Assembly: GCA_023262335.1 (NCBI GenBank)
Contig: JALRBE010000001.1
Span: forward strand, 1-53,137
Source: Candidatus Saccharimonadia bacterium
GTDB lineage: Bacteria; Patescibacteriota; Saccharimonadia; Saccharimonadales; Saccharimonadaceae
Direction of reading: 5' to 3'
DNA length: 53,137 nt
Shown piece by piece: positions 1 to 53,137 of this stretch; position 1 is the first letter of the stretch, and the number at the start of each line of letters is the position of its first letter. The translations under genes and the position numbers were made by a program. Below the pieces are notes generated by a model. That model saw nothing but the letters and a program-made list of their open reading frames with translations. It did no database searches and was not told the origin of the DNA.

Positions 1-2
1 CA

Positions 3-575
3 GTACGTCGCTTCTTTCAGGACGTTCAGGCGGACGTAGCCGACGCTCTCCTGGATCTCAATGAGCATGTCGAGCTTGCAGAGTTCGAGAGCCGCCTCGA
101 TGACCTGCCGTTCGTAGACCGCCGTCGGCGAACCGGCAAGCCGGTATTTATCGACGACGTGATGTACTCTGGCCAGGGAATCGACGAGTCCGGGATTGCC
201 GTCGGCGAACCACTGCCGTTCCTCGTCGGCGAGCCGTTCGAGATCGCTGGCGATGCGGACGATCATGCCGGCGACGTGCAGGCAATGGTCCGAAAAGCCG
301 ATTTTCTTCGCTCTTGCCGACCGCGCTTCGTGGCGGTACGCGGCCTTGGCACGCTCCTTCTTGCTGGTCGCGGGTGCCGGGTGATCGAGGCTGACGCGGC
401 GCGTCTTTCGCAACCGGTTGTCCTTTATTCTTTTCTCTCTAATTTCCTCTCGTCGGCTCTGCCGTGTTTGCGGCTGCAGCGTATCCAGAAGTTCATCAGG
501 ATCAATCAGCAGTGTCAACATCGCGCATGCCTTCCTGGTAATGAACTGCTTCACTCTAGCGGTCCTGCTAGCCAT
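3..575 (-). CDS. hypothetical protein, N-terminal part only (gene runs off the left edge)
   Basis: The reverse frame has no stop from nt 680 down to nt 3. The ATG at 575 lies 6 nt downstream of a TACTAT -10 box (582-587); an alternative ATG is at 614. The protein starts MASRTARVKQFITRK. It is absent from the supplied track because no stop lies in the window. No family recognised. Confidence 0.45.
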   Translation of the reverse strand, partial: MASRTARVKQFITRKACAMLTLLIDPDELLDTLQPQTRQSRREEIREKRIKDNRLRKTRRVSLDHPAPATSKKERAKAAYRHEARSARAKKIGFSDHCLHVAGMIVRIASDLERLADEERQWFADGNPGLVDSLARVHHVVDKYRLAGSPTAVYERQVIEAALELCKLDMLIEIQESVGYVRLNVLKEATY

Positions 576-647
576 ACTGTCATAGTATGGATGAGGCTGT
601 CTATGATATACCATGACGCAAGCGAAATCGCAAGCATAAGGAAATAT

Positions 648-676
648 TTGACATAAGTATTTTTTATTGTTATAAT
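648..676 (+). promoter_or_regulatory. consensus sigma70-type promoter TTGACA-17 nt-TATAAT
   Basis: TTGACA at 648-653, an exact 17-nt spacer, and TATAAT at 671-676. The ATG of a small ORF follows 6 nt later at 683. Confidence 0.6.
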
Positions 677-682
677 GCAATT

Positions 683-772
683 ATGAATACATTCATGTCA
701 CACATTCAGAACGACAAGTACGCCATTATGACTGGCGGCGTTGCTCGCTATGTGGCATGTCTGGAATCGTAA
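683..772 (+). CDS. 29-codon leaderless small ORF (candidate leader peptide or small protein) MNTFMSHIQNDKYAIMTGGVARYVACLES
   Basis: The ATG lies 7 nt after the -10 box, matching the leaderless geometry of other genes here. An intrinsic terminator follows 28 nt after its TAA. Too short for the ORF track, and no homology recognised. Confidence 0.35.
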   Translation: MNTFMSHIQNDKYAIMTGGVARYVACLES

Positions 773-799
773 ACCAACATATTTATGAAACGAGATATG

Positions 800-821
800 C
801 CTCCGACTCCGGAGGTTTTTT
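800..821 (+). terminator. rho-independent terminator or attenuator
   Basis: Stem CCTCCG (800-805), loop ACTC, stem CGGAGG (810-815), then TTTTTT (816-821). The 5' arm can alternatively pair over 9 bp with AGTCGGAGG at 831-839. Confidence 0.6.
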
Positions 822-898
822 GATCCCAGAAGTCGGAGGTGCATCCGGTTTCAAAAATGAAACCGTAACCGCCGCGCACGCGGCAGAAGGGGAAGACC

Positions 899-1567
899 AT
901 GGCATTCGGATCGATCATGCGTTTTAACGCGGGAGAGTTGTCTATCGAGATGGCGCCGCTCAGTCGCGACGTCATGGGCGAATTCATTCGTCCGGGCATG
1001 CAATCGTGGACCGTCACGAAGTATTTGGTAACTCAGGCAAAGGTGCTTGAAGACGAATACGAATGGTACGACAAGACCCGAACCGACGACACGTCGCTCG
1101 TATGGGGGATATGGATCATCGGCGCGGACGATGCGCGCGAGCTGATCGGTACGTCGAGCCTGCACCATATCGAACGCGGCCTGTTCTTTAGCGCCGGAAG
1201 CGGCTCGCTCATATTCAACGCTGAATATTGGGGCAAAGGAATCGCGTCGGCGGCGCATAAGGCACGCACATGGTACGCATTCCACGTGCTGGGAATCGAC
1301 CGCATTTGGTCGGAAGTACTGCAGGGCAACGAAGGCAGCCGTAGGGCTCTAGAAAAATCCGGCTACTACGTGACCCACGTGAAGCGCAACGACAAGTTCG
1401 TTGACGGCACGCTCAAGCACGCCGACCAGCTGGAGTGTGTCAACCCGGACCCGGCGCCGTGGAAGCGCTGGTGGGGGGATGACCGTCCGACCAAAGCGGC
1501 CCGCGAAGCCCGCGTCCGCGCGCATGCTGCCATGGAGTGGGCAGCGCAAAACGTCGTATGTCCCTGA
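899..1567 (+). CDS. GNAT family N-acetyltransferase (RimJ/RimL-like)
   Basis: 222 aa. Acetyl-CoA binding motif EYWGKGIASAAHKA and a C-terminal GNEGSRRALEKSGY typical of RimJ/RimL-type GNATs. An AAGGGG Shine-Dalgarno-like sequence lies upstream. Confidence 0.85.
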   Translation: MAFGSIMRFNAGELSIEMAPLSRDVMGEFIRPGMQSWTVTKYLVTQAKVLEDEYEWYDKTRTDDTSLVWGIWIIGADDARELIGTSSLHHIERGLFFSAGSGSLIFNAEYWGKGIASAAHKARTWYAFHVLGIDRIWSEVLQGNEGSRRALEKSGYYVTHVKRNDKFVDGTLKHADQLECVNPDPAPWKRWWGDDRPTKAAREARVRAHAAMEWAAQNVVCP

Positions 1568-1574
1568 CTCCGGA

Positions 1575-2474
1575 TTACCCGCCGATCGTATCGGCGGGAT
1601 TTTCTTGTTCGAACAAATTGGCAATACGCGCGGTCAGCTCCCGTTTGTCGGCAAGTACGGCAGGGAAGCGGCCTGCGTAGGGGAGCGTGCGCGCCGTGTT
1701 ATGGTCGGCTTGGCTGCGGAACTCGCTGGCCGAGCGCATGCCGTGATGGTGTTTCAAGGCATAGCCGTCGTTCCGAAAATGCGTGTAGCCTGGGTCGTTC
1801 TTGTCCAACGCCTTCACGAACGCGGCTTCATCGTCGGCAAGCGATTCGTACGCCTCAACCGTGGCGACGAGCTCGGGCCAGCGGTGCCCGTACTGGAGTT
1901 CCAAGAGCCGGTGGGCGTTTTCTTCCTGCTGCTTCTTCCGGTTGAGGCCTTCGGGCGTGATCGCGAACGTCGGCACGTCGCCGGTGTACGCTTCGAGCAA
2001 ATCGTGGAGTGGACCGTAGAGCGCTACTTTGCCGACGTCGAGATCCGGGTAATGAGCCCGTGCGTACGGCACGGCGAGGGCGGTCAGATGCAGCGCATGG
2101 ATGGAATCGGGTTCGCGGCTACGGTCGGCAAGGCATGTCATGCGCAGGATGCCGCCGTAATTGTTGGCAAGCCGTCCGATATCCTGCGGGACATCCGTTT
2201 CTGCAGGCGACGCAACCGTCTTGGTGCGATACGATTCGTACGCTCCGAAGTCGACGCTATTCAGTTCGTACGACAGCCGCTCGTCGAAACGCGATCCCGC
2301 GGCGCTTTGCGACTCGCCCTGACGGAGCGCGACCGCGATGCTCGCGATGCCGAGCCGCAATATGCGCCTGGCTCGTATTTCGCGATATTCCTTTTGCTCC
2401 AAGATGGGGTAAATCTGGTCGCTGGCGCGCATGAGCTCGGCGACGCGTTCGCTGCTAGTATTCAGTGTCGTCAT
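1575..2474 (-). CDS. HD-domain phosphohydrolase (YfbR-like 5'-nucleotidase type)
   Basis: H...HD...D pattern (HALHLTA..., GPLHDLLEAYTGDVPT). Start placed at the third in-frame ATG (MTTLNTS), which has an AGGAG Shine-Dalgarno 9 nt upstream. The track ORF extends to 2510. Confidence 0.75.
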   Translation of the reverse strand: MTTLNTSSERVAELMRASDQIYPILEQKEYREIRARRILRLGIASIAVALRQGESQSAAGSRFDERLSYELNSVDFGAYESYRTKTVASPAETDVPQDIGRLANNYGGILRMTCLADRSREPDSIHALHLTALAVPYARAHYPDLDVGKVALYGPLHDLLEAYTGDVPTFAITPEGLNRKKQQEENAHRLLELQYGHRWPELVATVEAYESLADDEAAFVKALDKNDPGYTHFRNDGYALKHHHGMRSASEFRSQADHNTARTLPYAGRFPAVLADKRELTARIANLFEQENPADTIGG

Positions 2475-3162
2475 AGGTGTATTCTCCTGCATAATACGAA
2501 ACGCCGTCATCGATAAGACGCACGAATTTGCGGGCGCTTTCGAACGTCTTTTCTTTCGCGACGAATTCTTCTTGGGTGAGCCATTCGTTATGGCCTCCCT
2601 CGAAATCGACGGTCAGCTCGCCGGTCGCGTTCTTCGTCCGCATGATCACGAAGACCTTGTCTTCCAAAAGCTCGCCCGATTCCTTTTTGAAGTCGCGTTT
2701 ATGGAAGAGCATCGCGTACTCGAACGTGGCCGTCATGCCCGTTTCCTCAAGCAACTCGCGTTCGGCTGCTTCCTCAAAGCTTTCGCCCCAGCGCACTTTG
2801 CCGCCGAGTCGTCCCCAAAAACCGTAGTAGGGTTGCTTGAGCCGTTGCTGGCAGAGGAACTCGCGGCGTTCGCCGTTTTGGCGCTCCACGATCAATACTA
2901 CCGAAACTTTCGGTTGGCGTTCGATTTCGTTCTCGTCGGTATCGAGCCGATTGGCGTATTCTTTGCCGGCCGGCGCCAAAGCGTACTGATCGCCATTCTT
3001 CGTGACGTAGCCGCGCTCGACGAGCTTTTTGATATGGAAGTTGAAATGGTCGCTGGTCAGGTTCGTGCCTTTTTGCAACTGCGCGAACCCTGCGCTTGGC
3101 GAAAAAAGCAAATGGCGCAGAATGGCAATTTGGGTTTCATGGATCGTCGCTTCGTAACTCAT
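2455..3162 (-). CDS. NUDIX hydrolase with N-terminal winged-helix DNA-binding domain
   Basis: Nudix box GGKVRWGESFEEAAERELLEETG. The N-terminus (IAILRHLLFSP...HIKKLVERGYV) looks like a MarR/ArsR-type wHTH. An AAGGAG Shine-Dalgarno lies upstream. Confidence 0.85.
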   Translation of the reverse strand: MSYEATIHETQIAILRHLLFSPSAGFAQLQKGTNLTSDHFNFHIKKLVERGYVTKNGDQYALAPAGKEYANRLDTDENEIERQPKVSVVLIVERQNGERREFLCQQRLKQPYYGFWGRLGGKVRWGESFEEAAERELLEETGMTATFEYAMLFHKRDFKKESGELLEDKVFVIMRTKNATGELTVDFEGGHNEWLTQEEFVAKEKTFESARKFVRLIDDGVSYYAGEYTYDDTEY

Positions 3163-3227
3163 CGTGTCTCCTTATGCTACGAACCAAGCGTAGCCGATGC
3201 AACCATAGGCATCTAGTAAAGTCGACT

Positions 3228-5003
3228 TTACTCCTCGATGAATCCGCCTGATTGATGTCCCCAAAGTTTGGCGTAAGTGCCTTTGCGTTTCAGGAGTTCC
3301 TCGTGTGTGCCTTCTTCGATGATGGCGCCTTTGTTCATGACGACGATCCGGTCCAGTTTGGCGATAGTACTAAGGCGATGCGCGATGACGATCGAGGTGC
3401 GGTCCTTCATAAGCGTTTCGAGCGACTGTTGGATCAGCTTTTCCGACTCGCTGTCGAGCGCGCTGGTGGCTTCGTCGAGTACTAGAATTGGCGCGTCCTT
3501 CAAAATGGCACGGGCGATAGCAACGCGCTGCCGTTGGCCGCCGCTCAGTTTCACGCCGCGTTCGCCAACGAGCGTTTCGAGTCCGTCAGGAAGATCTTCG
3601 ATGAAGTCGAGCGCGTTCGCAGAGCGCGCCGCGGCTTTGATTTGCGCATAGGTGGCGTCGGGGTTACCGTAACTGATGTTTTCGGCAAGTGTCCTATGAA
3701 ACAGAAGCGGTTCCTGCGGCACATACGACACGGCGTGATGCAGTGATTCCTGCGACACGTCGGCTATTGACGTCCCGTCGATCGTGATGCGCCCTGAGTC
3801 GACGTCGGTGAACCGCATGAGCAGTTTGGTCAGCGTGGTTTTGCCCGAACCGCTCACGCCTACAATACCGACGCGTTCGTGCGGTTTTATCGTGAGCGTG
3901 AAGTCGTCGAACAATATTTCGCTGGCGGCGTCATGGCGGAACCCGACGTTCGAAAACGCGATCGCGCCGCTCGTGACCTTTAATTTGTCGGTACTTGTGT
4001 CAGACACGCCGATATCCTGCTTGAGTATTTCCATGATTTCTTCCGAGTCGCCAATGATCGTGTAGTAATCGCGGAACAAGCTATGGATGTTCCATATTTC
4101 CTGGATGAGGTTGAACGTGTACGTGAGGCACAGGTATACGATCGCCGCGTCCGCGATGCCCACCTGGACCGCCCAAATGGCAGCGACGAGCGCGAACACG
4201 CGCATGGTCGCGATGATGACCGAGTATACCGACGACACGCCGATGAAGGCGTTCCGTGCCTTCGACTCGTTATGAAGCATGGTGTCGACTGATTTTTTGA
4301 AGCGCTTTTGCTCGAACGTTTCGCGGCCGTCCGTTTTGACCGCGAGGATGTTCGAAAGCGAGTCAGAGAGTTGTGCCGATATCTTCGTATAGGATTCCGA
4401 ACGCGCTTTGAAGTGCTTGCGCATGAACCGCGTGCCGTAGTACGAAGCGGCCGCGAAGAGCACGACAAGAACGGCGAGCAACAGGGCGAATTGCCATAAA
4501 ATGAAGGCGAGACCGACGATACTGGCAACGAGCGACGTGACGATGAACAGCGCTTGGAATACGGCCGTATGCCAAAAGGCCATGAACGCCGAAGAAAACT
4601 TGTTGACTTTGGAAACGAGCGAACCGGCGAAGTTATCCGCGTAGAAACCGAGCGAATGCAGCGTCAGTTTTTCGTAGGTGTATTGATAGAGGCTATGCGC
4701 GCCCGTTACCTGCACCGTCCACATGGCATACAGGTTGAGGCGGTAGCCGATGATTTGCGTGTAGAACTGAATGCCTGCGTACATGGCGATCAATGGCAGT
4801 GACGATTCGAGGGTCACGGTACCTGACTGGATATTGGCGAGCACGGCGGCGATGGCAAGCGGCGCGACGTACCGTTCAAGAACGACAGTCGATGGCACGA
4901 GGAACAGGTTCGCGTACGCGAGTTTTTGCGCGAACGCCGTTTTCGCGAAGAACGACAGGATTTCCTTTGGCGATGCGACAGGCTTGTCTTTTTTCATGGT
5001 CAT
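3228..5003 (-). CDS. ABC exporter, fused permease/ATPase (type I exporter half-transporter)
   Basis: Six-TM N-terminal domain, Walker A GVSGSGKTT, signature LSGGQRQR, Walker B ILVLDEATS. The start MTMKKDK overlaps the stop of the upstream paralogue (ATGA). The track ORF extends to 5036. Confidence 0.9.
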   Translation of the reverse strand: MTMKKDKPVASPKEILSFFAKTAFAQKLAYANLFLVPSTVVLERYVAPLAIAAVLANIQSGTVTLESSLPLIAMYAGIQFYTQIIGYRLNLYAMWTVQVTGAHSLYQYTYEKLTLHSLGFYADNFAGSLVSKVNKFSSAFMAFWHTAVFQALFIVTSLVASIVGLAFILWQFALLLAVLVVLFAAASYYGTRFMRKHFKARSESYTKISAQLSDSLSNILAVKTDGRETFEQKRFKKSVDTMLHNESKARNAFIGVSSVYSVIIATMRVFALVAAIWAVQVGIADAAIVYLCLTYTFNLIQEIWNIHSLFRDYYTIIGDSEEIMEILKQDIGVSDTSTDKLKVTSGAIAFSNVGFRHDAASEILFDDFTLTIKPHERVGIVGVSGSGKTTLTKLLMRFTDVDSGRITIDGTSIADVSQESLHHAVSYVPQEPLLFHRTLAENISYGNPDATYAQIKAAARSANALDFIEDLPDGLETLVGERGVKLSGGQRQRVAIARAILKDAPILVLDEATSALDSESEKLIQQSLETLMKDRTSIVIAHRLSTIAKLDRIVVMNKGAIIEEGTHEELLKRKGTYAKLWGHQSGGFIEE

Positions 5004-6772
5004 TCCTCTATGAACCCGCCTGACTGATGGCTCCACAGCCTGGCATACGTGCCGTTTCGCGCAAGCAGCTCGGCGTGCGAGCCGTCTTCGATGATTTTGC
5101 CGTTATCGAGCACGACTATGCGGTCCAATTTGGCGATGGTGCTGAGACGATGCGCGATAACGATGGACGTTCGGTTTTTCATGAGCGTGCCGAGCGACTG
5201 CTGGATGAGCTTTTCGCTTTCGCTGTCGAGCGCGCTGGTGGCTTCGTCGAGCACGAGCACGGGCGCTTCTTTCAAAATCGCCCGGGCGATCGCTACTCGC
5301 TGCCGTTGGCCGCCGCTCAGCTTGATGCCGCGTTCGCCGACGAGCGTCGCGAATCCGTCCGGCAGTTTGTCGATGAATTCCAGCGCATGGGCTTTTTTGG
5401 CCGCCTCGCGAACTTCCTCGTCGCTCGCGTCCGGTTTGCCGTAGGCTATGTTGTCGCGGAGTGACCTATGGAACAGCAGCGGTTCTTGTGGCACGAACGC
5501 GATCGATTGGTGAAGGCTTTGCTGCGTGACGGTGCTGATGTCGCTTCCGTCAACGAACACGCCGCCCGCGTCGACGTCCATGAAGCGCAGAAGCAAGTTG
5601 ACGACGGTCGATTTGCCGGCGCCAGAATGACCAACCAGCCCGACTTTTTGGCCCGGTTTGATAGTCAGGTCAAACCCGTCGAACAACGCGTCGCGGTTGT
5701 CGGCGTGCGAGAAGCCGACCGCTCGGAACTCTATGGTGCCGTCCGCGACGGACAAATTCTTCGCGCCTGGCGCGTCGATCACCTTTGCTGGTTCCATCAG
5801 GTACTCCACGAACTGTGACGCCTCGGTAACGGATTCTTCGAGCCGTCGGTAGACGCTGTTGAACGACCAAAGGAAGCGCGTGATCGTGGCGTAATAATTG
5901 AAGCCGATGAACAGCGCCGCTTTGGACGCCGCGTCGATGCTGAGGCTGAGGATGATTACCAGGCCGATGACGTTCGTGGCGACATATATAGGTGATATCT
6001 TCATGTCGATTTTCAGCGTTTGATAGTCCCAGCTGCGTTTGGCTTTGTTGACGTAATCGTCCACGTACGCTGCATGAGCGCCGCGTTCCGAGGTTTCCGA
6101 CCCGAACGCTTTGATGGCGGCGATGTTCGTAACGACGTCCGACACGTGGCCGGCCATTGCCGCATGGGCCTCCTCGCGGCTTTGGATAAGCCCAAGCCGA
6201 TGGCGGATAAGCGGCACGATGATAAACCCAGTGATTACCAGCGCGCCGATAAGCGCGAGCGACAGCCACGGCGAAATGAACGCGAGCACGACCGCGGCGA
6301 AGATGACCGGTATGACGTTCGACACGACTTCGAAGGTGATCGTGTCGAGGAACATGACGAACCTATGGGCATACGAAAGCAGGTTCTTCGTGATGGTGCC
6401 GGTGAATCGGTTCGCGAAGAATGCCAGCTCCTTTTCCACGAGCGAATCGAGCGCGCTTTTGTACAAATGGCGGATAGTTTTCGCTTCGAACGCCGCGAGC
6501 AAATGGAACGCAAGTCGCCAGAGCATTTCGCCGGCGAGCCACGCGAATCCGAAGGCCGCGACGAGCGGCCAGGCGGAGGCAAGGGTGACCGGACCCGTCT
6601 GACTAATGAGCGCCGCGATGGCCAGTGGCGGCACGTAAAAAACGAGCAGGCTGCCGATGCTCACGGCAAGACCGACGGGCAACGTGTACCGCCAACCGCG
6701 TATGATAATGGAATTGTATGTCCGTAGCGTTTTTTTGACAGCGGCTGCGCTTGTCTTTTTGTGGCTTTTCAT
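5000..6772 (-). CDS. ABC exporter, fused permease/ATPase (probable heterodimer partner)
   Basis: Walker A GHSGAGKST, LSGGQRQR, VLVLDEATS. Both paralogues end in the same octapeptide QSGGFIEE. Start at MKSHKK, preceded by AAGGAG; the track ORF extends to 6808. Confidence 0.9.
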   Translation of the reverse strand: MKSHKKTSAAAVKKTLRTYNSIIIRGWRYTLPVGLAVSIGSLLVFYVPPLAIAALISQTGPVTLASAWPLVAAFGFAWLAGEMLWRLAFHLLAAFEAKTIRHLYKSALDSLVEKELAFFANRFTGTITKNLLSYAHRFVMFLDTITFEVVSNVIPVIFAAVVLAFISPWLSLALIGALVITGFIIVPLIRHRLGLIQSREEAHAAMAGHVSDVVTNIAAIKAFGSETSERGAHAAYVDDYVNKAKRSWDYQTLKIDMKISPIYVATNVIGLVIILSLSIDAASKAALFIGFNYYATITRFLWSFNSVYRRLEESVTEASQFVEYLMEPAKVIDAPGAKNLSVADGTIEFRAVGFSHADNRDALFDGFDLTIKPGQKVGLVGHSGAGKSTVVNLLLRFMDVDAGGVFVDGSDISTVTQQSLHQSIAFVPQEPLLFHRSLRDNIAYGKPDASDEEVREAAKKAHALEFIDKLPDGFATLVGERGIKLSGGQRQRVAIARAILKEAPVLVLDEATSALDSESEKLIQQSLGTLMKNRTSIVIAHRLSTIAKLDRIVVLDNGKIIEDGSHAELLARNGTYARLWSHQSGGFIEE

Positions 6773-6879
6773 GATTCTCCTTGTGAACGGTACGAGGTTT
6801 ATTTGCAAAGTGGTCGCTATTGGTTTGGTCGTCCAAACGTTGTGCGTACAGAGGATCCAAGCGGGATCATAGTGCGTTA

Positions 6880-6908
6880 ATTATGACATGCCTTTAAGCT
6901 GAGTGCAA
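6880..6908 (-). promoter_or_regulatory. candidate promoter of the ABC exporter operon, TTGCAC-17 nt-CATAAT
   Basis: On the minus strand the -35 TTGCAC is at 6903-6908, followed by a 17-nt spacer and the -10 CATAAT at 6880-6885. This leaves a ~100-nt 5' UTR before the start at 6772. Confidence 0.45.
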
Positions 6909-6950
6909 GCAGTTTGTGTAATCCGTTGTTTCTTGGGGTAAAATGGTGGA

Positions 6951-8246
6951 GTGAAGCATTTCTACCAAGTCCTTCTAAATACCTTGATCGCGAACGTGAC
7001 GACGAGTTACTTATGGTTCGCGCTGACGTTTTGGATATATCTTGAAACCCGTTCGGTACTGGCGACGGCAATCATCGGTGGTGCGTACATGCTGTTCGTG
7101 GCGCTCTTCAGTATCGTCTTTGGAACCATCGTCGATCATAACCGCAAAAAGACAGTCATGGTCGGATCGAGCATCTTCACGTTCGTCGCGTTCTTGCTCG
7201 CGGGCGTCATGTATCTGGCGTTTCCAAAAAGCGAACTGATCGATTGGCAGTCGTGGATGTTCTGGCTGTTCAGCGGCACCATACTGATCGGCGGCGTCGT
7301 CGAGAACATGCGGAACATCGCGCTTTCGACGATGGTCACCTTGCTTGTTCCTAAGGAAGGTCGCGACAAAGCGAACGGGCTCGTGGGTACCGTGCAGGGC
7401 GTCGCGTTCATGGTGACGAGCGTGTTTAGCGGTTTGTCCATAGGACTGCTTGGCATGGGGTGGACCCTGGCGATCGCCATCGCGTTCACTGGTATCGCTT
7501 TGGCGCACCTGCTGTTCGTCAAGATTCCCGAAAAGCGTATCGCTCATGACCCGGAACTGGAGGGCAAGAAGGTCGATATCAAAGGCAGCATAGCTGCGAT
7601 CAAGGCGGTGCCGGGCTTGCTTTGGCTGATCCTGTTCACGACGTTCAATAATCTGGTCGGCGGCGTGTTCATGGCGCTCATGGATCCGTACGGCCTGACG
7701 CTGTTCTCGGTTGAATGGTGGGGGGTCGTGCTCGGTATCACGAGTACCGGCTTCATCATTGGCGGCTTGGTCGTCGCGAAATTCGGGCTTGGCAAGAACC
7801 CCGTACGCACGATGCTTCTCGTGAACATCGGCGTGGCGCTGCTCGGCATGACGTTCACGATCCGCGAGTTTTGGTGGCTGTATGCCATCGGCATCTGGAT
7901 ATTCATGGCTATAATGCCGATCGCCGAGGCGGCCGAACAGACGATCATCCAGCGTGTCGTACCGCTCAAGCGCCAAGGCCGCGTGTTCGGGTTGGCGCAA
8001 GCGGTCGAATCCGCGTCGACGCCGGTCAGCGCGTTTCTTATCGGCCCCATCGCGGAATTCATCATTCTGCCGTACATGAAGACTAAAGAAGGTATTGATA
8101 CGTTCGGATGGCTGCTCGGGCCTGGCGAAGCCAGAGGCATCGCGCTGGTCTTCCTGCTTGCCAGCCTCGTGATGCTGATCATCGTGCTGCTCGCGTTCAT
8201 GTCACGGGCGTACCGAAACCTTTCCGAATACTACGCAAAAACTTGA
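6951..8246 (+). CDS. MFS transporter (MFS_3 / drug-efflux-like)
   Basis: 431 aa with about 12 predicted TM helices and an N-terminus typical of the MFS_3 enterobactin/macrolide-exporter-like group. GTG start 6 nt after TAAAAT (6939-6944). Confidence 0.85.
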   Translation: MKHFYQVLLNTLIANVTTSYLWFALTFWIYLETRSVLATAIIGGAYMLFVALFSIVFGTIVDHNRKKTVMVGSSIFTFVAFLLAGVMYLAFPKSELIDWQSWMFWLFSGTILIGGVVENMRNIALSTMVTLLVPKEGRDKANGLVGTVQGVAFMVTSVFSGLSIGLLGMGWTLAIAIAFTGIALAHLLFVKIPEKRIAHDPELEGKKVDIKGSIAAIKAVPGLLWLILFTTFNNLVGGVFMALMDPYGLTLFSVEWWGVVLGITSTGFIIGGLVVAKFGLGKNPVRTMLLVNIGVALLGMTFTIREFWWLYAIGIWIFMAIMPIAEAAEQTIIQRVVPLKRQGRVFGLAQAVESASTPVSAFLIGPIAEFIILPYMKTKEGIDTFGWLLGPGEARGIALVFLLASLVMLIIVLLAFMSRAYRNLSEYYAKT

Positions 8247-8344
8247 TCAGCGCCTCCTTTTCGCGCACACAGTGGAGCGGGAATCGAAGCCGCGCGAACC
8301 GCTCATGCCTGCATGATAGTACGAAAAATGGTACAATAACAGGG

Positions 8345-9244
8345 ATGCAAAAGATTCTTCTTTATTACAAATTCACTCCGATAAAAGACCCTCAGACAGT
8401 CACGCTGTGGCAAAAAACGCTTGCGGACGGGCTTGATTTGCGTGGCCGTATCCTCGTGAGCGATCATGGCCTGAACGGTACCGTCGGCGGCGATATCAAC
8501 GATTTGAAAAAATACGTCAAAGAAACAAAAAAGTTTCCCGGTTTCAAAGACATCGTCTTCAAATGGTCCGATGGCGGTCGTGATGACTTTCCGCGCATGA
8601 GCGTGAAGCACCGACGGGAGTTGGTGGGTTTCAAGAACAGCGACGACGAATTTGCCGTTGACGAGAACGGCGTGGTCGGCGGCGGCGTCCATTTGAAACC
8701 GAAGCAGGTGCACGAACTGGTAGAAAAGTACGGCGACGACGTCGTGTTCTTTGACGGTCGTAACGCCCACGAGGCGTCGATCGGCAAATTCAAGAACGCG
8801 TACGTGCCGAATACAGACACGTCGAGGGACTTCATCGCCGAACTCGAGAGTGACAAATACGACGACATCAAAAACAAAAAAGTCGTAACCTACTGCACGG
8901 GCGGCATCCGCTGCGAAGTGATCAGCGCCATGATGAAAAAGCGCGGGTTTACCGACGTGTACCAAATCGATGGCGGAATCGTGAAGTATGGCGAAGCATA
9001 CGGAGACGACGGCCTTTGGGAAGGTGCGCTGCGCGTGTTCGACGACCGGATGACAGTGAACTTCAGCGATCACGCCAAGACGATCGGCGAGTGCACGCAC
9101 TGCACCGGCAAAACGAGCAACTTCGAAAATTGTGCCAACCCGAACTGCAACAGCCTGGTGCTTATTTGCGAAACATGCAAAACGAATCCCGACCTGCTGT
9201 ACCATACCGAGGAATGCAAGCAAAAAATGGAGGTACGAGTATGA
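8345..9244 (+). CDS. trhO: rhodanese-domain tRNA uridine(34) hydroxylase (YceA/UPF0176 family)
   Basis: MQKILLYYKF N-terminus, rhodanese active-site loop YCTGGIRCE and a C-terminal Cys-rich tail. The ATG at 8345 is 7 nt after TGgTACAAT (8332-8337). The track ORF upstream extension is unsupported. Confidence 0.85.
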   Translation: MQKILLYYKFTPIKDPQTVTLWQKTLADGLDLRGRILVSDHGLNGTVGGDINDLKKYVKETKKFPGFKDIVFKWSDGGRDDFPRMSVKHRRELVGFKNSDDEFAVDENGVVGGGVHLKPKQVHELVEKYGDDVVFFDGRNAHEASIGKFKNAYVPNTDTSRDFIAELESDKYDDIKNKKVVTYCTGGIRCEVISAMMKKRGFTDVYQIDGGIVKYGEAYGDDGLWEGALRVFDDRMTVNFSDHAKTIGECTHCTGKTSNFENCANPNCNSLVLICETCKTNPDLLYHTEECKQKMEVRV

Positions 9245-9657
9245 ATGACGTCGCACATGAACTTTTAAACGGGCAGATGTTATGCGTGGTGGCGACGAAC
9301 GGCGCTGACGGCTACCCGAATGCCGCCTCGGTGGCGTTTTCGCATACGAATGACTTCGCGTTCGTGTTCGCGACCGACAACGGGACGCGCAAGGCGGCGA
9401 ACCTGGAGCGCGATGGCCGTGCTGCCATGACGATTACCGACCAGGTGGCGAAGCGGACGATACAAATAGAAGGGACGGTCACGAAAATCACGAACGAGGA
9501 ATTCGACGCCGATCATGCCGAGCGGCATTTTGGCAAGCTGCCATTCGCGCGTCACTTCAGGAGTAACCCTGCGAATTCGTTTTATATCCTTAAGCCGTCC
9601 TCGATGAAGCTGACCGACATCAACGAAGTGCCGTGGCAGGTCACGAACATCATCTGA
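9241..9657 (+). CDS. pyridoxamine 5'-phosphate oxidase family (FMN-binding split-barrel) protein
   Basis: 138 aa with a pattern typical of small PNPOx-like proteins (ATNGADGYPNAASVAF...). ATGA overlap with the trhO stop. Confidence 0.7.
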   Translation: MNDVAHELLNGQMLCVVATNGADGYPNAASVAFSHTNDFAFVFATDNGTRKAANLERDGRAAMTITDQVAKRTIQIEGTVTKITNEEFDADHAERHFGKLPFARHFRSNPANSFYILKPSSMKLTDINEVPWQVTNII

Positions 9658-9703
9658 CGTCCGCGGTGCTGCGCCCTACCGACGTGAGGCGTATACTGGA
9701 TAC

Positions 9704-10249
9704 ATGAGATACATCGCGCTATTACGAGGCGTCAACGTCGGCGGCAAAAACAAGGTAAGCATGGCAGACCTGAAAGCCACGCTTGAGCAAGACGGTTTTG
9801 AAAACGTCAAGACGTACATCAATAGCGGCAACGTATTGTTCGATAATTCGTCAAAAGACGCGAATGGCATCGCTGAGCGCTGCGAAGCGCTGATAGAAAA
9901 GGCGTTCGGGTTCCCTGTCGCCTGCGTGGTGCTGTCGTCGGTGCAGTACAGGCGAATTGTCGACAACGCGCCGGCATGGTGGGGTCATTCAGACGACAAA
10001 AACCTGCGCAGCGACGCGCTGTTCGTATTGCGGCATGGAACGGCACGGGCGGTCATCGACGCCGTCGGGCCGGTCAACGAAGAATACGAGCACGTGGGGT
10101 CGGCAGCGAACGTCGTGTTCTGGACGGTCGACATGCGGCGGTACGGCAAGGCTCGTTTGCCGAAGATCATTGGCTCCGACGAATACAAAACGGTGTCGAT
10201 GCGCAGCTCGACGACGACGCGCAAGCTCTACGCGCTTTTGGAGGACTGA
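9704..10249 (+). CDS. DUF1697 domain protein
   Basis: The N-terminus MRYIALLRGVNVGGKNKVSMADLK...YINSGNVLF is the hallmark of DUF1697. The ATG is 6 nt after TATACT (9692-9697). Confidence 0.8.
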   Translation: MRYIALLRGVNVGGKNKVSMADLKATLEQDGFENVKTYINSGNVLFDNSSKDANGIAERCEALIEKAFGFPVACVVLSSVQYRRIVDNAPAWWGHSDDKNLRSDALFVLRHGTARAVIDAVGPVNEEYEHVGSAANVVFWTVDMRRYGKARLPKIIGSDEYKTVSMRSSTTTRKLYALLED

Positions 10250-10953
10250 AAAAGCGCTATCCAATCGTCGGCGCTCAACTGTGACGGCCGCATGTTCTTG
10301 GTGAGCGTCACCGGCAGGGTCGCGAAGTACTTCTGCCGGGCGTAGCACCGTTCGACGAACGAGTCATACGCGGGCTTGCTGTTTCTGTCGAGCAACGGGT
10401 CTTTGCGCGGAATGATTTCTATCATAACCGTATCAACTGCCGGATGGGGCCAAAAATCGGTCCGTTCCAATTTGTAGCGGATGCTCGTTTTGAACCACGG
10501 CGCGATCATGGCGCCGAGGAGCCCCGTGAACGAGGCTGTGCCACCGATGATCAGTTTTTTCGCGAACTGTTTTTGTACGATCAAATACGTCGCCGAGGGC
10601 GGCGTGCTGGTATCGGTCAGCTTGCGGAGGATAGGCGAACTCAAATGGAACGGTATGTTCGCGAAGACTTTGTAATCGTTTTTTGGCAAAGGAAGCGTCA
10701 AAAAATCGGCGTTCACGACTTCCACGTTCGGGAACGACGCGACGTTATCGCGCAGCTTTTCGATGACACGCTCATCGTACTCGACGGCGACCACGTTCTT
10801 GCACTCTGTCGCCAGAACTGAGGAAATGACACCGCTGCCGGCGCCGATATCGTAAACGGTGTCGCTTTTCTTCAGGTTACTATGCCCAACCAGCGTGCGA
10901 ACCAATTGGGGCCGACGAATGAAATTTTGTGATTTGAGATGACTGCGCTTCAC
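10228..10953 (-). CDS. erm: Erm-type 23S rRNA (adenine-N6)-methyltransferase
   Basis: 241 aa. Motifs SQNFI, SAM motif DIGAGSG, YKVFANIPFHLSSPILRKL, YLIVQKQFAKKL, FWPHPAVDTVMIEI and a C-terminal LSADDWIALFQSSK align motif for motif with ErmC from memory. GTG start 7 nt after TATACT (10961-10966). Confidence 0.8.
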   Translation of the reverse strand: MKRSHLKSQNFIRRPQLVRTLVGHSNLKKSDTVYDIGAGSGVISSVLATECKNVVAVEYDERVIEKLRDNVASFPNVEVVNADFLTLPLPKNDYKVFANIPFHLSSPILRKLTDTSTPPSATYLIVQKQFAKKLIIGGTASFTGLLGAMIAPWFKTSIRYKLERTDFWPHPAVDTVMIEIIPRKDPLLDRNSKPAYDSFVERCYARQKYFATLPVTLTKNMRPSQLSADDWIALFQSSKSA

Positions 10954-10999
10954 TCGTCATAGTATAAGACACGAAGCGGCTCATGGTAAAATAACGGTA

Positions 11000-11722
11000 A
11001 TGAACAAGGAAACGATAACCGCGTCGCTTGAACGGCGCGCCATGCAAGTGCAGCGCGGTGGCGCCCGTGCGGCGGTGCTCGGCGTGAACGACGGGCTCGT
11101 CAGTACGCTTTGTATCGTCGTTGGCGTGGCCGCGGCAGGCAGCGACAGCGCCCATGTGCTACTCGCGGGCTTCGCAGGGTTGCTTGCGGGTGCCATTTCC
11201 ATGGCGGCCGGCGAATGGATTTCCGTAAAAGCGCAGGTCGAGCTGTTCGAGGGAGTACTGAGCGATCTTCATGACGCGGTTAAGAACGACAGGCCTCTGC
11301 TCGTCAAAAATCTGGCGCTCAGTTTCGAAAAAAACGGCATTGACGAGAAAACGGCGAAGCATGCGGCCGAAGACGTCGCGATGTCGGACAGCAAACTGAT
11401 GGCAATGTACTCTTCTCAGGTGATCGGCATCAACGAAGGCGAGCTCGGATCGCCGTGGGTCGCCGCGGTTTCGTCGTTCGCGCTGTTCACCGCCGGCGCG
11501 ATCGCGCCGCTTGTTCCGTGGGTCATTGGCCTCGGTGGTATTCAGGGAATCATCGTCGCCATCCTATTGACGAGCGTCGGCGCGTTGTTCGTCGGCGGCT
11601 ATACGGCACGATCGAGCGGCAAAAACATTACCTACGGCGCAATCCGCCAGCTGCTCATCGTTCTCTTTGCCGCGCTTGTCACGTACGGCGTCGGTCATCT
11701 GTTTGGCGTCGCAACCGCCTAG
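11000..11722 (+). CDS. VIT1/CCC1 family iron/manganese transporter
   Basis: GVNDGLVSTLCIVVGVA and the repeated TM pattern are typical of VIT-family proteins. The ATG is 7 nt after TGgTAAAAT (10987-10992). Confidence 0.85.
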   Translation: MNKETITASLERRAMQVQRGGARAAVLGVNDGLVSTLCIVVGVAAAGSDSAHVLLAGFAGLLAGAISMAAGEWISVKAQVELFEGVLSDLHDAVKNDRPLLVKNLALSFEKNGIDEKTAKHAAEDVAMSDSKLMAMYSSQVIGINEGELGSPWVAAVSSFALFTAGAIAPLVPWVIGLGGIQGIIVAILLTSVGALFVGGYTARSSGKNITYGAIRQLLIVLFAALVTYGVGHLFGVATA

Positions 11723-11746
11723 GCAGTTATACGCGTATAATAATGA

Positions 11747-13297
11747 GTGATGAATAAGAACCTCGAAGCGAAACTGAAGACCTTGCCGGCAAGCCCTGGC
11801 GTTTATTTTCATAAAAGCGCTTCGGGCGAGATCATTTACGTGGGCAAGGCGGCTGTGCTACGGAACCGTGTGCGCCAATATTTTCAATCGCAACGCGATA
11901 TGGACATAAAAACCAGGGCCTTGGTGGCGGAAATCGAGGACACGGACTGGACAGAAACGGAATCCGAGATCGACGCGTTGTTCCTTGAATCCGAAATGGT
12001 CAAGCGGTATATGCCGCGGTTCAACATTCTTCTTCGGGACGACAAGTCGCAAATGTACGTGCGTATCGACATGAAGAGCGAATGGCCCTACGTTTGTTTC
12101 ACGCGTAATCCGGCGGACGATGGAGCAGACTATTTCGGCCCGTACTACAATGGGTTCGCTATCAAAAAAGCGCTTCGGTATCTTCGTCGCGTGTTTCCGT
12201 ATTACACAAAGCCGCCAAAACAAAGCGAACGTGCGGACCTTGATTCGCATATAGGTCTGAGCCCGGCACATGGTACGACGAGCGAAGAATACAAGGCATC
12301 CCTCCGCAAGCTCATACGGTATTTCGAGGGCGGGCGCAAAAAGCTGGCGCAGGAAATCGAAAAGGAAATGCGCCAAGCGGCGGCAGGCCATGATTTCGAA
12401 ACTGCCGCACGACTGCGTAACCGACTGCGTGACCTTGCCGAATTGCAGCGCAAGATCATGTTCGGCGACCGTGAGTTTTTGGATATTAGCAAAGACAAAG
12501 CGCTGAGCGACTTGGTGACGCTGCTCGGACTGCCGAAGGTGCCCGCGCGGATCGAAGGCTACGACATCAGTCATATGGGCGGCGTGAACGTGGTTGCCAG
12601 CATGGTGGTGTTCACGAACGGGGTGAGCAATCGTAGTGAATATCGCAAGTTCAAAACCAAGATCGAACGTAACGACGATACGGCGAACATGCACGAGACG
12701 TTGCTTCGTCGCTTCAGCGAAAAGAACGTCAAAGCATGGGGTCGACCCGACTTGATACTTGTCGACGGAGGCAAGGGGCAGCTCGACGCGGCAATCAGAG
12801 CTCTTCAGGAGCGCGGCGAGGTAGTGCCTGTCATCAGTATCGCGAAGCGTGAGGAGGAAATCATCGTTGACCCTGTGCGTTCGAACGTGGACGTGGCAAT
12901 GATCGAGAGCCTGCGCAAAACGCCGACCCAGAACGAGTTCGTCGAGGTATCGGGCGGGTATTACGTCGTGAACTTGCATCCGGGTCAGCGCAATGCCGGA
13001 TCGCATTCGAAAAACCTGCGTGCAGGCTCCGTGACGAGCGCTCATTCCGACGCGGTCAGATTGTTCCAGCGGATTCGTGACGAGTCGCATCGGTTCGCGG
13101 TCAGTTATCATACGGTTTTGAAGCGGCAAAAGCAAACAGCTAGCGATCTTGAAGAAATTCCTGGCGTGGGACCGGCGACGCGCAAAAAACTCATTCGCAC
13201 GTTCGGCAGTCTTCGTGCCGTCAAAGCTGCCGACGAGTCGGCACTCGTCGCCGCGATCGGCAAGGACAAGGCCGCGAAAATCAAACCGTATTTATGA
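11747..13297 (+). CDS. uvrC: excinuclease ABC subunit C (compact, 516 aa)
   Basis: GIY-YIG N-terminus (PGVYFHK...IIYVGKA...RVRQY), UVR motif (FETAARLRNRLRDLAELQ) and C-terminal HhH (IPGVGPATRKKLIRTFGS). GTG 11747 / ATG 11750 lie directly after TATAAT (11736-11741). Confidence 0.9.
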   Translation: MMNKNLEAKLKTLPASPGVYFHKSASGEIIYVGKAAVLRNRVRQYFQSQRDMDIKTRALVAEIEDTDWTETESEIDALFLESEMVKRYMPRFNILLRDDKSQMYVRIDMKSEWPYVCFTRNPADDGADYFGPYYNGFAIKKALRYLRRVFPYYTKPPKQSERADLDSHIGLSPAHGTTSEEYKASLRKLIRYFEGGRKKLAQEIEKEMRQAAAGHDFETAARLRNRLRDLAELQRKIMFGDREFLDISKDKALSDLVTLLGLPKVPARIEGYDISHMGGVNVVASMVVFTNGVSNRSEYRKFKTKIERNDDTANMHETLLRRFSEKNVKAWGRPDLILVDGGKGQLDAAIRALQERGEVVPVISIAKREEEIIVDPVRSNVDVAMIESLRKTPTQNEFVEVSGGYYVVNLHPGQRNAGSHSKNLRAGSVTSAHSDAVRLFQRIRDESHRFAVSYHTVLKRQKQTASDLEEIPGVGPATRKKLIRTFGSLRAVKAADESALVAAIGKDKAAKIKPYL

Positions 13298-13313
13298 TAC
13301 GCTTAGTAATGCT

Positions 13314-14528
13314 ATGAAAACGCTTGACGCTTCTTTTTTTGCCGGTAACCGCCGCGCTGCCATGGATAAACTGCAGGGAGGTCTGTTGGTAATTGCCGGC
13401 TATACTGGCATGCAGAAGAGCAACGACGAGGAGTTCCGATTCACTCAGGAATCGAACATGTGGTATTTGACGGGGATCGAGTTCCCTGACTGGTGGCTGA
13501 TCATGGACGGAGGTTCCGGCAAGTCATGGCTGGTCGAGCCGACGATCGACGAGCGGCTACGATTGTTCACCGAAAGCCTTGCTGCCGAGGACGCCAAAGC
13601 GAAGAGCGGGGTCGACACGGTGCTCAGTCGGGATGCTGCCATGACGATGTTGCGCCGCCTGGCCAAAACCCACTCGCTCGTGCATACCGTCGGGCAATCG
13701 CCGTACAGCGAGCATTTCACGTTCGCGCTCAACCCGGCCATCGCCGACATGAAAACGACGCTCGAGCGGACCTTCGTGAAAGTAGAGGATTTTAGGCTCC
13801 CGTTGGCCCGCCTTCGGGCAATCAAGCAGCCCGTGGAAATCGACGCCATGCAAAAGGCGATCGACGTGACCATGGCAGGATTATCGCAGGTCAAAGAAAA
13901 CTTGCAGTCGTACCGTCATGAATACGACATTGATGCCGAGCTGGGGTACGCGTTCCGGAAGGCTGGCGGAACGCACGGGTTCGACCCTATCGTCGCGAGC
14001 GGCAAGAATGCTACCGTCGCGCATTATTTTCAGAACAACGCCGCGTTGAAAAAAGGGACGTTCGTCATGATGGACGTCGGCGCGAAACTGAACGGTTATC
14101 CTGCCGACCTGACGCGCACGTTCGCATATGGCAAGCCGACGAAGCGCATGGCAAGCGTGCACGAGGCCGTCCGTATCATGCAGGCCGAAATCATCGAACT
14201 CATAAAACCGGGCGTGTCGCTTGAGGAATACCAGCGCGAGTCTGACGCTATTATCAAGAGAGAAATGATCAAGCTTGGGGTCATGAACGGACCGGATGAC
14301 GAGCAAGCGTTCAGGCGTCATATGCCGCATGCGCTAAGCCATGGCCTCGGCATCGACGTGCACGACGCGCTCGGAAGGCCGCGCGAGTTCCAGCCCGGCA
14401 TGGTGCTAACGGTCGAGCCGGGCGTGTATTTGCAAGACGAAGGAATCGGCGTCCGCATAGAAGACGACATACTCGTGACGGAATCGGGCAAGAAAAACAT
14501 GAGCGCGAAGCTCTCGACAACCTTTTAG
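13314..14528 (+). CDS. Xaa-Pro aminopeptidase (M24B family)
   Basis: Creatinase-like N-terminal domain plus M24 metal ligands (MMDVGA..., HGLGIDVHD, LTVEPG, RIEDD). Start at MKTLDASFF; the track ORF upstream extension overlaps uvrC. Confidence 0.85.
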   Translation: MKTLDASFFAGNRRAAMDKLQGGLLVIAGYTGMQKSNDEEFRFTQESNMWYLTGIEFPDWWLIMDGGSGKSWLVEPTIDERLRLFTESLAAEDAKAKSGVDTVLSRDAAMTMLRRLAKTHSLVHTVGQSPYSEHFTFALNPAIADMKTTLERTFVKVEDFRLPLARLRAIKQPVEIDAMQKAIDVTMAGLSQVKENLQSYRHEYDIDAELGYAFRKAGGTHGFDPIVASGKNATVAHYFQNNAALKKGTFVMMDVGAKLNGYPADLTRTFAYGKPTKRMASVHEAVRIMQAEIIELIKPGVSLEEYQRESDAIIKREMIKLGVMNGPDDEQAFRRHMPHALSHGLGIDVHDALGRPREFQPGMVLTVEPGVYLQDEGIGVRIEDDILVTESGKKNMSAKLSTTF

Positions 14529-14552
14529 GCGGCAAGGTATACTGGTGCGTAC

Positions 14553-14945
14553 ATGATACGACGGCAATTTGGAATCTTTCTTGTTCGGTGGCTGCTCAAT
14601 TCGTTCGGGCTATGGGTTGCGGTTCGGTTGCTCGGTACGGGGTACAGCGAAGCGCAAGTCGAATCAGGCATCGCGCTCTTCTTGCTTGCAGGCCTCATCT
14701 TTTCGGTCATCAACAGCGTCATCAAGCCTATCGTGGTCATCTTCTCGCTGCCAGCCATTCTTATCACGCTCGGTTTGTTCATGCTCGTCGTGAACGGCCT
14801 CATGGTCTACTTGTCGGTCATACTGACTCCGGGACTCGAAATGTCGTTCTTTAACTCGATTCTTACCGGAATGATATTAAGTTTGATAAACTATATAGTA
14901 AGTAGCGTGTTCGAACTAAACGGACGCCAAAGGGAGAGAATATGA
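14553..14945 (+). CDS. phage-holin-family-IV-like membrane protein (four TM)
   Basis: 130 aa with four hydrophobic helices and a LNSFGLWVA...INSVIKPIVVIFSLP pattern typical of the Phage_holin_4_2 family. TATACT at 14538-14543 lies upstream. Confidence 0.65.
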   Translation: MIRRQFGIFLVRWLLNSFGLWVAVRLLGTGYSEAQVESGIALFLLAGLIFSVINSVIKPIVVIFSLPAILITLGLFMLVVNGLMVYLSVILTPGLEMSFFNSILTGMILSLINYIVSSVFELNGRQRERI

Positions 14946-15169
14946 CAGTTGATGGAATCTTACAATTCGTGACGATAGCGTCGGGAGTGCTCATGGTGGC
15001 AAGTATCCTGCTGCAGCAGCGGGGCGCGAGCCTTGGCGCTGGGTTCGGTAGCTCAGGCGAGCTGTACACGACTCGTCGCGGACTCGACAAGAACCTGTTC
15101 GAAGCGACGATCGTGCTTGCGGTCGTGTTCGTGCTGTCAATCCTCACGGGACTGCTTCTTCCTGCCTGA
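14942..15169 (+). CDS. secG: preprotein translocase subunit SecG
   Basis: 75 aa, two TM helices and the conserved LLQQ.GA.LGA.FG core. ATGA overlap with the upstream gene. Confidence 0.75.
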   Translation: MTVDGILQFVTIASGVLMVASILLQQRGASLGAGFGSSGELYTTRRGLDKNLFEATIVLAVVFVLSILTGLLLPA

Positions 15170-15181
15170 CTTCGGTAGCTG

Positions 15182-16969
15182 ATGACCATGGGTGACGACG
15201 ACAAAAGGGTGTGGAACCGGTTGGAGCTCAAACATCGCTCCAAAAAACTGAAAAAACACGCGCGCAAAGCCGAGAACGCGACGGTTCGTCATGCCAAGCG
15301 ATTCGTCGTTAACCGCTGGGAGAACATTCGGGAAGTACGCCTGCATATTATATTGTGGCTGAGCGGCGTCGGGTTGTTGATCGCGCTCGTTGGCCTGCAA
15401 ATGTTATGGTTCCAGCAAAGTTACGTAACCAAAGCCCCAACGAACGGTGGTACGTACGCCGAAGCCGTGAAGGGTCCGATTACCACGCTGAACCCTTTGT
15501 ATGCCACGACTCCGGCAGAGGTAGCGGCGGGGCGGTTGCTATTCTCGTCGCTTTACCAGCTGGACGCTTCGGGTAATGTCAAGGGAGACATCGCCACGAG
15601 CATGACGAACGAAGCGGACAAGACGTTTACCGTGTCGCTTCGCAAGGACGTCCGTTGGCACGACCGGTTGCCACTCAATGCCGACGACGTCATATTCACC
15701 GTGAATCTCATGAAGAACCCGGCGGCACGTTCGACGATGACGGCGAGCTGGCGGGGCATCGAGGCGCAAAAGGTCGACGAATATACGGTAAGGTTCCAGT
15801 TACCTGCGTCGTACGCGGCATTTCCGCACGCGCTGACGTTCGCGATACTTCCTCAACATCTTCTGAAGTCGGTGGAGCCGGCGAGCCTTCGGGAGAGCGG
15901 CTTTAGCGACGCGCCTATCGGCAGCGGACCCTTCTCGCTCCGTCTTCTGCAAAACATAGGCACGGGAACCGGTCGCAAGGTCGTTCACATGGTTTCGAAC
16001 AAGGATCACTACGCTGGTCAGCCACGCTTGGACAGGTTGCAGATTCACGCGTACGGCGACGACGATTCGTTTGCTCGCGCCCTGCGTACCGGCGAGGTCA
16101 GCGCGGCAAGCGACGTGTCGGGCGCCGTCGCGAGCTCGGTCGACAAAAGCAGGTACGACGTTATCATGAAGCCGATTAACAACGGGGTGTATGCCATTTT
16201 TAATACCACCCAGCCGTTGCTCGCTAACGCGCAGGTGCGCCGTGCACTGCAAGCAGGTACGAATACCCAGGCGATTCGTGACGATTTGTACGGCAAACCG
16301 CAAGCGATGCATCTTCCGTTCGCGGTTCGCCAGGTTGATGGCAGCGACGCCTTGGCTGCGCCAAAATACGACAAGGCCGCCGCAGCGAAGCTGCTCGCGG
16401 AGGCAGGCTGGACCATGAAGGACGGCATACTGAAAAAAGGCGAGGAAACATTGCAACTGCGCGTCGTTACCCGCAAGAACAGCGATTACGAGAAGGCGCT
16501 TGGAGCGCTTGCCGGCCAGTGGCGTCAGTTAGGGATCGACGTACTTGTCCAGGTGGTCGATACCACGAGTACCGGCCAGAACTTCACGCAGCAGATTTTG
16601 CAAGAGCGGAACTACGACGTGTTGCTTGACGAGCTCGTGATAGGCCCTGACCCGGACGTGTTCGCGTATTGGCACTCAAAGGGGTTGTTGAATTTCTCAA
16701 GCTATAGCAACCAAGTTAGCGACGATGCGCTATCCAGTGCCAGAACCCGATCGGACGAAGCGCTGCGTGCGGTAAAGTACGCTGCCTTCGCCAAGCAGTG
16801 GTTGGCGGACGCCCCGGCTATCGGCTTGTACCAGTCTGATTTCATCTATGTTCGGAACAAAGCTGCCCGGTCCGTGACTCCAGACGAAATAATCGTCGAT
16901 CCCAACGAGCATTACGCCACGGTTCGGTATTGGACTGCCGATCAAAGCGAAACGTTCAAAACGCCTTAG
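15182..16969 (+). CDS. ABC transporter substrate-binding protein, family 5 (peptide/nickel type), N-terminally membrane anchored
   Basis: 595 aa. A basic N-terminus and one TM helix (HIILWLSGVGLLIALVGL) are followed by an SBP_bac_5-like body. No permease or ATPase genes are adjacent. Confidence 0.8.
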   Translation: MTMGDDDKRVWNRLELKHRSKKLKKHARKAENATVRHAKRFVVNRWENIREVRLHIILWLSGVGLLIALVGLQMLWFQQSYVTKAPTNGGTYAEAVKGPITTLNPLYATTPAEVAAGRLLFSSLYQLDASGNVKGDIATSMTNEADKTFTVSLRKDVRWHDRLPLNADDVIFTVNLMKNPAARSTMTASWRGIEAQKVDEYTVRFQLPASYAAFPHALTFAILPQHLLKSVEPASLRESGFSDAPIGSGPFSLRLLQNIGTGTGRKVVHMVSNKDHYAGQPRLDRLQIHAYGDDDSFARALRTGEVSAASDVSGAVASSVDKSRYDVIMKPINNGVYAIFNTTQPLLANAQVRRALQAGTNTQAIRDDLYGKPQAMHLPFAVRQVDGSDALAAPKYDKAAAAKLLAEAGWTMKDGILKKGEETLQLRVVTRKNSDYEKALGALAGQWRQLGIDVLVQVVDTTSTGQNFTQQILQERNYDVLLDELVIGPDPDVFAYWHSKGLLNFSSYSNQVSDDALSSARTRSDEALRAVKYAAFAKQWLADAPAIGLYQSDFIYVRNKAARSVTPDEIIVDPNEHYATVRYWTADQSETFKTP

Positions 16970-18153
16970 GGCCGTTGTGCTGACCGGCGCAACGTAACCA
17001 AGATCGCGAGCCATAGGCCAAAACCGATGACAAGGACCGCGATGCCAAAAATGACGTACCCGACCTGATACCCGTATTGGCTGACGTACTGGGTAAGGAG
17101 CGTGATCGCGATGATATCGCCAAAGAGGGTGAACAGGTTGAGCGCCGACAGGAGCGTCGCTTTGTACGTATGCTTGATGTCGTTGAGCATTTTTGCCTGG
17201 AAAACGATCATCCTGACGCGCGTGTAGCCTGCGAAAAGCGTAAATGCGCCGATCGTCACGACAGGGTTGGTCGTCGCGCCGATCCCGACGAGACAAAGCA
17301 TGATGACGATGAGATCGAACAAGTAGAACGCGGCCGGTTTCAATCTGTCGAGCACGTGGACGTACCAGCCCATGACGGCACCGGCCAAGCTGGAGAGCGC
17401 TAAGATGAATCCGAACCAGGCGACAGCGATACTGATATCCTGAAAAACGAGTTCCCTGAATTCTCCGCCCTTGTTAGAAATGCCAGAGAGAAAACCGCAG
17501 AACACGAACAAAGCGGCGTTTTCGAGGGTGACGATGCTTTTGACCGCGTTCAGCGGGTTCTTTTTCTTTTTGTACGTCTCATCGCCTTTGGGGTATTCGA
17601 AGCTTATTGTCAGCCAAAGCATGGCTACGAGCGAGAAGAACCCGAGGATGAAGGGTAACGAGTGATGAATGGAGTAAGTGAGTGGCACCAAAGCGACCAA
17701 TAGCACGTTGCCAATAAGCCCGTAGGTTTGCGCCCGGCCCATGACCTTCGTATAGTCCTTTTCGCGCTTGAGCGCATGAAGGGTGTCATGCATGAAGGCC
17801 TCTATGGCACCCGCTTGGAACGCGTAGCCTCCGAAAAACAGCAGGGATGCCAAAAGCCCGCCCCAGAAGTTCGGCATGAACGCGTAGAACAGCGGTGAGG
17901 TCACGGCAATCGCGGCGCCGAGAATGATCGACTTGCGATTACCGATTTTGTCAGCTACGTAGCCCGACGGCAGTTGGAGCAGGCCCTGCGCGAGTGACGA
18001 AACGACCACGATGATCGCGAGTTCCTCGACCGTCACCTGGCCGACGTTCACGAGCTGTATGGTAATGAGCGGCAGGTAGACCCGCTTGGTGAATATCTTA
18101 TACCAAGAGTATTTTACGATGTTTTTTTCAAGCCTGCGTTCGTATGCGCTCAT
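16966..18153 (-). CDS. MFS transporter
   Basis: 395 aa, about 12 TM helices, MFS loop motif GYVADKIGNRKS. The ATG is 6 nt after TGcTAGAAT (18160-18165). Confidence 0.85.
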   Translation of the reverse strand: MSAYERRLEKNIVKYSWYKIFTKRVYLPLITIQLVNVGQVTVEELAIIVVVSSLAQGLLQLPSGYVADKIGNRKSIILGAAIAVTSPLFYAFMPNFWGGLLASLLFFGGYAFQAGAIEAFMHDTLHALKREKDYTKVMGRAQTYGLIGNVLLVALVPLTYSIHHSLPFILGFFSLVAMLWLTISFEYPKGDETYKKKKNPLNAVKSIVTLENAALFVFCGFLSGISNKGGEFRELVFQDISIAVAWFGFILALSSLAGAVMGWYVHVLDRLKPAAFYLFDLIVIMLCLVGIGATTNPVVTIGAFTLFAGYTRVRMIVFQAKMLNDIKHTYKATLLSALNLFTLFGDIIAITLLTQYVSQYGYQVGYVIFGIAVLVIGFGLWLAILVTLRRSAQRP

Positions 18154-18331
18154 GGAAAGATTCTAGCATAGGAGAGCGGTCTTTGTTTGCAATATGATGG
18201 CGGTACCATATAATGACTACATTACTTATGCTTAGTGGCCGCGTGGCGCGGTCGTGACGCATCATAAGTTGGACGTGATCCAGGGAAGAGCAGGCGCAGG
18301 CGTCGCCGAGAAACGGAACGAACAGCAATAC

Positions 18332-18886
18332 ATGAACAAGAATGAGCGCTCGTATCGTGGGTTTTTATCGTTCGTTGCCACAAAGAAGGTCGCGATTGTT
18401 TTTGGCGTCGCTGTCGTCGTGGTGGTGGCTGGCGTCGTGTTGCTAAGGGTGGTATTGGGTGGTTCCGGTGACTCCGGCGACGGCTCGGACAGGCAGGAAT
18501 ACGCCGTGCGAACGGCCGGCGACGCGATGCGCAGTGGAAACGAAGGGCAGGCCGGTGATATCTACGAAAAGGAAATCGATGCCGAGACCGATCCGACGAA
18601 AAAGGTGGAACTGGCAATAGACCACTCAAGCATGCTGTATGGGGCGGGCAAGCATGACCGTGCCCTGGACGTGGCGACCGAGGCCGAAGCGTACAGCGAA
18701 GACAAATATCTGATTGCCGACTGGCTCGGTCGTTTGTACGAGGCGCGCAAAATGTACGGCGAGGCACGGAAGTATTACGAACTCGCCTTGAAGCACGTGG
18801 AGAGCCCGACGAATAATAACGGGTACACAAAAAAACATTACGACAAAAAGATTGCCGCCATGACTGCGGCCGAGGCGGCAAAATGA
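18332..18886 (+). CDS. membrane-anchored TPR-like protein
   Basis: One TM helix (VAIVFGVAVVVVVAGVVLL) followed by TPR-like helical repeats (YGEARKYYELALKH). An alternative GTG start at 18254 overlaps the stop of a 9-codon uORF. TATAAT at 18209-18214 lies upstream. Confidence 0.6.
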   Translation: MNKNERSYRGFLSFVATKKVAIVFGVAVVVVVAGVVLLRVVLGGSGDSGDGSDRQEYAVRTAGDAMRSGNEGQAGDIYEKEIDAETDPTKKVELAIDHSSMLYGAGKHDRALDVATEAEAYSEDKYLIADWLGRLYEARKMYGEARKYYELALKHVESPTNNNGYTKKHYDKKIAAMTAAEAAK

Positions 18887-21195
18887 CAGGCGTCGTATCC
18901 GTACGGAGGATTTCGGTTGTGGGATTCGCTCTCGCAGTGACGGCACTTGTTATCGCCGCGTTCACGGCGCTTGGGTCTTCGACGCCGGCCGCTGCCGCGC
19001 CGTCACCATGTAAAGTCATCATCGCGCTTGATCGTTCGGGGTCTATCGGCTCGGCGCGCTGGAAGAGCATGGGTAACCAAGTGCTGCAATTATTTGGCGC
19101 CGGAGGTATCGACAGGGATGACATCGAAATCGCTTTTTGGACGTTCTCGCACACGTTCGATGCCGGGAACAAGAACTTCAATGCGCCGTACCATGGCTAC
19201 GTAAAGTCGAACGCCACGGTATTGGACTCGGGATATAACGCGTTCAAATCAAGTCTCGGTCTGGCTGACCCTGACGCGATACTGGGCGGCGAGACGAACT
19301 ACGCGCAGGGATTCGGCTACGATACACCTGAGCGCAACCCGTTGTCGTTGCCTAAGAACCAGAGCGCGAGCATCGCGACGATCGCGTCGCAGGCAAGCGT
19401 GATCACGTTTTTGACGGACGGCATCCCGAACTATCCCGGAGGAATGGACTTTGATGATGACGGATGGCAGGCCGGCTACGCGGCCCGGCAAAAATATGAT
19501 GCCAGCGTCGCGGTGATCGGCGGATACCTTAACTCCGACGAAAACTCGTCGTTCGTTCCGAGCTCGTTATACCAAGCCATCAACGGTCCAGGCGCACGGG
19601 CGCCTGCGGACAATATCGGGCCTTTGGATTTTGGCAGCCTGAACGACTTTCTTATGGTACGAATTCCCTTGGCTTGCGGCGCAAGCGTCAACGCGTACGA
19701 GCTGAGACCCGTGGTGACTTCGACGAGCCACGCCGTCATGAGCGGTAAAAAAGCCAGCTTCAACTACGTGGTCAATAATACGAGCGATAACCAGGGTTCG
19801 AGTGATTGGCGCGTTTTTGACGTCACTATCGCTCCAGGAGCGGGCGCGGCAGGTGATCCGTTCGCTTGTGGGGGAACTGGCTATTGCGGCGGAATAAACG
19901 ACTGCGTTGGCATACGGACGCTCATCGGAGGACCAGGAGCGGGAACCTGCAAAGCTGCCGACGACGACGGTGACGGCGTTCCGGATGGTAACGGCACGGG
20001 AGACCGTGATTTTCCGATCGATGTGACCCGCCTTTACGGAGGGATCGCGCGCGATGCCAATAATGATACGGCAGCGATGGCGCTTGGCACGAGGGTTTGC
20101 CGGGTGTTGGTATTGGAGCGAGCAACGTCGGTCGGAGGCAGCAGGCTCCACGGGGCGTGTACGGTCATCGGCAAGACGCCGCTCGTACAAATCCACGGAG
20201 GCGACGTGCGTGTCGGCAGGCTATTCAAGGGAGATAGCGCCGCGACCACGCTTGCAGGAGTGTTCACGACGAACTTCAGTCTTTCGGGCGCTGCGGCACC
20301 GAACGGCGTCACGTTCGGTAGCTGGACCGAATATGGTGTCTTGGCTCCGGGGACGATACTGAGCATGGCATCGCTGTCGGGGTACGCGGACGGGTATATT
20401 CGCCAGCCGTCCGTTCCGCCTGGCTGCGCGCCCGGCGCAGATAAAGGCAGCAACCGCTTGACGTTCGCGAACAGCGGCGCGTCCGGTTGCGGAGGTATGC
20501 AGGGGGCACCGGGGATGGTGCCGGACATCGTTTCGGCGGCGCGATCATGGCGAGTGGTCAATAACCTCGTAAGCGGTACTGTCCAATTGAGTGGCGGGCC
20601 GGGATTGTACCAGAACGAAGAAGGTACGTCCGATGTCCGACTGGGCGCCACCACTATCGATACTGTCAACTCGACCGACAACACCTATGTGGTGTACGTA
20701 CCGAACGCGACGCTGACCATTGAAGGCGATATCCGCGTACGGGATTACGCGAGCCGGACTTACGCGAACGAAAAAGAGGTCCCTCAGTTGATCGTCATCG
20801 CGAAGAATATCAATGTCGCCGAAGGAGTGCGGTATGTCGATGCCTGGCTTGTCGCGAGCGGCTCGGGTAACGACGGCGTCGTTAATACGTGCACGGGTTA
20901 CGGAGGAAGCTTCTCGCCGACCGTATGTGACGACGATTTGTACGTGAACGGCCCTGTTTTCGCGCGCCAATTGCACCTATGGCGAACGACGGTCTACGCG
21001 GGTCAGTGCACCATCGATAATCCCGGAGCGCTGTCGGATCCGGCGCTCAGTGTGCCGAGCGGGTGCGTACGCGATATCGACGATCCTGCCGAAACGGTCA
21101 ACTTGCCGGCAAGCACGCTGCTGTGGGCACTGAGCAGGGGTGCTCACGGGAACCTGCGGACGACGCAGTCAGTCGAACTGCCGCCACTCTATTAA
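18883..21195 (+). CDS. membrane-anchored or secreted vWA-domain protein, 770 aa (candidate pilus-associated adhesin)
   Basis: N-terminal hydrophobic anchor. The vWA domain has a complete MIDAS (IIALDRSGSI ... GGETNY ... FLTDGIP). There is an Ig-like middle part, an Asp-rich loop DDDGDGVPDGNGTGD and many Cys. ATGA overlap with the TPR gene. Confidence 0.8.
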   Translation: MTGVVSVRRISVVGFALAVTALVIAAFTALGSSTPAAAAPSPCKVIIALDRSGSIGSARWKSMGNQVLQLFGAGGIDRDDIEIAFWTFSHTFDAGNKNFNAPYHGYVKSNATVLDSGYNAFKSSLGLADPDAILGGETNYAQGFGYDTPERNPLSLPKNQSASIATIASQASVITFLTDGIPNYPGGMDFDDDGWQAGYAARQKYDASVAVIGGYLNSDENSSFVPSSLYQAINGPGARAPADNIGPLDFGSLNDFLMVRIPLACGASVNAYELRPVVTSTSHAVMSGKKASFNYVVNNTSDNQGSSDWRVFDVTIAPGAGAAGDPFACGGTGYCGGINDCVGIRTLIGGPGAGTCKAADDDGDGVPDGNGTGDRDFPIDVTRLYGGIARDANNDTAAMALGTRVCRVLVLERATSVGGSRLHGACTVIGKTPLVQIHGGDVRVGRLFKGDSAATTLAGVFTTNFSLSGAAAPNGVTFGSWTEYGVLAPGTILSMASLSGYADGYIRQPSVPPGCAPGADKGSNRLTFANSGASGCGGMQGAPGMVPDIVSAARSWRVVNNLVSGTVQLSGGPGLYQNEEGTSDVRLGATTIDTVNSTDNTYVVYVPNATLTIEGDIRVRDYASRTYANEKEVPQLIVIAKNINVAEGVRYVDAWLVASGSGNDGVVNTCTGYGGSFSPTVCDDDLYVNGPVFARQLHLWRTTVYAGQCTIDNPGALSDPALSVPSGCVRDIDDPAETVNLPASTLLWALSRGAHGNLRTTQSVELPPLY

Positions 21196-21245
21196 ATTGC
21201 GGCATCTATCAGCTGCGGTCCGTCTCGTGTTCTTGGGAACGCTTA

Positions 21246-21254
21246 TGCTATAAT
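21246..21254 (+). promoter_or_regulatory. extended -10 promoter TGcTATAAT of the pilin-like operon
   Basis: TG at 21246-21247 and TATAAT at 21249-21254. The ATG at 21263 follows after 8 nt, giving a leaderless or near-leaderless transcript. Confidence 0.5.
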
Positions 21255-21262
21255 GGCGCCAA

Positions 21263-21997
21263 ATGGGTAGAGAGCGAGGATTCACGATTATCGAAGTAGT
21301 GCTCTTTTTGGCTATTGCCGGCTCGCTGTTCGCGTTGCTCATGGTGGGTATTAGTACGGGCATCGCGCAGCAGCGGTACTCCGAAAGTGTCCGTAGCTAC
21401 AAGGCGCTCCTGCAGGACCAATACCTGGCGGCGGTGAACATTCGCAACCAAAAGACGGATACGGACAAATGCGACCCATTGACTGGCAGAACCGACGGCA
21501 CGGCTCGGAATGACTGGGGCGCGTCCGCATGCGTCATTTTAGGCAGGGTGATTCAAGTGGTGCCGGGCAGGAACGGCGAAACGGTCGAGGTGTCAAGTGT
21601 CGTAGGAATCGATCCAGGCAGTCAATCGGCAAGCGGCGGGGATTTGGCTGCGCTCCGGGCGTACAAGCCGGTCATGGCGACGTTCGACAAACAATCCATC
21701 GATCTTGATTGGGGAGCTCGGCTGACGACCGCTTCCGGAGCGTCCTCGCAAGCGGCAACGACGACGGTGCTTATTCTCCGTTCGCCCGTCAGCGGTCTCA
21801 TGCGCGTTTTCACCGAAGCGTCCAAACCGGCTGACCTTCTAGATATGATTACCGACACGAGCGCTTCACGGAAGCTGAGCAATTGTATCGTCGGGGACAC
21901 GTCGCTGCCGAAGCAAATGGTCACGATCGATCCGTCGATCGCGAGCGTCGACGGGATTACCGTAGACGGCGGGACGAACGCGGATTGCCAGGCATGA
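21263..21997 (+). CDS. prepilin-type N-terminal cleavage/methylation domain protein (minor-pilin-like 1)
   Basis: MGRERG/FTIIEVVLFLAIAGSLFALL is a class III signal with Gly-1, Phe+1 and Glu+5 followed by a hydrophobic helix. Confidence 0.8.
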   Translation: MGRERGFTIIEVVLFLAIAGSLFALLMVGISTGIAQQRYSESVRSYKALLQDQYLAAVNIRNQKTDTDKCDPLTGRTDGTARNDWGASACVILGRVIQVVPGRNGETVEVSSVVGIDPGSQSASGGDLAALRAYKPVMATFDKQSIDLDWGARLTTASGASSQAATTTVLILRSPVSGLMRVFTEASKPADLLDMITDTSASRKLSNCIVGDTSLPKQMVTIDPSIASVDGITVDGGTNADCQA

Positions 21998-22662
21998 ATC
22001 AGCGCGGCGACACCATAATCGAAGTCATACTCGCCGTCATGGTATTCAGTATCATCGCTGTCGGGGGCATGACGTTGATGAACCAAGGTATCGCTATCGT
22101 CCAGCGGTCACTCGAAATCAGCCAGGTGCGTAATCAAATGGACGCGCAGGCGGACGCGCTGCGCTACATGCATGCGCTTTACGTGACAGACCCAAGCTCT
22201 GCCAGTGCTTCTGCTGCTGCGTGGAAGACGATGACGAGCACGTATTCGGTCGCGAGCGCCCAGCCGTTCGACGAGACTTCTGACACGACGGGCTGCCGCT
22301 TGCCCGTGTCCGGAAAGCCGTTCGCGATCAATACCGTGACGCCCGGTAGTATGGACGACGGCGACCCGATATTGCCGTTCGACCTTGCCAGTGACGACGC
22401 GGGCGTACCGGTGAGCCGGCATAACCCGGTCATGGCAGGCACGGTCGACGCGTTGCTTTCGACCACGTACGCGCAGGTCCGTAGCGTGGAAGGGCAGGTG
22501 GTATCCCAGGGCATATGGGTCGAGGCTGTCCGCTCGGCAAGCATGTCAGCGACAACTCCCGGGTATTATGATTTTCATATACGTGGCTGCTGGTACAGTC
22601 CTGGCCAGGATCTGCCCGTGACACTTGGAACGATCGTGAGGCTGTATGAACCGGTATCGTAA
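21994..22662 (+). CDS. pilin-like protein with atypical N-terminus (PilV-like position)
   Basis: MNQRG/DTIIEVILAVMVFSIIAVGG has the same register with Glu+5, but Asp replaces Phe at +1. ATGA overlap with the upstream gene. Confidence 0.7.
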   Translation: MNQRGDTIIEVILAVMVFSIIAVGGMTLMNQGIAIVQRSLEISQVRNQMDAQADALRYMHALYVTDPSSASASAAAWKTMTSTYSVASAQPFDETSDTTGCRLPVSGKPFAINTVTPGSMDDGDPILPFDLASDDAGVPVSRHNPVMAGTVDALLSTTYAQVRSVEGQVVSQGIWVEAVRSASMSATTPGYYDFHIRGCWYSPGQDLPVTLGTIVRLYEPVS

Positions 22663-23356
22663 GGACAGTCGCGGGTTTACGATCGTCGAGCTCTCGATAG
22701 CAATGACGCTGTTGTCGGTGTTGCTCATCGTGATCGTCTTCCTGGTTATCAGGATCGGGGGTATTTATACGAAGGGAGTTACCATGAAGTCGGTCAACCA
22801 AGCAGGGCAGGTTATCGTGTCCGACATGCGAATGACTATCGGCGACGCTGGCGCGTTTCCTCTCGCCGCCTCGTTCATCGAACAGAAGGATGCCAACGGA
22901 CGAGTCGCGGGCGGCCGATTATGTACCGGCGAATACAGTTATGTGTGGAACATAGGGACGACGGTCGAAACGGACGCCTCCGGCGGGGTGCAGCAAGAGA
23001 ATAATTATGATGGTGACGGAGCGCCTATCAGGTTCGTCCGCTCCCTTGATAACGACAGTACGTACTGCACGGTATCAGCAAGCGGGGAGATGCCGGCAGT
23101 GATCAAAGGCAACTCCACTGAATTGCTATCGGAGTCGGACTTGGCGATCCAGGACTTCGCGATGACTCAGCTGACGACAAACATGGCAAGCGGAGCGTCC
23201 GTGTACAAGATCACAATGCTGATCAGCAACGCCGACACGGAATCGATCGAATCGGCGAGCAACACCTGTCGTCCTCCGAGCGTTTCGGATGACCGGTTCT
23301 GCGCGGTCAACGAATTCGGGTTCACGGTTCACGCCAGCGGAAAGAGAGGGGGCTAG
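22646..23356 (+). CDS. prepilin-type N-terminal cleavage/methylation domain protein (PilW-like position)
   Basis: MNRYRKDSRG/FTIVELSIAMTLLSVLLIVIV. It overlaps the upstream gene by 17 nt. Confidence 0.8.
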   Translation: MNRYRKDSRGFTIVELSIAMTLLSVLLIVIVFLVIRIGGIYTKGVTMKSVNQAGQVIVSDMRMTIGDAGAFPLAASFIEQKDANGRVAGGRLCTGEYSYVWNIGTTVETDASGGVQQENNYDGDGAPIRFVRSLDNDSTYCTVSASGEMPAVIKGNSTELLSESDLAIQDFAMTQLTTNMASGASVYKITMLISNADTESIESASNTCRPPSVSDDRFCAVNEFGFTVHASGKRGG

Positions 23357-23360
23357 GCGC

Positions 23361-24527
23361 ATGCGACAATCCAATCAGAGAGGGGCGGCATCCATCTTTA
23401 TTGTTATCTTCACGATGTTGCTCATCATTACGGTCGGCACGGCATTCATTCGGAACATGCTGCAAGGTCAGAGTCAGGCGGCGTCGGACGACCTGTCAAG
23501 AAGCGCGCTTGATTCGGCGTACGCTGGGGTCGAAGACGCCAAGCGTGTTCTGGCGGAATACTACGGGCAAAAGTGCGACACGCAAGCAGGTGCGGCGTCG
23601 GTGCGCTGCACGATGCTGATCGGCGTTCTCAAGGGCGCCGTCGACGCTGCGGGCTGGACGAACGACTGCACGCTCATACCAAAAACCGTTTTGCAACAAA
23701 CCGGCACGGCCGACGGCATAGCGGTACGGGCTGCCGACGGGTCCGGTGCCGATCTCGACCAAGCGTACACCTGCTTGAAAATCCAGATGGAGACGATGGA
23801 ATACAGAGGGACGTTAACGACCGACAATTCGAGCATTGTCAAGCTGCAATCAAGGGCGGGCGACCCAAAGATGGTGCGCTTCGAGTGGCATATGATCCGT
23901 TCCGGACAGACGCTCAACGTCGACGACGGTACCGTCCAGCCGTACAGGTTGCCGCAAAAATGGCCTGATCACCGACCTGCTGTCGTCAAAGCGCAGCTGC
24001 TGCAATTCAAGGGAGGGTTCACGCTTGCTGAATTCGACGCCGACTCGACACGTAACGCATCGCTGTTCCTGCTACCTGCGGCAACGGGCGTCAATCCGCT
24101 GAGCTTGTCGATGGATACAAGGCGCTCAGGCGTGTCCGGCGCAGCGCAGAACGTCCGATGCGTGCAAGCGGCGGTCGACTACGCATGCTCCGTCGATATC
24201 GCGCTTCCTGACATAGGCGACCCTAGCCAGGCACGGACGGCGTATTTGAAGCTCAATCAATTCTATGTCGCCGGCGCGACCAACTTCCGCGTGATGATGC
24301 TTGATGCGGCCGGCAGGACGATGCCGTTCACCGATGTCCAATCGACCGGCAGGGCGAACGAGCTGTTCCGTCGCGTCAGGAGCTACGTCGACGTCGGTGT
24401 TAGCAGCGTACCGAGTCCCGAATCGGCCGTCGACGTGACAAAGAGCCTGTGCAAAGAGTTCACTGTCACCGACACGCAGGCAATCTTGCCGAATCCGAGC
24501 GATGGCTGCCCCGCGCTTCCGCAGTGA
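23361..24527 (+). CDS. PilX-N-terminal-like pilus assembly protein
   Basis: The N-terminus MRQSNQRGAASIFIVIFTMLLIITVG resembles the PilX_N motif (RGxA then a hydrophobic helix, no Glu5). A GAGAGGGGG Shine-Dalgarno lies upstream. The track ORF 5' extension overlaps the previous gene. Confidence 0.65.
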   Translation: MRQSNQRGAASIFIVIFTMLLIITVGTAFIRNMLQGQSQAASDDLSRSALDSAYAGVEDAKRVLAEYYGQKCDTQAGAASVRCTMLIGVLKGAVDAAGWTNDCTLIPKTVLQQTGTADGIAVRAADGSGADLDQAYTCLKIQMETMEYRGTLTTDNSSIVKLQSRAGDPKMVRFEWHMIRSGQTLNVDDGTVQPYRLPQKWPDHRPAVVKAQLLQFKGGFTLAEFDADSTRNASLFLLPAATGVNPLSLSMDTRRSGVSGAAQNVRCVQAAVDYACSVDIALPDIGDPSQARTAYLKLNQFYVAGATNFRVMMLDAAGRTMPFTDVQSTGRANELFRRVRSYVDVGVSSVPSPESAVDVTKSLCKEFTVTDTQAILPNPSDGCPALPQ

Positions 24528-24552
24528 ACCGCGAACGGCGAAGCAAGGACGC

Positions 24553-24581
24553 TTGTATTGCCGTAGCGCTTAAGCTATAAT
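24553..24581 (+). promoter_or_regulatory. promoter TTGTAT-17 nt-TATAAT ahead of the RCC1 gene
   Basis: TTGTAT at 24553-24558, a 17-nt spacer, and TATAAT at 24576-24581. The -10 and downstream sequence (GCTATAATcGCGCCA) nearly repeat the pilin operon promoter. Confidence 0.55.
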
Positions 24582-24620
24582 CGCGCCATAATCGTTTGGC
24601 AGTAAGGTGCGTCAGCAAGA

Positions 24621-26345
24621 TTGGGGGATTGCGTGGTTTCCGGAACAAAAGGGGTAACAATTAAGGCCGTTTTGGGCGTAGCGCTGGCCGTGCTTGGCGT
24701 GGTCGCTGTGCAAGTAGGGCTTTCCACGAAGGTCTCGGCCGTCGATATTCGTGATCTTTCAACCGGCTCCGCGCACGCGTGCGCCGTGGTGGAATACGCC
24801 GCGAAATGCTGGGGCAACAACGCGTCCGGGCAGCTAGGAAACGGCTCGAGCAGTACTTCGACGCAGCCTGTAAGCGTGTATACGCGCTCCTCGTATGACG
24901 AATCGGTGAAAGATTACTGCCGCAACGGAGTTGATATCGGTGGGAACTGCATCGGTTTCGGTGCTCAGTGGGTGTATAAAACGGTCAATCGACCGGCCAG
25001 CCCGTTGCATAACAAAACGGTAACCAAAATCTCTGCGGGCCTTTATCATACCTGTGCCGTCGCGAACGCGCGGGCGTTCTGTTGGGGTAACGGCGGTAAC
25101 GGCCGGCTCGGTATCGGGTCGTCCGAAGACCAGTCGCGGCCGGTCGCTGTCGCCATAAGCGGCGCGCTTCGCGACAAGGAAGTGGTCGACATTGCGGCGG
25201 GAAGCAACTTCACGTGCGCGCTCGCGACCGATGGGACGGTTGCCTGCTGGGGCGATAACGCGGACGGCCAGCTTGGCACGGGAAACCGGACGGCAAGCAA
25301 CGTGCCAGTAGCGGTGAGCATGGCGGGTGGCAGCGCCCTGCAGAACGACAAAGCCAAGAAGCTGTCCGTCGTGAGCAGTTTTGACGATCCGACGACAAGG
25401 ACGATGTGCGTTGTTACGCGGAGCGATCAGGCGGTATGTTGGGGACATGGCATAGATGACGGCAGGCCGATTCCTCCTGCGAGCAGCGAGACGGTCGCTT
25501 GTAACAAAGATTCTCGGACCTCACGACCGGCGAACGAAAACCTGGACAGGATCATCTTCAGCTCGACGTTGCCGAGGCTTATACCTGGGGCCAAAATAGC
25601 AAGCATGAACGGGGAGCGATACGTTACCGGTCTTGGCACAGATGGAAAAGCGTATTATTGGGGGCAATATGGCTACAGCGTCGATGCGACCTATGACAAC
25701 ATAGTAACGTGCAAAGTGAACCCATGTACAGGCAAGGTAGTCATTCAGCGCGATGACAAAGCGAAGATACTGCTGGCAGCGAACGGTAAGCCGCCGACGG
25801 GAAGCGGGGGATTGAACAAGAAGAAGTCGAGCACCGGGCAAGGCTTTAACGGCAAGCCGGGCATGGCTACCTATACGCGGTACGACGGCAACGACAATAA
25901 CAATTCCAACGGCGCCTGCAGCATGACGCGGACACATTACGGTTATAAGAAGAACATTACCAACACGCCGATCGGAGAGAAGAAGACGACGACACCTTCG
26001 CTCTGGCCGCAGTCACAGGCCGGCATCACGGCATTCTCGGGCAACTCACACGACCGGCTCTTTTGCGCGGTGATCGGTGGCACCGCTCAGTGTGACGCTC
26101 ATGGCGGCGATACTCGCTCGGGGCAGCTTGGGAACGGCAAGACGTCGCAACTGACCGGGCCGCAAGCGGTCGTTACGAGCGGGTGGCTAGCTGGCAAGCA
26201 AATTTCTCGACTGAGCACTGGCAGTACCGGGTATACCTGCGCGGTAGCCGGTGGTGGCATAGGGTGTTGGGGTATAAATAAAAAAGGTCAGCTAGGCATT
26301 GGCAGCACCGATGCGAAAAGCGTGCCAACGGCAGTGAGGTTGTAA
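24621..26345 (+). CDS. signal-anchored RCC1-repeat (7-bladed beta-propeller) protein
   Basis: Repeats CWGNNASGQLGNG, CWGNGGNGRLGIG, CWGDNADGQLGTG, CWGHGIDDG, YYWGQYGY, GDTRSGQLGNG and CWGINKKGQLGIG. N-terminal hydrophobic segment AVLGVALAVLGVVAV. Start is TTG 24621 or GTG 24633. Confidence 0.85.
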   Translation: MGDCVVSGTKGVTIKAVLGVALAVLGVVAVQVGLSTKVSAVDIRDLSTGSAHACAVVEYAAKCWGNNASGQLGNGSSSTSTQPVSVYTRSSYDESVKDYCRNGVDIGGNCIGFGAQWVYKTVNRPASPLHNKTVTKISAGLYHTCAVANARAFCWGNGGNGRLGIGSSEDQSRPVAVAISGALRDKEVVDIAAGSNFTCALATDGTVACWGDNADGQLGTGNRTASNVPVAVSMAGGSALQNDKAKKLSVVSSFDDPTTRTMCVVTRSDQAVCWGHGIDDGRPIPPASSETVACNKDSRTSRPANENLDRIIFSSTLPRLIPGAKIASMNGERYVTGLGTDGKAYYWGQYGYSVDATYDNIVTCKVNPCTGKVVIQRDDKAKILLAANGKPPTGSGGLNKKKSSTGQGFNGKPGMATYTRYDGNDNNNSNGACSMTRTHYGYKKNITNTPIGEKKTTTPSLWPQSQAGITAFSGNSHDRLFCAVIGGTAQCDAHGGDTRSGQLGNGKTSQLTGPQAVVTSGWLAGKQISRLSTGSTGYTCAVAGGGIGCWGINKKGQLGIGSTDAKSVPTAVRL

Positions 26346-26346
26346 C

Positions 26347-27456
26347 GTGATGAAGGATAACCATACCGACGACGAGAACAAGGTGTCGCTTTCTGCGACG
26401 GATAACACGGCAGATACCGAGCGGTCAGCTGCTTTCGCAGACAAGACGGAGAGTGCTGATGGTAGTGGCGCTGCTGCGATAGGCGACATGCCGGTGCCAC
26501 GCAAGCCGCAAAATCCAAAAAGAACAGGCATGATGATCATCGCGCTAGGGCTCTTCGTTATCATTGTCATCGCTATCGGCATTGTCATCGCGGTCTTCAT
26601 GTCAAAAGCAGAAAAGCACGCAAACGGCGATACCAGTCCGTTTGCCGAAACGACACGCTTCGCATCGCCTAAAGAACTGACGGCTGCCGTGGAGCCTGAT
26701 CTGCGCGGGGCGGTCGTCGCCGTTCAGGCGGCTACGGGAGTGAGTGCGGTCGATGGTGACGGTATCTACGCGTACGGCGCCCCCGCATATAAAGAGGGCG
26801 ACATGAAGTTCAACGTTCTGCCGCTTGCGATAACCGGGTCTGCGTACAAAAGCGATTTGGCTACCGCAAAAGCGAACTATGCTGCCCTCGAAAAGTTTTT
26901 CGAAACGAACAAATTCAAAAAGAAGTTTTCATCGACGAATGCTCCTGGTGCCGCATCGGATGTCGAGCAGGCCGTTAATTACGTTGCCTACGCGGAATAC
27001 GAGTCAAGCAATATTCTTTGCTCGATCCGTCATGCGGATGCCACGACGACGAAAGCGGCATCCCATATAGCGAGTATCGGTTGCGCGGACAAAGAAAGCT
27101 ACGGTCAGGCAGCGAAGGTGTTGCAGCCGTTCTACGCGGCGTATGTCGGTGCTGGCAGCGACGTATCAAAGAACCTGGTTTTCGGCTTCTTGAGGGAGAC
27201 GAGCGGGTCGGACGGTTATAAGCACACGGAGATTTATCAGGAAGATGACAATCAGTATGCAGAGGGCCAAGACGTCAAGCCGTTCACCGGCCTCTATTAT
27301 CAGCGGTCGGGCGACAAGGCGTGGACGTACTTCAGTATTACGCCAGTCGATACGACGCTGTACTGCGAGGCGTATACTACACCGGCCTTGAAGAGCGCCT
27401 TCAAGGGGTATGAGTGTTTCGATAACCCGTCTCAGCAGGATTCTGTCGTTAAGTAG
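26347..27456 (+). CDS. membrane-anchored hypothetical protein (acidic N-terminal tail, one TM, about 280-aa outside domain)
   Basis: TM helix MMIIALGLFVIIVIAIGIVIAVF. A GAGG Shine-Dalgarno lies upstream, with GTG 26347 / ATG 26350 directly after the RCC1 stop. No family recognised. Confidence 0.7.
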   Translation: MMKDNHTDDENKVSLSATDNTADTERSAAFADKTESADGSGAAAIGDMPVPRKPQNPKRTGMMIIALGLFVIIVIAIGIVIAVFMSKAEKHANGDTSPFAETTRFASPKELTAAVEPDLRGAVVAVQAATGVSAVDGDGIYAYGAPAYKEGDMKFNVLPLAITGSAYKSDLATAKANYAALEKFFETNKFKKKFSSTNAPGAASDVEQAVNYVAYAEYESSNILCSIRHADATTTKAASHIASIGCADKESYGQAAKVLQPFYAAYVGAGSDVSKNLVFGFLRETSGSDGYKHTEIYQEDDNQYAEGQDVKPFTGLYYQRSGDKAWTYFSITPVDTTLYCEAYTTPALKSAFKGYECFDNPSQQDSVVK

Positions 27457-27474
27457 CGGAGCTTGTGGCTTGCC

Positions 27475-27512
27475 ATAGAAATAACCGGTCATCAGCGACC
27501 GGTTATTTCTAT
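27475..27512. terminator. 16-bp perfect hairpin between convergent transcripts
   Basis: ATAGAAATAACCGGTC, loop ATCAGC, GACCGGTTATTTCTAT. It lies 19 nt after the + strand stop and abuts the 3' CCA of the minus-strand tRNA-Leu. Confidence 0.55.
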
Positions 27513-27598
27513 GGTGCGCGCGAGAGGACTTGAACCTCCACGTCCTTGCGAACACTAGCCCCTCAAGCTAGCCTGTCTACCAATTTCAGCACGCGCGC
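27512..27598 (-). tRNA. tRNA-Leu (anticodon GAG), class II, CCA encoded
   Basis: Hand-folded as GCGCGCG/TG/CTGA/AATTGGTAGA/CAGG/CTAGC-TTGAGGG-GCTAG/15-nt variable arm/GGAGG-TTCAAGT-CCTCT/CGCGCGC/ACCA. Total 87 nt. Confidence 0.9.
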
Positions 27599-27626
27599 TT
27601 AGTTACTCGGATGATTATACACTACA

Positions 27627-27655
27627 TTGCGGAGTTTTGCTATATCTGTTATAAT
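27627..27655 (+). promoter_or_regulatory. candidate typA promoter TTGCGG-17 nt-TATAAT
   Basis: TTGCGG at 27627-27632, a 17-nt spacer, and TATAAT at 27650-27655. Confidence 0.5.
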
Positions 27656-27692
27656 GCTTATCAAAGGAGCCCTGTAAACGGGCATTATTTTT

Positions 27693-29516
27693 ATGACAGA
27701 CCCTAAATTCATTCGTAACATCGCAATCATCGCGCACGTCGACCACGGCAAGACGACGCTCGTCGACGGACTACTCAAGCAATCGAATACGTTCCGCGAA
27801 AATCAAGCCGAGATGAGCCAGTCGCTCATTATGGACAGTGGCGACCAAGAGCATGAGCGCGGCATCACCATTACAGCCAAGCAGACGTCCATTTATCACG
27901 GCGACTACAAGATCAATATCATCGACACGCCAGGCCATGCCGATTTTAGCGGCGAGGTCGAGCGGACGCTGAACATGGCGGACGGCGTGCTGTTGATCGT
28001 TGACGCGCAGGAAGGGCCGATGCCACAAACCAAATTCGTGCTGTCAAAAGCGCTTGAACTCGGTCTCAAGCCTGTTGTCGTCATCAATAAGATCGACAAG
28101 CCGGCTCGCCGCATCGCTGAGGTCGAAGACGAGCTTGCGGACTTGTTCCTGGAGCTTGCGACCGACGATAGTCAGCTGCATTACCCCATTTATTACGCGA
28201 TCGGCCGAGAAGGCAAGGCGTGGACGTCCGTTCCGGAAAACCCAAGCGAGCATGCCGACCTGACTCCTGTGTTCGACGCGATCATCAACGACATCGCGGC
28301 ACCACGCGTCGACACCGACGGCGCGCTGCAGCTGCTCGTCACGAGCCTTCAGTACGACTCGTTCGTCGGCAAGTACGCCATCGGTCGCATCACCCGGGGT
28401 AGCGCCAAGCGCGGCCAGCAAATCGTATTGATCAAGCGCGAAGGCGAGCAAATAGCCGGCAAGATCGAAAAAGTATTCGGGTACCGTGGGCTCGCGCGCG
28501 AAGAAGTCGACGAGGCGAGCGCGGGCGATATCGTCGCGCTGACGGGCATTGCTGACGCGCACATCGGCGAAACGATCGCCGACAAAGAAAACCCCGAAGC
28601 GTTACCGACCATCGACATCGAGGCGCCGACCATCAGCATGTACCTCGGTCCGAACACGAGCCCTATGAAGGGCCGCGAGGGCGAGTTCAATACCTCGCGC
28701 CAAATCGGCGACCGCCTGAAAAAAGAGATCGAAACGAATGTCAGTCTTCGCGTCGAAGAAAACGGCATCGGTTTTACGGTTTCCGGCCGTGGCGAACTGC
28801 ATCTCAGCGTGCTTATCGAAACGTTGCGCCGCGAAGGCTACGAATTCGAAGTCGGTCGTCCGCAAGTCGTGACGATCGAAGAAGACGGCGTCACCAAAGA
28901 GCCGGTCGAAGAGCTTTTGATCGAAGTCGGTCCGGAATTCGTGGGTGCGATCAGCCAGGAGCTCGGAACCCGGCGCGCCGAAATGCGCGGCCAGGAGACC
29001 ACTTCCAGCGGCACCGCGCGTCTCGGTTATATTCTGCCAACCCGCGCGTTGATTGGCCTGCGCAACATCTTGCTGACCGCGACCAAGGGAACCGTTATCA
29101 TGAACAGCCTGCCGCACGGCTATCAGCCCATGAGTGGCAAGTTGCCACAGTCGCGTAACGGCGTGCTGATCGCTTTCGAAGCTGGCACGACGACTCCGTA
29201 CGCGCTCCAAGCCGCCGAAGCCCGCGGCGAACTGTACGTCGGTCCTGGCGTCGAAGTCTACGCAGGCATGGTTATCGGCTTGAACCGTCGCCAAGAAGAC
29301 ATGGAAATCAACGTCTGCAAAGCCAAGCATCTTACCAACATGCGTTCGAGCAGCAGCGACGGCGTCGTGCAGCTGACACCATTCACTGACCTCAGCCTTG
29401 AGCAGTGCATCGACTTCATCGAAGATGACGAGCTACTTGAAGTAACGCCGAAAAGCCTGCGTCTCCGCAAGCGGGAACTTGACCCGAACAAGCGAAAGCG
29501 CGCCGCGAAGCAGTAG
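27693..29516 (+). CDS. typA: translational GTPase TypA/BipA
   Basis: [27 protein letters not shown] and NKID motifs with full-length BipA architecture (607 aa). Confidence 0.95.
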
Positions 29517-29530
29517 TATATACTGAAGTC

Positions 29531-30067
29531 ATGAGCGATACGTACGCGAACGTTTATGACGACGGGACGATAAGGATCGACAGGTCGGAGCATGGCTGGC
29601 ATTTGCAAACCTTGCCGGCTGTTACTACACTGCTCGTGACCGAAAACTGCAAGATCGTCGTTATCAAAGAAAAGAAGGATTCGACGGGCCGCTGGGTCGT
29701 GAACTGCCCGGGCGGCATGATAGAGCAGGGCGAATCGTCGGAAGCCGCAGCTGCCAGAGAGGCCGAAGAAGAGACGGGATTGGTCCCAACGAAACTCACG
29801 AAATTCGCGACGGTACGAACGGACTTTCCTGACACGTACGTCGATTATTATTTGGGTGGTAACCTGCGGCAAGGCCAGAAGGCGTCGTGGGTCATTGCGG
29901 GCGACGAAGAAATAGAGTCCGCGAAGGAATATAGCTGGAACGAGGTGTATGAAATGGCGCTCGCCACCGAATTTCACGATCCAAGGCTCTGCGTCGCGGT
30001 ACTGCAGCTGGCAAGACAGCCGGAGTTACTGCGGGATTTCGGACTGTTGGACGGAGACGGCGCATGA
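29531..30067 (+). CDS. NUDIX hydrolase
   Basis: Nudix box GGMIEQGESSEAAAAREAEEETG. The ATG is 6 nt after TATACT (29519-29524). Confidence 0.8.
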   Translation: MSDTYANVYDDGTIRIDRSEHGWHLQTLPAVTTLLVTENCKIVVIKEKKDSTGRWVVNCPGGMIEQGESSEAAAAREAEEETGLVPTKLTKFATVRTDFPDTYVDYYLGGNLRQGQKASWVIAGDEEIESAKEYSWNEVYEMALATEFHDPRLCVAVLQLARQPELLRDFGLLDGDGA

Positions 30068-30480
30068 ACGGGAGCTACCCGAACGCGTTCTACAGGGCGA
30101 GCGTCAAAGCGTTCGTGTATGATGCTGACGGCAAGGTGCTCGCAGTCAAGGAAAACGGCGACAAATGGAGCTTGCCGGGCGGTGGCGTTGATCACGGCGA
30201 AACGCCGCTTGAGGCGCTCAAGCGCGAACTTGCCGAAGAGCTCGGCATGACGGACGCATTCACTGCTGAATTCGTTGGCGTCGATACGTATTTTTACGAG
30301 CCGAAAGACGCGTGGCTGATGTGGATCATGTACGAGCTGAAATTCCAAAAGCCCTATGCGTACGGCGTGACCGACGAAATCGGTGATGCGCAGTTCATCG
30401 AGCCGAGTTATTTCGAGGAAAAACAGCTGCCGTACCAAAAAGTCATAAACAAATGGATAAAGAAGAAATCTCCGCGCTAG
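30064..30480 (+). CDS. NUDIX hydrolase
   Basis: Nudix box GGGVDHGETPLEALKRELAEELG. ATGA overlap with the upstream NUDIX gene. Confidence 0.8.
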   Translation: MNGSYPNAFYRASVKAFVYDADGKVLAVKENGDKWSLPGGGVDHGETPLEALKRELAEELGMTDAFTAEFVGVDTYFYEPKDAWLMWIMYELKFQKPYAYGVTDEIGDAQFIEPSYFEEKQLPYQKVINKWIKKKSPR

Positions 30481-30493
30481 GGCGGAGATTTCT
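30464..30493. terminator. 12-bp hairpin shared by convergent transcripts
   Basis: AGAAATCTCCGC, 6-nt loop, GCGGAGATTTCT. The NUDIX stop codon sits in the loop. The hairpin lies 9 nt beyond the stop of the minus-strand 23-codon ORF. Confidence 0.6.
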
Positions 30494-30501
30494 CTTGTCG
30501 T

Positions 30502-30573
30502 TTAGAACCTGTGGCTCAAAAAAGTGCTTCCTTCTTTGATCGGTATGCAGTTCGTTTTGTAAAGGCCATTCAT
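30502..30573 (-). CDS. unannotated 23-codon ORF MNGLYKTNCIPIKEGSTFLSHRF (small protein, or coding part of a small RNA)
   Basis: The ATG at 30573 is preceded by AAGGAAGG (30579-30586) at 5-nt spacing. A consensus promoter lies upstream and a hairpin terminator downstream. Below the track size cut-off, and no homology recognised. Confidence 0.45.
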   Translation of the reverse strand: MNGLYKTNCIPIKEGSTFLSHRF

Positions 30574-30632
30574 ATGATCCTTCCTTGTTTATGTTTGGTG
30601 GTTTTTTGTTTGTCTTATTCAAGACTAATTAC

Positions 30633-30661
30633 ATAATAGCATAAGCTTTACAATTTGTCAA
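30633..30661 (-). promoter_or_regulatory. near-consensus promoter TTGACA-17 nt-TATTAT
   Basis: On the minus strand TTGACA is at 30656-30661, followed by a 17-nt spacer and TATTAT at 30633-30638. It is back-to-back with the trehalase promoter. Confidence 0.6.
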
Positions 30662-30680
30662 CAATTTTGTTAATAAATAT

Positions 30681-30709
30681 TTGCTTGTACTTACCATAAC
30701 CCCTATAAT
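30681..30709 (+). promoter_or_regulatory. trehalase promoter TTGCTT-17 nt-TATAAT
   Basis: TTGCTT at 30681-30686, a 17-nt spacer, TATAAT at 30704-30709, and the ATG 9 nt later. Confidence 0.6.
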
Positions 30710-30718
30710 AACCAGGAA

Positions 30719-32326
30719 ATGGTGGCAAAAAAAATTCCTAAGATTCGGCTGAAGGTCCCTCGTGAGGAGCAGTTGAAGTCGGCGCTCGTGATAACCGCGG
30801 GCGCGCTGATGCTTACGAAATCCAGTCCCGACGACGCTCTCGGAGAGCTTTTCTCCGCGGTGCAGCTTCACCAGGTGTACGACGACGGCAAAACGTTCAT
30901 CGACCTTATCCCACGTGGTCGGATCAAGCAAATAAAAAAGGAATATGAGCTGGAGCGTGCCGATCCTCACTTTGATCTGCACGAGTTCGTGAACCGGCAT
31001 TTTTACGCGTTCGAACATTCGTCGCCGCTCTATCATTCGGACGCTTCCAAGACTCCGCGTGAACATATTACCGAGCTATGGAAAGTACTCGAACGTCGCA
31101 ACCGTCGTGACCGCGGATCGTTGATCGCCATTCCGTACCCGTACGTAGTTCCTGGCGGCAGGTTCTCGGAGCAATTCTACTGGGACAGCTATTTCATCAT
31201 GCTCGGCTTGGAGGTTGACGGCCGCTGGGACATGATCGACAACATGATGAAGAATTACGCGTACATGCTGCGCAAGTTCCAGTTCATTCCCACGGCGAAC
31301 CGCACGTACTTCTTGTCGCGCAGCCAGCCGCCGTTCTTCAGCCATATGGTCAAGCTGCTCGCGAGGCATAAGAACTCCAGGTTGACCATGCTCGAGTATT
31401 TGCCGTATTTGCTGACGGAATACCGGTTTTGGGTGAAGGGGCGCCGACGGCTCAGCGGAGAAGACGACGTGGCCGCGCTGCGACGGCTCGTGCGGTTACC
31501 GGACGGTGCTATCATGGGCCGTTATTTCGACGACAAGTCGACGCCGCGGCCTGAATCGCTACGCGAAGACGTCGAAACGGTCGAACGCTCGAATCATACC
31601 GATAACGAAAAGATGTATCTTGACCTTCGCGCGGGCGCCGAAAGCGGATGGGACTTCAGTAGCCGCTGGTTCAGGGATCCGCAGGACATCAGTACGATCC
31701 ACACGACCGACATGGTGGCGATCGATCTCAACTGCTTGCTGTATCACCTGGAGTCGACGATCGCCGAAACCTACGAGTCGATGTATCAGCCGCTGCTGGC
31801 GCGCAAGTTCCGCAAGTACGCCGAAAAGCGCAAGGCCGCGATAAACAAGTACCTTTGGGATGAGAACGAAGAGTTCTTCATGGATTACGACTTTCGCGAA
31901 GGCAAAACGACCGGCCGCGTGACGCTTGCGGGCGTGTTCCCGTTGTTTACGAAAATCGCGACCGAGGCACAAGCCAAAGTCGTGGCGCAGCGGCTTGAAA
32001 GCGATTTTTTGAAGAAGGGCGGCCTGACGACGACGCTCATAGAAAACGGCCAGCAATGGGACGCGCCGAACGGTTGGGCGCCGCTGCAGTGGGTGGCCAT
32101 CCAGGGTCTGCGCAATTATGGGTACCATGGCCTGGCGGACCGCATAAAGGATGCATGGGTCACGACCAATCTTGCCGTTTACGAACGCGAAGCGAAAATG
32201 GTCGAAAAGTACAATGTGGCGCAGCCAAACAAGCTCGGCGGCGGCGGCGAGTACGTCCTGCAAGACGGTTTTGGGTGGACTAACGGCGTGCTGGCCACGC
32301 TGCTGAGCGAAGACGAAAAGAATTAG
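30719..32326 (+). CDS. alpha,alpha-trehalase (GH37)
   Basis: Both GH37 signatures are present: PGGRFSEQFYWDSYF and QWDAPNGWAPLQW. 535 aa. Confidence 0.9.
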   Translation: MVAKKIPKIRLKVPREEQLKSALVITAGALMLTKSSPDDALGELFSAVQLHQVYDDGKTFIDLIPRGRIKQIKKEYELERADPHFDLHEFVNRHFYAFEHSSPLYHSDASKTPREHITELWKVLERRNRRDRGSLIAIPYPYVVPGGRFSEQFYWDSYFIMLGLEVDGRWDMIDNMMKNYAYMLRKFQFIPTANRTYFLSRSQPPFFSHMVKLLARHKNSRLTMLEYLPYLLTEYRFWVKGRRRLSGEDDVAALRRLVRLPDGAIMGRYFDDKSTPRPESLREDVETVERSNHTDNEKMYLDLRAGAESGWDFSSRWFRDPQDISTIHTTDMVAIDLNCLLYHLESTIAETYESMYQPLLARKFRKYAEKRKAAINKYLWDENEEFFMDYDFREGKTTGRVTLAGVFPLFTKIATEAQAKVVAQRLESDFLKKGGLTTTLIENGQQWDAPNGWAPLQWVAIQGLRNYGYHGLADRIKDAWVTTNLAVYEREAKMVEKYNVAQPNKLGGGGEYVLQDGFGWTNGVLATLLSEDEKN

Positions 32327-33876
32327 CCTAGTACTTGGTCGGGTAAGAGCTTGGCAGCGCCGAGGCGCTTTTTGATGGCGAGGATCGCGGCGACAGTCCA
32401 TGCCTGCACCTCTTGGGGTGGTTGCTCCAGCTTGTTGATCCGTTGGTTGCCTTCGTCCCACAAGGTGATTTCCGCGGTATTGATCCAGGGAGTTTCGTCG
32501 TCGTCGCCACGAACGTATTCGGGGAATATTTTCGTCGCTTCTATGACGCCGAGCAGCCTCCGATCAAGATCGTCGGCTTCGATGTCATAGCCATGATGTC
32601 GTAAGCCTTTGGCGATATGGTGCGTGTCCCATAGCCATACGCTGCCGTTATGGTACGCTCCGGGTCGGAAGCGTACTTCGTCATTGGCGAGGGTCCGTAT
32701 GCCACTCGCGTTCAGCATCGATGGCGACAGTACGTGCCTGACAACGGCTTTGCGCATGCGCACGATCTGCGGGTCGTCGCCATTGAGGAGGCGTGAATTG
32801 AGCGTATGGCCCATGTTCGAAGTCCTGATTTTCATTTGTCGCATGTGGCCATTCTCGTCGCGATCCGTTCCAAGCACGAAATAGCCGCCCTTGTCGTCCG
32901 TCCAAAAAAGGGCAAGAATTGTTTCTTTCAGGCGTCGGGCATGGTCACGCAGGTCGTTCGCTCGGCTGGTGTCCATGAGTACGTTGTCGTACAGGTATGC
33001 GGCATCAAGAAGGGCGTCGTACGCGGTAACCTGCACTTCGATCGAAGCGATGCCTTGGTCGTGGTTGGCAAGCGTGCCGTCGCTATGGTGGTACGCGTCC
33101 CAAGAATCTTTCCAGACTTGGTTTTCGATGCCTTTTGGCAGCACGGATTTATACTCAAGCAGGCCTTCCGCGTTGCTGTCGAGCCGTCGCAGAATCCAGT
33201 CGACTGCCGTGTCGAGCGCATAGGCCATTTGGTGTGTCTCGCCGCTGCGATCGACGTATTCGTGCGAAAGGAATTGCAAGTTCTCTTCGGTACGACGGCA
33301 GTATGCAGCCATGGTGCGAATGAATTCGGGCGTCGCGTCGACCGAACCGTAGTACGGCCAACCCCAACCGAGCCGCTCGCTGAGGTCCTGGGCGATCGGG
33401 TCGTTTTGGTCGCGCGCTTCGTGGACGATGCGCCCCGGTTCTTCTTCGCGCTCGGTCACGTAGTCCATCCCTTGGAGCTCGGCGAGTTTCGTCAACGTCG
33501 CCCTCGCGAGTTCAGGGTAGCTGGGAATAAGTTCTATTGCGACGCGGAGCGAATCGCGGCCGAACAAGGTTTCGTAGAGCCGTAGATGTTCCGGTGCGGG
33601 CAACGTGTCCTGCTGCGTGCTCAGCGGCGACTCGCCTTCGGGTGCGGACGTCCGAACGCTGACGTCGAACGCGAGCGATGCGACGCTCGGGCCGTTCTCT
33701 CCGATCTCGTGCGGGGAGTCGGCGTTCGTCAGGCGCATCATTTGTTGCAAGCTCGACGGCGTTTCGTTGTATATGCGAAAAGCATGCGGAACGATGTCCA
33801 CGATGCTTTCGCCCTCAAGCAGCTTCAATTCGGTCAGTATGTCGAAGCGTCGCATGATTTGTTCTGCTCGGTCCAT
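32323..33876 (-). CDS. (alpha/alpha)6-barrel glycoside hydrolase, amylo-alpha-1,6-glucosidase (GDE_C)-like
   Basis: 517 aa. LFGRDSL and later GSVWLWDT motifs resemble glycogen-debranching-like enzymes. The ATG is 7 nt after TACAAT (33884-33889). Confidence 0.65.
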   Translation of the reverse strand: MDRAEQIMRRFDILTELKLLEGESIVDIVPHAFRIYNETPSSLQQMMRLTNADSPHEIGENGPSVASLAFDVSVRTSAPEGESPLSTQQDTLPAPEHLRLYETLFGRDSLRVAIELIPSYPELARATLTKLAELQGMDYVTEREEEPGRIVHEARDQNDPIAQDLSERLGWGWPYYGSVDATPEFIRTMAAYCRRTEENLQFLSHEYVDRSGETHQMAYALDTAVDWILRRLDSNAEGLLEYKSVLPKGIENQVWKDSWDAYHHSDGTLANHDQGIASIEVQVTAYDALLDAAYLYDNVLMDTSRANDLRDHARRLKETILALFWTDDKGGYFVLGTDRDENGHMRQMKIRTSNMGHTLNSRLLNGDDPQIVRMRKAVVRHVLSPSMLNASGIRTLANDEVRFRPGAYHNGSVWLWDTHHIAKGLRHHGYDIEADDLDRRLLGVIEATKIFPEYVRGDDDETPWINTAEITLWDEGNQRINKLEQPPQEVQAWTVAAILAIKKRLGAAKLLPDQVLG

Positions 33877-33980
33877 ACTACTTATTGTAAACGTCCTGAC
33901 ATATCATTCAAGACGGGATATAATCATAGTATATATGCTGCGTTATCATGCGATGGCTTTGACGAAGGAGATCCGAGAAC

Positions 33981-35180
33981 ATGCGTAAGCTGCGCGTCGC
34001 GGTCGTCGCGCCTCCATGGTTGCCGATGCCCATCAAAGGCTACGGCGGTATCGAATTGGTCGTCGAAGGGCTGGTTGCCGGACTGAAGAACCAGGGAGTG
34101 GATGTCGAGCTGTTCGCGAACGGCGCCACGACTATCAAGGGCGTCAAGACCCATTCGTTATTCAAAACCGAGCAGTTCGGTCACATTTACGAGCCGTACT
34201 ACGAATCGTTCCCTATCGTGCAGGCGCACCTCATGTTCGCGTACAATCATATAAAAGCCGACGGCAATTTCGATATCATCCATAGCAACGTGCCGCATGT
34301 CGGCCCGGCGTTCTGGCCGATGGCGTCGCGCGATCCCGACCTCCCGCCCATTCTCGGCACGTTCCATGGGCCGCCGTTCACTGCCGCTACCAAGCACGAT
34401 GTCGGCTCGACGTACAATACCGCCGATTTGGAGCAAACGAAGGATTTCGGTTCGTATTACGCGACCTGCATTTCTGACGCCATGACCGCGACCGTTCCAA
34501 AGAACATAAAATCGCACATGTTGCCAGCGGTTCATAACGCTATCAATCCTCAGCATTTCCCGTTCGTCGCCGACAAAAAGCAGTACTTCATAACGCTGGC
34601 TCGGTTCGCGCCGTACAAAGGCCAGCACATTGCCGTCGAGGCGGCGATCAAGTTGAAGAAGCGCCTACGCATGGCTGGCGTCGTATCTGACATCGCCTCA
34701 AGCCGTAAGTTGCTGCTCGAACTCGCGAATCCGCTCAGCTCGTACAGGAGCGATCCGCAGTTCCGTTATTACAGTGACAAGATCTTGCCGTCGGTACTAC
34801 GGTACAGGTACATAACGTATTCCGGAAACCTAAGCGGTCGTCGCAAAATGAAGTTCTTGTCAGAAGCGAAAGCGTTATTGTTCCCGATCGAGTGGGACGA
34901 ACCGTTTGGCATGTCGGTCATCGAAGCGCTGGCGTGCGGAACACCGGTAATTGCCATGAACCGCGGCGCGATGCCCGAAATCATCGAGCACGGCGTCACG
35001 GGCTTTCTTGCCAACGACGAGGATGAGTTCGTGAAGTATATGCGCCGCATCGACGAAATCGACCCGGCCGCGTGCCGCGCGTCCGTCGAAAAGCGATTTT
35101 CCGCTGACGCCATGGCAAAGGAATACGTCAAGCGCTACGAAGAAGTGATACGCCGACACAAGCGACGGTCTAAAGCGTGA
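33981..35180 (+). CDS. glycosyltransferase family 4
   Basis: N-terminal GYGGIE and C-terminal EPFGMSVIEALACGTPVIA (E-x7-E region) typical of GT4/GT-B enzymes. A GAAGGAG Shine-Dalgarno lies upstream, with TATAAT at 33919-33924. Confidence 0.85.
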   Translation: MRKLRVAVVAPPWLPMPIKGYGGIELVVEGLVAGLKNQGVDVELFANGATTIKGVKTHSLFKTEQFGHIYEPYYESFPIVQAHLMFAYNHIKADGNFDIIHSNVPHVGPAFWPMASRDPDLPPILGTFHGPPFTAATKHDVGSTYNTADLEQTKDFGSYYATCISDAMTATVPKNIKSHMLPAVHNAINPQHFPFVADKKQYFITLARFAPYKGQHIAVEAAIKLKKRLRMAGVVSDIASSRKLLLELANPLSSYRSDPQFRYYSDKILPSVLRYRYITYSGNLSGRRKMKFLSEAKALLFPIEWDEPFGMSVIEALACGTPVIAMNRGAMPEIIEHGVTGFLANDEDEFVKYMRRIDEIDPAACRASVEKRFSADAMAKEYVKRYEEVIRRHKRRSKA

Positions 35181-36360
35181 TATCGTCGGGCAAAAAGCCT
35201 TTTTCGTGCTTGAAGTCCGCTTTCCATTCGTAGCCTTCGGTGTACCCAAGGTCTTTCATGAGCTTCGTCGGCGCGTTGCGCAGATGCAGCGGCACTTGCG
35301 AATCCGGGTAGCGCTTCGCAAGGTCTTTTGCGGCGTACATGAGATCGGCAGCTTCGCGCGACTTGGCGCTTTTCGCCAAGGCCGCGGCAGTATGGAAGAG
35401 TACGTAGTTGCTTTCCGGCATGCCGATCCGTTCGACCGCTTGGAACGCTCCAACGGCCAATCCGAGCGCGCCGTTGCCGGCAAGACCGATGTCTTCGCTT
35501 GCGAATATGACCATACGCCGCGCGATGAATTTCGGGTCTTCGCCGGCATCGATCATGCGGGCGAGGTAGTAGAGCGTCGCCTGCACGTCGCTGCCACGCA
35601 TGCTTTTGATGAACGCGCTGATGACGTTATAGTGCATCTCTCCCTTTTTGTCGTAGCCGGGCACTCTCTTTTGGGCGGCAACCTTCACGGTATCCGGCGT
35701 GATTTTCGCTTCGCCCATGTTGAGCGCGAGTTCGAGGTTGCCAAGTGCCACGCGCGCGTCCCCGCCCGACAATTCCGCCAAATAATCGATCGCTTTCGAC
35801 GTGACGATTTTGGTTTTGCCAAGTTCCTTGAGGGCTCGCTTGATGATGCCGACGATCTCGTCCTTGCTGAGCGGTTGCAGTACCAGCACGCGGCTTCGGC
35901 TGAGGAGCGGCGTGATTACTTCGAAGCTTGGGTTTTCGGTCGTGGCGCCGATGAGCGTAATCAGGCCCGATTCCACATGCGGCAAGAACGCGTCCTGCTG
36001 GGCTTTGTTGAAACGGTGGATCTCGTCGACGAACAGGACGGTGCGTAGCTGCAGGTTCCAGTTCTGCCGAGCATGTTCGACGACCTTCTCGACATCCTTC
36101 TTGCCGCTCGTGACGGCCGAAAGCTCAATGAAGTCTGCTTCGACTTCGCGCGCGACGATGCGGGCCAGGGTTGTCTTGCCGCTGCCGGGCGGACCCCATA
36201 ATATCAGGCTGACCGGCTCTTTGTTTTTGACGATCCTCCGCAGGATTTCCTTGTCGCCAAGCAGGTGCGTTTGTCCTATTACGTCGTCAAGCGATTGCGG
36301 ACGCATTCTTTCGGCAAGGGGTACTCGGTGCATACGGTCCATTATAAGGCGTTTCGCCAT
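35170..36360 (-). CDS. rarA: replication-associated recombination protein A (AAA+ ATPase)
   Basis: LAERMRPQSLDDVIGQ, Walker A GPPGSGKTT, and the MgsA C-terminal domain. Its start overlaps the upstream TrmB gene by 19 nt. Confidence 0.9.
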   Translation of the reverse strand: MAKRLIMDRMHRVPLAERMRPQSLDDVIGQTHLLGDKEILRRIVKNKEPVSLILWGPPGSGKTTLARIVAREVEADFIELSAVTSGKKDVEKVVEHARQNWNLQLRTVLFVDEIHRFNKAQQDAFLPHVESGLITLIGATTENPSFEVITPLLSRSRVLVLQPLSKDEIVGIIKRALKELGKTKIVTSKAIDYLAELSGGDARVALGNLELALNMGEAKITPDTVKVAAQKRVPGYDKKGEMHYNVISAFIKSMRGSDVQATLYYLARMIDAGEDPKFIARRMVIFASEDIGLAGNGALGLAVGAFQAVERIGMPESNYVLFHTAAALAKSAKSREAADLMYAAKDLAKRYPDSQVPLHLRNAPTKLMKDLGYTEGYEWKADFKHEKGFLPDDITL

Positions 36361-37094
36361 GTCAGCTCAAACATCGCGGCTTGCGAATCCCTGACGTTAC
36401 GGCTCTCGATGATAATGCCGATGATGTCGGTCGTATGATCGATAATGGCGACTTTATTGTCGTACACGTACGTTTCGGCGGTAAAGTGTGTCGAATCGTC
36501 AAGCAGCTTCGTTTGCCTGAAGTTTTTTGCGTCGGATTCCAGTAGCAAGCGGCCGTCAGGGTTGTCGACGGCAAGTACGCGTATGGGAATTTGCTTCCGC
36601 GTGCGCTCGCGAATGAACTGGCCATGCTGTTTTGTCCCGAACAGCATATGCTCGACTTCTTGGTTCGTCCAGAGCAGGATTTCGGATTTCGTGCTCAAGA
36701 TGTCGTTCCATATGCTTATCAGCCCGTTTTTGCCGGTATACGTGGTGACATGGGGGACCGCATCGTGATTGCCGAACAGTCCGTTCAGGTCTGGCTTGCT
36801 GTCTTGCAGTTTGGCGCTCGAGCGAGCGAGCCGCCGCTTCTTCGCTTCGACCATGCGGATGAGCTTGTCTGGGGAGGCGGCAGTGTAATGCTGATTGTAA
36901 TTGCGGTGGTCATGCTCTAACAGTCCTTTGTCGACGAGTTGTTGCGCGATGAGGTAGGCCGTCGAACGTTGCAGCTTTGCCTGCTTGGCGTGTTCAGAAA
37001 GCGGCGCCGCGCCCATGCGAAAGGCCGACACGAAGTAGCTGATTTCCTTCTCAGAGCATCCAAGCAGTAATAACGATTCCTTTATTGTATCCAT
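36342..37094 (-). CDS. TrmB family transcriptional regulator
   Basis: N-terminal wHTH (LGCSEKEISYFVSAFRMG...STAYLIAQQLVDKGLL). The ATG at 37094 is preferred, lying 8 nt after TACAAT (37103-37108). The track start is at 37124. Confidence 0.7.
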   Translation of the reverse strand: MDTIKESLLLLGCSEKEISYFVSAFRMGAAPLSEHAKQAKLQRSTAYLIAQQLVDKGLLEHDHRNYNQHYTAASPDKLIRMVEAKKRRLARSSAKLQDSKPDLNGLFGNHDAVPHVTTYTGKNGLISIWNDILSTKSEILLWTNQEVEHMLFGTKQHGQFIRERTRKQIPIRVLAVDNPDGRLLLESDAKNFRQTKLLDDSTHFTAETYVYDNKVAIIDHTTDIIGIIIESRNVRDSQAAMFELTWRNAL

Positions 37095-37198
37095 ATGTTT
37101 ATATTGTATAACAAAATTGGACATTATTGCAACAGATAAGAATTTATAATTTTACGTAATAATTGTCATAAATAATAGAAAACTTGATAATAAAGTAC

Positions 37199-38341
37199 AT
37201 GCAACTCAACGCAATCAAAAAAATGGAGCGTATCGCGCGGAATGGCACGGGCGTGATTTCGCTCGCTCAGGGCATACCGGCGAACGCCAGTCATGACTAC
37301 ATACGAAAAAAAGCAAGCCAGGCCATGCTCAGCGGCAAAGCGGACGCGTACTCCGACCCACAGGGTATTTACGAGCTACGCCAGGAACTGTCGTCGCATT
37401 TGAAGGGTCAGGGTATGGTCTATTCGCCAAGCGAAATCATCGTCACGAGCGGCGCGATCGAAGCGCTGGGTACGGCGCTGCGCTGCGCGGTCACCAAAGA
37501 GCGTCCCGAAGTCATCGTGCCGACGCCCGTGTATAGCGCGTACTTCAAGCTCATCGAACTCGCGGGCGGGATGGCGGTCGAAGTGCCGCTTGACGAAGCA
37601 GCGGCATGGTCGCTCAACAGCGAGCGTATTACCGAACGCATGACGCCGCGCACGGCTGCCGTTTTGCTATGCAACCCGAACAACCCCACGGGTACCGTTT
37701 ACGATCAAACGCTTTTGGACGTGGTCGCCGGTGCCGCCATGACGAACGGGTGCATGCTGATCATCGACGAAGTCTATCGCAACATGGTGTACGACGGCAA
37801 GGAGTTTTATTCGCCTGCGACGAACCCCGCGTTCAAGGAGGCGGTCGTCCGCGTCATGGGATTTTCAAAGGACTTTTCTTTGACAGGATGGCGTGTCGGC
37901 TACATGCACGCCTCGTCCTCGCGCATACCCGCTTTGCTTGGCATCCACGACACGGTCGTTAACTGCGCGCCGGTAGTGTCGCAGTACGCGGCGCTCGCGG
38001 CTTTGGAAATACACGGCCACGTGATCGCTGAGAACCGCGCGTTCTACGAACGGCAAAGGAACAAGGTCGCTGCGGCATTGAAGAAAGTGAACATGATGAA
38101 CGCGGACGTACGGCCCGCCGGCGCGTACTTCTTCTTCCCGCGTATTACCACGGGCGAAACCTCAAGCGGATTCGCGCTGCGGATCTTGCAAGAAACGGGC
38201 GTCGCCTTGGTGCCCGGCGAGGCGTTCGGAACCGGTGGCGAACGACATGTGCGGCTATGCTTCGGACGCGACGAGCAAACCGTGGACGAAGCGCTTGCCA
38301 GGCTGCAGGCAGCTGGGAGCAGCGGCGATGGCGACGCGTAA
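37199..38341 (+). CDS. pyridoxal-phosphate-dependent aminotransferase, class I/II
   Basis: NPNNPTG and the PLP-lysine motif FSKDFSLTGWRVGY. The ATG at 37199 is 7 nt after GATAAT (37186-37191). Confidence 0.85.
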   Translation: MQLNAIKKMERIARNGTGVISLAQGIPANASHDYIRKKASQAMLSGKADAYSDPQGIYELRQELSSHLKGQGMVYSPSEIIVTSGAIEALGTALRCAVTKERPEVIVPTPVYSAYFKLIELAGGMAVEVPLDEAAAWSLNSERITERMTPRTAAVLLCNPNNPTGTVYDQTLLDVVAGAAMTNGCMLIIDEVYRNMVYDGKEFYSPATNPAFKEAVVRVMGFSKDFSLTGWRVGYMHASSSRIPALLGIHDTVVNCAPVVSQYAALAALEIHGHVIAENRAFYERQRNKVAAALKKVNMMNADVRPAGAYFFFPRITTGETSSGFALRILQETGVALVPGEAFGTGGERHVRLCFGRDEQTVDEALARLQAAGSSGDGDA

Positions 38342-39365
38342 GCGGGTACTGCTGATTTTTGGCGGCGATTCGTCGGAGCATGACGTATCGGTCGCGTCAG
38401 CTCGCAACGTGCGTGCTGCCATCGACGAATCCCAGTACGACGTCAGCCTTTGTTTTATAGACAAAGCTGGCGCCTGGTGGTTGGTGTCACGCATCGGCAA
38501 GGGTGGTCGCCGGGAGCGGGTTACGATCATGCCAGGCAGGCCGGTGCTCGTGACCGAAGCAGGCGTAGAACTGGCGATCGACGTGATTTTCCCGACGCTG
38601 CATGGGCGCGGCGGCGAAGACGGTGCTATTCAGGGCGTCGCTCAAACCATGCGGGTCCCGATAGTCGGCTCGGGGGCAGTAGCCAGCGCAATCGGTTGGG
38701 ATAAGCACGCGACCAAAAAGATCGCGTCGGCTCATGGCATACGCGTGGTTCCGCATGTGACGCATCACGAGCATGACGACGAACCGGATTTCGTCGTGCT
38801 TTCGGGCATGCTCGGCGAATCGTTGTTCGTCAAGCCGACGCAATCGGGAAGCTCGGTCGGGGTTTCGAAGGCGGCAGCGCAGCACGAACTCGCCGCGGCG
38901 CTCGCGGAAGCTCATAAACACCACAAAGTGGCGCTGGTAGAGCAAGAAATCAAGGGCAGGGAGCTTGAGGTCGCGGTTCTTGGCAGGCATCCGCACCACC
39001 AGGTGAGCGGCGTCGGTGAAGTCGTGATCGGCGAAACGTTTTATTCCTACGCCGAAAAGTACGGTTCCGAAAGCATGGCAAAGGTCGTCATACCGGCCGA
39101 TATCAGCGAGGCATGGAAGAGTCGCATTCAGGACACCGCGCGCCGTATCTACGAACTCTTGCAGTGCGAAGGGCTTGCGCGGGTCGATTTTTTTCTGGGT
39201 GACGACGGCACGTTATATTTCAACGAAATCAATACGCTGCCTGGATTCACCGACATCAGCATGTATCCAAAGCTATGGCAACAAGAAGGGATCGGCTACG
39301 AAGCTTTGGTCGGATTGTTGCTAGCCGACGCGCTCGAAAATGCTACAATGGTCAGTGAAACGTAA
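38328..39365 (+). CDS. ddl: D-alanine--D-alanine ligase
   Basis: RVLLIFGGDSSEHDVSVASA N-terminus and ATP-grasp C-terminal EINTLPGFT. It overlaps the aminotransferase stop by 14 nt. Confidence 0.9.
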   Translation: MATRKRVLLIFGGDSSEHDVSVASARNVRAAIDESQYDVSLCFIDKAGAWWLVSRIGKGGRRERVTIMPGRPVLVTEAGVELAIDVIFPTLHGRGGEDGAIQGVAQTMRVPIVGSGAVASAIGWDKHATKKIASAHGIRVVPHVTHHEHDDEPDFVVLSGMLGESLFVKPTQSGSSVGVSKAAAQHELAAALAEAHKHHKVALVEQEIKGRELEVAVLGRHPHHQVSGVGEVVIGETFYSYAEKYGSESMAKVVIPADISEAWKSRIQDTARRIYELLQCEGLARVDFFLGDDGTLYFNEINTLPGFTDISMYPKLWQQEGIGYEALVGLLLADALENATMVSET

Positions 39366-39373
39366 GGAGGATT

Positions 39374-40123
39374 ATGGAAGGTTTTACCGTGCTTGTCGTT
39401 ATTATCGTCGCGCTGTTTATTCTCAGTGGCATAAAAGTCATCAATCAATACGAGCGAGGAGTCATTTTGACGCTCGGTCGGTTCAGTGGCATCCGTAGTC
39501 CGGGCCTTCGTATCGTCATACCCGTGTTCCAGCGGCTTATTCGCGTCGACATGCGCAGCACGCCGATCGACGTGCCTAAGCAAGAGGTCATTACGAAAGA
39601 CAACGTGACGGTCGGCGTCGACGCGGTGGTGTACTTCCGCGTGATAGACGCGCCGAAGGCGGTGCTCGAAACGACGAACTACATTTACGCGACAAGCCAG
39701 TTCGCTCAGGCGGCGCTGCGCGACGTTGCTGGCAATGCCGATCTCGACGAACTGCTGAGCGAACGCGAACGTATCAGCCAGCAAATCAAGGAAATCGTCG
39801 ACGCGCAGACCGATCAATGGGGTATCGACGTCGAGAACGTCAAAGTGCAAAATATCGAGTTGCCACAGGACATGAAACGCGCCATGGCGAAGCAGGCCGA
39901 AGCTGAGCGTGAACGTCGCGCGGTCATTATTACCGCGGAAGGAGAAAAGGCGGCCGCAACGGCCGTCGCAGAAGCTGCGGCGCTGCTCACCAAAACGCCC
40001 GGCGGTATCAACATCCGTACGCTGCAGACGCTCGAAAAGATTTCGGAGCAGCCAAGCCAAAAGACATTGTTCGTACTGCCAGCCGACTTGACGGATACGA
40101 TCGCTAAAATCATTCATAAGTAA
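39374..40123 (+). CDS. SPFH/band-7 (stomatin-like) membrane protein
   Basis: An N-terminal TM helix followed by INQYERGVILTLGRF...VITKDNV...VDAVVYFRV and a C-terminal coiled coil. A GGAGG Shine-Dalgarno lies upstream. Confidence 0.9.
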   Translation: MEGFTVLVVIIVALFILSGIKVINQYERGVILTLGRFSGIRSPGLRIVIPVFQRLIRVDMRSTPIDVPKQEVITKDNVTVGVDAVVYFRVIDAPKAVLETTNYIYATSQFAQAALRDVAGNADLDELLSERERISQQIKEIVDAQTDQWGIDVENVKVQNIELPQDMKRAMAKQAEAERERRAVIITAEGEKAAATAVAEAAALLTKTPGGINIRTLQTLEKISEQPSQKTLFVLPADLTDTIAKIIHK

Positions 40124-40136
40124 TTTGCAAAATTCT

Positions 40137-40169
40137 TTAATAAGCCAGCATGATACGCTGGCTTATTAA
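40137..40169 (+). terminator. 13-bp hairpin terminator
   Basis: TTAATAAGCCAGC, 7-nt loop, GCTGGCTTATTAA, followed by an A/T-rich stretch. Confidence 0.6.
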
Positions 40170-40193
40170 ATAATAAAATTGTATAATAATATT

Positions 40194-40670
40194 ATGTCAA
40201 ATGAGACGTCCAGTGGCGGCGAAACCGATTGGCTAGATGAGTGGGAACAGGAACAAAAACTATCCCCCGAAGACGCGCATGTGATGCTGACGAGAACGTT
40301 CGCCGAACGACTCGACGCTTGGCGCAGGACGCACCCTGATGAGGATTCGTGGATCATACCGTTTCATTATGAGCACGAAGATCTCAAGGACGCGGAGCGG
40401 CTGCAGGTCAAGGGAGGGCTATGGATCCCACCCGAGGAGATCCAGGGAGTCATCAACCGGTTCGGCTCGTATATCCATATGAGCGCCGTCATCGACATGG
40501 AGAGTGCTTTGTACGGCACCGGCATTGATGTCGCACCTCTTTCTCAGTGCAGTCGCTTGGATTTGAGCGGCGAGGTGCCAGTCGCGTTCGTCCCGAGTTA
40601 CCATACGGTCTCATCGGTTCTTCGAGAACAAGTGCAGCATGACTTTGGCGTGATCATCAGGAGTAGCTGA
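40194..40670 (+). CDS. hypothetical acidic protein, 158 aa
   Basis: The ATG at 40194 is 6 nt after TATAAT (40182-40187). No family recognised (MSNETSSGGETDWLDEWEQEQ...). Confidence 0.55.
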   Translation: MSNETSSGGETDWLDEWEQEQKLSPEDAHVMLTRTFAERLDAWRRTHPDEDSWIIPFHYEHEDLKDAERLQVKGGLWIPPEEIQGVINRFGSYIHMSAVIDMESALYGTGIDVAPLSQCSRLDLSGEVPVAFVPSYHTVSSVLREQVQHDFGVIIRSS

Positions 40671-40691
40671 CTTGCGCCGCAGTCGACAAAA

Positions 40692-40711
40692 AACGACCCG
40701 AAAGGGTCGTT
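40692..40711. terminator. hairpin between convergent transcripts
   Basis: AACGACCC, loop GAAA, GGGTCGTT, with an A-tract on one side and a T-rich stretch on the other. Confidence 0.55.
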
Positions 40712-40721
40712 CTTTAAATTC

Positions 40722-40809
40722 TGGTGCGCGGGGCGGGACTTGAACCCGCACGACTTATTCAGTCAAGAGATTTTAAGTCTCTCGTGTCTACCGATTCCAC
40801 CACCCGCGC
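40722..40809 (-). tRNA. tRNA-Leu (anticodon TAA), class II, CCA encoded
   Basis: Hand-folded as GCGCGGG/TG/GTGG/AATCGGTAGA/CACG/AGAGA-CTTAAAA-TCTCT/16-nt variable arm/GCGGG-TTCAAGT-CCCGC/CCCGCGC/ACCA. Total 88 nt. TGaTAGAAT at 40818-40826 lies upstream. Confidence 0.9.
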
Positions 40810-40915
40810 TTAGTTACATTCTATCATGGGCGAAGCACATGCTTCAGGGGGATGGTGCGGTTCTCGCATTCACTGCGAGAACGAATCAAGGGGCGAGCCC
40901 CTTGTCTGATAATTT

Positions 40916-40989
40916 TGGAGGCACGTACGGGAGTCGCACCCGTCTACGCGGTTTTGCAGACCGCTGCGTAACTGCTCCGCCAACGCGCC
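40916..40989 (-). tRNA. tRNA-Cys (anticodon GCA), CCA encoded, unusual T-loop
   Basis: GGCGCGT/TG/GCGG/AGCAGTT/ACGC/A/GCGGT-CTGCAAA-ACCGC/GTAG/ACGGG-TGCGACT-CCCGT/ACGTGCC/T/CCA. Total 74 nt with discriminator U73. It is close to E. coli tRNA-Cys recalled from memory. Confidence 0.85.
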
Positions 40990-41070
40990 ACTCGCCCCAT
41001 TATAACAGGTGACGACGCATAGGAGCGAATGGTATTATAGTAAAAGAACTTAAAAAGGACGGAGGGACGC

Positions 41071-41478
41071 ATGATTCAAATCAATTACCTCGCTATTGCC
41101 GTTGGGGCGGTAATCGCGGTGCTCTTTAGCGCGCTTTATTATTTTTTGCTGAACAAACAGGTGATTGCGCTCCGAGCTACGAAACTAAGCAAAAAAGAAG
41201 ACGTCCGCACCGTCGCGACCCCGAACAAGATCATCATCGAACTGGTCCGCACGTTCGTGCTTGGATTGGTGCTGGCGTATGCCGTGCGACTGCTTGGCGT
41301 CGCGACGTTCGACCAAGTCGTCGTGGTCGCGTTTTGGCTGTGGCTTGGGTTTCCGGTCGTTCTGTTCGTCGGTCAGGTCATTAACGAGCATTTCCCCGGC
41401 AGGCTGGCAGCGATTCACGCGGGAGACTGGTTGGTAAAGCTGCTCATTCTCGTGACCATACTGGCATACTGGCGCTAG
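41071..41478 (+). CDS. DUF1761-like membrane protein
   Basis: 135 aa, four hydrophobic helices and an MIQINYLAIAVGAV N-terminus typical of DUF1761. A GGAGGG Shine-Dalgarno lies upstream. Confidence 0.65.
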   Translation: MIQINYLAIAVGAVIAVLFSALYYFLLNKQVIALRATKLSKKEDVRTVATPNKIIIELVRTFVLGLVLAYAVRLLGVATFDQVVVVAFWLWLGFPVVLFVGQVINEHFPGRLAAIHAGDWLVKLLILVTILAYWR

Positions 41479-42473
41479 GCGTGCGCAAGAGCGGGGACGG
41501 TACGTGATTGCCGTGCTTCGGTAATGACGTTCCGGTACATCTGCGCGCTTAGTTTTGGTTGCTCGATGCCGAATACGTGCCGTGTTTTCGGACTTCGTTT
41601 GACCAAGTGGACCAAGCCTCGGGTCGCTAGGTCTTCCAGGGTTTCACCCATGGCTTTTTCGGGGAAGAACTCGTCATGTTCGTGGTACACGGCAGCGACG
41701 GTCACGTCACGGTCCTTCAACTCTTCTAGGCAACGCGATATGTCGGGGCGTACCAAGATCAAGAAGCCGATCTCGCGCACGATGCGCAGTTTGTCATCGC
41801 CCATGTGTCGCATGATCCTGTCGACCGCATCTTCTGGCCCGTACTTCATTACCGCCTTTACGGCCGGCGGTATTTCTTTGAGTGCTATGCCAGGGAGGCC
41901 GCGCGCGTGGCCTGGCAAGGGATGGCCTTTGACAAGGCCGGCGACCGCTTCCAGGTATACCGTTTCGACGCGTTCGTCATGCACGGCATGCATGATGCCG
42001 CTCAGGCCGCCCATTGACCGGGTCTTGTCGATAACATGAGCATATGCGGGTGCATACTCCTGCGCAGCGTCAACGACGGCTTCGGTGGCTTGGCTTGGCA
42101 AAATAAGCGGGTTGAACGCATGTTGCGCGAGCCGTTTACGAAGCCGAGGATTCATGGCCCAATTTTTGAAACTGACCGCTTCTTGACGGCGGGGCGTGTC
42201 GTGCAGGGCGATCGGCATGCCTTCCATGGCTATATAATGCGCTTCGCTTTCGTTGATCGCTCCGCTCTCGCCAAGTCCGTAATCAAGCACGGTGAGGTCA
42301 GGAGTAATTGGGTTTTCAGGTTCTAGTATCCACGATTTAAATGGTGTGCCGTTCAGCTTCGTTTCAAGCGGCGTAATGGTGTATTCTTGGCCGTTTTGGG
42401 GCACGACCCGAACGACATCAGTGTTGCGTGAATTGTAACGTTTACTACCGAGCTTATCGAGCGTAAATGCCAT
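41475..42473 (-). CDS. hypothetical protein, possible alpha/beta-hydrolase fold
   Basis: A T-R-S-M-G-G nucleophile-elbow-like motif with later His/Asp candidates. The first in-frame ATG (MAFTLDK) is at 42473; the track start at 42512 is a TTG. Confidence 0.5.
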   Translation of the reverse strand: MAFTLDKLGSKRYNSRNTDVVRVVPQNGQEYTITPLETKLNGTPFKSWILEPENPITPDLTVLDYGLGESGAINESEAHYIAMEGMPIALHDTPRRQEAVSFKNWAMNPRLRKRLAQHAFNPLILPSQATEAVVDAAQEYAPAYAHVIDKTRSMGGLSGIMHAVHDERVETVYLEAVAGLVKGHPLPGHARGLPGIALKEIPPAVKAVMKYGPEDAVDRIMRHMGDDKLRIVREIGFLILVRPDISRCLEELKDRDVTVAAVYHEHDEFFPEKAMGETLEDLATRGLVHLVKRSPKTRHVFGIEQPKLSAQMYRNVITEARQSRTVPALAHA

Positions 42474-42539
42474 AGTAAGCTGAATGATACAATAAAAAGC
42501 AGCGACATGCAAGCATAAAACGTTGTGATTATCGCGTGC

Positions 42540-43124
42540 TTACGGTTTTTGCCGCAAAGCCAGCTTGGTGACGATCGTTCGGAGGCGGGTTGACCGCGTG
42601 GCGGGTGATTTGGCGGTCATGAGCTGCCAAAGCGCCGCGTATTTTTCGGCTTTCGTCAGCGATTCGTAAAAGGCCTTCGCGGCATCCGATTTTTCCAACT
42701 CTGCCGCGAAGTCGTCCGGAATGGTCGCGTTCGCCTGCGACTCGTATGCCGCATCCCAACGGCCGTCGGCTTTGGCGCGGTCTATCTCCGCCTGCCCTTG
42801 GGGTTTCATGCGACCTGCCACGATCAGTGTCTCGACCTTGCCGATATTGACTTTCGACCATGAGCTTTTGGCGCGGCGGGGAGTGAACTTCTGCAGGAAC
42901 GCCGTATCGTCGTGCCCGCGTCGCATGCCGTCTATCCATCCGTAGCAGAGCGCTTCGTCGAGCGCTTCAAGGTGAGTGATCGACTGGATTCCGGAATGTT
43001 TCTTGGCGATCTTTATCCATACTCCAAGCTGGTCTCCGTGATTGACGGCGAGCCATGAATTCCACTTTTCGGCGGAGTCGAACGTCAGTACAGGAATGCC
43101 AGCGAACGTTTCTTGCTCAGACAT
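42540..43124 (-). CDS. YdeI/OmpD-associated family protein
   Basis: WNSWLAVNH...GVWIKIAKK...EALCYGWIDG...FTPRR..S.WSK.N is the YdeI family pattern. The start overlaps the UvrA-like stop by 8 nt. Confidence 0.8.
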   Translation of the reverse strand: MSEQETFAGIPVLTFDSAEKWNSWLAVNHGDQLGVWIKIAKKHSGIQSITHLEALDEALCYGWIDGMRRGHDDTAFLQKFTPRRAKSSWSKVNIGKVETLIVAGRMKPQGQAEIDRAKADGRWDAAYESQANATIPDDFAAELEKSDAAKAFYESLTKAEKYAALWQLMTAKSPATRSTRLRTIVTKLALRQKP

Positions 43125-45348
43125 AACGGGCGGTCAGCGATTCCTTCGAACGTTTCAAGTCCGCGGGAACACCCTCGAACAAAATTTTGCCACCTCGTTT
43201 GCCGCCCTCAGGGCCAACGTCGATGATCCAGTCTGCCTGCCGTATGACATCCAGGTTGTGTTCGATCACGACGACCGTATTGCCGCCGTCGACCAGCCGG
43301 TTCATGATATCAAGCAAATGTTGGATGTCGGACGCGTGAAGTCCTGTCGTCGGCTCGTCCATCACGTACACGCTGCCTTTCTTGTGCAGTTCGCCGGCCA
43401 GCTTGATTCGTTGGCACTCGCCGCCGCTAAGCGTGCTGAGCGGTTGGCCGAGCGATAAGTAACCGAGTCCGACGTCATTCATGGCATCGAGTTTTTTGCT
43501 GACGTCTTTGTCATCGAAGAATTCCTGGGCTTCGGCGATCGTCATGGCAAGTACGTCGGTGATATTCTTGCCGTTCAGCGTGTATCCTAATACTTCCTCT
43601 TTGTAGCGTTTGCCTTCGCAAATCTCACAAAGCAATTTCTGTTCGTCCAAAAATGCGAGGTCCGTCGTCACATAGCCGGTTCCTTGGCAATTTTCGCAGC
43701 CACCTTTCGAATTGAAGCTAAACAGCGACGCATCGACCTTGTTCGCGTTCGCGAAGCTCTTGCGAATGACGTCGAATATCCCGGTGTAGGTCGCTGGGTT
43801 CGAACGGCTGTTGACACCGACGGCGGATTGGTCGATGACGATCGCTTCCGGATGCTCGGGAACGAACGTTTGGTTGATGAGCGAGGACTTGCCAGAGCCG
43901 GCCACGCCCGTGACGACGGTCAGCACGCCGGTCGGAATCGAGACACTGACGTCGTGCAGGTTGTTTTTGGTCGCGTGCTCGATGGCTATGGAGCCGCTCG
44001 CCGTCCGCGGCTCGAGCTTCACGGGGAGCGTTTTGCTCAAATACGTTCCGGTCAAAGAATCGTTTTTTAGCAGGTCGGCGTACGTTCCTTCGAACATGAT
44101 CGTGCCGCCCTTCGAGCCGGCATGAGGCCCGACGTCGATCACATGGTCGGCTACCTTTATGACGTCCGGGTCATGTTCGACGACAATGACGGTATTGCCG
44201 TTGTCACGCAGTTGTTTGAGCAAGTCGTTCAATCGGTGGACGTCGCGCGGGTGCAGGCCGACGCTCGGTTCGTCGAATATGTACATGACGTCACTTAACG
44301 TGCCGTTCAGGTATTTGACCAGCTTGACCCGTTGCGATTCGCCACCGCTCAGCGTGTCGGTGACGCGGTCGAGGCTCAAATAATCAAGGCCGATTTCTAC
44401 CAAGCTTCGCAGCCTGGTTTTGAGCATTTCCACGACGGGCGCGAGCGCAGGGTCGTCCATGGCGTCGATCGCCTCAAGCAGCTCGTCTATCTGCATGCGC
44501 GACAAATCAGCGATGTTTTGCCCGTTGATCTTGCTCGCGAGCGCCTGTTGGCTGAGCCGTGATCCATAGCACGATTCGCATGGACCGTTGGCAATGAACG
44601 GCTCGATCGTCTTCTGCGTGCGTTCGCTCAGCGACTTCAGATCCCGCTTGATGTACTTGCGTGCGAACTCGTCAACCAACCCGACGAACTTGATGTTCAG
44701 CCCGCCGCCAACGTCCACTTTCAGTGGTTCGCCGTGCAGCAAATCATGCATTTCTTTGTCGCTGTAATCCGCGAGCTTTTTGTCGTTGTCGAACAGGCCG
44801 GATTTCGTGATGACCTTCCAGCCCCAGCCGCCCACTTTGCCGTCGGGCAGTAGTACCGCGCCTTCGTTCAACGATTTCGTGTAATCAAGCGCCTTTTCGA
44901 GATCAAGCGCCATCATTTGCCCGAGCCCGTCGCACGTTTGGCACATGCCCTGCGGGTTGTTGAACGAAAACATGTAGCCATGCCCGAGGTTCGGCTGGCC
45001 GCCCTTCGCGAATAGCGTCCGTAAAATAGGCGCGATGTCCGTGGCGGTGCCAACGGTAGAGCTCGAACCGCCTCCCAGACGTTTTTGGTCGACGATGATG
45101 GCCATGTTGAGATTGCGAATCGCGTCGGCGTCGGGCTGTGAGACTTTCGGCAGGAAATTACGCACGAACGCGCTGAACGTTTCGTTGAGCAGGCGCTGCG
45201 CTTCCGCGGCGACCGTGTCGAATACTATCGACGACTTGCCCGATCCGGACACGCCGGTAAAAATCGTGATTTGCCGTTTGGGAATCCGCACGGTAACGTT
45301 TTTCAAATTGTTTTCGCGCGCTCCCTTGATCTCGATGAATTCTTGCAT
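43117..45348 (-). CDS. UvrA-like ABC ATPase, short paralogue (743 aa)
   Basis: The N-terminus IEIKGARENNLKNVTVRIPK and two ABC modules (GVSGSGKSS, GVAGSGKSS, LSGGESQR, LSGGECQR) match UvrA. At 743 aa it is about 200 aa shorter than canonical UvrA. The ATG is 6 nt after TATTAT (45355-45360). Confidence 0.9.
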   Translation of the reverse strand: MQEFIEIKGARENNLKNVTVRIPKRQITIFTGVSGSGKSSIVFDTVAAEAQRLLNETFSAFVRNFLPKVSQPDADAIRNLNMAIIVDQKRLGGGSSSTVGTATDIAPILRTLFAKGGQPNLGHGYMFSFNNPQGMCQTCDGLGQMMALDLEKALDYTKSLNEGAVLLPDGKVGGWGWKVITKSGLFDNDKKLADYSDKEMHDLLHGEPLKVDVGGGLNIKFVGLVDEFARKYIKRDLKSLSERTQKTIEPFIANGPCESCYGSRLSQQALASKINGQNIADLSRMQIDELLEAIDAMDDPALAPVVEMLKTRLRSLVEIGLDYLSLDRVTDTLSGGESQRVKLVKYLNGTLSDVMYIFDEPSVGLHPRDVHRLNDLLKQLRDNGNTVIVVEHDPDVIKVADHVIDVGPHAGSKGGTIMFEGTYADLLKNDSLTGTYLSKTLPVKLEPRTASGSIAIEHATKNNLHDVSVSIPTGVLTVVTGVAGSGKSSLINQTFVPEHPEAIVIDQSAVGVNSRSNPATYTGIFDVIRKSFANANKVDASLFSFNSKGGCENCQGTGYVTTDLAFLDEQKLLCEICEGKRYKEEVLGYTLNGKNITDVLAMTIAEAQEFFDDKDVSKKLDAMNDVGLGYLSLGQPLSTLSGGECQRIKLAGELHKKGSVYVMDEPTTGLHASDIQHLLDIMNRLVDGGNTVVVIEHNLDVIRQADWIIDVGPEGGKRGGKILFEGVPADLKRSKESLTARYV

Positions 45349-45386
45349 GTTCTTATAATAACAAAAAGAGGGGATACGTACCTGCG

Positions 45387-45608
45387 CTAGGGTTTGAGTG
45401 ACATGCCGTTTTTGGCAAGAAGCTCCTTAAGAACGCGCACTGCCTTAGGGCCGACGCCATGAACCGCGAGCAGTTCGGTTTTGGTCATGCCAGCCACATG
45501 CCGCAGCGTGGTGACGCCTTGGCTGACCAGAGCGGCATTGGCAGGCTTTCCCATCGAGGGCGGAAACTCCTTCGAGAACGAATCGGCGGGCAAGGTACGC
45601 GTGCTCAT
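45387..45608 (-). CDS. small helix-hairpin-helix DNA-binding-like protein, 73 aa
   Basis: HhH-like TKTELLAVHGVGPKAVRVLKELL. An AGGAG Shine-Dalgarno lies 6 nt upstream of the ATG at 45608. The track ORF 5' extension overlaps the upstream gene. Confidence 0.6.
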   Translation of the reverse strand: MSTRTLPADSFSKEFPPSMGKPANAALVSQGVTTLRHVAGMTKTELLAVHGVGPKAVRVLKELLAKNGMSLKP

Positions 45609-45610
45609 TA

Positions 45611-46258
45611 TTACTCCTGTGCTCGTATTGGCTCTATGGCGCTGAGTACTTTGTCGACGCTGACAAGCGACTTGTTGAGGCCGTCGCCGGCGTAATAGCT
45701 TGCCTGCGGGTCGGCTCCGGTGACGCTCGGCAAGGCTGCCCATTCCTTGGCAAGGTTCGCCGCGAATTCTTCTTGGGTCAGTTCTTTGTTGACGTACCGT
45801 TCGGCGCCTCTCCGTTCAAGCAATGCGATAGCCATGCGGTCCTGAAGCGGCTGGTCGAACTTCGCCGACGGGTCAATGTTCAGTCGCGACACCAAACCGG
45901 ATAACGTGCCGCTGATGATTTGGTAACGCCCCACGGCATTGCTAGCGTTGCCCTGCGCGACGTGTTCGGCTTGCCAGTGCATGACGTCAGCGACGGTCAT
46001 GGCCGTGAAGTCGATCGACGAGTTGGCCGCGTTACCGAAGTACGCGTTATAGTTATTCTTGCTTTCGACGCTCGCGATCAAGCCGAGCAACCGCTCGTAG
46101 CTCGAAGGGTCAACGGTTAGCCTGCGGTTTTGCATGTATCCATTATAAGCAATGGTACTCGCCACGAGAACCGTCGCCACGACCGAAACAGCGAACGCCC
46201 TGCTGCGGAGCGATCGCTTGAACGACTTTGCGAGTTTGCGTCTGAATTTCGATGCCAC
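45611..46258 (-). CDS. membrane-anchored lysozyme-like protein (GH104 / lambda-lysozyme-type lytic transglycosylase)
   Basis: An N-terminal TM helix followed by IASVESKNNYNAYFG and AVGRYQI motifs typical of the lambda R / GH104 fold. GTG start 7 nt after TATACT (46266-46271). Confidence 0.65.
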   Translation of the reverse strand: MASKFRRKLAKSFKRSLRSRAFAVSVVATVLVASTIAYNGYMQNRRLTVDPSSYERLLGLIASVESKNNYNAYFGNAANSSIDFTAMTVADVMHWQAEHVAQGNASNAVGRYQIISGTLSGLVSRLNIDPSAKFDQPLQDRMAIALLERRGAERYVNKELTQEEFAANLAKEWAALPSVTGADPQASYYAGDGLNKSLVSVDKVLSAIEPIRAQE

Positions 46259-46321
46259 TGTATCTAGTATATGTCATATGTCAGGGTAGAAGCAGTACGC
46301 GATTCGTATTACTATAAATGC

Positions 46322-46870
46322 ATGACAAAACCCGAAGCTTCCATTATGACCCTCGACGCCGTCGTTACGACGGTAGATGGCCAGCTTATCGCGAAGATTG
46401 CCAAAGAGCAGAGCAAAGAACGGTTGCCGTCTCGCGGCCAGGTGTACGTTGAAGGCACCATGAACGGCTATAGGTTCGCGAAGGTGCTTGAACCGGACGG
46501 CTATTGGAGCCACTGGTTCAGATTTGACCGAGAATACATGAAGGAATTCGACGTTCGTGACGGCGACGTATTACGGCTAGAAGTCACGGTAAGCAAAAAC
46601 TGGCCCGAACCCGACGTTCCGAAAGATTTCGCAGACGGCATCGCGGCGGCTTCCGAAAAGGTACGGCAAAAATGGCACGATATCACGCCTATGGCGCGCT
46701 GGGAATGGATTCGGTGGGTGAACTCGACGAACAGTCTTGATACGCGGGCTATCCGCATCGAAAAATCGGTGTCCAAACTCGATGGCAAGCATCGTCGGCC
46801 GTGCTGTTTCAATCTTGCGGCATGTACCGACCCTGAACTCATGAAAAACGGCCGGCTCAAAGACGCGTGA
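46322..46870 (+). CDS. DUF1905 plus YdeI/OmpD-associated domain protein
   Basis: The DUF1905-like N-terminal half (VYVEGTMNGYRF...DGDVLRLEV) is followed by a YdeI-like C-terminal half (WEWIRWVNS...TRAIRIEK). The ATG at 46322 is 6 nt after TACTAT (46310-46315). Confidence 0.75.
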   Translation: MTKPEASIMTLDAVVTTVDGQLIAKIAKEQSKERLPSRGQVYVEGTMNGYRFAKVLEPDGYWSHWFRFDREYMKEFDVRDGDVLRLEVTVSKNWPEPDVPKDFADGIAAASEKVRQKWHDITPMARWEWIRWVNSTNSLDTRAIRIEKSVSKLDGKHRRPCCFNLAACTDPELMKNGRLKDA

Positions 46871-46947
46871 ACCGATGCATATTTGCCTAGTTATAATAAA
46901 TAGTATATAGTATAAATCGGTACTACTAACCTGTCCTAGGAGGATAC

Positions 46948-47922
46948 GTGGCAACGACCGTTTTGGTGGAGCGAGGCTTCAGCCGAATGGAGATCGTCGA
47001 GTTCATGAAAAAGGCCGATTCCGGCCTGACCGTGTACGGCACGCACGAGCAACCGTACGAAGATTGTCCGACCGTCATGCTCCCGCCGCTCGAAACGCCA
47101 GAGGGTATCGCCCAAGCGAACGCGCTCATCGCGAAGCATGGCATCGATGCGTTTTGGCCGCAAAAAAGTGCCGAGTACGATTTGAGCCGGCTCGACTGTG
47201 CCGTCCATACGGCCGCGGACCCAGCGACGATCGCGCTCGTCAACGACAAGGAGCGGTTCGCTGCATGGCTCGACGATGACATCTACCGGGCGCGCAGCGT
47301 GGGAGTGCTTGGTGCCGATGGGGTTGCCGAGGCGATCCGCGATTGGCGGGCCACGGATCGACCCGTATGCGTCAAGCCCGTTGATGGCATTTACGGCCAG
47401 GGATACTGGCGACTTGTCGAGAACGGCGTGAGCTTGCTCGACGAGCCCAGCGGTCGGGAGATCAGCCCCAATCTCTACCTAGCGGCGCTTCGCAGCGAGG
47501 AGCTGGTGACGGGACGACGGCGCATGCTGGTCATGGATTGGCTGCCCGGACCGGAAGTCAGCGTCGACATGCTGAGCTGGCATGGGCGTCCGCTCATCCA
47601 CGCGGCGCGTACCAAACTCAGTGACTCGTTGCAGCGAATCGAGTCGGAGCATCCGGTCATCGGCCACGCGCGAGCCATGGTAGGCAAGCTCGGGCTTCAC
47701 GGAGTCACGAGCATGCAGTACCGCATGAGCCTGCAGGGCGACTGGAAGATGCTCGAAGTCAATCCGCGTCCAGCGGGCGGTTCCATCAACGGCGAGGACG
47801 CCGGCTTCGGACTGCTTGCTGCTTGGGCTCGGTTGCTTACCGGCAGCGTGGGCCCCGACGACATCAAGCAGGTCGACGCGACGGTGGACCTGCGAATCTC
47901 CCGGATGGCGACCATAACGTAG
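46948..47922 (+). CDS. ATP-grasp domain protein, substrate unknown
   Basis: VCVKPVDGIYGQGY, VMDWLPGPEVSVD and MLEVNPRPAGGS are ATP-grasp core motifs. A GGAGG Shine-Dalgarno precedes the GTG start. Confidence 0.75.
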   Translation: MATTVLVERGFSRMEIVEFMKKADSGLTVYGTHEQPYEDCPTVMLPPLETPEGIAQANALIAKHGIDAFWPQKSAEYDLSRLDCAVHTAADPATIALVNDKERFAAWLDDDIYRARSVGVLGADGVAEAIRDWRATDRPVCVKPVDGIYGQGYWRLVENGVSLLDEPSGREISPNLYLAALRSEELVTGRRRMLVMDWLPGPEVSVDMLSWHGRPLIHAARTKLSDSLQRIESEHPVIGHARAMVGKLGLHGVTSMQYRMSLQGDWKMLEVNPRPAGGSINGEDAGFGLLAAWARLLTGSVGPDDIKQVDATVDLRISRMATIT

Positions 47923-47942
47923 CCACAAGGCGATGGAACGCC

Positions 47943-47971
47943 AAAAGGCAGCGAGAGTATCGCTGCCTTTT
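47943..47971. terminator. bidirectional rho-independent terminator
   Basis: AAAAGGCAGCGA, loop GAGTA, TCGCTGCCTTTT, then TT. It lies between convergent genes. Confidence 0.7.
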
Positions 47972-47988
47972 TTAATTGGCTTAAAAAT

Positions 47989-48669
47989 CTAGTAGATGAA
48001 GCCGCCGAACGAGCCGGGCGCAACCGTCCGCTGGTTGTAGCTGCCCGCTTTGTAGTTCCAGCCCATTTCCGACACGACGTAACTGCCGTCAGGATTGACG
48101 CTCTCCACGTATGCCACGTGGCCGTTCGTTACCGCGACCGCGCCGGCACGTGGCGCGGAGCCGGTCGATTTGCCAGCGGCTTGGGCCGAGCTTATCCAGT
48201 TGTAGCCGGCGTTGCCGTATACTGCCACGTCGGGCCGCTTGCTATGGACGTAGTCGGTGCACCACATGCCGTTGCCAACGTAGTAGCTCGATGAGTTTAC
48301 CGGTTTGCTGGTGTACTGCCTGCTGACGCCTGTGGCCTGCGCTGGCGCCGCGGAGCGTACCGTTGCCGCGACGGCGGCGTAGCGGTCCGGAAGCTGTTCG
48401 TCGGCGGCAGGTATGCGAATTTGGTTGCCGACGTCGATCGCGTCGGGGTGGGTCAGTTGTTCGTTCGCGTTGAACAGCCGTACGTAGTCGGTGCCGTGCG
48501 CTTCAGCGATGGCAGTGAGCGTGTCGCCAGGGTTCACGGTGACAATGACCGGTGCAGGCTTTTCGGTTTTGTCGGTAGTTTTCTTCTCGGTAGCGCCTGC
48601 CGTCGTGCCAAAAAAGACCACGAGTGAAAGCGCGGCCGCATATGCCGCGAGGCTGGTTTTGATTGTCAT
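47989..48669 (-). CDS. secreted LysM + CHAP domain peptidoglycan hydrolase
   Basis: Signal peptide, LysM (VNPGDTLTAIAEAHG...NQIRIP), then CHAP with a Cys (GMWCTDYV) and a His (GHVAYVE). An AAGGAG Shine-Dalgarno lies upstream. Confidence 0.85.
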   Translation of the reverse strand: MTIKTSLAAYAAALSLVVFFGTTAGATEKKTTDKTEKPAPVIVTVNPGDTLTAIAEAHGTDYVRLFNANEQLTHPDAIDVGNQIRIPAADEQLPDRYAAVAATVRSAAPAQATGVSRQYTSKPVNSSSYYVGNGMWCTDYVHSKRPDVAVYGNAGYNWISSAQAAGKSTGSAPRAGAVAVTNGHVAYVESVNPDGSYVVSEMGWNYKAGSYNQRTVAPGSFGGFIY

Positions 48670-48866
48670 TGTTTTCTCCTTGATGCCGTGTCGTGACTGA
48701 TGAGTATTTCGTGTGTGTTTATTGACACGGACTGGTCGCGTTTCTGGCTGTCTTTTTCAGAAACACAAAGACAAGCATAATCGCCATTCTAGCGTATGTC
48801 AACGCAATGCTACGCTATATATACGTTTACCAGATGAAAATATAGGTTGTCGTCATTACAATGTTG

Positions 48867-48893
48867 TGACAATTAATGAATATTTAATTGTCA
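48867..48893. repeat. perfect 10-bp inverted repeat TGACAATTAA-7 nt-TTAATTGTCA
   Basis: Read directly from the sequence. It lies 28 nt beyond the stop of the gene at 48922 and about 65 nt upstream of the candidate LysM-CHAP promoter (TTGACA 48797-48802, TATGCT 48774-48779, minus strand). Confidence 0.5.
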
Positions 48894-48921
48894 AAACGGC
48901 ACGAAAAATCGCAAAAAATCG

Positions 48922-49491
48922 TTACTTCGTTATGACTTTTTGCGCCAAAACTTTCGCTTGGTCGAGCGTGTTTGATTCGGGCGCTGAGCCGATGCCGTAG
49001 CTCATGATGATCCATTTTTTGCCACTCAACACGTTCAGCTGGCCGATGGTTTTGTTAAAGTAGGCGTCTTCACCTAGATTTTCTATTTTTTCGACGCTGT
49101 TATTCGATTTGGCGACGGCGAAGTCGGCGACGTTGCGCGCCAGACCTTCGTCGTTGATGCCAGAGCGTACCGCCACGGCTGCCACGGTCATTTGGGTTGG
49201 GTCGGCAACCGTATCGGTGTAGCTGCACTTGCTGACCGCGACGTCGCCAGTAATGACAGGCTTGTTGCTTTCGGTTTGTAACACGTCTTCGCCGAGTAGC
49301 GACCGGGCTTCTTGCAATGTGAACAAGTCGCATGCTTTTGCCGGCTGATGCACGATGACCGGACCGCTGAAGTGATTCACGAGCGCGACGATCGCGACCG
49401 CCCCGACCAGGGCTCCGACGATACCCGCTCCTATGAGGAACTCGCTGTTACGGCGTATAAGTTGCGTGGCGTTTTTCAGATGTTTTTTCAT
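48922..49491 (-). CDS. membrane-anchored hypothetical protein, 189 aa
   Basis: MKKHLKNATQLIRRNSEFLIGAGIVGALVGAVAIVAL anchor followed by an extracytoplasmic domain. The first plausible ATG is at 49491, with TATACT 12 nt upstream. Confidence 0.6.
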   Translation of the reverse strand: MKKHLKNATQLIRRNSEFLIGAGIVGALVGAVAIVALVNHFSGPVIVHQPAKACDLFTLQEARSLLGEDVLQTESNKPVITGDVAVSKCSYTDTVADPTQMTVAAVAVRSGINDEGLARNVADFAVAKSNNSVEKIENLGEDAYFNKTIGQLNVLSGKKWIIMSYGIGSAPESNTLDQAKVLAQKVITK

Positions 49492-49540
49492 GATCCAACT
49501 ATCAGTATAACAGCCAGGATTCGGGTGAATCCAAGCAAGG

Positions 49541-49771
49541 TTATTTGCGCGAGAATATCTCTTTGAGTTTGTAGCCGACGGCAAGACCGAACACGACGCC
49601 GCTCGCGAAGTTGACGTACGTTGAATGCTCCGCCGCTTTGTCGATGTTCAAGGTAATGAACGCGAAGTATAGAACGATCGAAACGATCAGGCTGAGAATG
49701 TACGCGACGATGAGCGTAAACAAGACTTCGACGAAAATTTTTGACGGGTTTTTATTTGATTTTTTTAACAT
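49541..49771 (-). CDS. small membrane protein, 76 aa (two TM)
   Basis: The ATG at 49771 is 6 nt after TGaTAAAAT (49778-49783). Two hydrophobic helices. No family recognised. Confidence 0.5.
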   Translation of the reverse strand: MLKKSNKNPSKIFVEVLFTLIVAYILSLIVSIVLYFAFITLNIDKAAEHSTYVNFASGVVFGLAVGYKLKEIFSRK

Positions 49772-49829
49772 AAGCACATTTTATCATAGGAACGCCTTAG
49801 TCGGAACGACGCTTTGTTATAATAAGGTC

Positions 49830-50183
49830 ATGACGGATATTTCTTCAGTCGATGCATACGTCGCTGCCCAGCGGCCCGACATCGCCGAAAGGCTGACAGC
49901 CATACGCGGCCTCTTTCATGAGCTGTTGCCTGCAACGCAAGAATCAATCAGCTACGACATGCCAGCATTTACGGTAGGCAAGGATCATTTGTACGTTGGC
50001 GCGTATAAAAACCATATAGGCCTGTACCCAATGTACGGCATGCCTTCCGCGCTAAACGAGCGCATGCTGCCGTACCGCGGCGAAGGCACCAAAGACACGT
50101 TACGTTTTCGTCACGACGAGCCGCTACCGCTCGAACTTATCCGCGATATCATCGTCGCTAAAGCTGGCGAACCAGCGGAATGA
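49830..50183 (+). CDS. DUF1801 (YdhG-like) domain protein
   Basis: VDAYVAAQRPDIAERLTAIRGLFHELLP...ISYDMPAF is the DUF1801 pattern. The ATG is 6 nt after TGtTATAAT (49818-49823). Confidence 0.8.
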   Translation: MTDISSVDAYVAAQRPDIAERLTAIRGLFHELLPATQESISYDMPAFTVGKDHLYVGAYKNHIGLYPMYGMPSALNERMLPYRGEGTKDTLRFRHDEPLPLELIRDIIVAKAGEPAE

Positions 50184-50184
50184 T

Positions 50185-50778
50185 TTACGAGCCGACCGTA
50201 CCGGTTTCGACGCCGCCGGCACGTTCGTAGTTCGCGAACACGACGCCGCTTGGCGTCACTATGCTGCTTTGCAGCGTGAACGTCGCCGGTATGGTGCCGT
50301 CGCCAAACAGTCGTTTGCCAGTACCGAGCGTCAGCGGAAAGAACTTCAGCCAAAGCTCGTCGACCAAGTCGTGCATGAGTAGCGTCTGGGCAAGCTCACC
50401 GCTGCCGTGCACTTGTATGTCCGCGCCGTTCGAATTGCGCAGTGCCTTTATGTCGTCGACGTTTCGCAAAATCTCCGTGTTTTGCCAGTCCGACCTATCG
50501 AGCGTGGTGCTCACGGCATACTTCGTGACCTCGTTTATGCCAGGCCATTCGCTATCACGGCTGGGCCAATACGCCGCGAAGATATCGAAGGTCCGCCTGC
50601 CGAGCAGCAAATCGGCCGGTCGCATTTGCTTTTCCATCGCTTTGCCCGCGGCATCGTCAAAAAACGGCGTTATCCAGCCGCCATACGCGAAATCCCCCGA
50701 CGTGTCCTCGTCGGGTCCTCCGGGCGCCTGCATCACGCCGTCCAAAGTTAAAAACGACAATAAAATTATCTTTCTCAT
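50185..50778 (-). CDS. dihydrofolate-reductase-like protein (RibD C-terminal domain family)
   Basis: MRKIILLSFLTLDGVMQAPGGP...LLLGRRTFD matches the YwjB/RibD_C family. The ATG is 6 nt after TGgTACCAT (50785-50790). Confidence 0.85.
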   Translation of the reverse strand: MRKIILLSFLTLDGVMQAPGGPDEDTSGDFAYGGWITPFFDDAAGKAMEKQMRPADLLLGRRTFDIFAAYWPSRDSEWPGINEVTKYAVSTTLDRSDWQNTEILRNVDDIKALRNSNGADIQVHGSGELAQTLLMHDLVDELWLKFFPLTLGTGKRLFGDGTIPATFTLQSSIVTPSGVVFANYERAGGVETGTVGS

Positions 50779-50831
50779 ACGTTAATGGTACCAAACGCAA
50801 AAAATTTGCCTGTTATATAAATTACCAACGG

Positions 50832-51461
50832 CTAAGGTTTGCGGACTGGCTGGCGCAGTATAGTCTTCAGTTTTGCTGGCTCGACCTTGCGGAAATCGCT
50901 CAAATAAATCTCGTGGTGTTTCAGCGCCATTTCGTAGCCGTTCGAGGGTATGAAGTCATTGTGCATGCGTGCGAGTACCGGCGCTTCGTCGTCGAACGAA
51001 CCGACGTGCAGCGTTTGTGCGGCGGTTCCTTCGTTTACCGTTTCGAACCTGACCTTCGCGACGTTGAGCTCCGGGTTCTTTGCCAAAACGGCTTGTTTGG
51101 CTGCAGTCACCATGTCGCCAGTAATCCAATCGGGTTGCATGATCATGAGCGTGAAGTCCCACTGCGATTTGTCGCGCGCGGTCGTAAAACTGGCCATGTC
51201 GTCTGCCCACCACAAGGCTTCGAGCGGCATGACCGTATAGTCCTTGCCGAGCGTTTGCTTGCTCATGAACTTCAGTTTGTATGCAAGCGGGTAGAGCGTG
51301 GTAATGGCCGTTTTGAACGCAGGGCTGTCGTTCGGATCGCCATGCCCGTCAATCATGAGGTATTGGAGCGGTGGCACTTCTATGATTTCGAATTCACCAC
51401 GGGGCGCGGAGTAGCTTTTTATTGATTTTTTGAAGTCCGATTTTTCCATGGAGCCTGCCAT
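50832..51461 (-). CDS. GyrI-like small-molecule-binding domain protein
   Basis: EIIEVPPLQYLMIDGHGDPN...HEIYLSDFRKV is the typical GyrI-like family pattern. The start lies 1 nt after the upstream DUF1801 stop. Confidence 0.85.
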   Translation of the reverse strand: MAGSMEKSDFKKSIKSYSAPRGEFEIIEVPPLQYLMIDGHGDPNDSPAFKTAITTLYPLAYKLKFMSKQTLGKDYTVMPLEALWWADDMASFTTARDKSQWDFTLMIMQPDWITGDMVTAAKQAVLAKNPELNVAKVRFETVNEGTAAQTLHVGSFDDEAPVLARMHNDFIPSNGYEMALKHHEIYLSDFRKVEPAKLKTILRQPVRKP

Positions 51462-51462
51462 A

Positions 51463-51834
51463 TCAGGCGCTGCCTTTCGCGGTCTTCAGGTTTTCGGCTT
51501 CGCGCCATTTGACCATTTTTCGTATGAGCGTTTTCGGCAGCGGCTTGTCATAGGGTAGCTGCACGACGCTTTTCGACGTCTTGTATTCCGTAAGTTCATT
51601 TTGGAAATGGTCGATTGTCGGCGGCGGCACGGCTAATGTCAAGTGCTTCGCGAACGCGCTGAAATAAGCCACGGGTCCGTCGTTTTTGAAGCACGGTATT
51701 TGGTAACTTATGGTCTCCTGCGCGTCAGGAAGCGCGTCGTGGAGTATCGCCCGGATCTCCTGTAACTTAGTTTGGGTTTCGGGCGCGAAGGCAGCTATGT
51801 AATCGTCGATGGATTGATAATCGGTTTTTGCCAT
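51463..51834 (-). CDS. DUF1801 (YdhG-like) domain protein
   Basis: SIDDYIAAFAPETQTKLQEIRAILHDALPDAQETISYQIPCF. The ATG at 51834 is 6 nt after TATTAT (51841-51846). The track ORF extends to 51918. Confidence 0.8.
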   Translation of the reverse strand: MAKTDYQSIDDYIAAFAPETQTKLQEIRAILHDALPDAQETISYQIPCFKNDGPVAYFSAFAKHLTLAVPPPTIDHFQNELTEYKTSKSVVQLPYDKPLPKTLIRKMVKWREAENLKTAKGSA

Positions 51835-51940
51835 GTACTTATAATAAATGACAACCGCGCGCATGCTCAAGAATGAGCCGTATGCGGGGCAGCCAAATGA
51901 AAACTCCGCACGAGCCATGGGCTTATGCGGAGGAGGGCGG

Positions 51941-52357
51941 TCACGCGAACAATCCGATCCAGATCAGGTAGCTGCCTGCGAGCAGGAAGAAGGCGTTTCG
52001 GATCGGGCGGACGTACCGCTTGTTGAAGAACGGAATCCCGCAGGGGATCAGCACCATGAGCGTTGCCATCAAACCGAAGCCTGCCGCCCAGTACTTCCAG
52101 TACTCCGGCGAATCCGCGTGGGGCAGTTCCGTGCCGACCAGGCCGAGCAAAACGGCCATGCAGGCGATGACGAGCGTCGCTATGCGGTCGCGTCGCGCGC
52201 CCTTCTCCTTGATTTCGGCATGGGTCTGGATTGCCATGACGAACGCCGGAATGACCAGGAACGCCATGGCGATCGTCCAGGCTATGGTGAATGATATGGG
52301 CACCGTGGTGGGCCTTTCTGGTGTCGGTGACGAGCCACCCCGACGAGCGGAGCGCAC
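51941..52357 (-). CDS. integral membrane protein, unknown function
   Basis: Four hydrophobic helices. The GTG at 52357 is preferred because it is 6 nt after TATAAT (52364-52369). The track start at 52402 is a TTG. Confidence 0.5.
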   Translation of the reverse strand: MRSARRGGSSPTPERPTTVPISFTIAWTIAMAFLVIPAFVMAIQTHAEIKEKGARRDRIATLVIACMAVLLGLVGTELPHADSPEYWKYWAAGFGLMATLMVLIPCGIPFFNKRYVRPIRNAFFLLAGSYLIWIGLFA

Positions 52358-52452
52358 ATCGAGATTATATAATATTTTATCACAAAATAACAAAAAAGTC
52401 AATATGTACGATTAGCGCTGTAGTAAATACCTATTGCATTCTTGTGCTATAT

Positions 52453-52484
52453 AGTGTTACTATGTACTAGTAATCAGTAACACT
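52453..52484. promoter_or_regulatory. 32-bp near-perfect palindrome, candidate PadR operator
   Basis: AGTGTTACT-atg-TACTAGTA-atc-AGTAACACT. It overlaps the candidate padR promoter elements TGcTATATA (52445-52453) and TACTAT (52458-52463). Confidence 0.55.
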
Positions 52485-52503
52485 AAGTAGCAAAGGAACA
52501 ACA

Positions 52504-52827
52504 GTGCAAAACGTTACGGAAATGCTAAAGGGCGTACTGGAAGGCTGCGTGCTCGAAACGATCAAGCACGACCAAACGTACGGCTACGAGATCACGCAGC
52601 GGCTCAGGGAGCAAGGATTCGTCGATGTCGTCGAGGGTACCGTGTACGCCATATTGGTACGGCTCGAAAAAAACGGGTTGGTGCGCAGCGAAAAAAAACC
52701 GTCGGAAGTAGGTCCGCCCCGCAAGTTCTACGATCTTACCGATGCCGGAGTCGCAGAGCTCCGCGCGTTCTGGGAAAAATGGGACTTTTTATCACAAACC
52801 ATGAATGACTTAAGGAGAAGCAAATGA
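52504..52827 (+). CDS. PadR family transcriptional regulator
   Basis: LKGVLEGCVLETI...YGYEITQRL...GTVYAILVRLEKNGLV...RKFYDLT is the PadR wHTH signature. GTG start with an AAGGA Shine-Dalgarno. Confidence 0.9.
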   Translation: MQNVTEMLKGVLEGCVLETIKHDQTYGYEITQRLREQGFVDVVEGTVYAILVRLEKNGLVRSEKKPSEVGPPRKFYDLTDAGVAELRAFWEKWDFLSQTMNDLRRSK

Positions 52828-53137
52828 ACAAGATCATCAACGCCATCGTCGGCGATCTGAACGAAAAAAAGCGGTACCGCAACGCGGAAAAGCGCGCCAT
52901 GGCACTGCCAAAAGAATATTCCGAAGCCTACAAGCGCATCAAGGAATATCTTTGGAACGCGTCGGGAGTCATGACGATCGATCCGCTCGTCGCGGTCGTT
53001 GACCTGCTTGAAGAAGCCGCGGCGAACGGCCGCTCAGTTACCGACGTGACCGGTCCGGACGTCGCCGCGTTCGTGGACGAACTGGCAAAAGGCGAAAAGA
53101 CGTACAAGGACGCGTATCGCGACCGATTGAACAGCAA
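52824..53137 (+). CDS. DUF1048 domain protein (PadR-associated), C-terminus outside the window
   Basis: Hand translation gives MNKIINAIVGDLNEKKRYRNAEKRAMALPKEYSEAYKRIKEYLW..., the DUF1048 pattern. AAGGAG Shine-Dalgarno and ATGA overlap with padR. The frame stays open to the window edge, so it is not in the track. Confidence 0.75.
   Translation, partial: MNKIINAIVGDLNEKKRYRNAEKRAMALPKEYSEAYKRIKEYLWNASGVMTIDPLVAVVDLLEEAAANGRSVTDVTGPDVAAFVDELAKGEKTYKDAYRDRLNS

Follow-up and report, generated by a model that had tools for sequence, protein, structure and literature searches.

What system does a block of eight genes belong to, in which four pilin-like genes are bracketed by a vWA protein gene and an RCC1 propeller gene, with no pilus machinery beside them? 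The block lies in a stretch of 53,137 nucleotides from a Saccharibacterium (TM7) that was analysed as a whole and is called here the window. A preliminary description of the same DNA had proposed a split PilY1-type tip adhesin. The reading favoured here, to which a probability of about 0.7 can be given, is that the block represents the accessory part of a conserved Saccharibacteria type IVa pilus cluster (T4P locus one, or T4P-1), from which the core is absent and which is adjoined by an RCC1 gene and its partner.

Gene order and promoter-like sites

Inspection of the ORFs in the window returned eight co-directional genes (g1 to g8) with the coordinates, overlaps and gap of the preliminary description, and both promoter-like motifs named there are present. 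The features are:

18187 to 18214, + strand: TTGCAA-16-TATAAT promoter-like site 5' of g1 (consensus match only)
18254 to 18886, + strand: g1, small membrane protein, bitopic, TPR-like domain on the extracytoplasmic side (TPR matches below threshold)
18883 to 21195, + strand: g2, 770 aa, Sec-secreted, with a vWA head (MIDAS motif, AF2 fold, Foldseek)
20065 to 21195, + strand: conserved C-terminal domain of g2, aa 395-770 (family comparison)
21246 to 21254, + strand: TGCTATAAT, an extended -10 motif whose end lies 8 nt 5' of the g3 ATG (sequence match)
21263 to 21997, + strand: g3, minor pilin, MGRERG/FTIIEV (class III signal, synteny)
21994 to 22662, + strand: g4, minor pilin, MNQRG/DTIIEV (class III signal, synteny)
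22646 to 23356, + strand: g5, minor pilin, MNRYRKDSRG/FTIVEL (N_methyl, TIGR02532, orthologues)
23361 to 24527, + strand: g6, Cys-rich pilin-like protein of 388 aa (homologues, synteny)
24553 to 24581, + strand: TTGTAT-17-TATAAT promoter-like site 5' of g7 (under the -35 threshold of the scan)
24621 to 26345, + strand: g7, RCC1 beta-propeller with a cleavable Sec signal (RCC1 profile, blade motifs)
26347 to 27456, + strand: g8, 369 aa, N-terminal membrane anchor, fold without assignment (neighbour of the RCC1 gene)

The site preceding g1 gave the best score of the region in a motif scan (10/12 matches), being stronger than both motifs named earlier. The extended -10 motif is found inside the 67-nt junction between g2 and g3, where relatives have a pilM-pilD block of ~8.4 kb. 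The ATGA overlap that joins g1 and g2 (translational coupling) is kept in relatives, while g3 and g4 overlap by 4 nt, g4 and g5 by 17 nt, and a gap of 4 nt separates g5 from g6. Since homologues of g1 align only from about residue 27-46 onwards, the true start of this gene is probably the ATG at 18332.

The four pilin-like genes and their relatives

The N-termini of g3 to g5 given above and that of g6 (MRQSNQRGAASIFIVIF) read as previously quoted, the latter having G8 followed by AASIF and lacking E5. The Pfam families expected from the preliminary description were recovered in part: N_methyl exceeded its cutoff in g5 (27.5 bits against 21.2) and RCC1 matched g7 strongly, whereas N_methyl in g3 and g4 (16.4 bits each) and VWA in g2 (18.6 against 23.8) remained below cutoff, and PilX_N did not match g6. 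The TIGR02532 match of g5 (20.6 bits) also lies above cutoff, and weak sub-threshold matches connect g3 to GspH/XpsI and g4 to GspJ. All orthologues of g3-g5 keep the G(-1)/E(+5) signature, and the Asp at +1 of g4 is invariant across all of its orthologues. For g6, 157 homologues were found, several of which carry the JGI name "Tfp pilus assembly protein PilX".

Across more than 100 related loci, the genes follow the order TPR(g1)-g2-pilM-N-O-x-pilB-pilT-pilC-pilA-pilD-g3-g4-g5-g6, with a convergent xerC thereafter, and the full canonical order is present in the closest relatives. Orthologues of g3 stand directly behind pilD, in complete pilus clusters, in all informative metagenome loci (52/52); g3-g6 orthologues follow pilD in dozens of genome loci as well, and xerC comes after g6 in 71/71 relatives. 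As the first gene after pilD, g3 takes the GspH/FimU position, and g6, the largest of the four and the last of the cluster, takes that of PilX1/GspK. Synteny and the conserved signature support the earlier proposal that g3-g6 are a set of minor pilins belonging to a type IV pilus.

Because this gene order is fixed in so many loci, the most likely identity of g3-g6 is that of the minor pilins of T4P locus one, the 13-gene cluster described in N. lyticus TM7x and S. epibionticum. In N. lyticus, the 13 genes of this locus (TM7x_00415-00475) comprise pilM1N1O1, pilB1, pilT, pilC1, pilA1 and pilD, together with the predicted pilins PilV1, PilW1, PilZ1 and PilX1 (PMC11623550). The 13-gene span of S. 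epibionticum is SEML1_0104-0116, and most T4P-associated genes were reported to be essential in this organism (PMC10633639). The number of genes from pilM to g6 (13) and their components agree with both loci. In relatives, g3-g6 are the final four genes of the 13-gene cluster, and gene count and position tentatively assign them one-to-one to the TM7x names; g6, like PilX1, is the largest of its set and has no PilD-type signal. The window differs from T4P locus one in missing the first nine genes (machine, major pilin and peptidase), and the published description of that locus is without the g1-g2 pair, which Nanosynbacter-type genomes have elsewhere.

Four consecutive pilin-like genes are likewise seen in FimU-PilV-PilW-PilX (T4aP) and GspH-I-J-K (T2SS), and GspK, as g6, is devoid of Glu5. 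GspK is also the largest of its set (review PMC7248040), as g6 is here. The large size of g6 and its lack of E5 therefore indicate the PilX1/GspK cap position, and g6 is presumed to be the tip cap. However, the sequence similarity of g3-g6 to these sets does not extend beyond the N-terminal helix, a fifth, PilE-type pilin does not adjoin them, g4 carries its Asp at +1, and the host lineage has no outer-membrane secretin.

The g1-g2 pair and the RCC1 module

The g2 product is composed of a signal peptide (~aa 1-39), a vWA domain with MIDAS (aa 43-265) and a beta-sandwich region (273-430), followed by the conserved C-terminal domain. The vWA identity attributed to it earlier stands, based on a complete set of MIDAS residues (D50, S52, S54, T138, D179; DxSxS...T...D), a confident AF2 vWA fold, vWA matches in Foldseek and VWA profile matches in 12/22 family members. 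The best Foldseek match is the pilus-tip adhesin SpaC, whose low TM-score (0.21) reflects common vWA and beta-sandwich parts only. A MIDAS-containing vWA domain is a feature that g2 has in common with S. sanguinis PilB (a modular pilin with a vWA module), SpaC and RrgA, which are pilus-borne adhesins of monoderm-type envelopes (PMC8179133). In contrast to S. sanguinis PilB and the sortase-pilus adhesins, g2 has neither a pilin module nor a sortase motif.

The family to which g2 belongs is Saccharibacteria/Patescibacteria-wide (228 relatives among species-representative genomes) and combines a variable N-terminal half with a conserved C-terminus. The vWA head occurs in only 16/80 relatives (species-representative loci), and the C-terminal domain (375 aa) is the sole part common to all members. 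It has 35 invariant residues and the motifs QIHGGDVRVG, YGSWxEYG, IPQLVIIAKNINI, VDAWLVA, LxINGPVxA, PAExxNL and ELPP, with g2 ending in ELPPLY. Searches with this domain gave no sequence match in Pfam, NCBIfam or PDB, and its AF2 model, only partly confident, gave no fold match in Foldseek.

In 52/80 species-representative loci a g2 family gene stands directly 5' of pilM, separated from it by a median of 45 nt, and BLAST-detectable g1 homologues lie directly 5' of g2 homologues in 18/80. By this position upstream of pilM, the vWA protein is truly pilus-linked. Since no pilus genes follow the g2 homologue in ~25/80 loci, mostly from oral Nanosynbacter-type genomes, the function of g2 may nevertheless be pilus-independent. 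A description of the g1-g2 pair as a conserved pilM neighbour was not found in the literature, and the pair is possibly an undescribed accessory family.

The constant place of g2 before pilMNO, the translational coupling of the TPR protein g1 to it and the strong conservation of its C-terminal domain would also suit a structural envelope part of the pilus machine, such as a cell-wall/S-layer conduit or an alignment factor of a monoderm-like lineage. Under such a scheme g1 would be a TPR assembly factor, comparable to the TPR pilotin which, with secretin genes, accompanies pilMNO in diderms. This role seems rather unlikely, because a variable N-terminal half and tandem duplicates (8/80 loci) are typical of adhesins and not of machine parts, and because the complete MIDAS suggests ligand binding. 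Moreover, Nanosynbacter-type genomes keep g2 apart from pilus genes, and the protein presents no membrane anchor and no repeat architecture hinting at a channel.

The g7 product matches the RCC1 profile strongly (103.9 bits), and its sequence contains seven recognisable [CY]WG-type blade motifs, in agreement with the seven-bladed propeller reported before. It had also been called signal-anchored; instead, g7 and all its orthologues display a normal, cleavable Sec signal after which blade 1 follows at once, with no pilin helix, and g7 is probably secreted. In all the contexts inspected, the RCC1 gene has g8 as its constant neighbour. Over its full length, g8 is 36% identical to the gene that follows the RCC1 orthologue of locus L090; a homologue also adjoins the RCC1 gene in L005, L007 and L092, and a 351-aa ORF takes its position in the P0178 genome. 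The two genes occur between rpoC and rpsL, after FtsEX-CHAP genes or 5' of g1 (L005, L007), and in the window they occupy the place of xerC 3' of g6. Most of these contexts are away from pilus genes: the RCC1 gene shows no synteny with the pilin genes in relatives, and with g8 it forms a separate two-gene module, unrelated to the canonical pilus cluster.

In the split PilY1-type adhesin proposed originally, g2 and g7 would be the vWA and RCC1 halves, both seated on the g3-g6 complex. Similarly to PilY1/PilC of Pseudomonas, Neisseria and Myxococcus, g2 is a large non-pilin with a Sec signal, encoded in a pilus cluster and presenting a vWA-type N-terminal head, variable among relatives, before a conserved C-terminal domain; in addition, the RCC1/g8 pair borders the pilus cluster in two arrangements (3' of g6 and 5' of g1). 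An RCC1 propeller acting as pilus adhesin has a precedent in this phylum, TM7x PilX2, which joins a pilin to a heptabladed RCC1 beta-propeller and is the host-binding adhesin of thin T4P-2 pili (PMC11623550); the statement that no comparable tip composition had been described is therefore outdated. Like PilX2, g7 is a seven-blade-motif propeller of a Saccharibacterium encoded next to pilin genes, but it is without the pilin-like helix and travels with g8, mostly not with pilin genes. As for g2, its C-terminal domain is its own and its vWA head is optional. The Neisseria_PilC/PilY1 profile found no match in 22 family members, and PilY1 is absent from the best 50 Foldseek matches listed for g2 and from all six of another search. 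The g2 gene lies 5' of pilM and not between pilX and pilE, its partner is a TPR membrane protein, and g6 is followed in relatives by xerC instead of RCC1. Given that g2 lacks a PilY1/PilC match and that the RCC1 module is mostly found away from pilus genes, the split adhesin is not supported and is considered improbable.

The missing core and a possible role for g2

The nine genes of the ~8.4 kb core (pilM, pilN, pilO, a 72-aa ORF, pilB, pilT, pilC, the major pilin gene pilA and pilD) are absent from the window, where g2 abuts g3, an arrangement unique among more than 100 loci. As noted before, no prepilin peptidase, assembly ATPase, platform protein or major pilin is encoded in the 53 kb window, and tblastn detected no remnants of machinery genes in it. 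The missing machinery is an oddity of the gene order of this genome and no trait of the system. The corresponding genes would lie elsewhere in the same genome; with no machinery visible in the 53 kb window, it is only assumed that this organism makes a functional pilus.

So clean an absence, in an arrangement found nowhere else, could also mean that the block is a non-functional leftover, its core deleted and its flanking accessory genes not yet decayed. This reading is unlikely, as all six pilus-linked ORFs (g1-g6) are intact, g2 and g6 retain every family-invariant residue (43 invariant columns in g6), and the class III motifs and promoter-like sites are in place. Nor is g6 unusually divergent (median 40.5% between the window and canonical orthologues, 41.5% among the orthologues). 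Furthermore, type IV pili are reported to be near-universal in the phylum (PMC11623550; PMC10633639) and essential in S. epibionticum. That the unique g2-g3 junction is an assembly artefact, arising by chimeric joining or contig collapse, is hardly credible, since an independently assembled ENA contig of 16.9 kb (L001) is 100% identical over window positions 12646-24102, junction included, exact matches to g3-g6 occur in two more contigs of other samples, and nucleotide composition is even across the junction.

If the block is indeed the accessory part of the T4P-1 cluster, g3-g5 would be processed by a PilD whose gene lies elsewhere in the genome, and these three, together with g6, would form a priming complex on the PilC platform that ends up at the pilus tip. 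The g2 protein would be exported by Sec, and its C-terminal domain might dock to the minor-pilin complex or to the membrane-anchored g1. Its exchangeable head, which in the window is a MIDAS vWA domain, would then be presented to the host bacterium and adhere to it in a metal-dependent manner. The docking role is a conjecture, because the model of the C-terminal domain is of low confidence and has no fold match. In summary, the block is best viewed as a known system in rearranged form, accompanied by one possibly undescribed accessory family.

Cluster order in relatives and in the window

The eight plus-strand ORFs of the preliminary description (g1-g8) are all present as described there, the N-termini quoted for their products are correct, and the two promoter-like motifs that it named, upstream of g3 and of g7, are both found in the sequence; a site upstream of g1 is a better promoter-like match than either. 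The 3' end of g1 overlaps the start of g2 in an ATGA, g3 and g4 overlap by 4 nt and g4 and g5 by 17 nt, and a gap of 4 nt separates g5 from g6. The features referred to below are the following.

18254-27456, + strand: g1 (TPR-like membrane protein), g2 (770-aa vWA protein), g3-g6 (minor pilins), g7 (RCC1 propeller) and g8 (369-aa membrane-anchored protein)
20065-21195, + strand: C-terminal domain of g2
21246-21263: stretch from the extended -10 motif to the start of g3
21994-22662, + strand: g4
24621-26345, + strand: g7
30719-35180: sugar-metabolism group downstream of TypA and two Nudix-like ORFs
41475-42512, - strand: 345-aa ORF adjoining an OmdA-domain protein and a 743-aa double ABC-ATPase

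Within the extended -10 motif, the -10 hexamer stops 8 nt short of the g3 ATG, and the start codon lacks a fitting Shine-Dalgarno sequence. Use of this promoter would give g3-g6 a transcript with little or no leader.

Homologues of g2 and g6 occur almost only in Saccharibacteria (TM7) and in Patescibacteria metagenome-assembled genomes, and their surroundings were surveyed in 80 species-representative genome loci anchored on g2 and in 80 metagenome loci anchored on g6. In relatives about 8.4 kb separates the g2 homologue from the g3 homologue, and according to Pfam this block encodes PilM, two PilN/O-sized ORFs, PilB (T2SSE with MshEN), PilT, PilC (T2SSF), a 160-aa pilin and a prepilin peptidase. 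The canonical order reads g1-g2-pilM-N-O-(72 aa)-pilB-pilT-pilC-pilA-pilD-g3-g4-g5-g6, followed by convergent xerC, bacA and ndk. The pilM gene lies directly 3' of g2 in 52 of the 80 genome loci (median gap 45 nt), while among the g6-anchored loci pilD precedes g3 in all 52 that are informative and xerC follows g6 in 71 of 71 relatives. The direct succession of g2 and g3 was seen in none of the 80 genome loci, and the closest relatives of the window g2 (43% and 39% identity) and g6 (55% and 50%) all have the canonical order. In about 25 of the 80 g2-anchored loci, mostly of the oral Nanosynbacter type with g2 behind a histidine kinase, no pilus gene follows g2. One such locus (L053:7893-11119) and some 20 similar ones encode a 927-aa g2 homologue with a coupled 147-aa ORF upstream; pyruvate kinase and TIM genes are found a few genes downstream, with no pilus genes nearby. 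The small ORF between pilO and pilB (72-75 aa, e.g. L084:14826-15053 and L087:1885-2103) is conserved in the canonical loci with gene tables and has no Pfam match.

The pilM-to-g6 part of this cluster matches a known system. T4P locus one of TM7x (TM7x_00415-00475) comprises pilM1N1O1, pilB1, pilT, pilC1, pilD and five predicted pilins, the largest of which, PilX1, is without a PilD-type signal; lollipop-shaped AlphaFold2 models were reported for the TM7x pilins (Grossman et al., PMC11623550). The equivalent genes of S. epibionticum (SEML1_0104-0116) number 13 and are listed as mostly essential (Wang et al., PMC10633639). Since pilM to g6 also amounts to 13 genes, matching the published count and components, g3-g6 probably correspond to PilV1, PilW1, PilZ1 and PilX1.

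Only the last four of these 13 genes are present in the window, the contiguous pilMNO-pilB-pilT-pilC-pilA-pilD part being missing. The absence of pilus machinery had already been pointed out for the window and is confirmed: no prepilin peptidase, assembly ATPase or platform protein is encoded in its 53 kb. Searches of the window by tblastn with the proteins of a relative revealed no pseudogene remnants of pilM-pilD, the sole match being the shared pilin helix, and the same approach found no xerC, bacA or ndk, which means that the rearrangement is not a local shuffle inside the 53 kb. Three contigs of other samples or assemblies match the window at 100% identity, and one of them (L001) covers window positions 12646-24102, including the g2-g3 junction. 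Against the fixed order of the relatives, the window stands alone in lacking the nine core genes and in having an RCC1 gene after g6.

The larger ORFs in the rest of the window are concerned with transport, repair, translation, sugar metabolism and the cell wall. The sugar-metabolism group includes a 535-aa ORF read from its sequence as a putative trehalase, an MGH1-like/GDE_C glycoside hydrolase on the opposite strand and a GT4 glycosyltransferase. The 345-aa ORF has no Pfam match at E<=0.001.

The minor pilins and the RCC1 propeller

The products of g3, g4 and g5 start with a short basic leader ending in Gly; the hydrophobic helix behind it spans about 20 aa and has Glu at +5. Both Gly -1 and Glu +5 are kept in all of their orthologues. 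The orthologue signatures (slash between -1 and +1) are these.

g3: G/FT[IV]IE
g4: G/DT[IL][IV]E
g5: G/FT[IL][IV]E

In g4 and all of its orthologues seen (about 33, e.g. L017:21256-21891) the first residue of the mature pilin is Asp, which is unusual at this position. In the g6 product the leader Gly and the hydrophobic helix are preserved, but position +5 is Phe; it also possesses several conserved cysteines, and 43 invariant columns of its family are all kept in the window copy.

When the eight proteins were compared with Pfam, the expected assignments held for g5 (N_methyl, PF07963, 27.5 bits against a cutoff of 21.2) and for g7 (RCC1, 103.9 bits against 21.7, with RCC1_2 at 63.9 bits), while g3 and g4 (both 16.4 bits for N_methyl) and g2 (18.6 bits for VWA) remained below the cutoffs. 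With TIGR02532 of NCBIfam, g5 scored 20.6 against a cutoff of 16.3 and g4 fell narrowly under it (15.7). No match to either pilin profile was obtained for g6, and the PilX_N-like N-terminus once attributed to it finds no PilX_N profile match in Pfam. The recognition of g3-g6 as a minor-pilin operon was correct, as indicated by the class III signature of the g3-g5 orthologues and by the position of the four genes after pilD in relatives. GspK lacks E5. The g3-g6 set resembles GspH-I-J-K and FimU-PilVWX in consisting of four consecutive genes, the last of which is large and without E5. The GspH-I-J-K and FimU-PilVWX core set serves to prime assembly and to cap the tip (review PMC7248040).

The window g6 has a median identity of 40.5% to its canonical orthologues, which among themselves share 41.5%. 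Its divergence is thus that found among orthologues, so that a second, fast-evolving paralogous minor-pilin copy is not supported, and the sequence comparison gives no sign of decay either. The minor-pilin set of the window belongs to the known T4P system and is in this respect an ordinary one.

The RCC1 gene requires a separate view. TM7x has a pilin-like protein, PilX2, that bears a heptabladed RCC1 propeller and is needed for efficient host binding; Grossman et al. liken it to PilY1 (PMC11623550). A Saccharibacterial pilus with an RCC1 propeller has thus been described before, and the novelty once seen in such a pilus is outdated. The g7 sequence shows seven [CY]WG/GQLG-type blade motifs, from which the blade count is taken, and its orthologues share 40-69% identity over the full length. 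A low-complexity insertion rich in Gly, Asn and Lys occupies aa ~380-470, between the fifth and sixth blade motifs. Unlike PilX2, g7 has no pilin-like helix: together with 20 orthologues it presents an n-h-c Sec signal ending in AxA, with blade 1 starting within about 10 residues. Because of this Sec-type signal, a reading of g7 as a PilX2-type pilin was rejected; judging from its sequences, the g7 family consists of secreted propellers and not of modular pilins.

In the contexts examined, the g8 family is the constant neighbour of the RCC1 gene. It follows the RCC1 gene in L090 (36% identity to g8) and L092, and is divergent from it, upstream of g1, in L005 and L007. In one genome, an RCC1 orthologue and an adjacent 351-aa ORF lie between rpoC and rpsL on a 772 kb contig that carries a complete pilus cluster as well, with no RCC1 gene among the cluster's neighbours. 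Two independent juxtapositions of RCC1+g8 with the pilus cluster are no more than suggestive of a functional link. RCC1+g8 is treated here as a separate surface module, in which the membrane-anchored g8 would possibly retain the secreted g7 propeller.

The vWA protein g2 and its partner g1

The g2 product carries a Sec-type signal with an AxA/AQ site just before a conserved Cys. Residues 43-265 were predicted by AF2 to adopt a vWA fold (pLDDT 80-92), whose MIDAS residues (D50-x-S52-x-S54, T138 and D179) are all intact; at least 90% of the family keeps S52, T138 and D179. Foldseek matched this domain to vWF A3, integrin I domains and TRAP/MIC2, with the sortase-pilus tip adhesin SpaC as the top match, and the Pfam VWA profile matches 12 of 22 family members (best 1.1e-6). 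The vWA domain is followed by a beta-sandwich region and a 375-aa C-terminal domain with family-invariant motifs, among them ELPP[YLR][YF] at the extreme C-terminus. This last domain is the only part common to all 228 relatives, the vWA head being found in 16 of the 80 species-representative loci. Tandem duplicates of g2, several of them including g1, are present upstream of pilM in 8 of the 80 (e.g. L011, L019, L031, L032, L044, L079 and L081), a pattern that would fit a diversifying surface protein.

Sequence searches with g2 returned the vWA domain only, and the C-terminal domain has no sequence match in Pfam, NCBIfam or the PDB. In AF2 models of full-length g2 and of this domain alone, its most conserved part (aa 430-545 and 705-770) has pLDDT <50; the domain-only model is of low confidence (pLDDT 58), and Foldseek found nothing with E<7 for it. 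The most conserved motifs, QIHGGDVRVG and YGSWxEYG, lie exactly within the stretch that AF2 fails to model; this stretch could represent a new fold or depend on an interaction.

The preliminary description saw in g2 and g7 the two halves of a split PilY1. This composition is not supported, in view of the absence of a PF05567 (Neisseria_PilC) match in the g2 family (none of 22 members at E<=0.1), the Sec signal of g7 and the occurrence of RCC1+g8 in other contexts. PilY1 was also absent from the best 50 Foldseek matches listed for g2 and from the six of the C-terminal model, so that neither PF05567 nor Foldseek indicates a PilY1-type C-terminal beta-propeller or places g2 in the PilY1/PilC family. 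What stands is the recognition of g2 as a pilus-linked vWA protein, given its membership of the cluster in 52 of the 80 loci. Like PilY1/PilC, g2 is not a pilin, is exported by Sec, carries a vWA-like head at its N-terminus and has its gene in a pilus cluster. Sec export, linkage to the pilus cluster and the combination of a variable head with a conserved tail are together what would be expected of a PilY1-like accessory adhesin.

It is conceivable, with a probability of roughly one in four, that the g2 family, together with g1, provides the Saccharibacterial T4P-1 pilus with an adhesin that is not a pilin, is analogous to PilY1 and has so far gone unrecognised. The conserved C-terminal domain of g2, which would then have a fold with no known relative, would dock onto the g3-g6 tip complex, and the exchangeable head (a MIDAS vWA in the clade of the window) would set the specificity for the host bacterium. 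The direct joining of g1-g2 to the minor-pilin genes would then constitute a natural "tip-complex operon", apart from the genes of the machine. A serious alternative is that g1-g2 form a structural part of the pilus machine, as favoured by the fixed position of g2 before pilMNO and by its TPR partner g1.

Significance for Saccharibacteria

The newness of the locus is modest and has two parts. The first is a uniquely rearranged cluster that gathers all presumed tip and accessory genes without a motor. That an otherwise rigid 15-gene cluster is broken, with six such genes being kept together, argues that these six form a functional unit. The second is the TPR/g2 pair, a phylum-wide neighbour of pilM with swappable heads that does not figure in the published locus descriptions consulted; a literature search for vWA proteins linked to Saccharibacterial pili returned nothing specific. 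Type IV pili reportedly play a central part in how Saccharibacteria and other CPR episymbionts locate their host bacteria and stay attached to them, and in the one available Tn-seq study they are essential. The TPR/g2 pair offers a concrete candidate determinant of host specificity.
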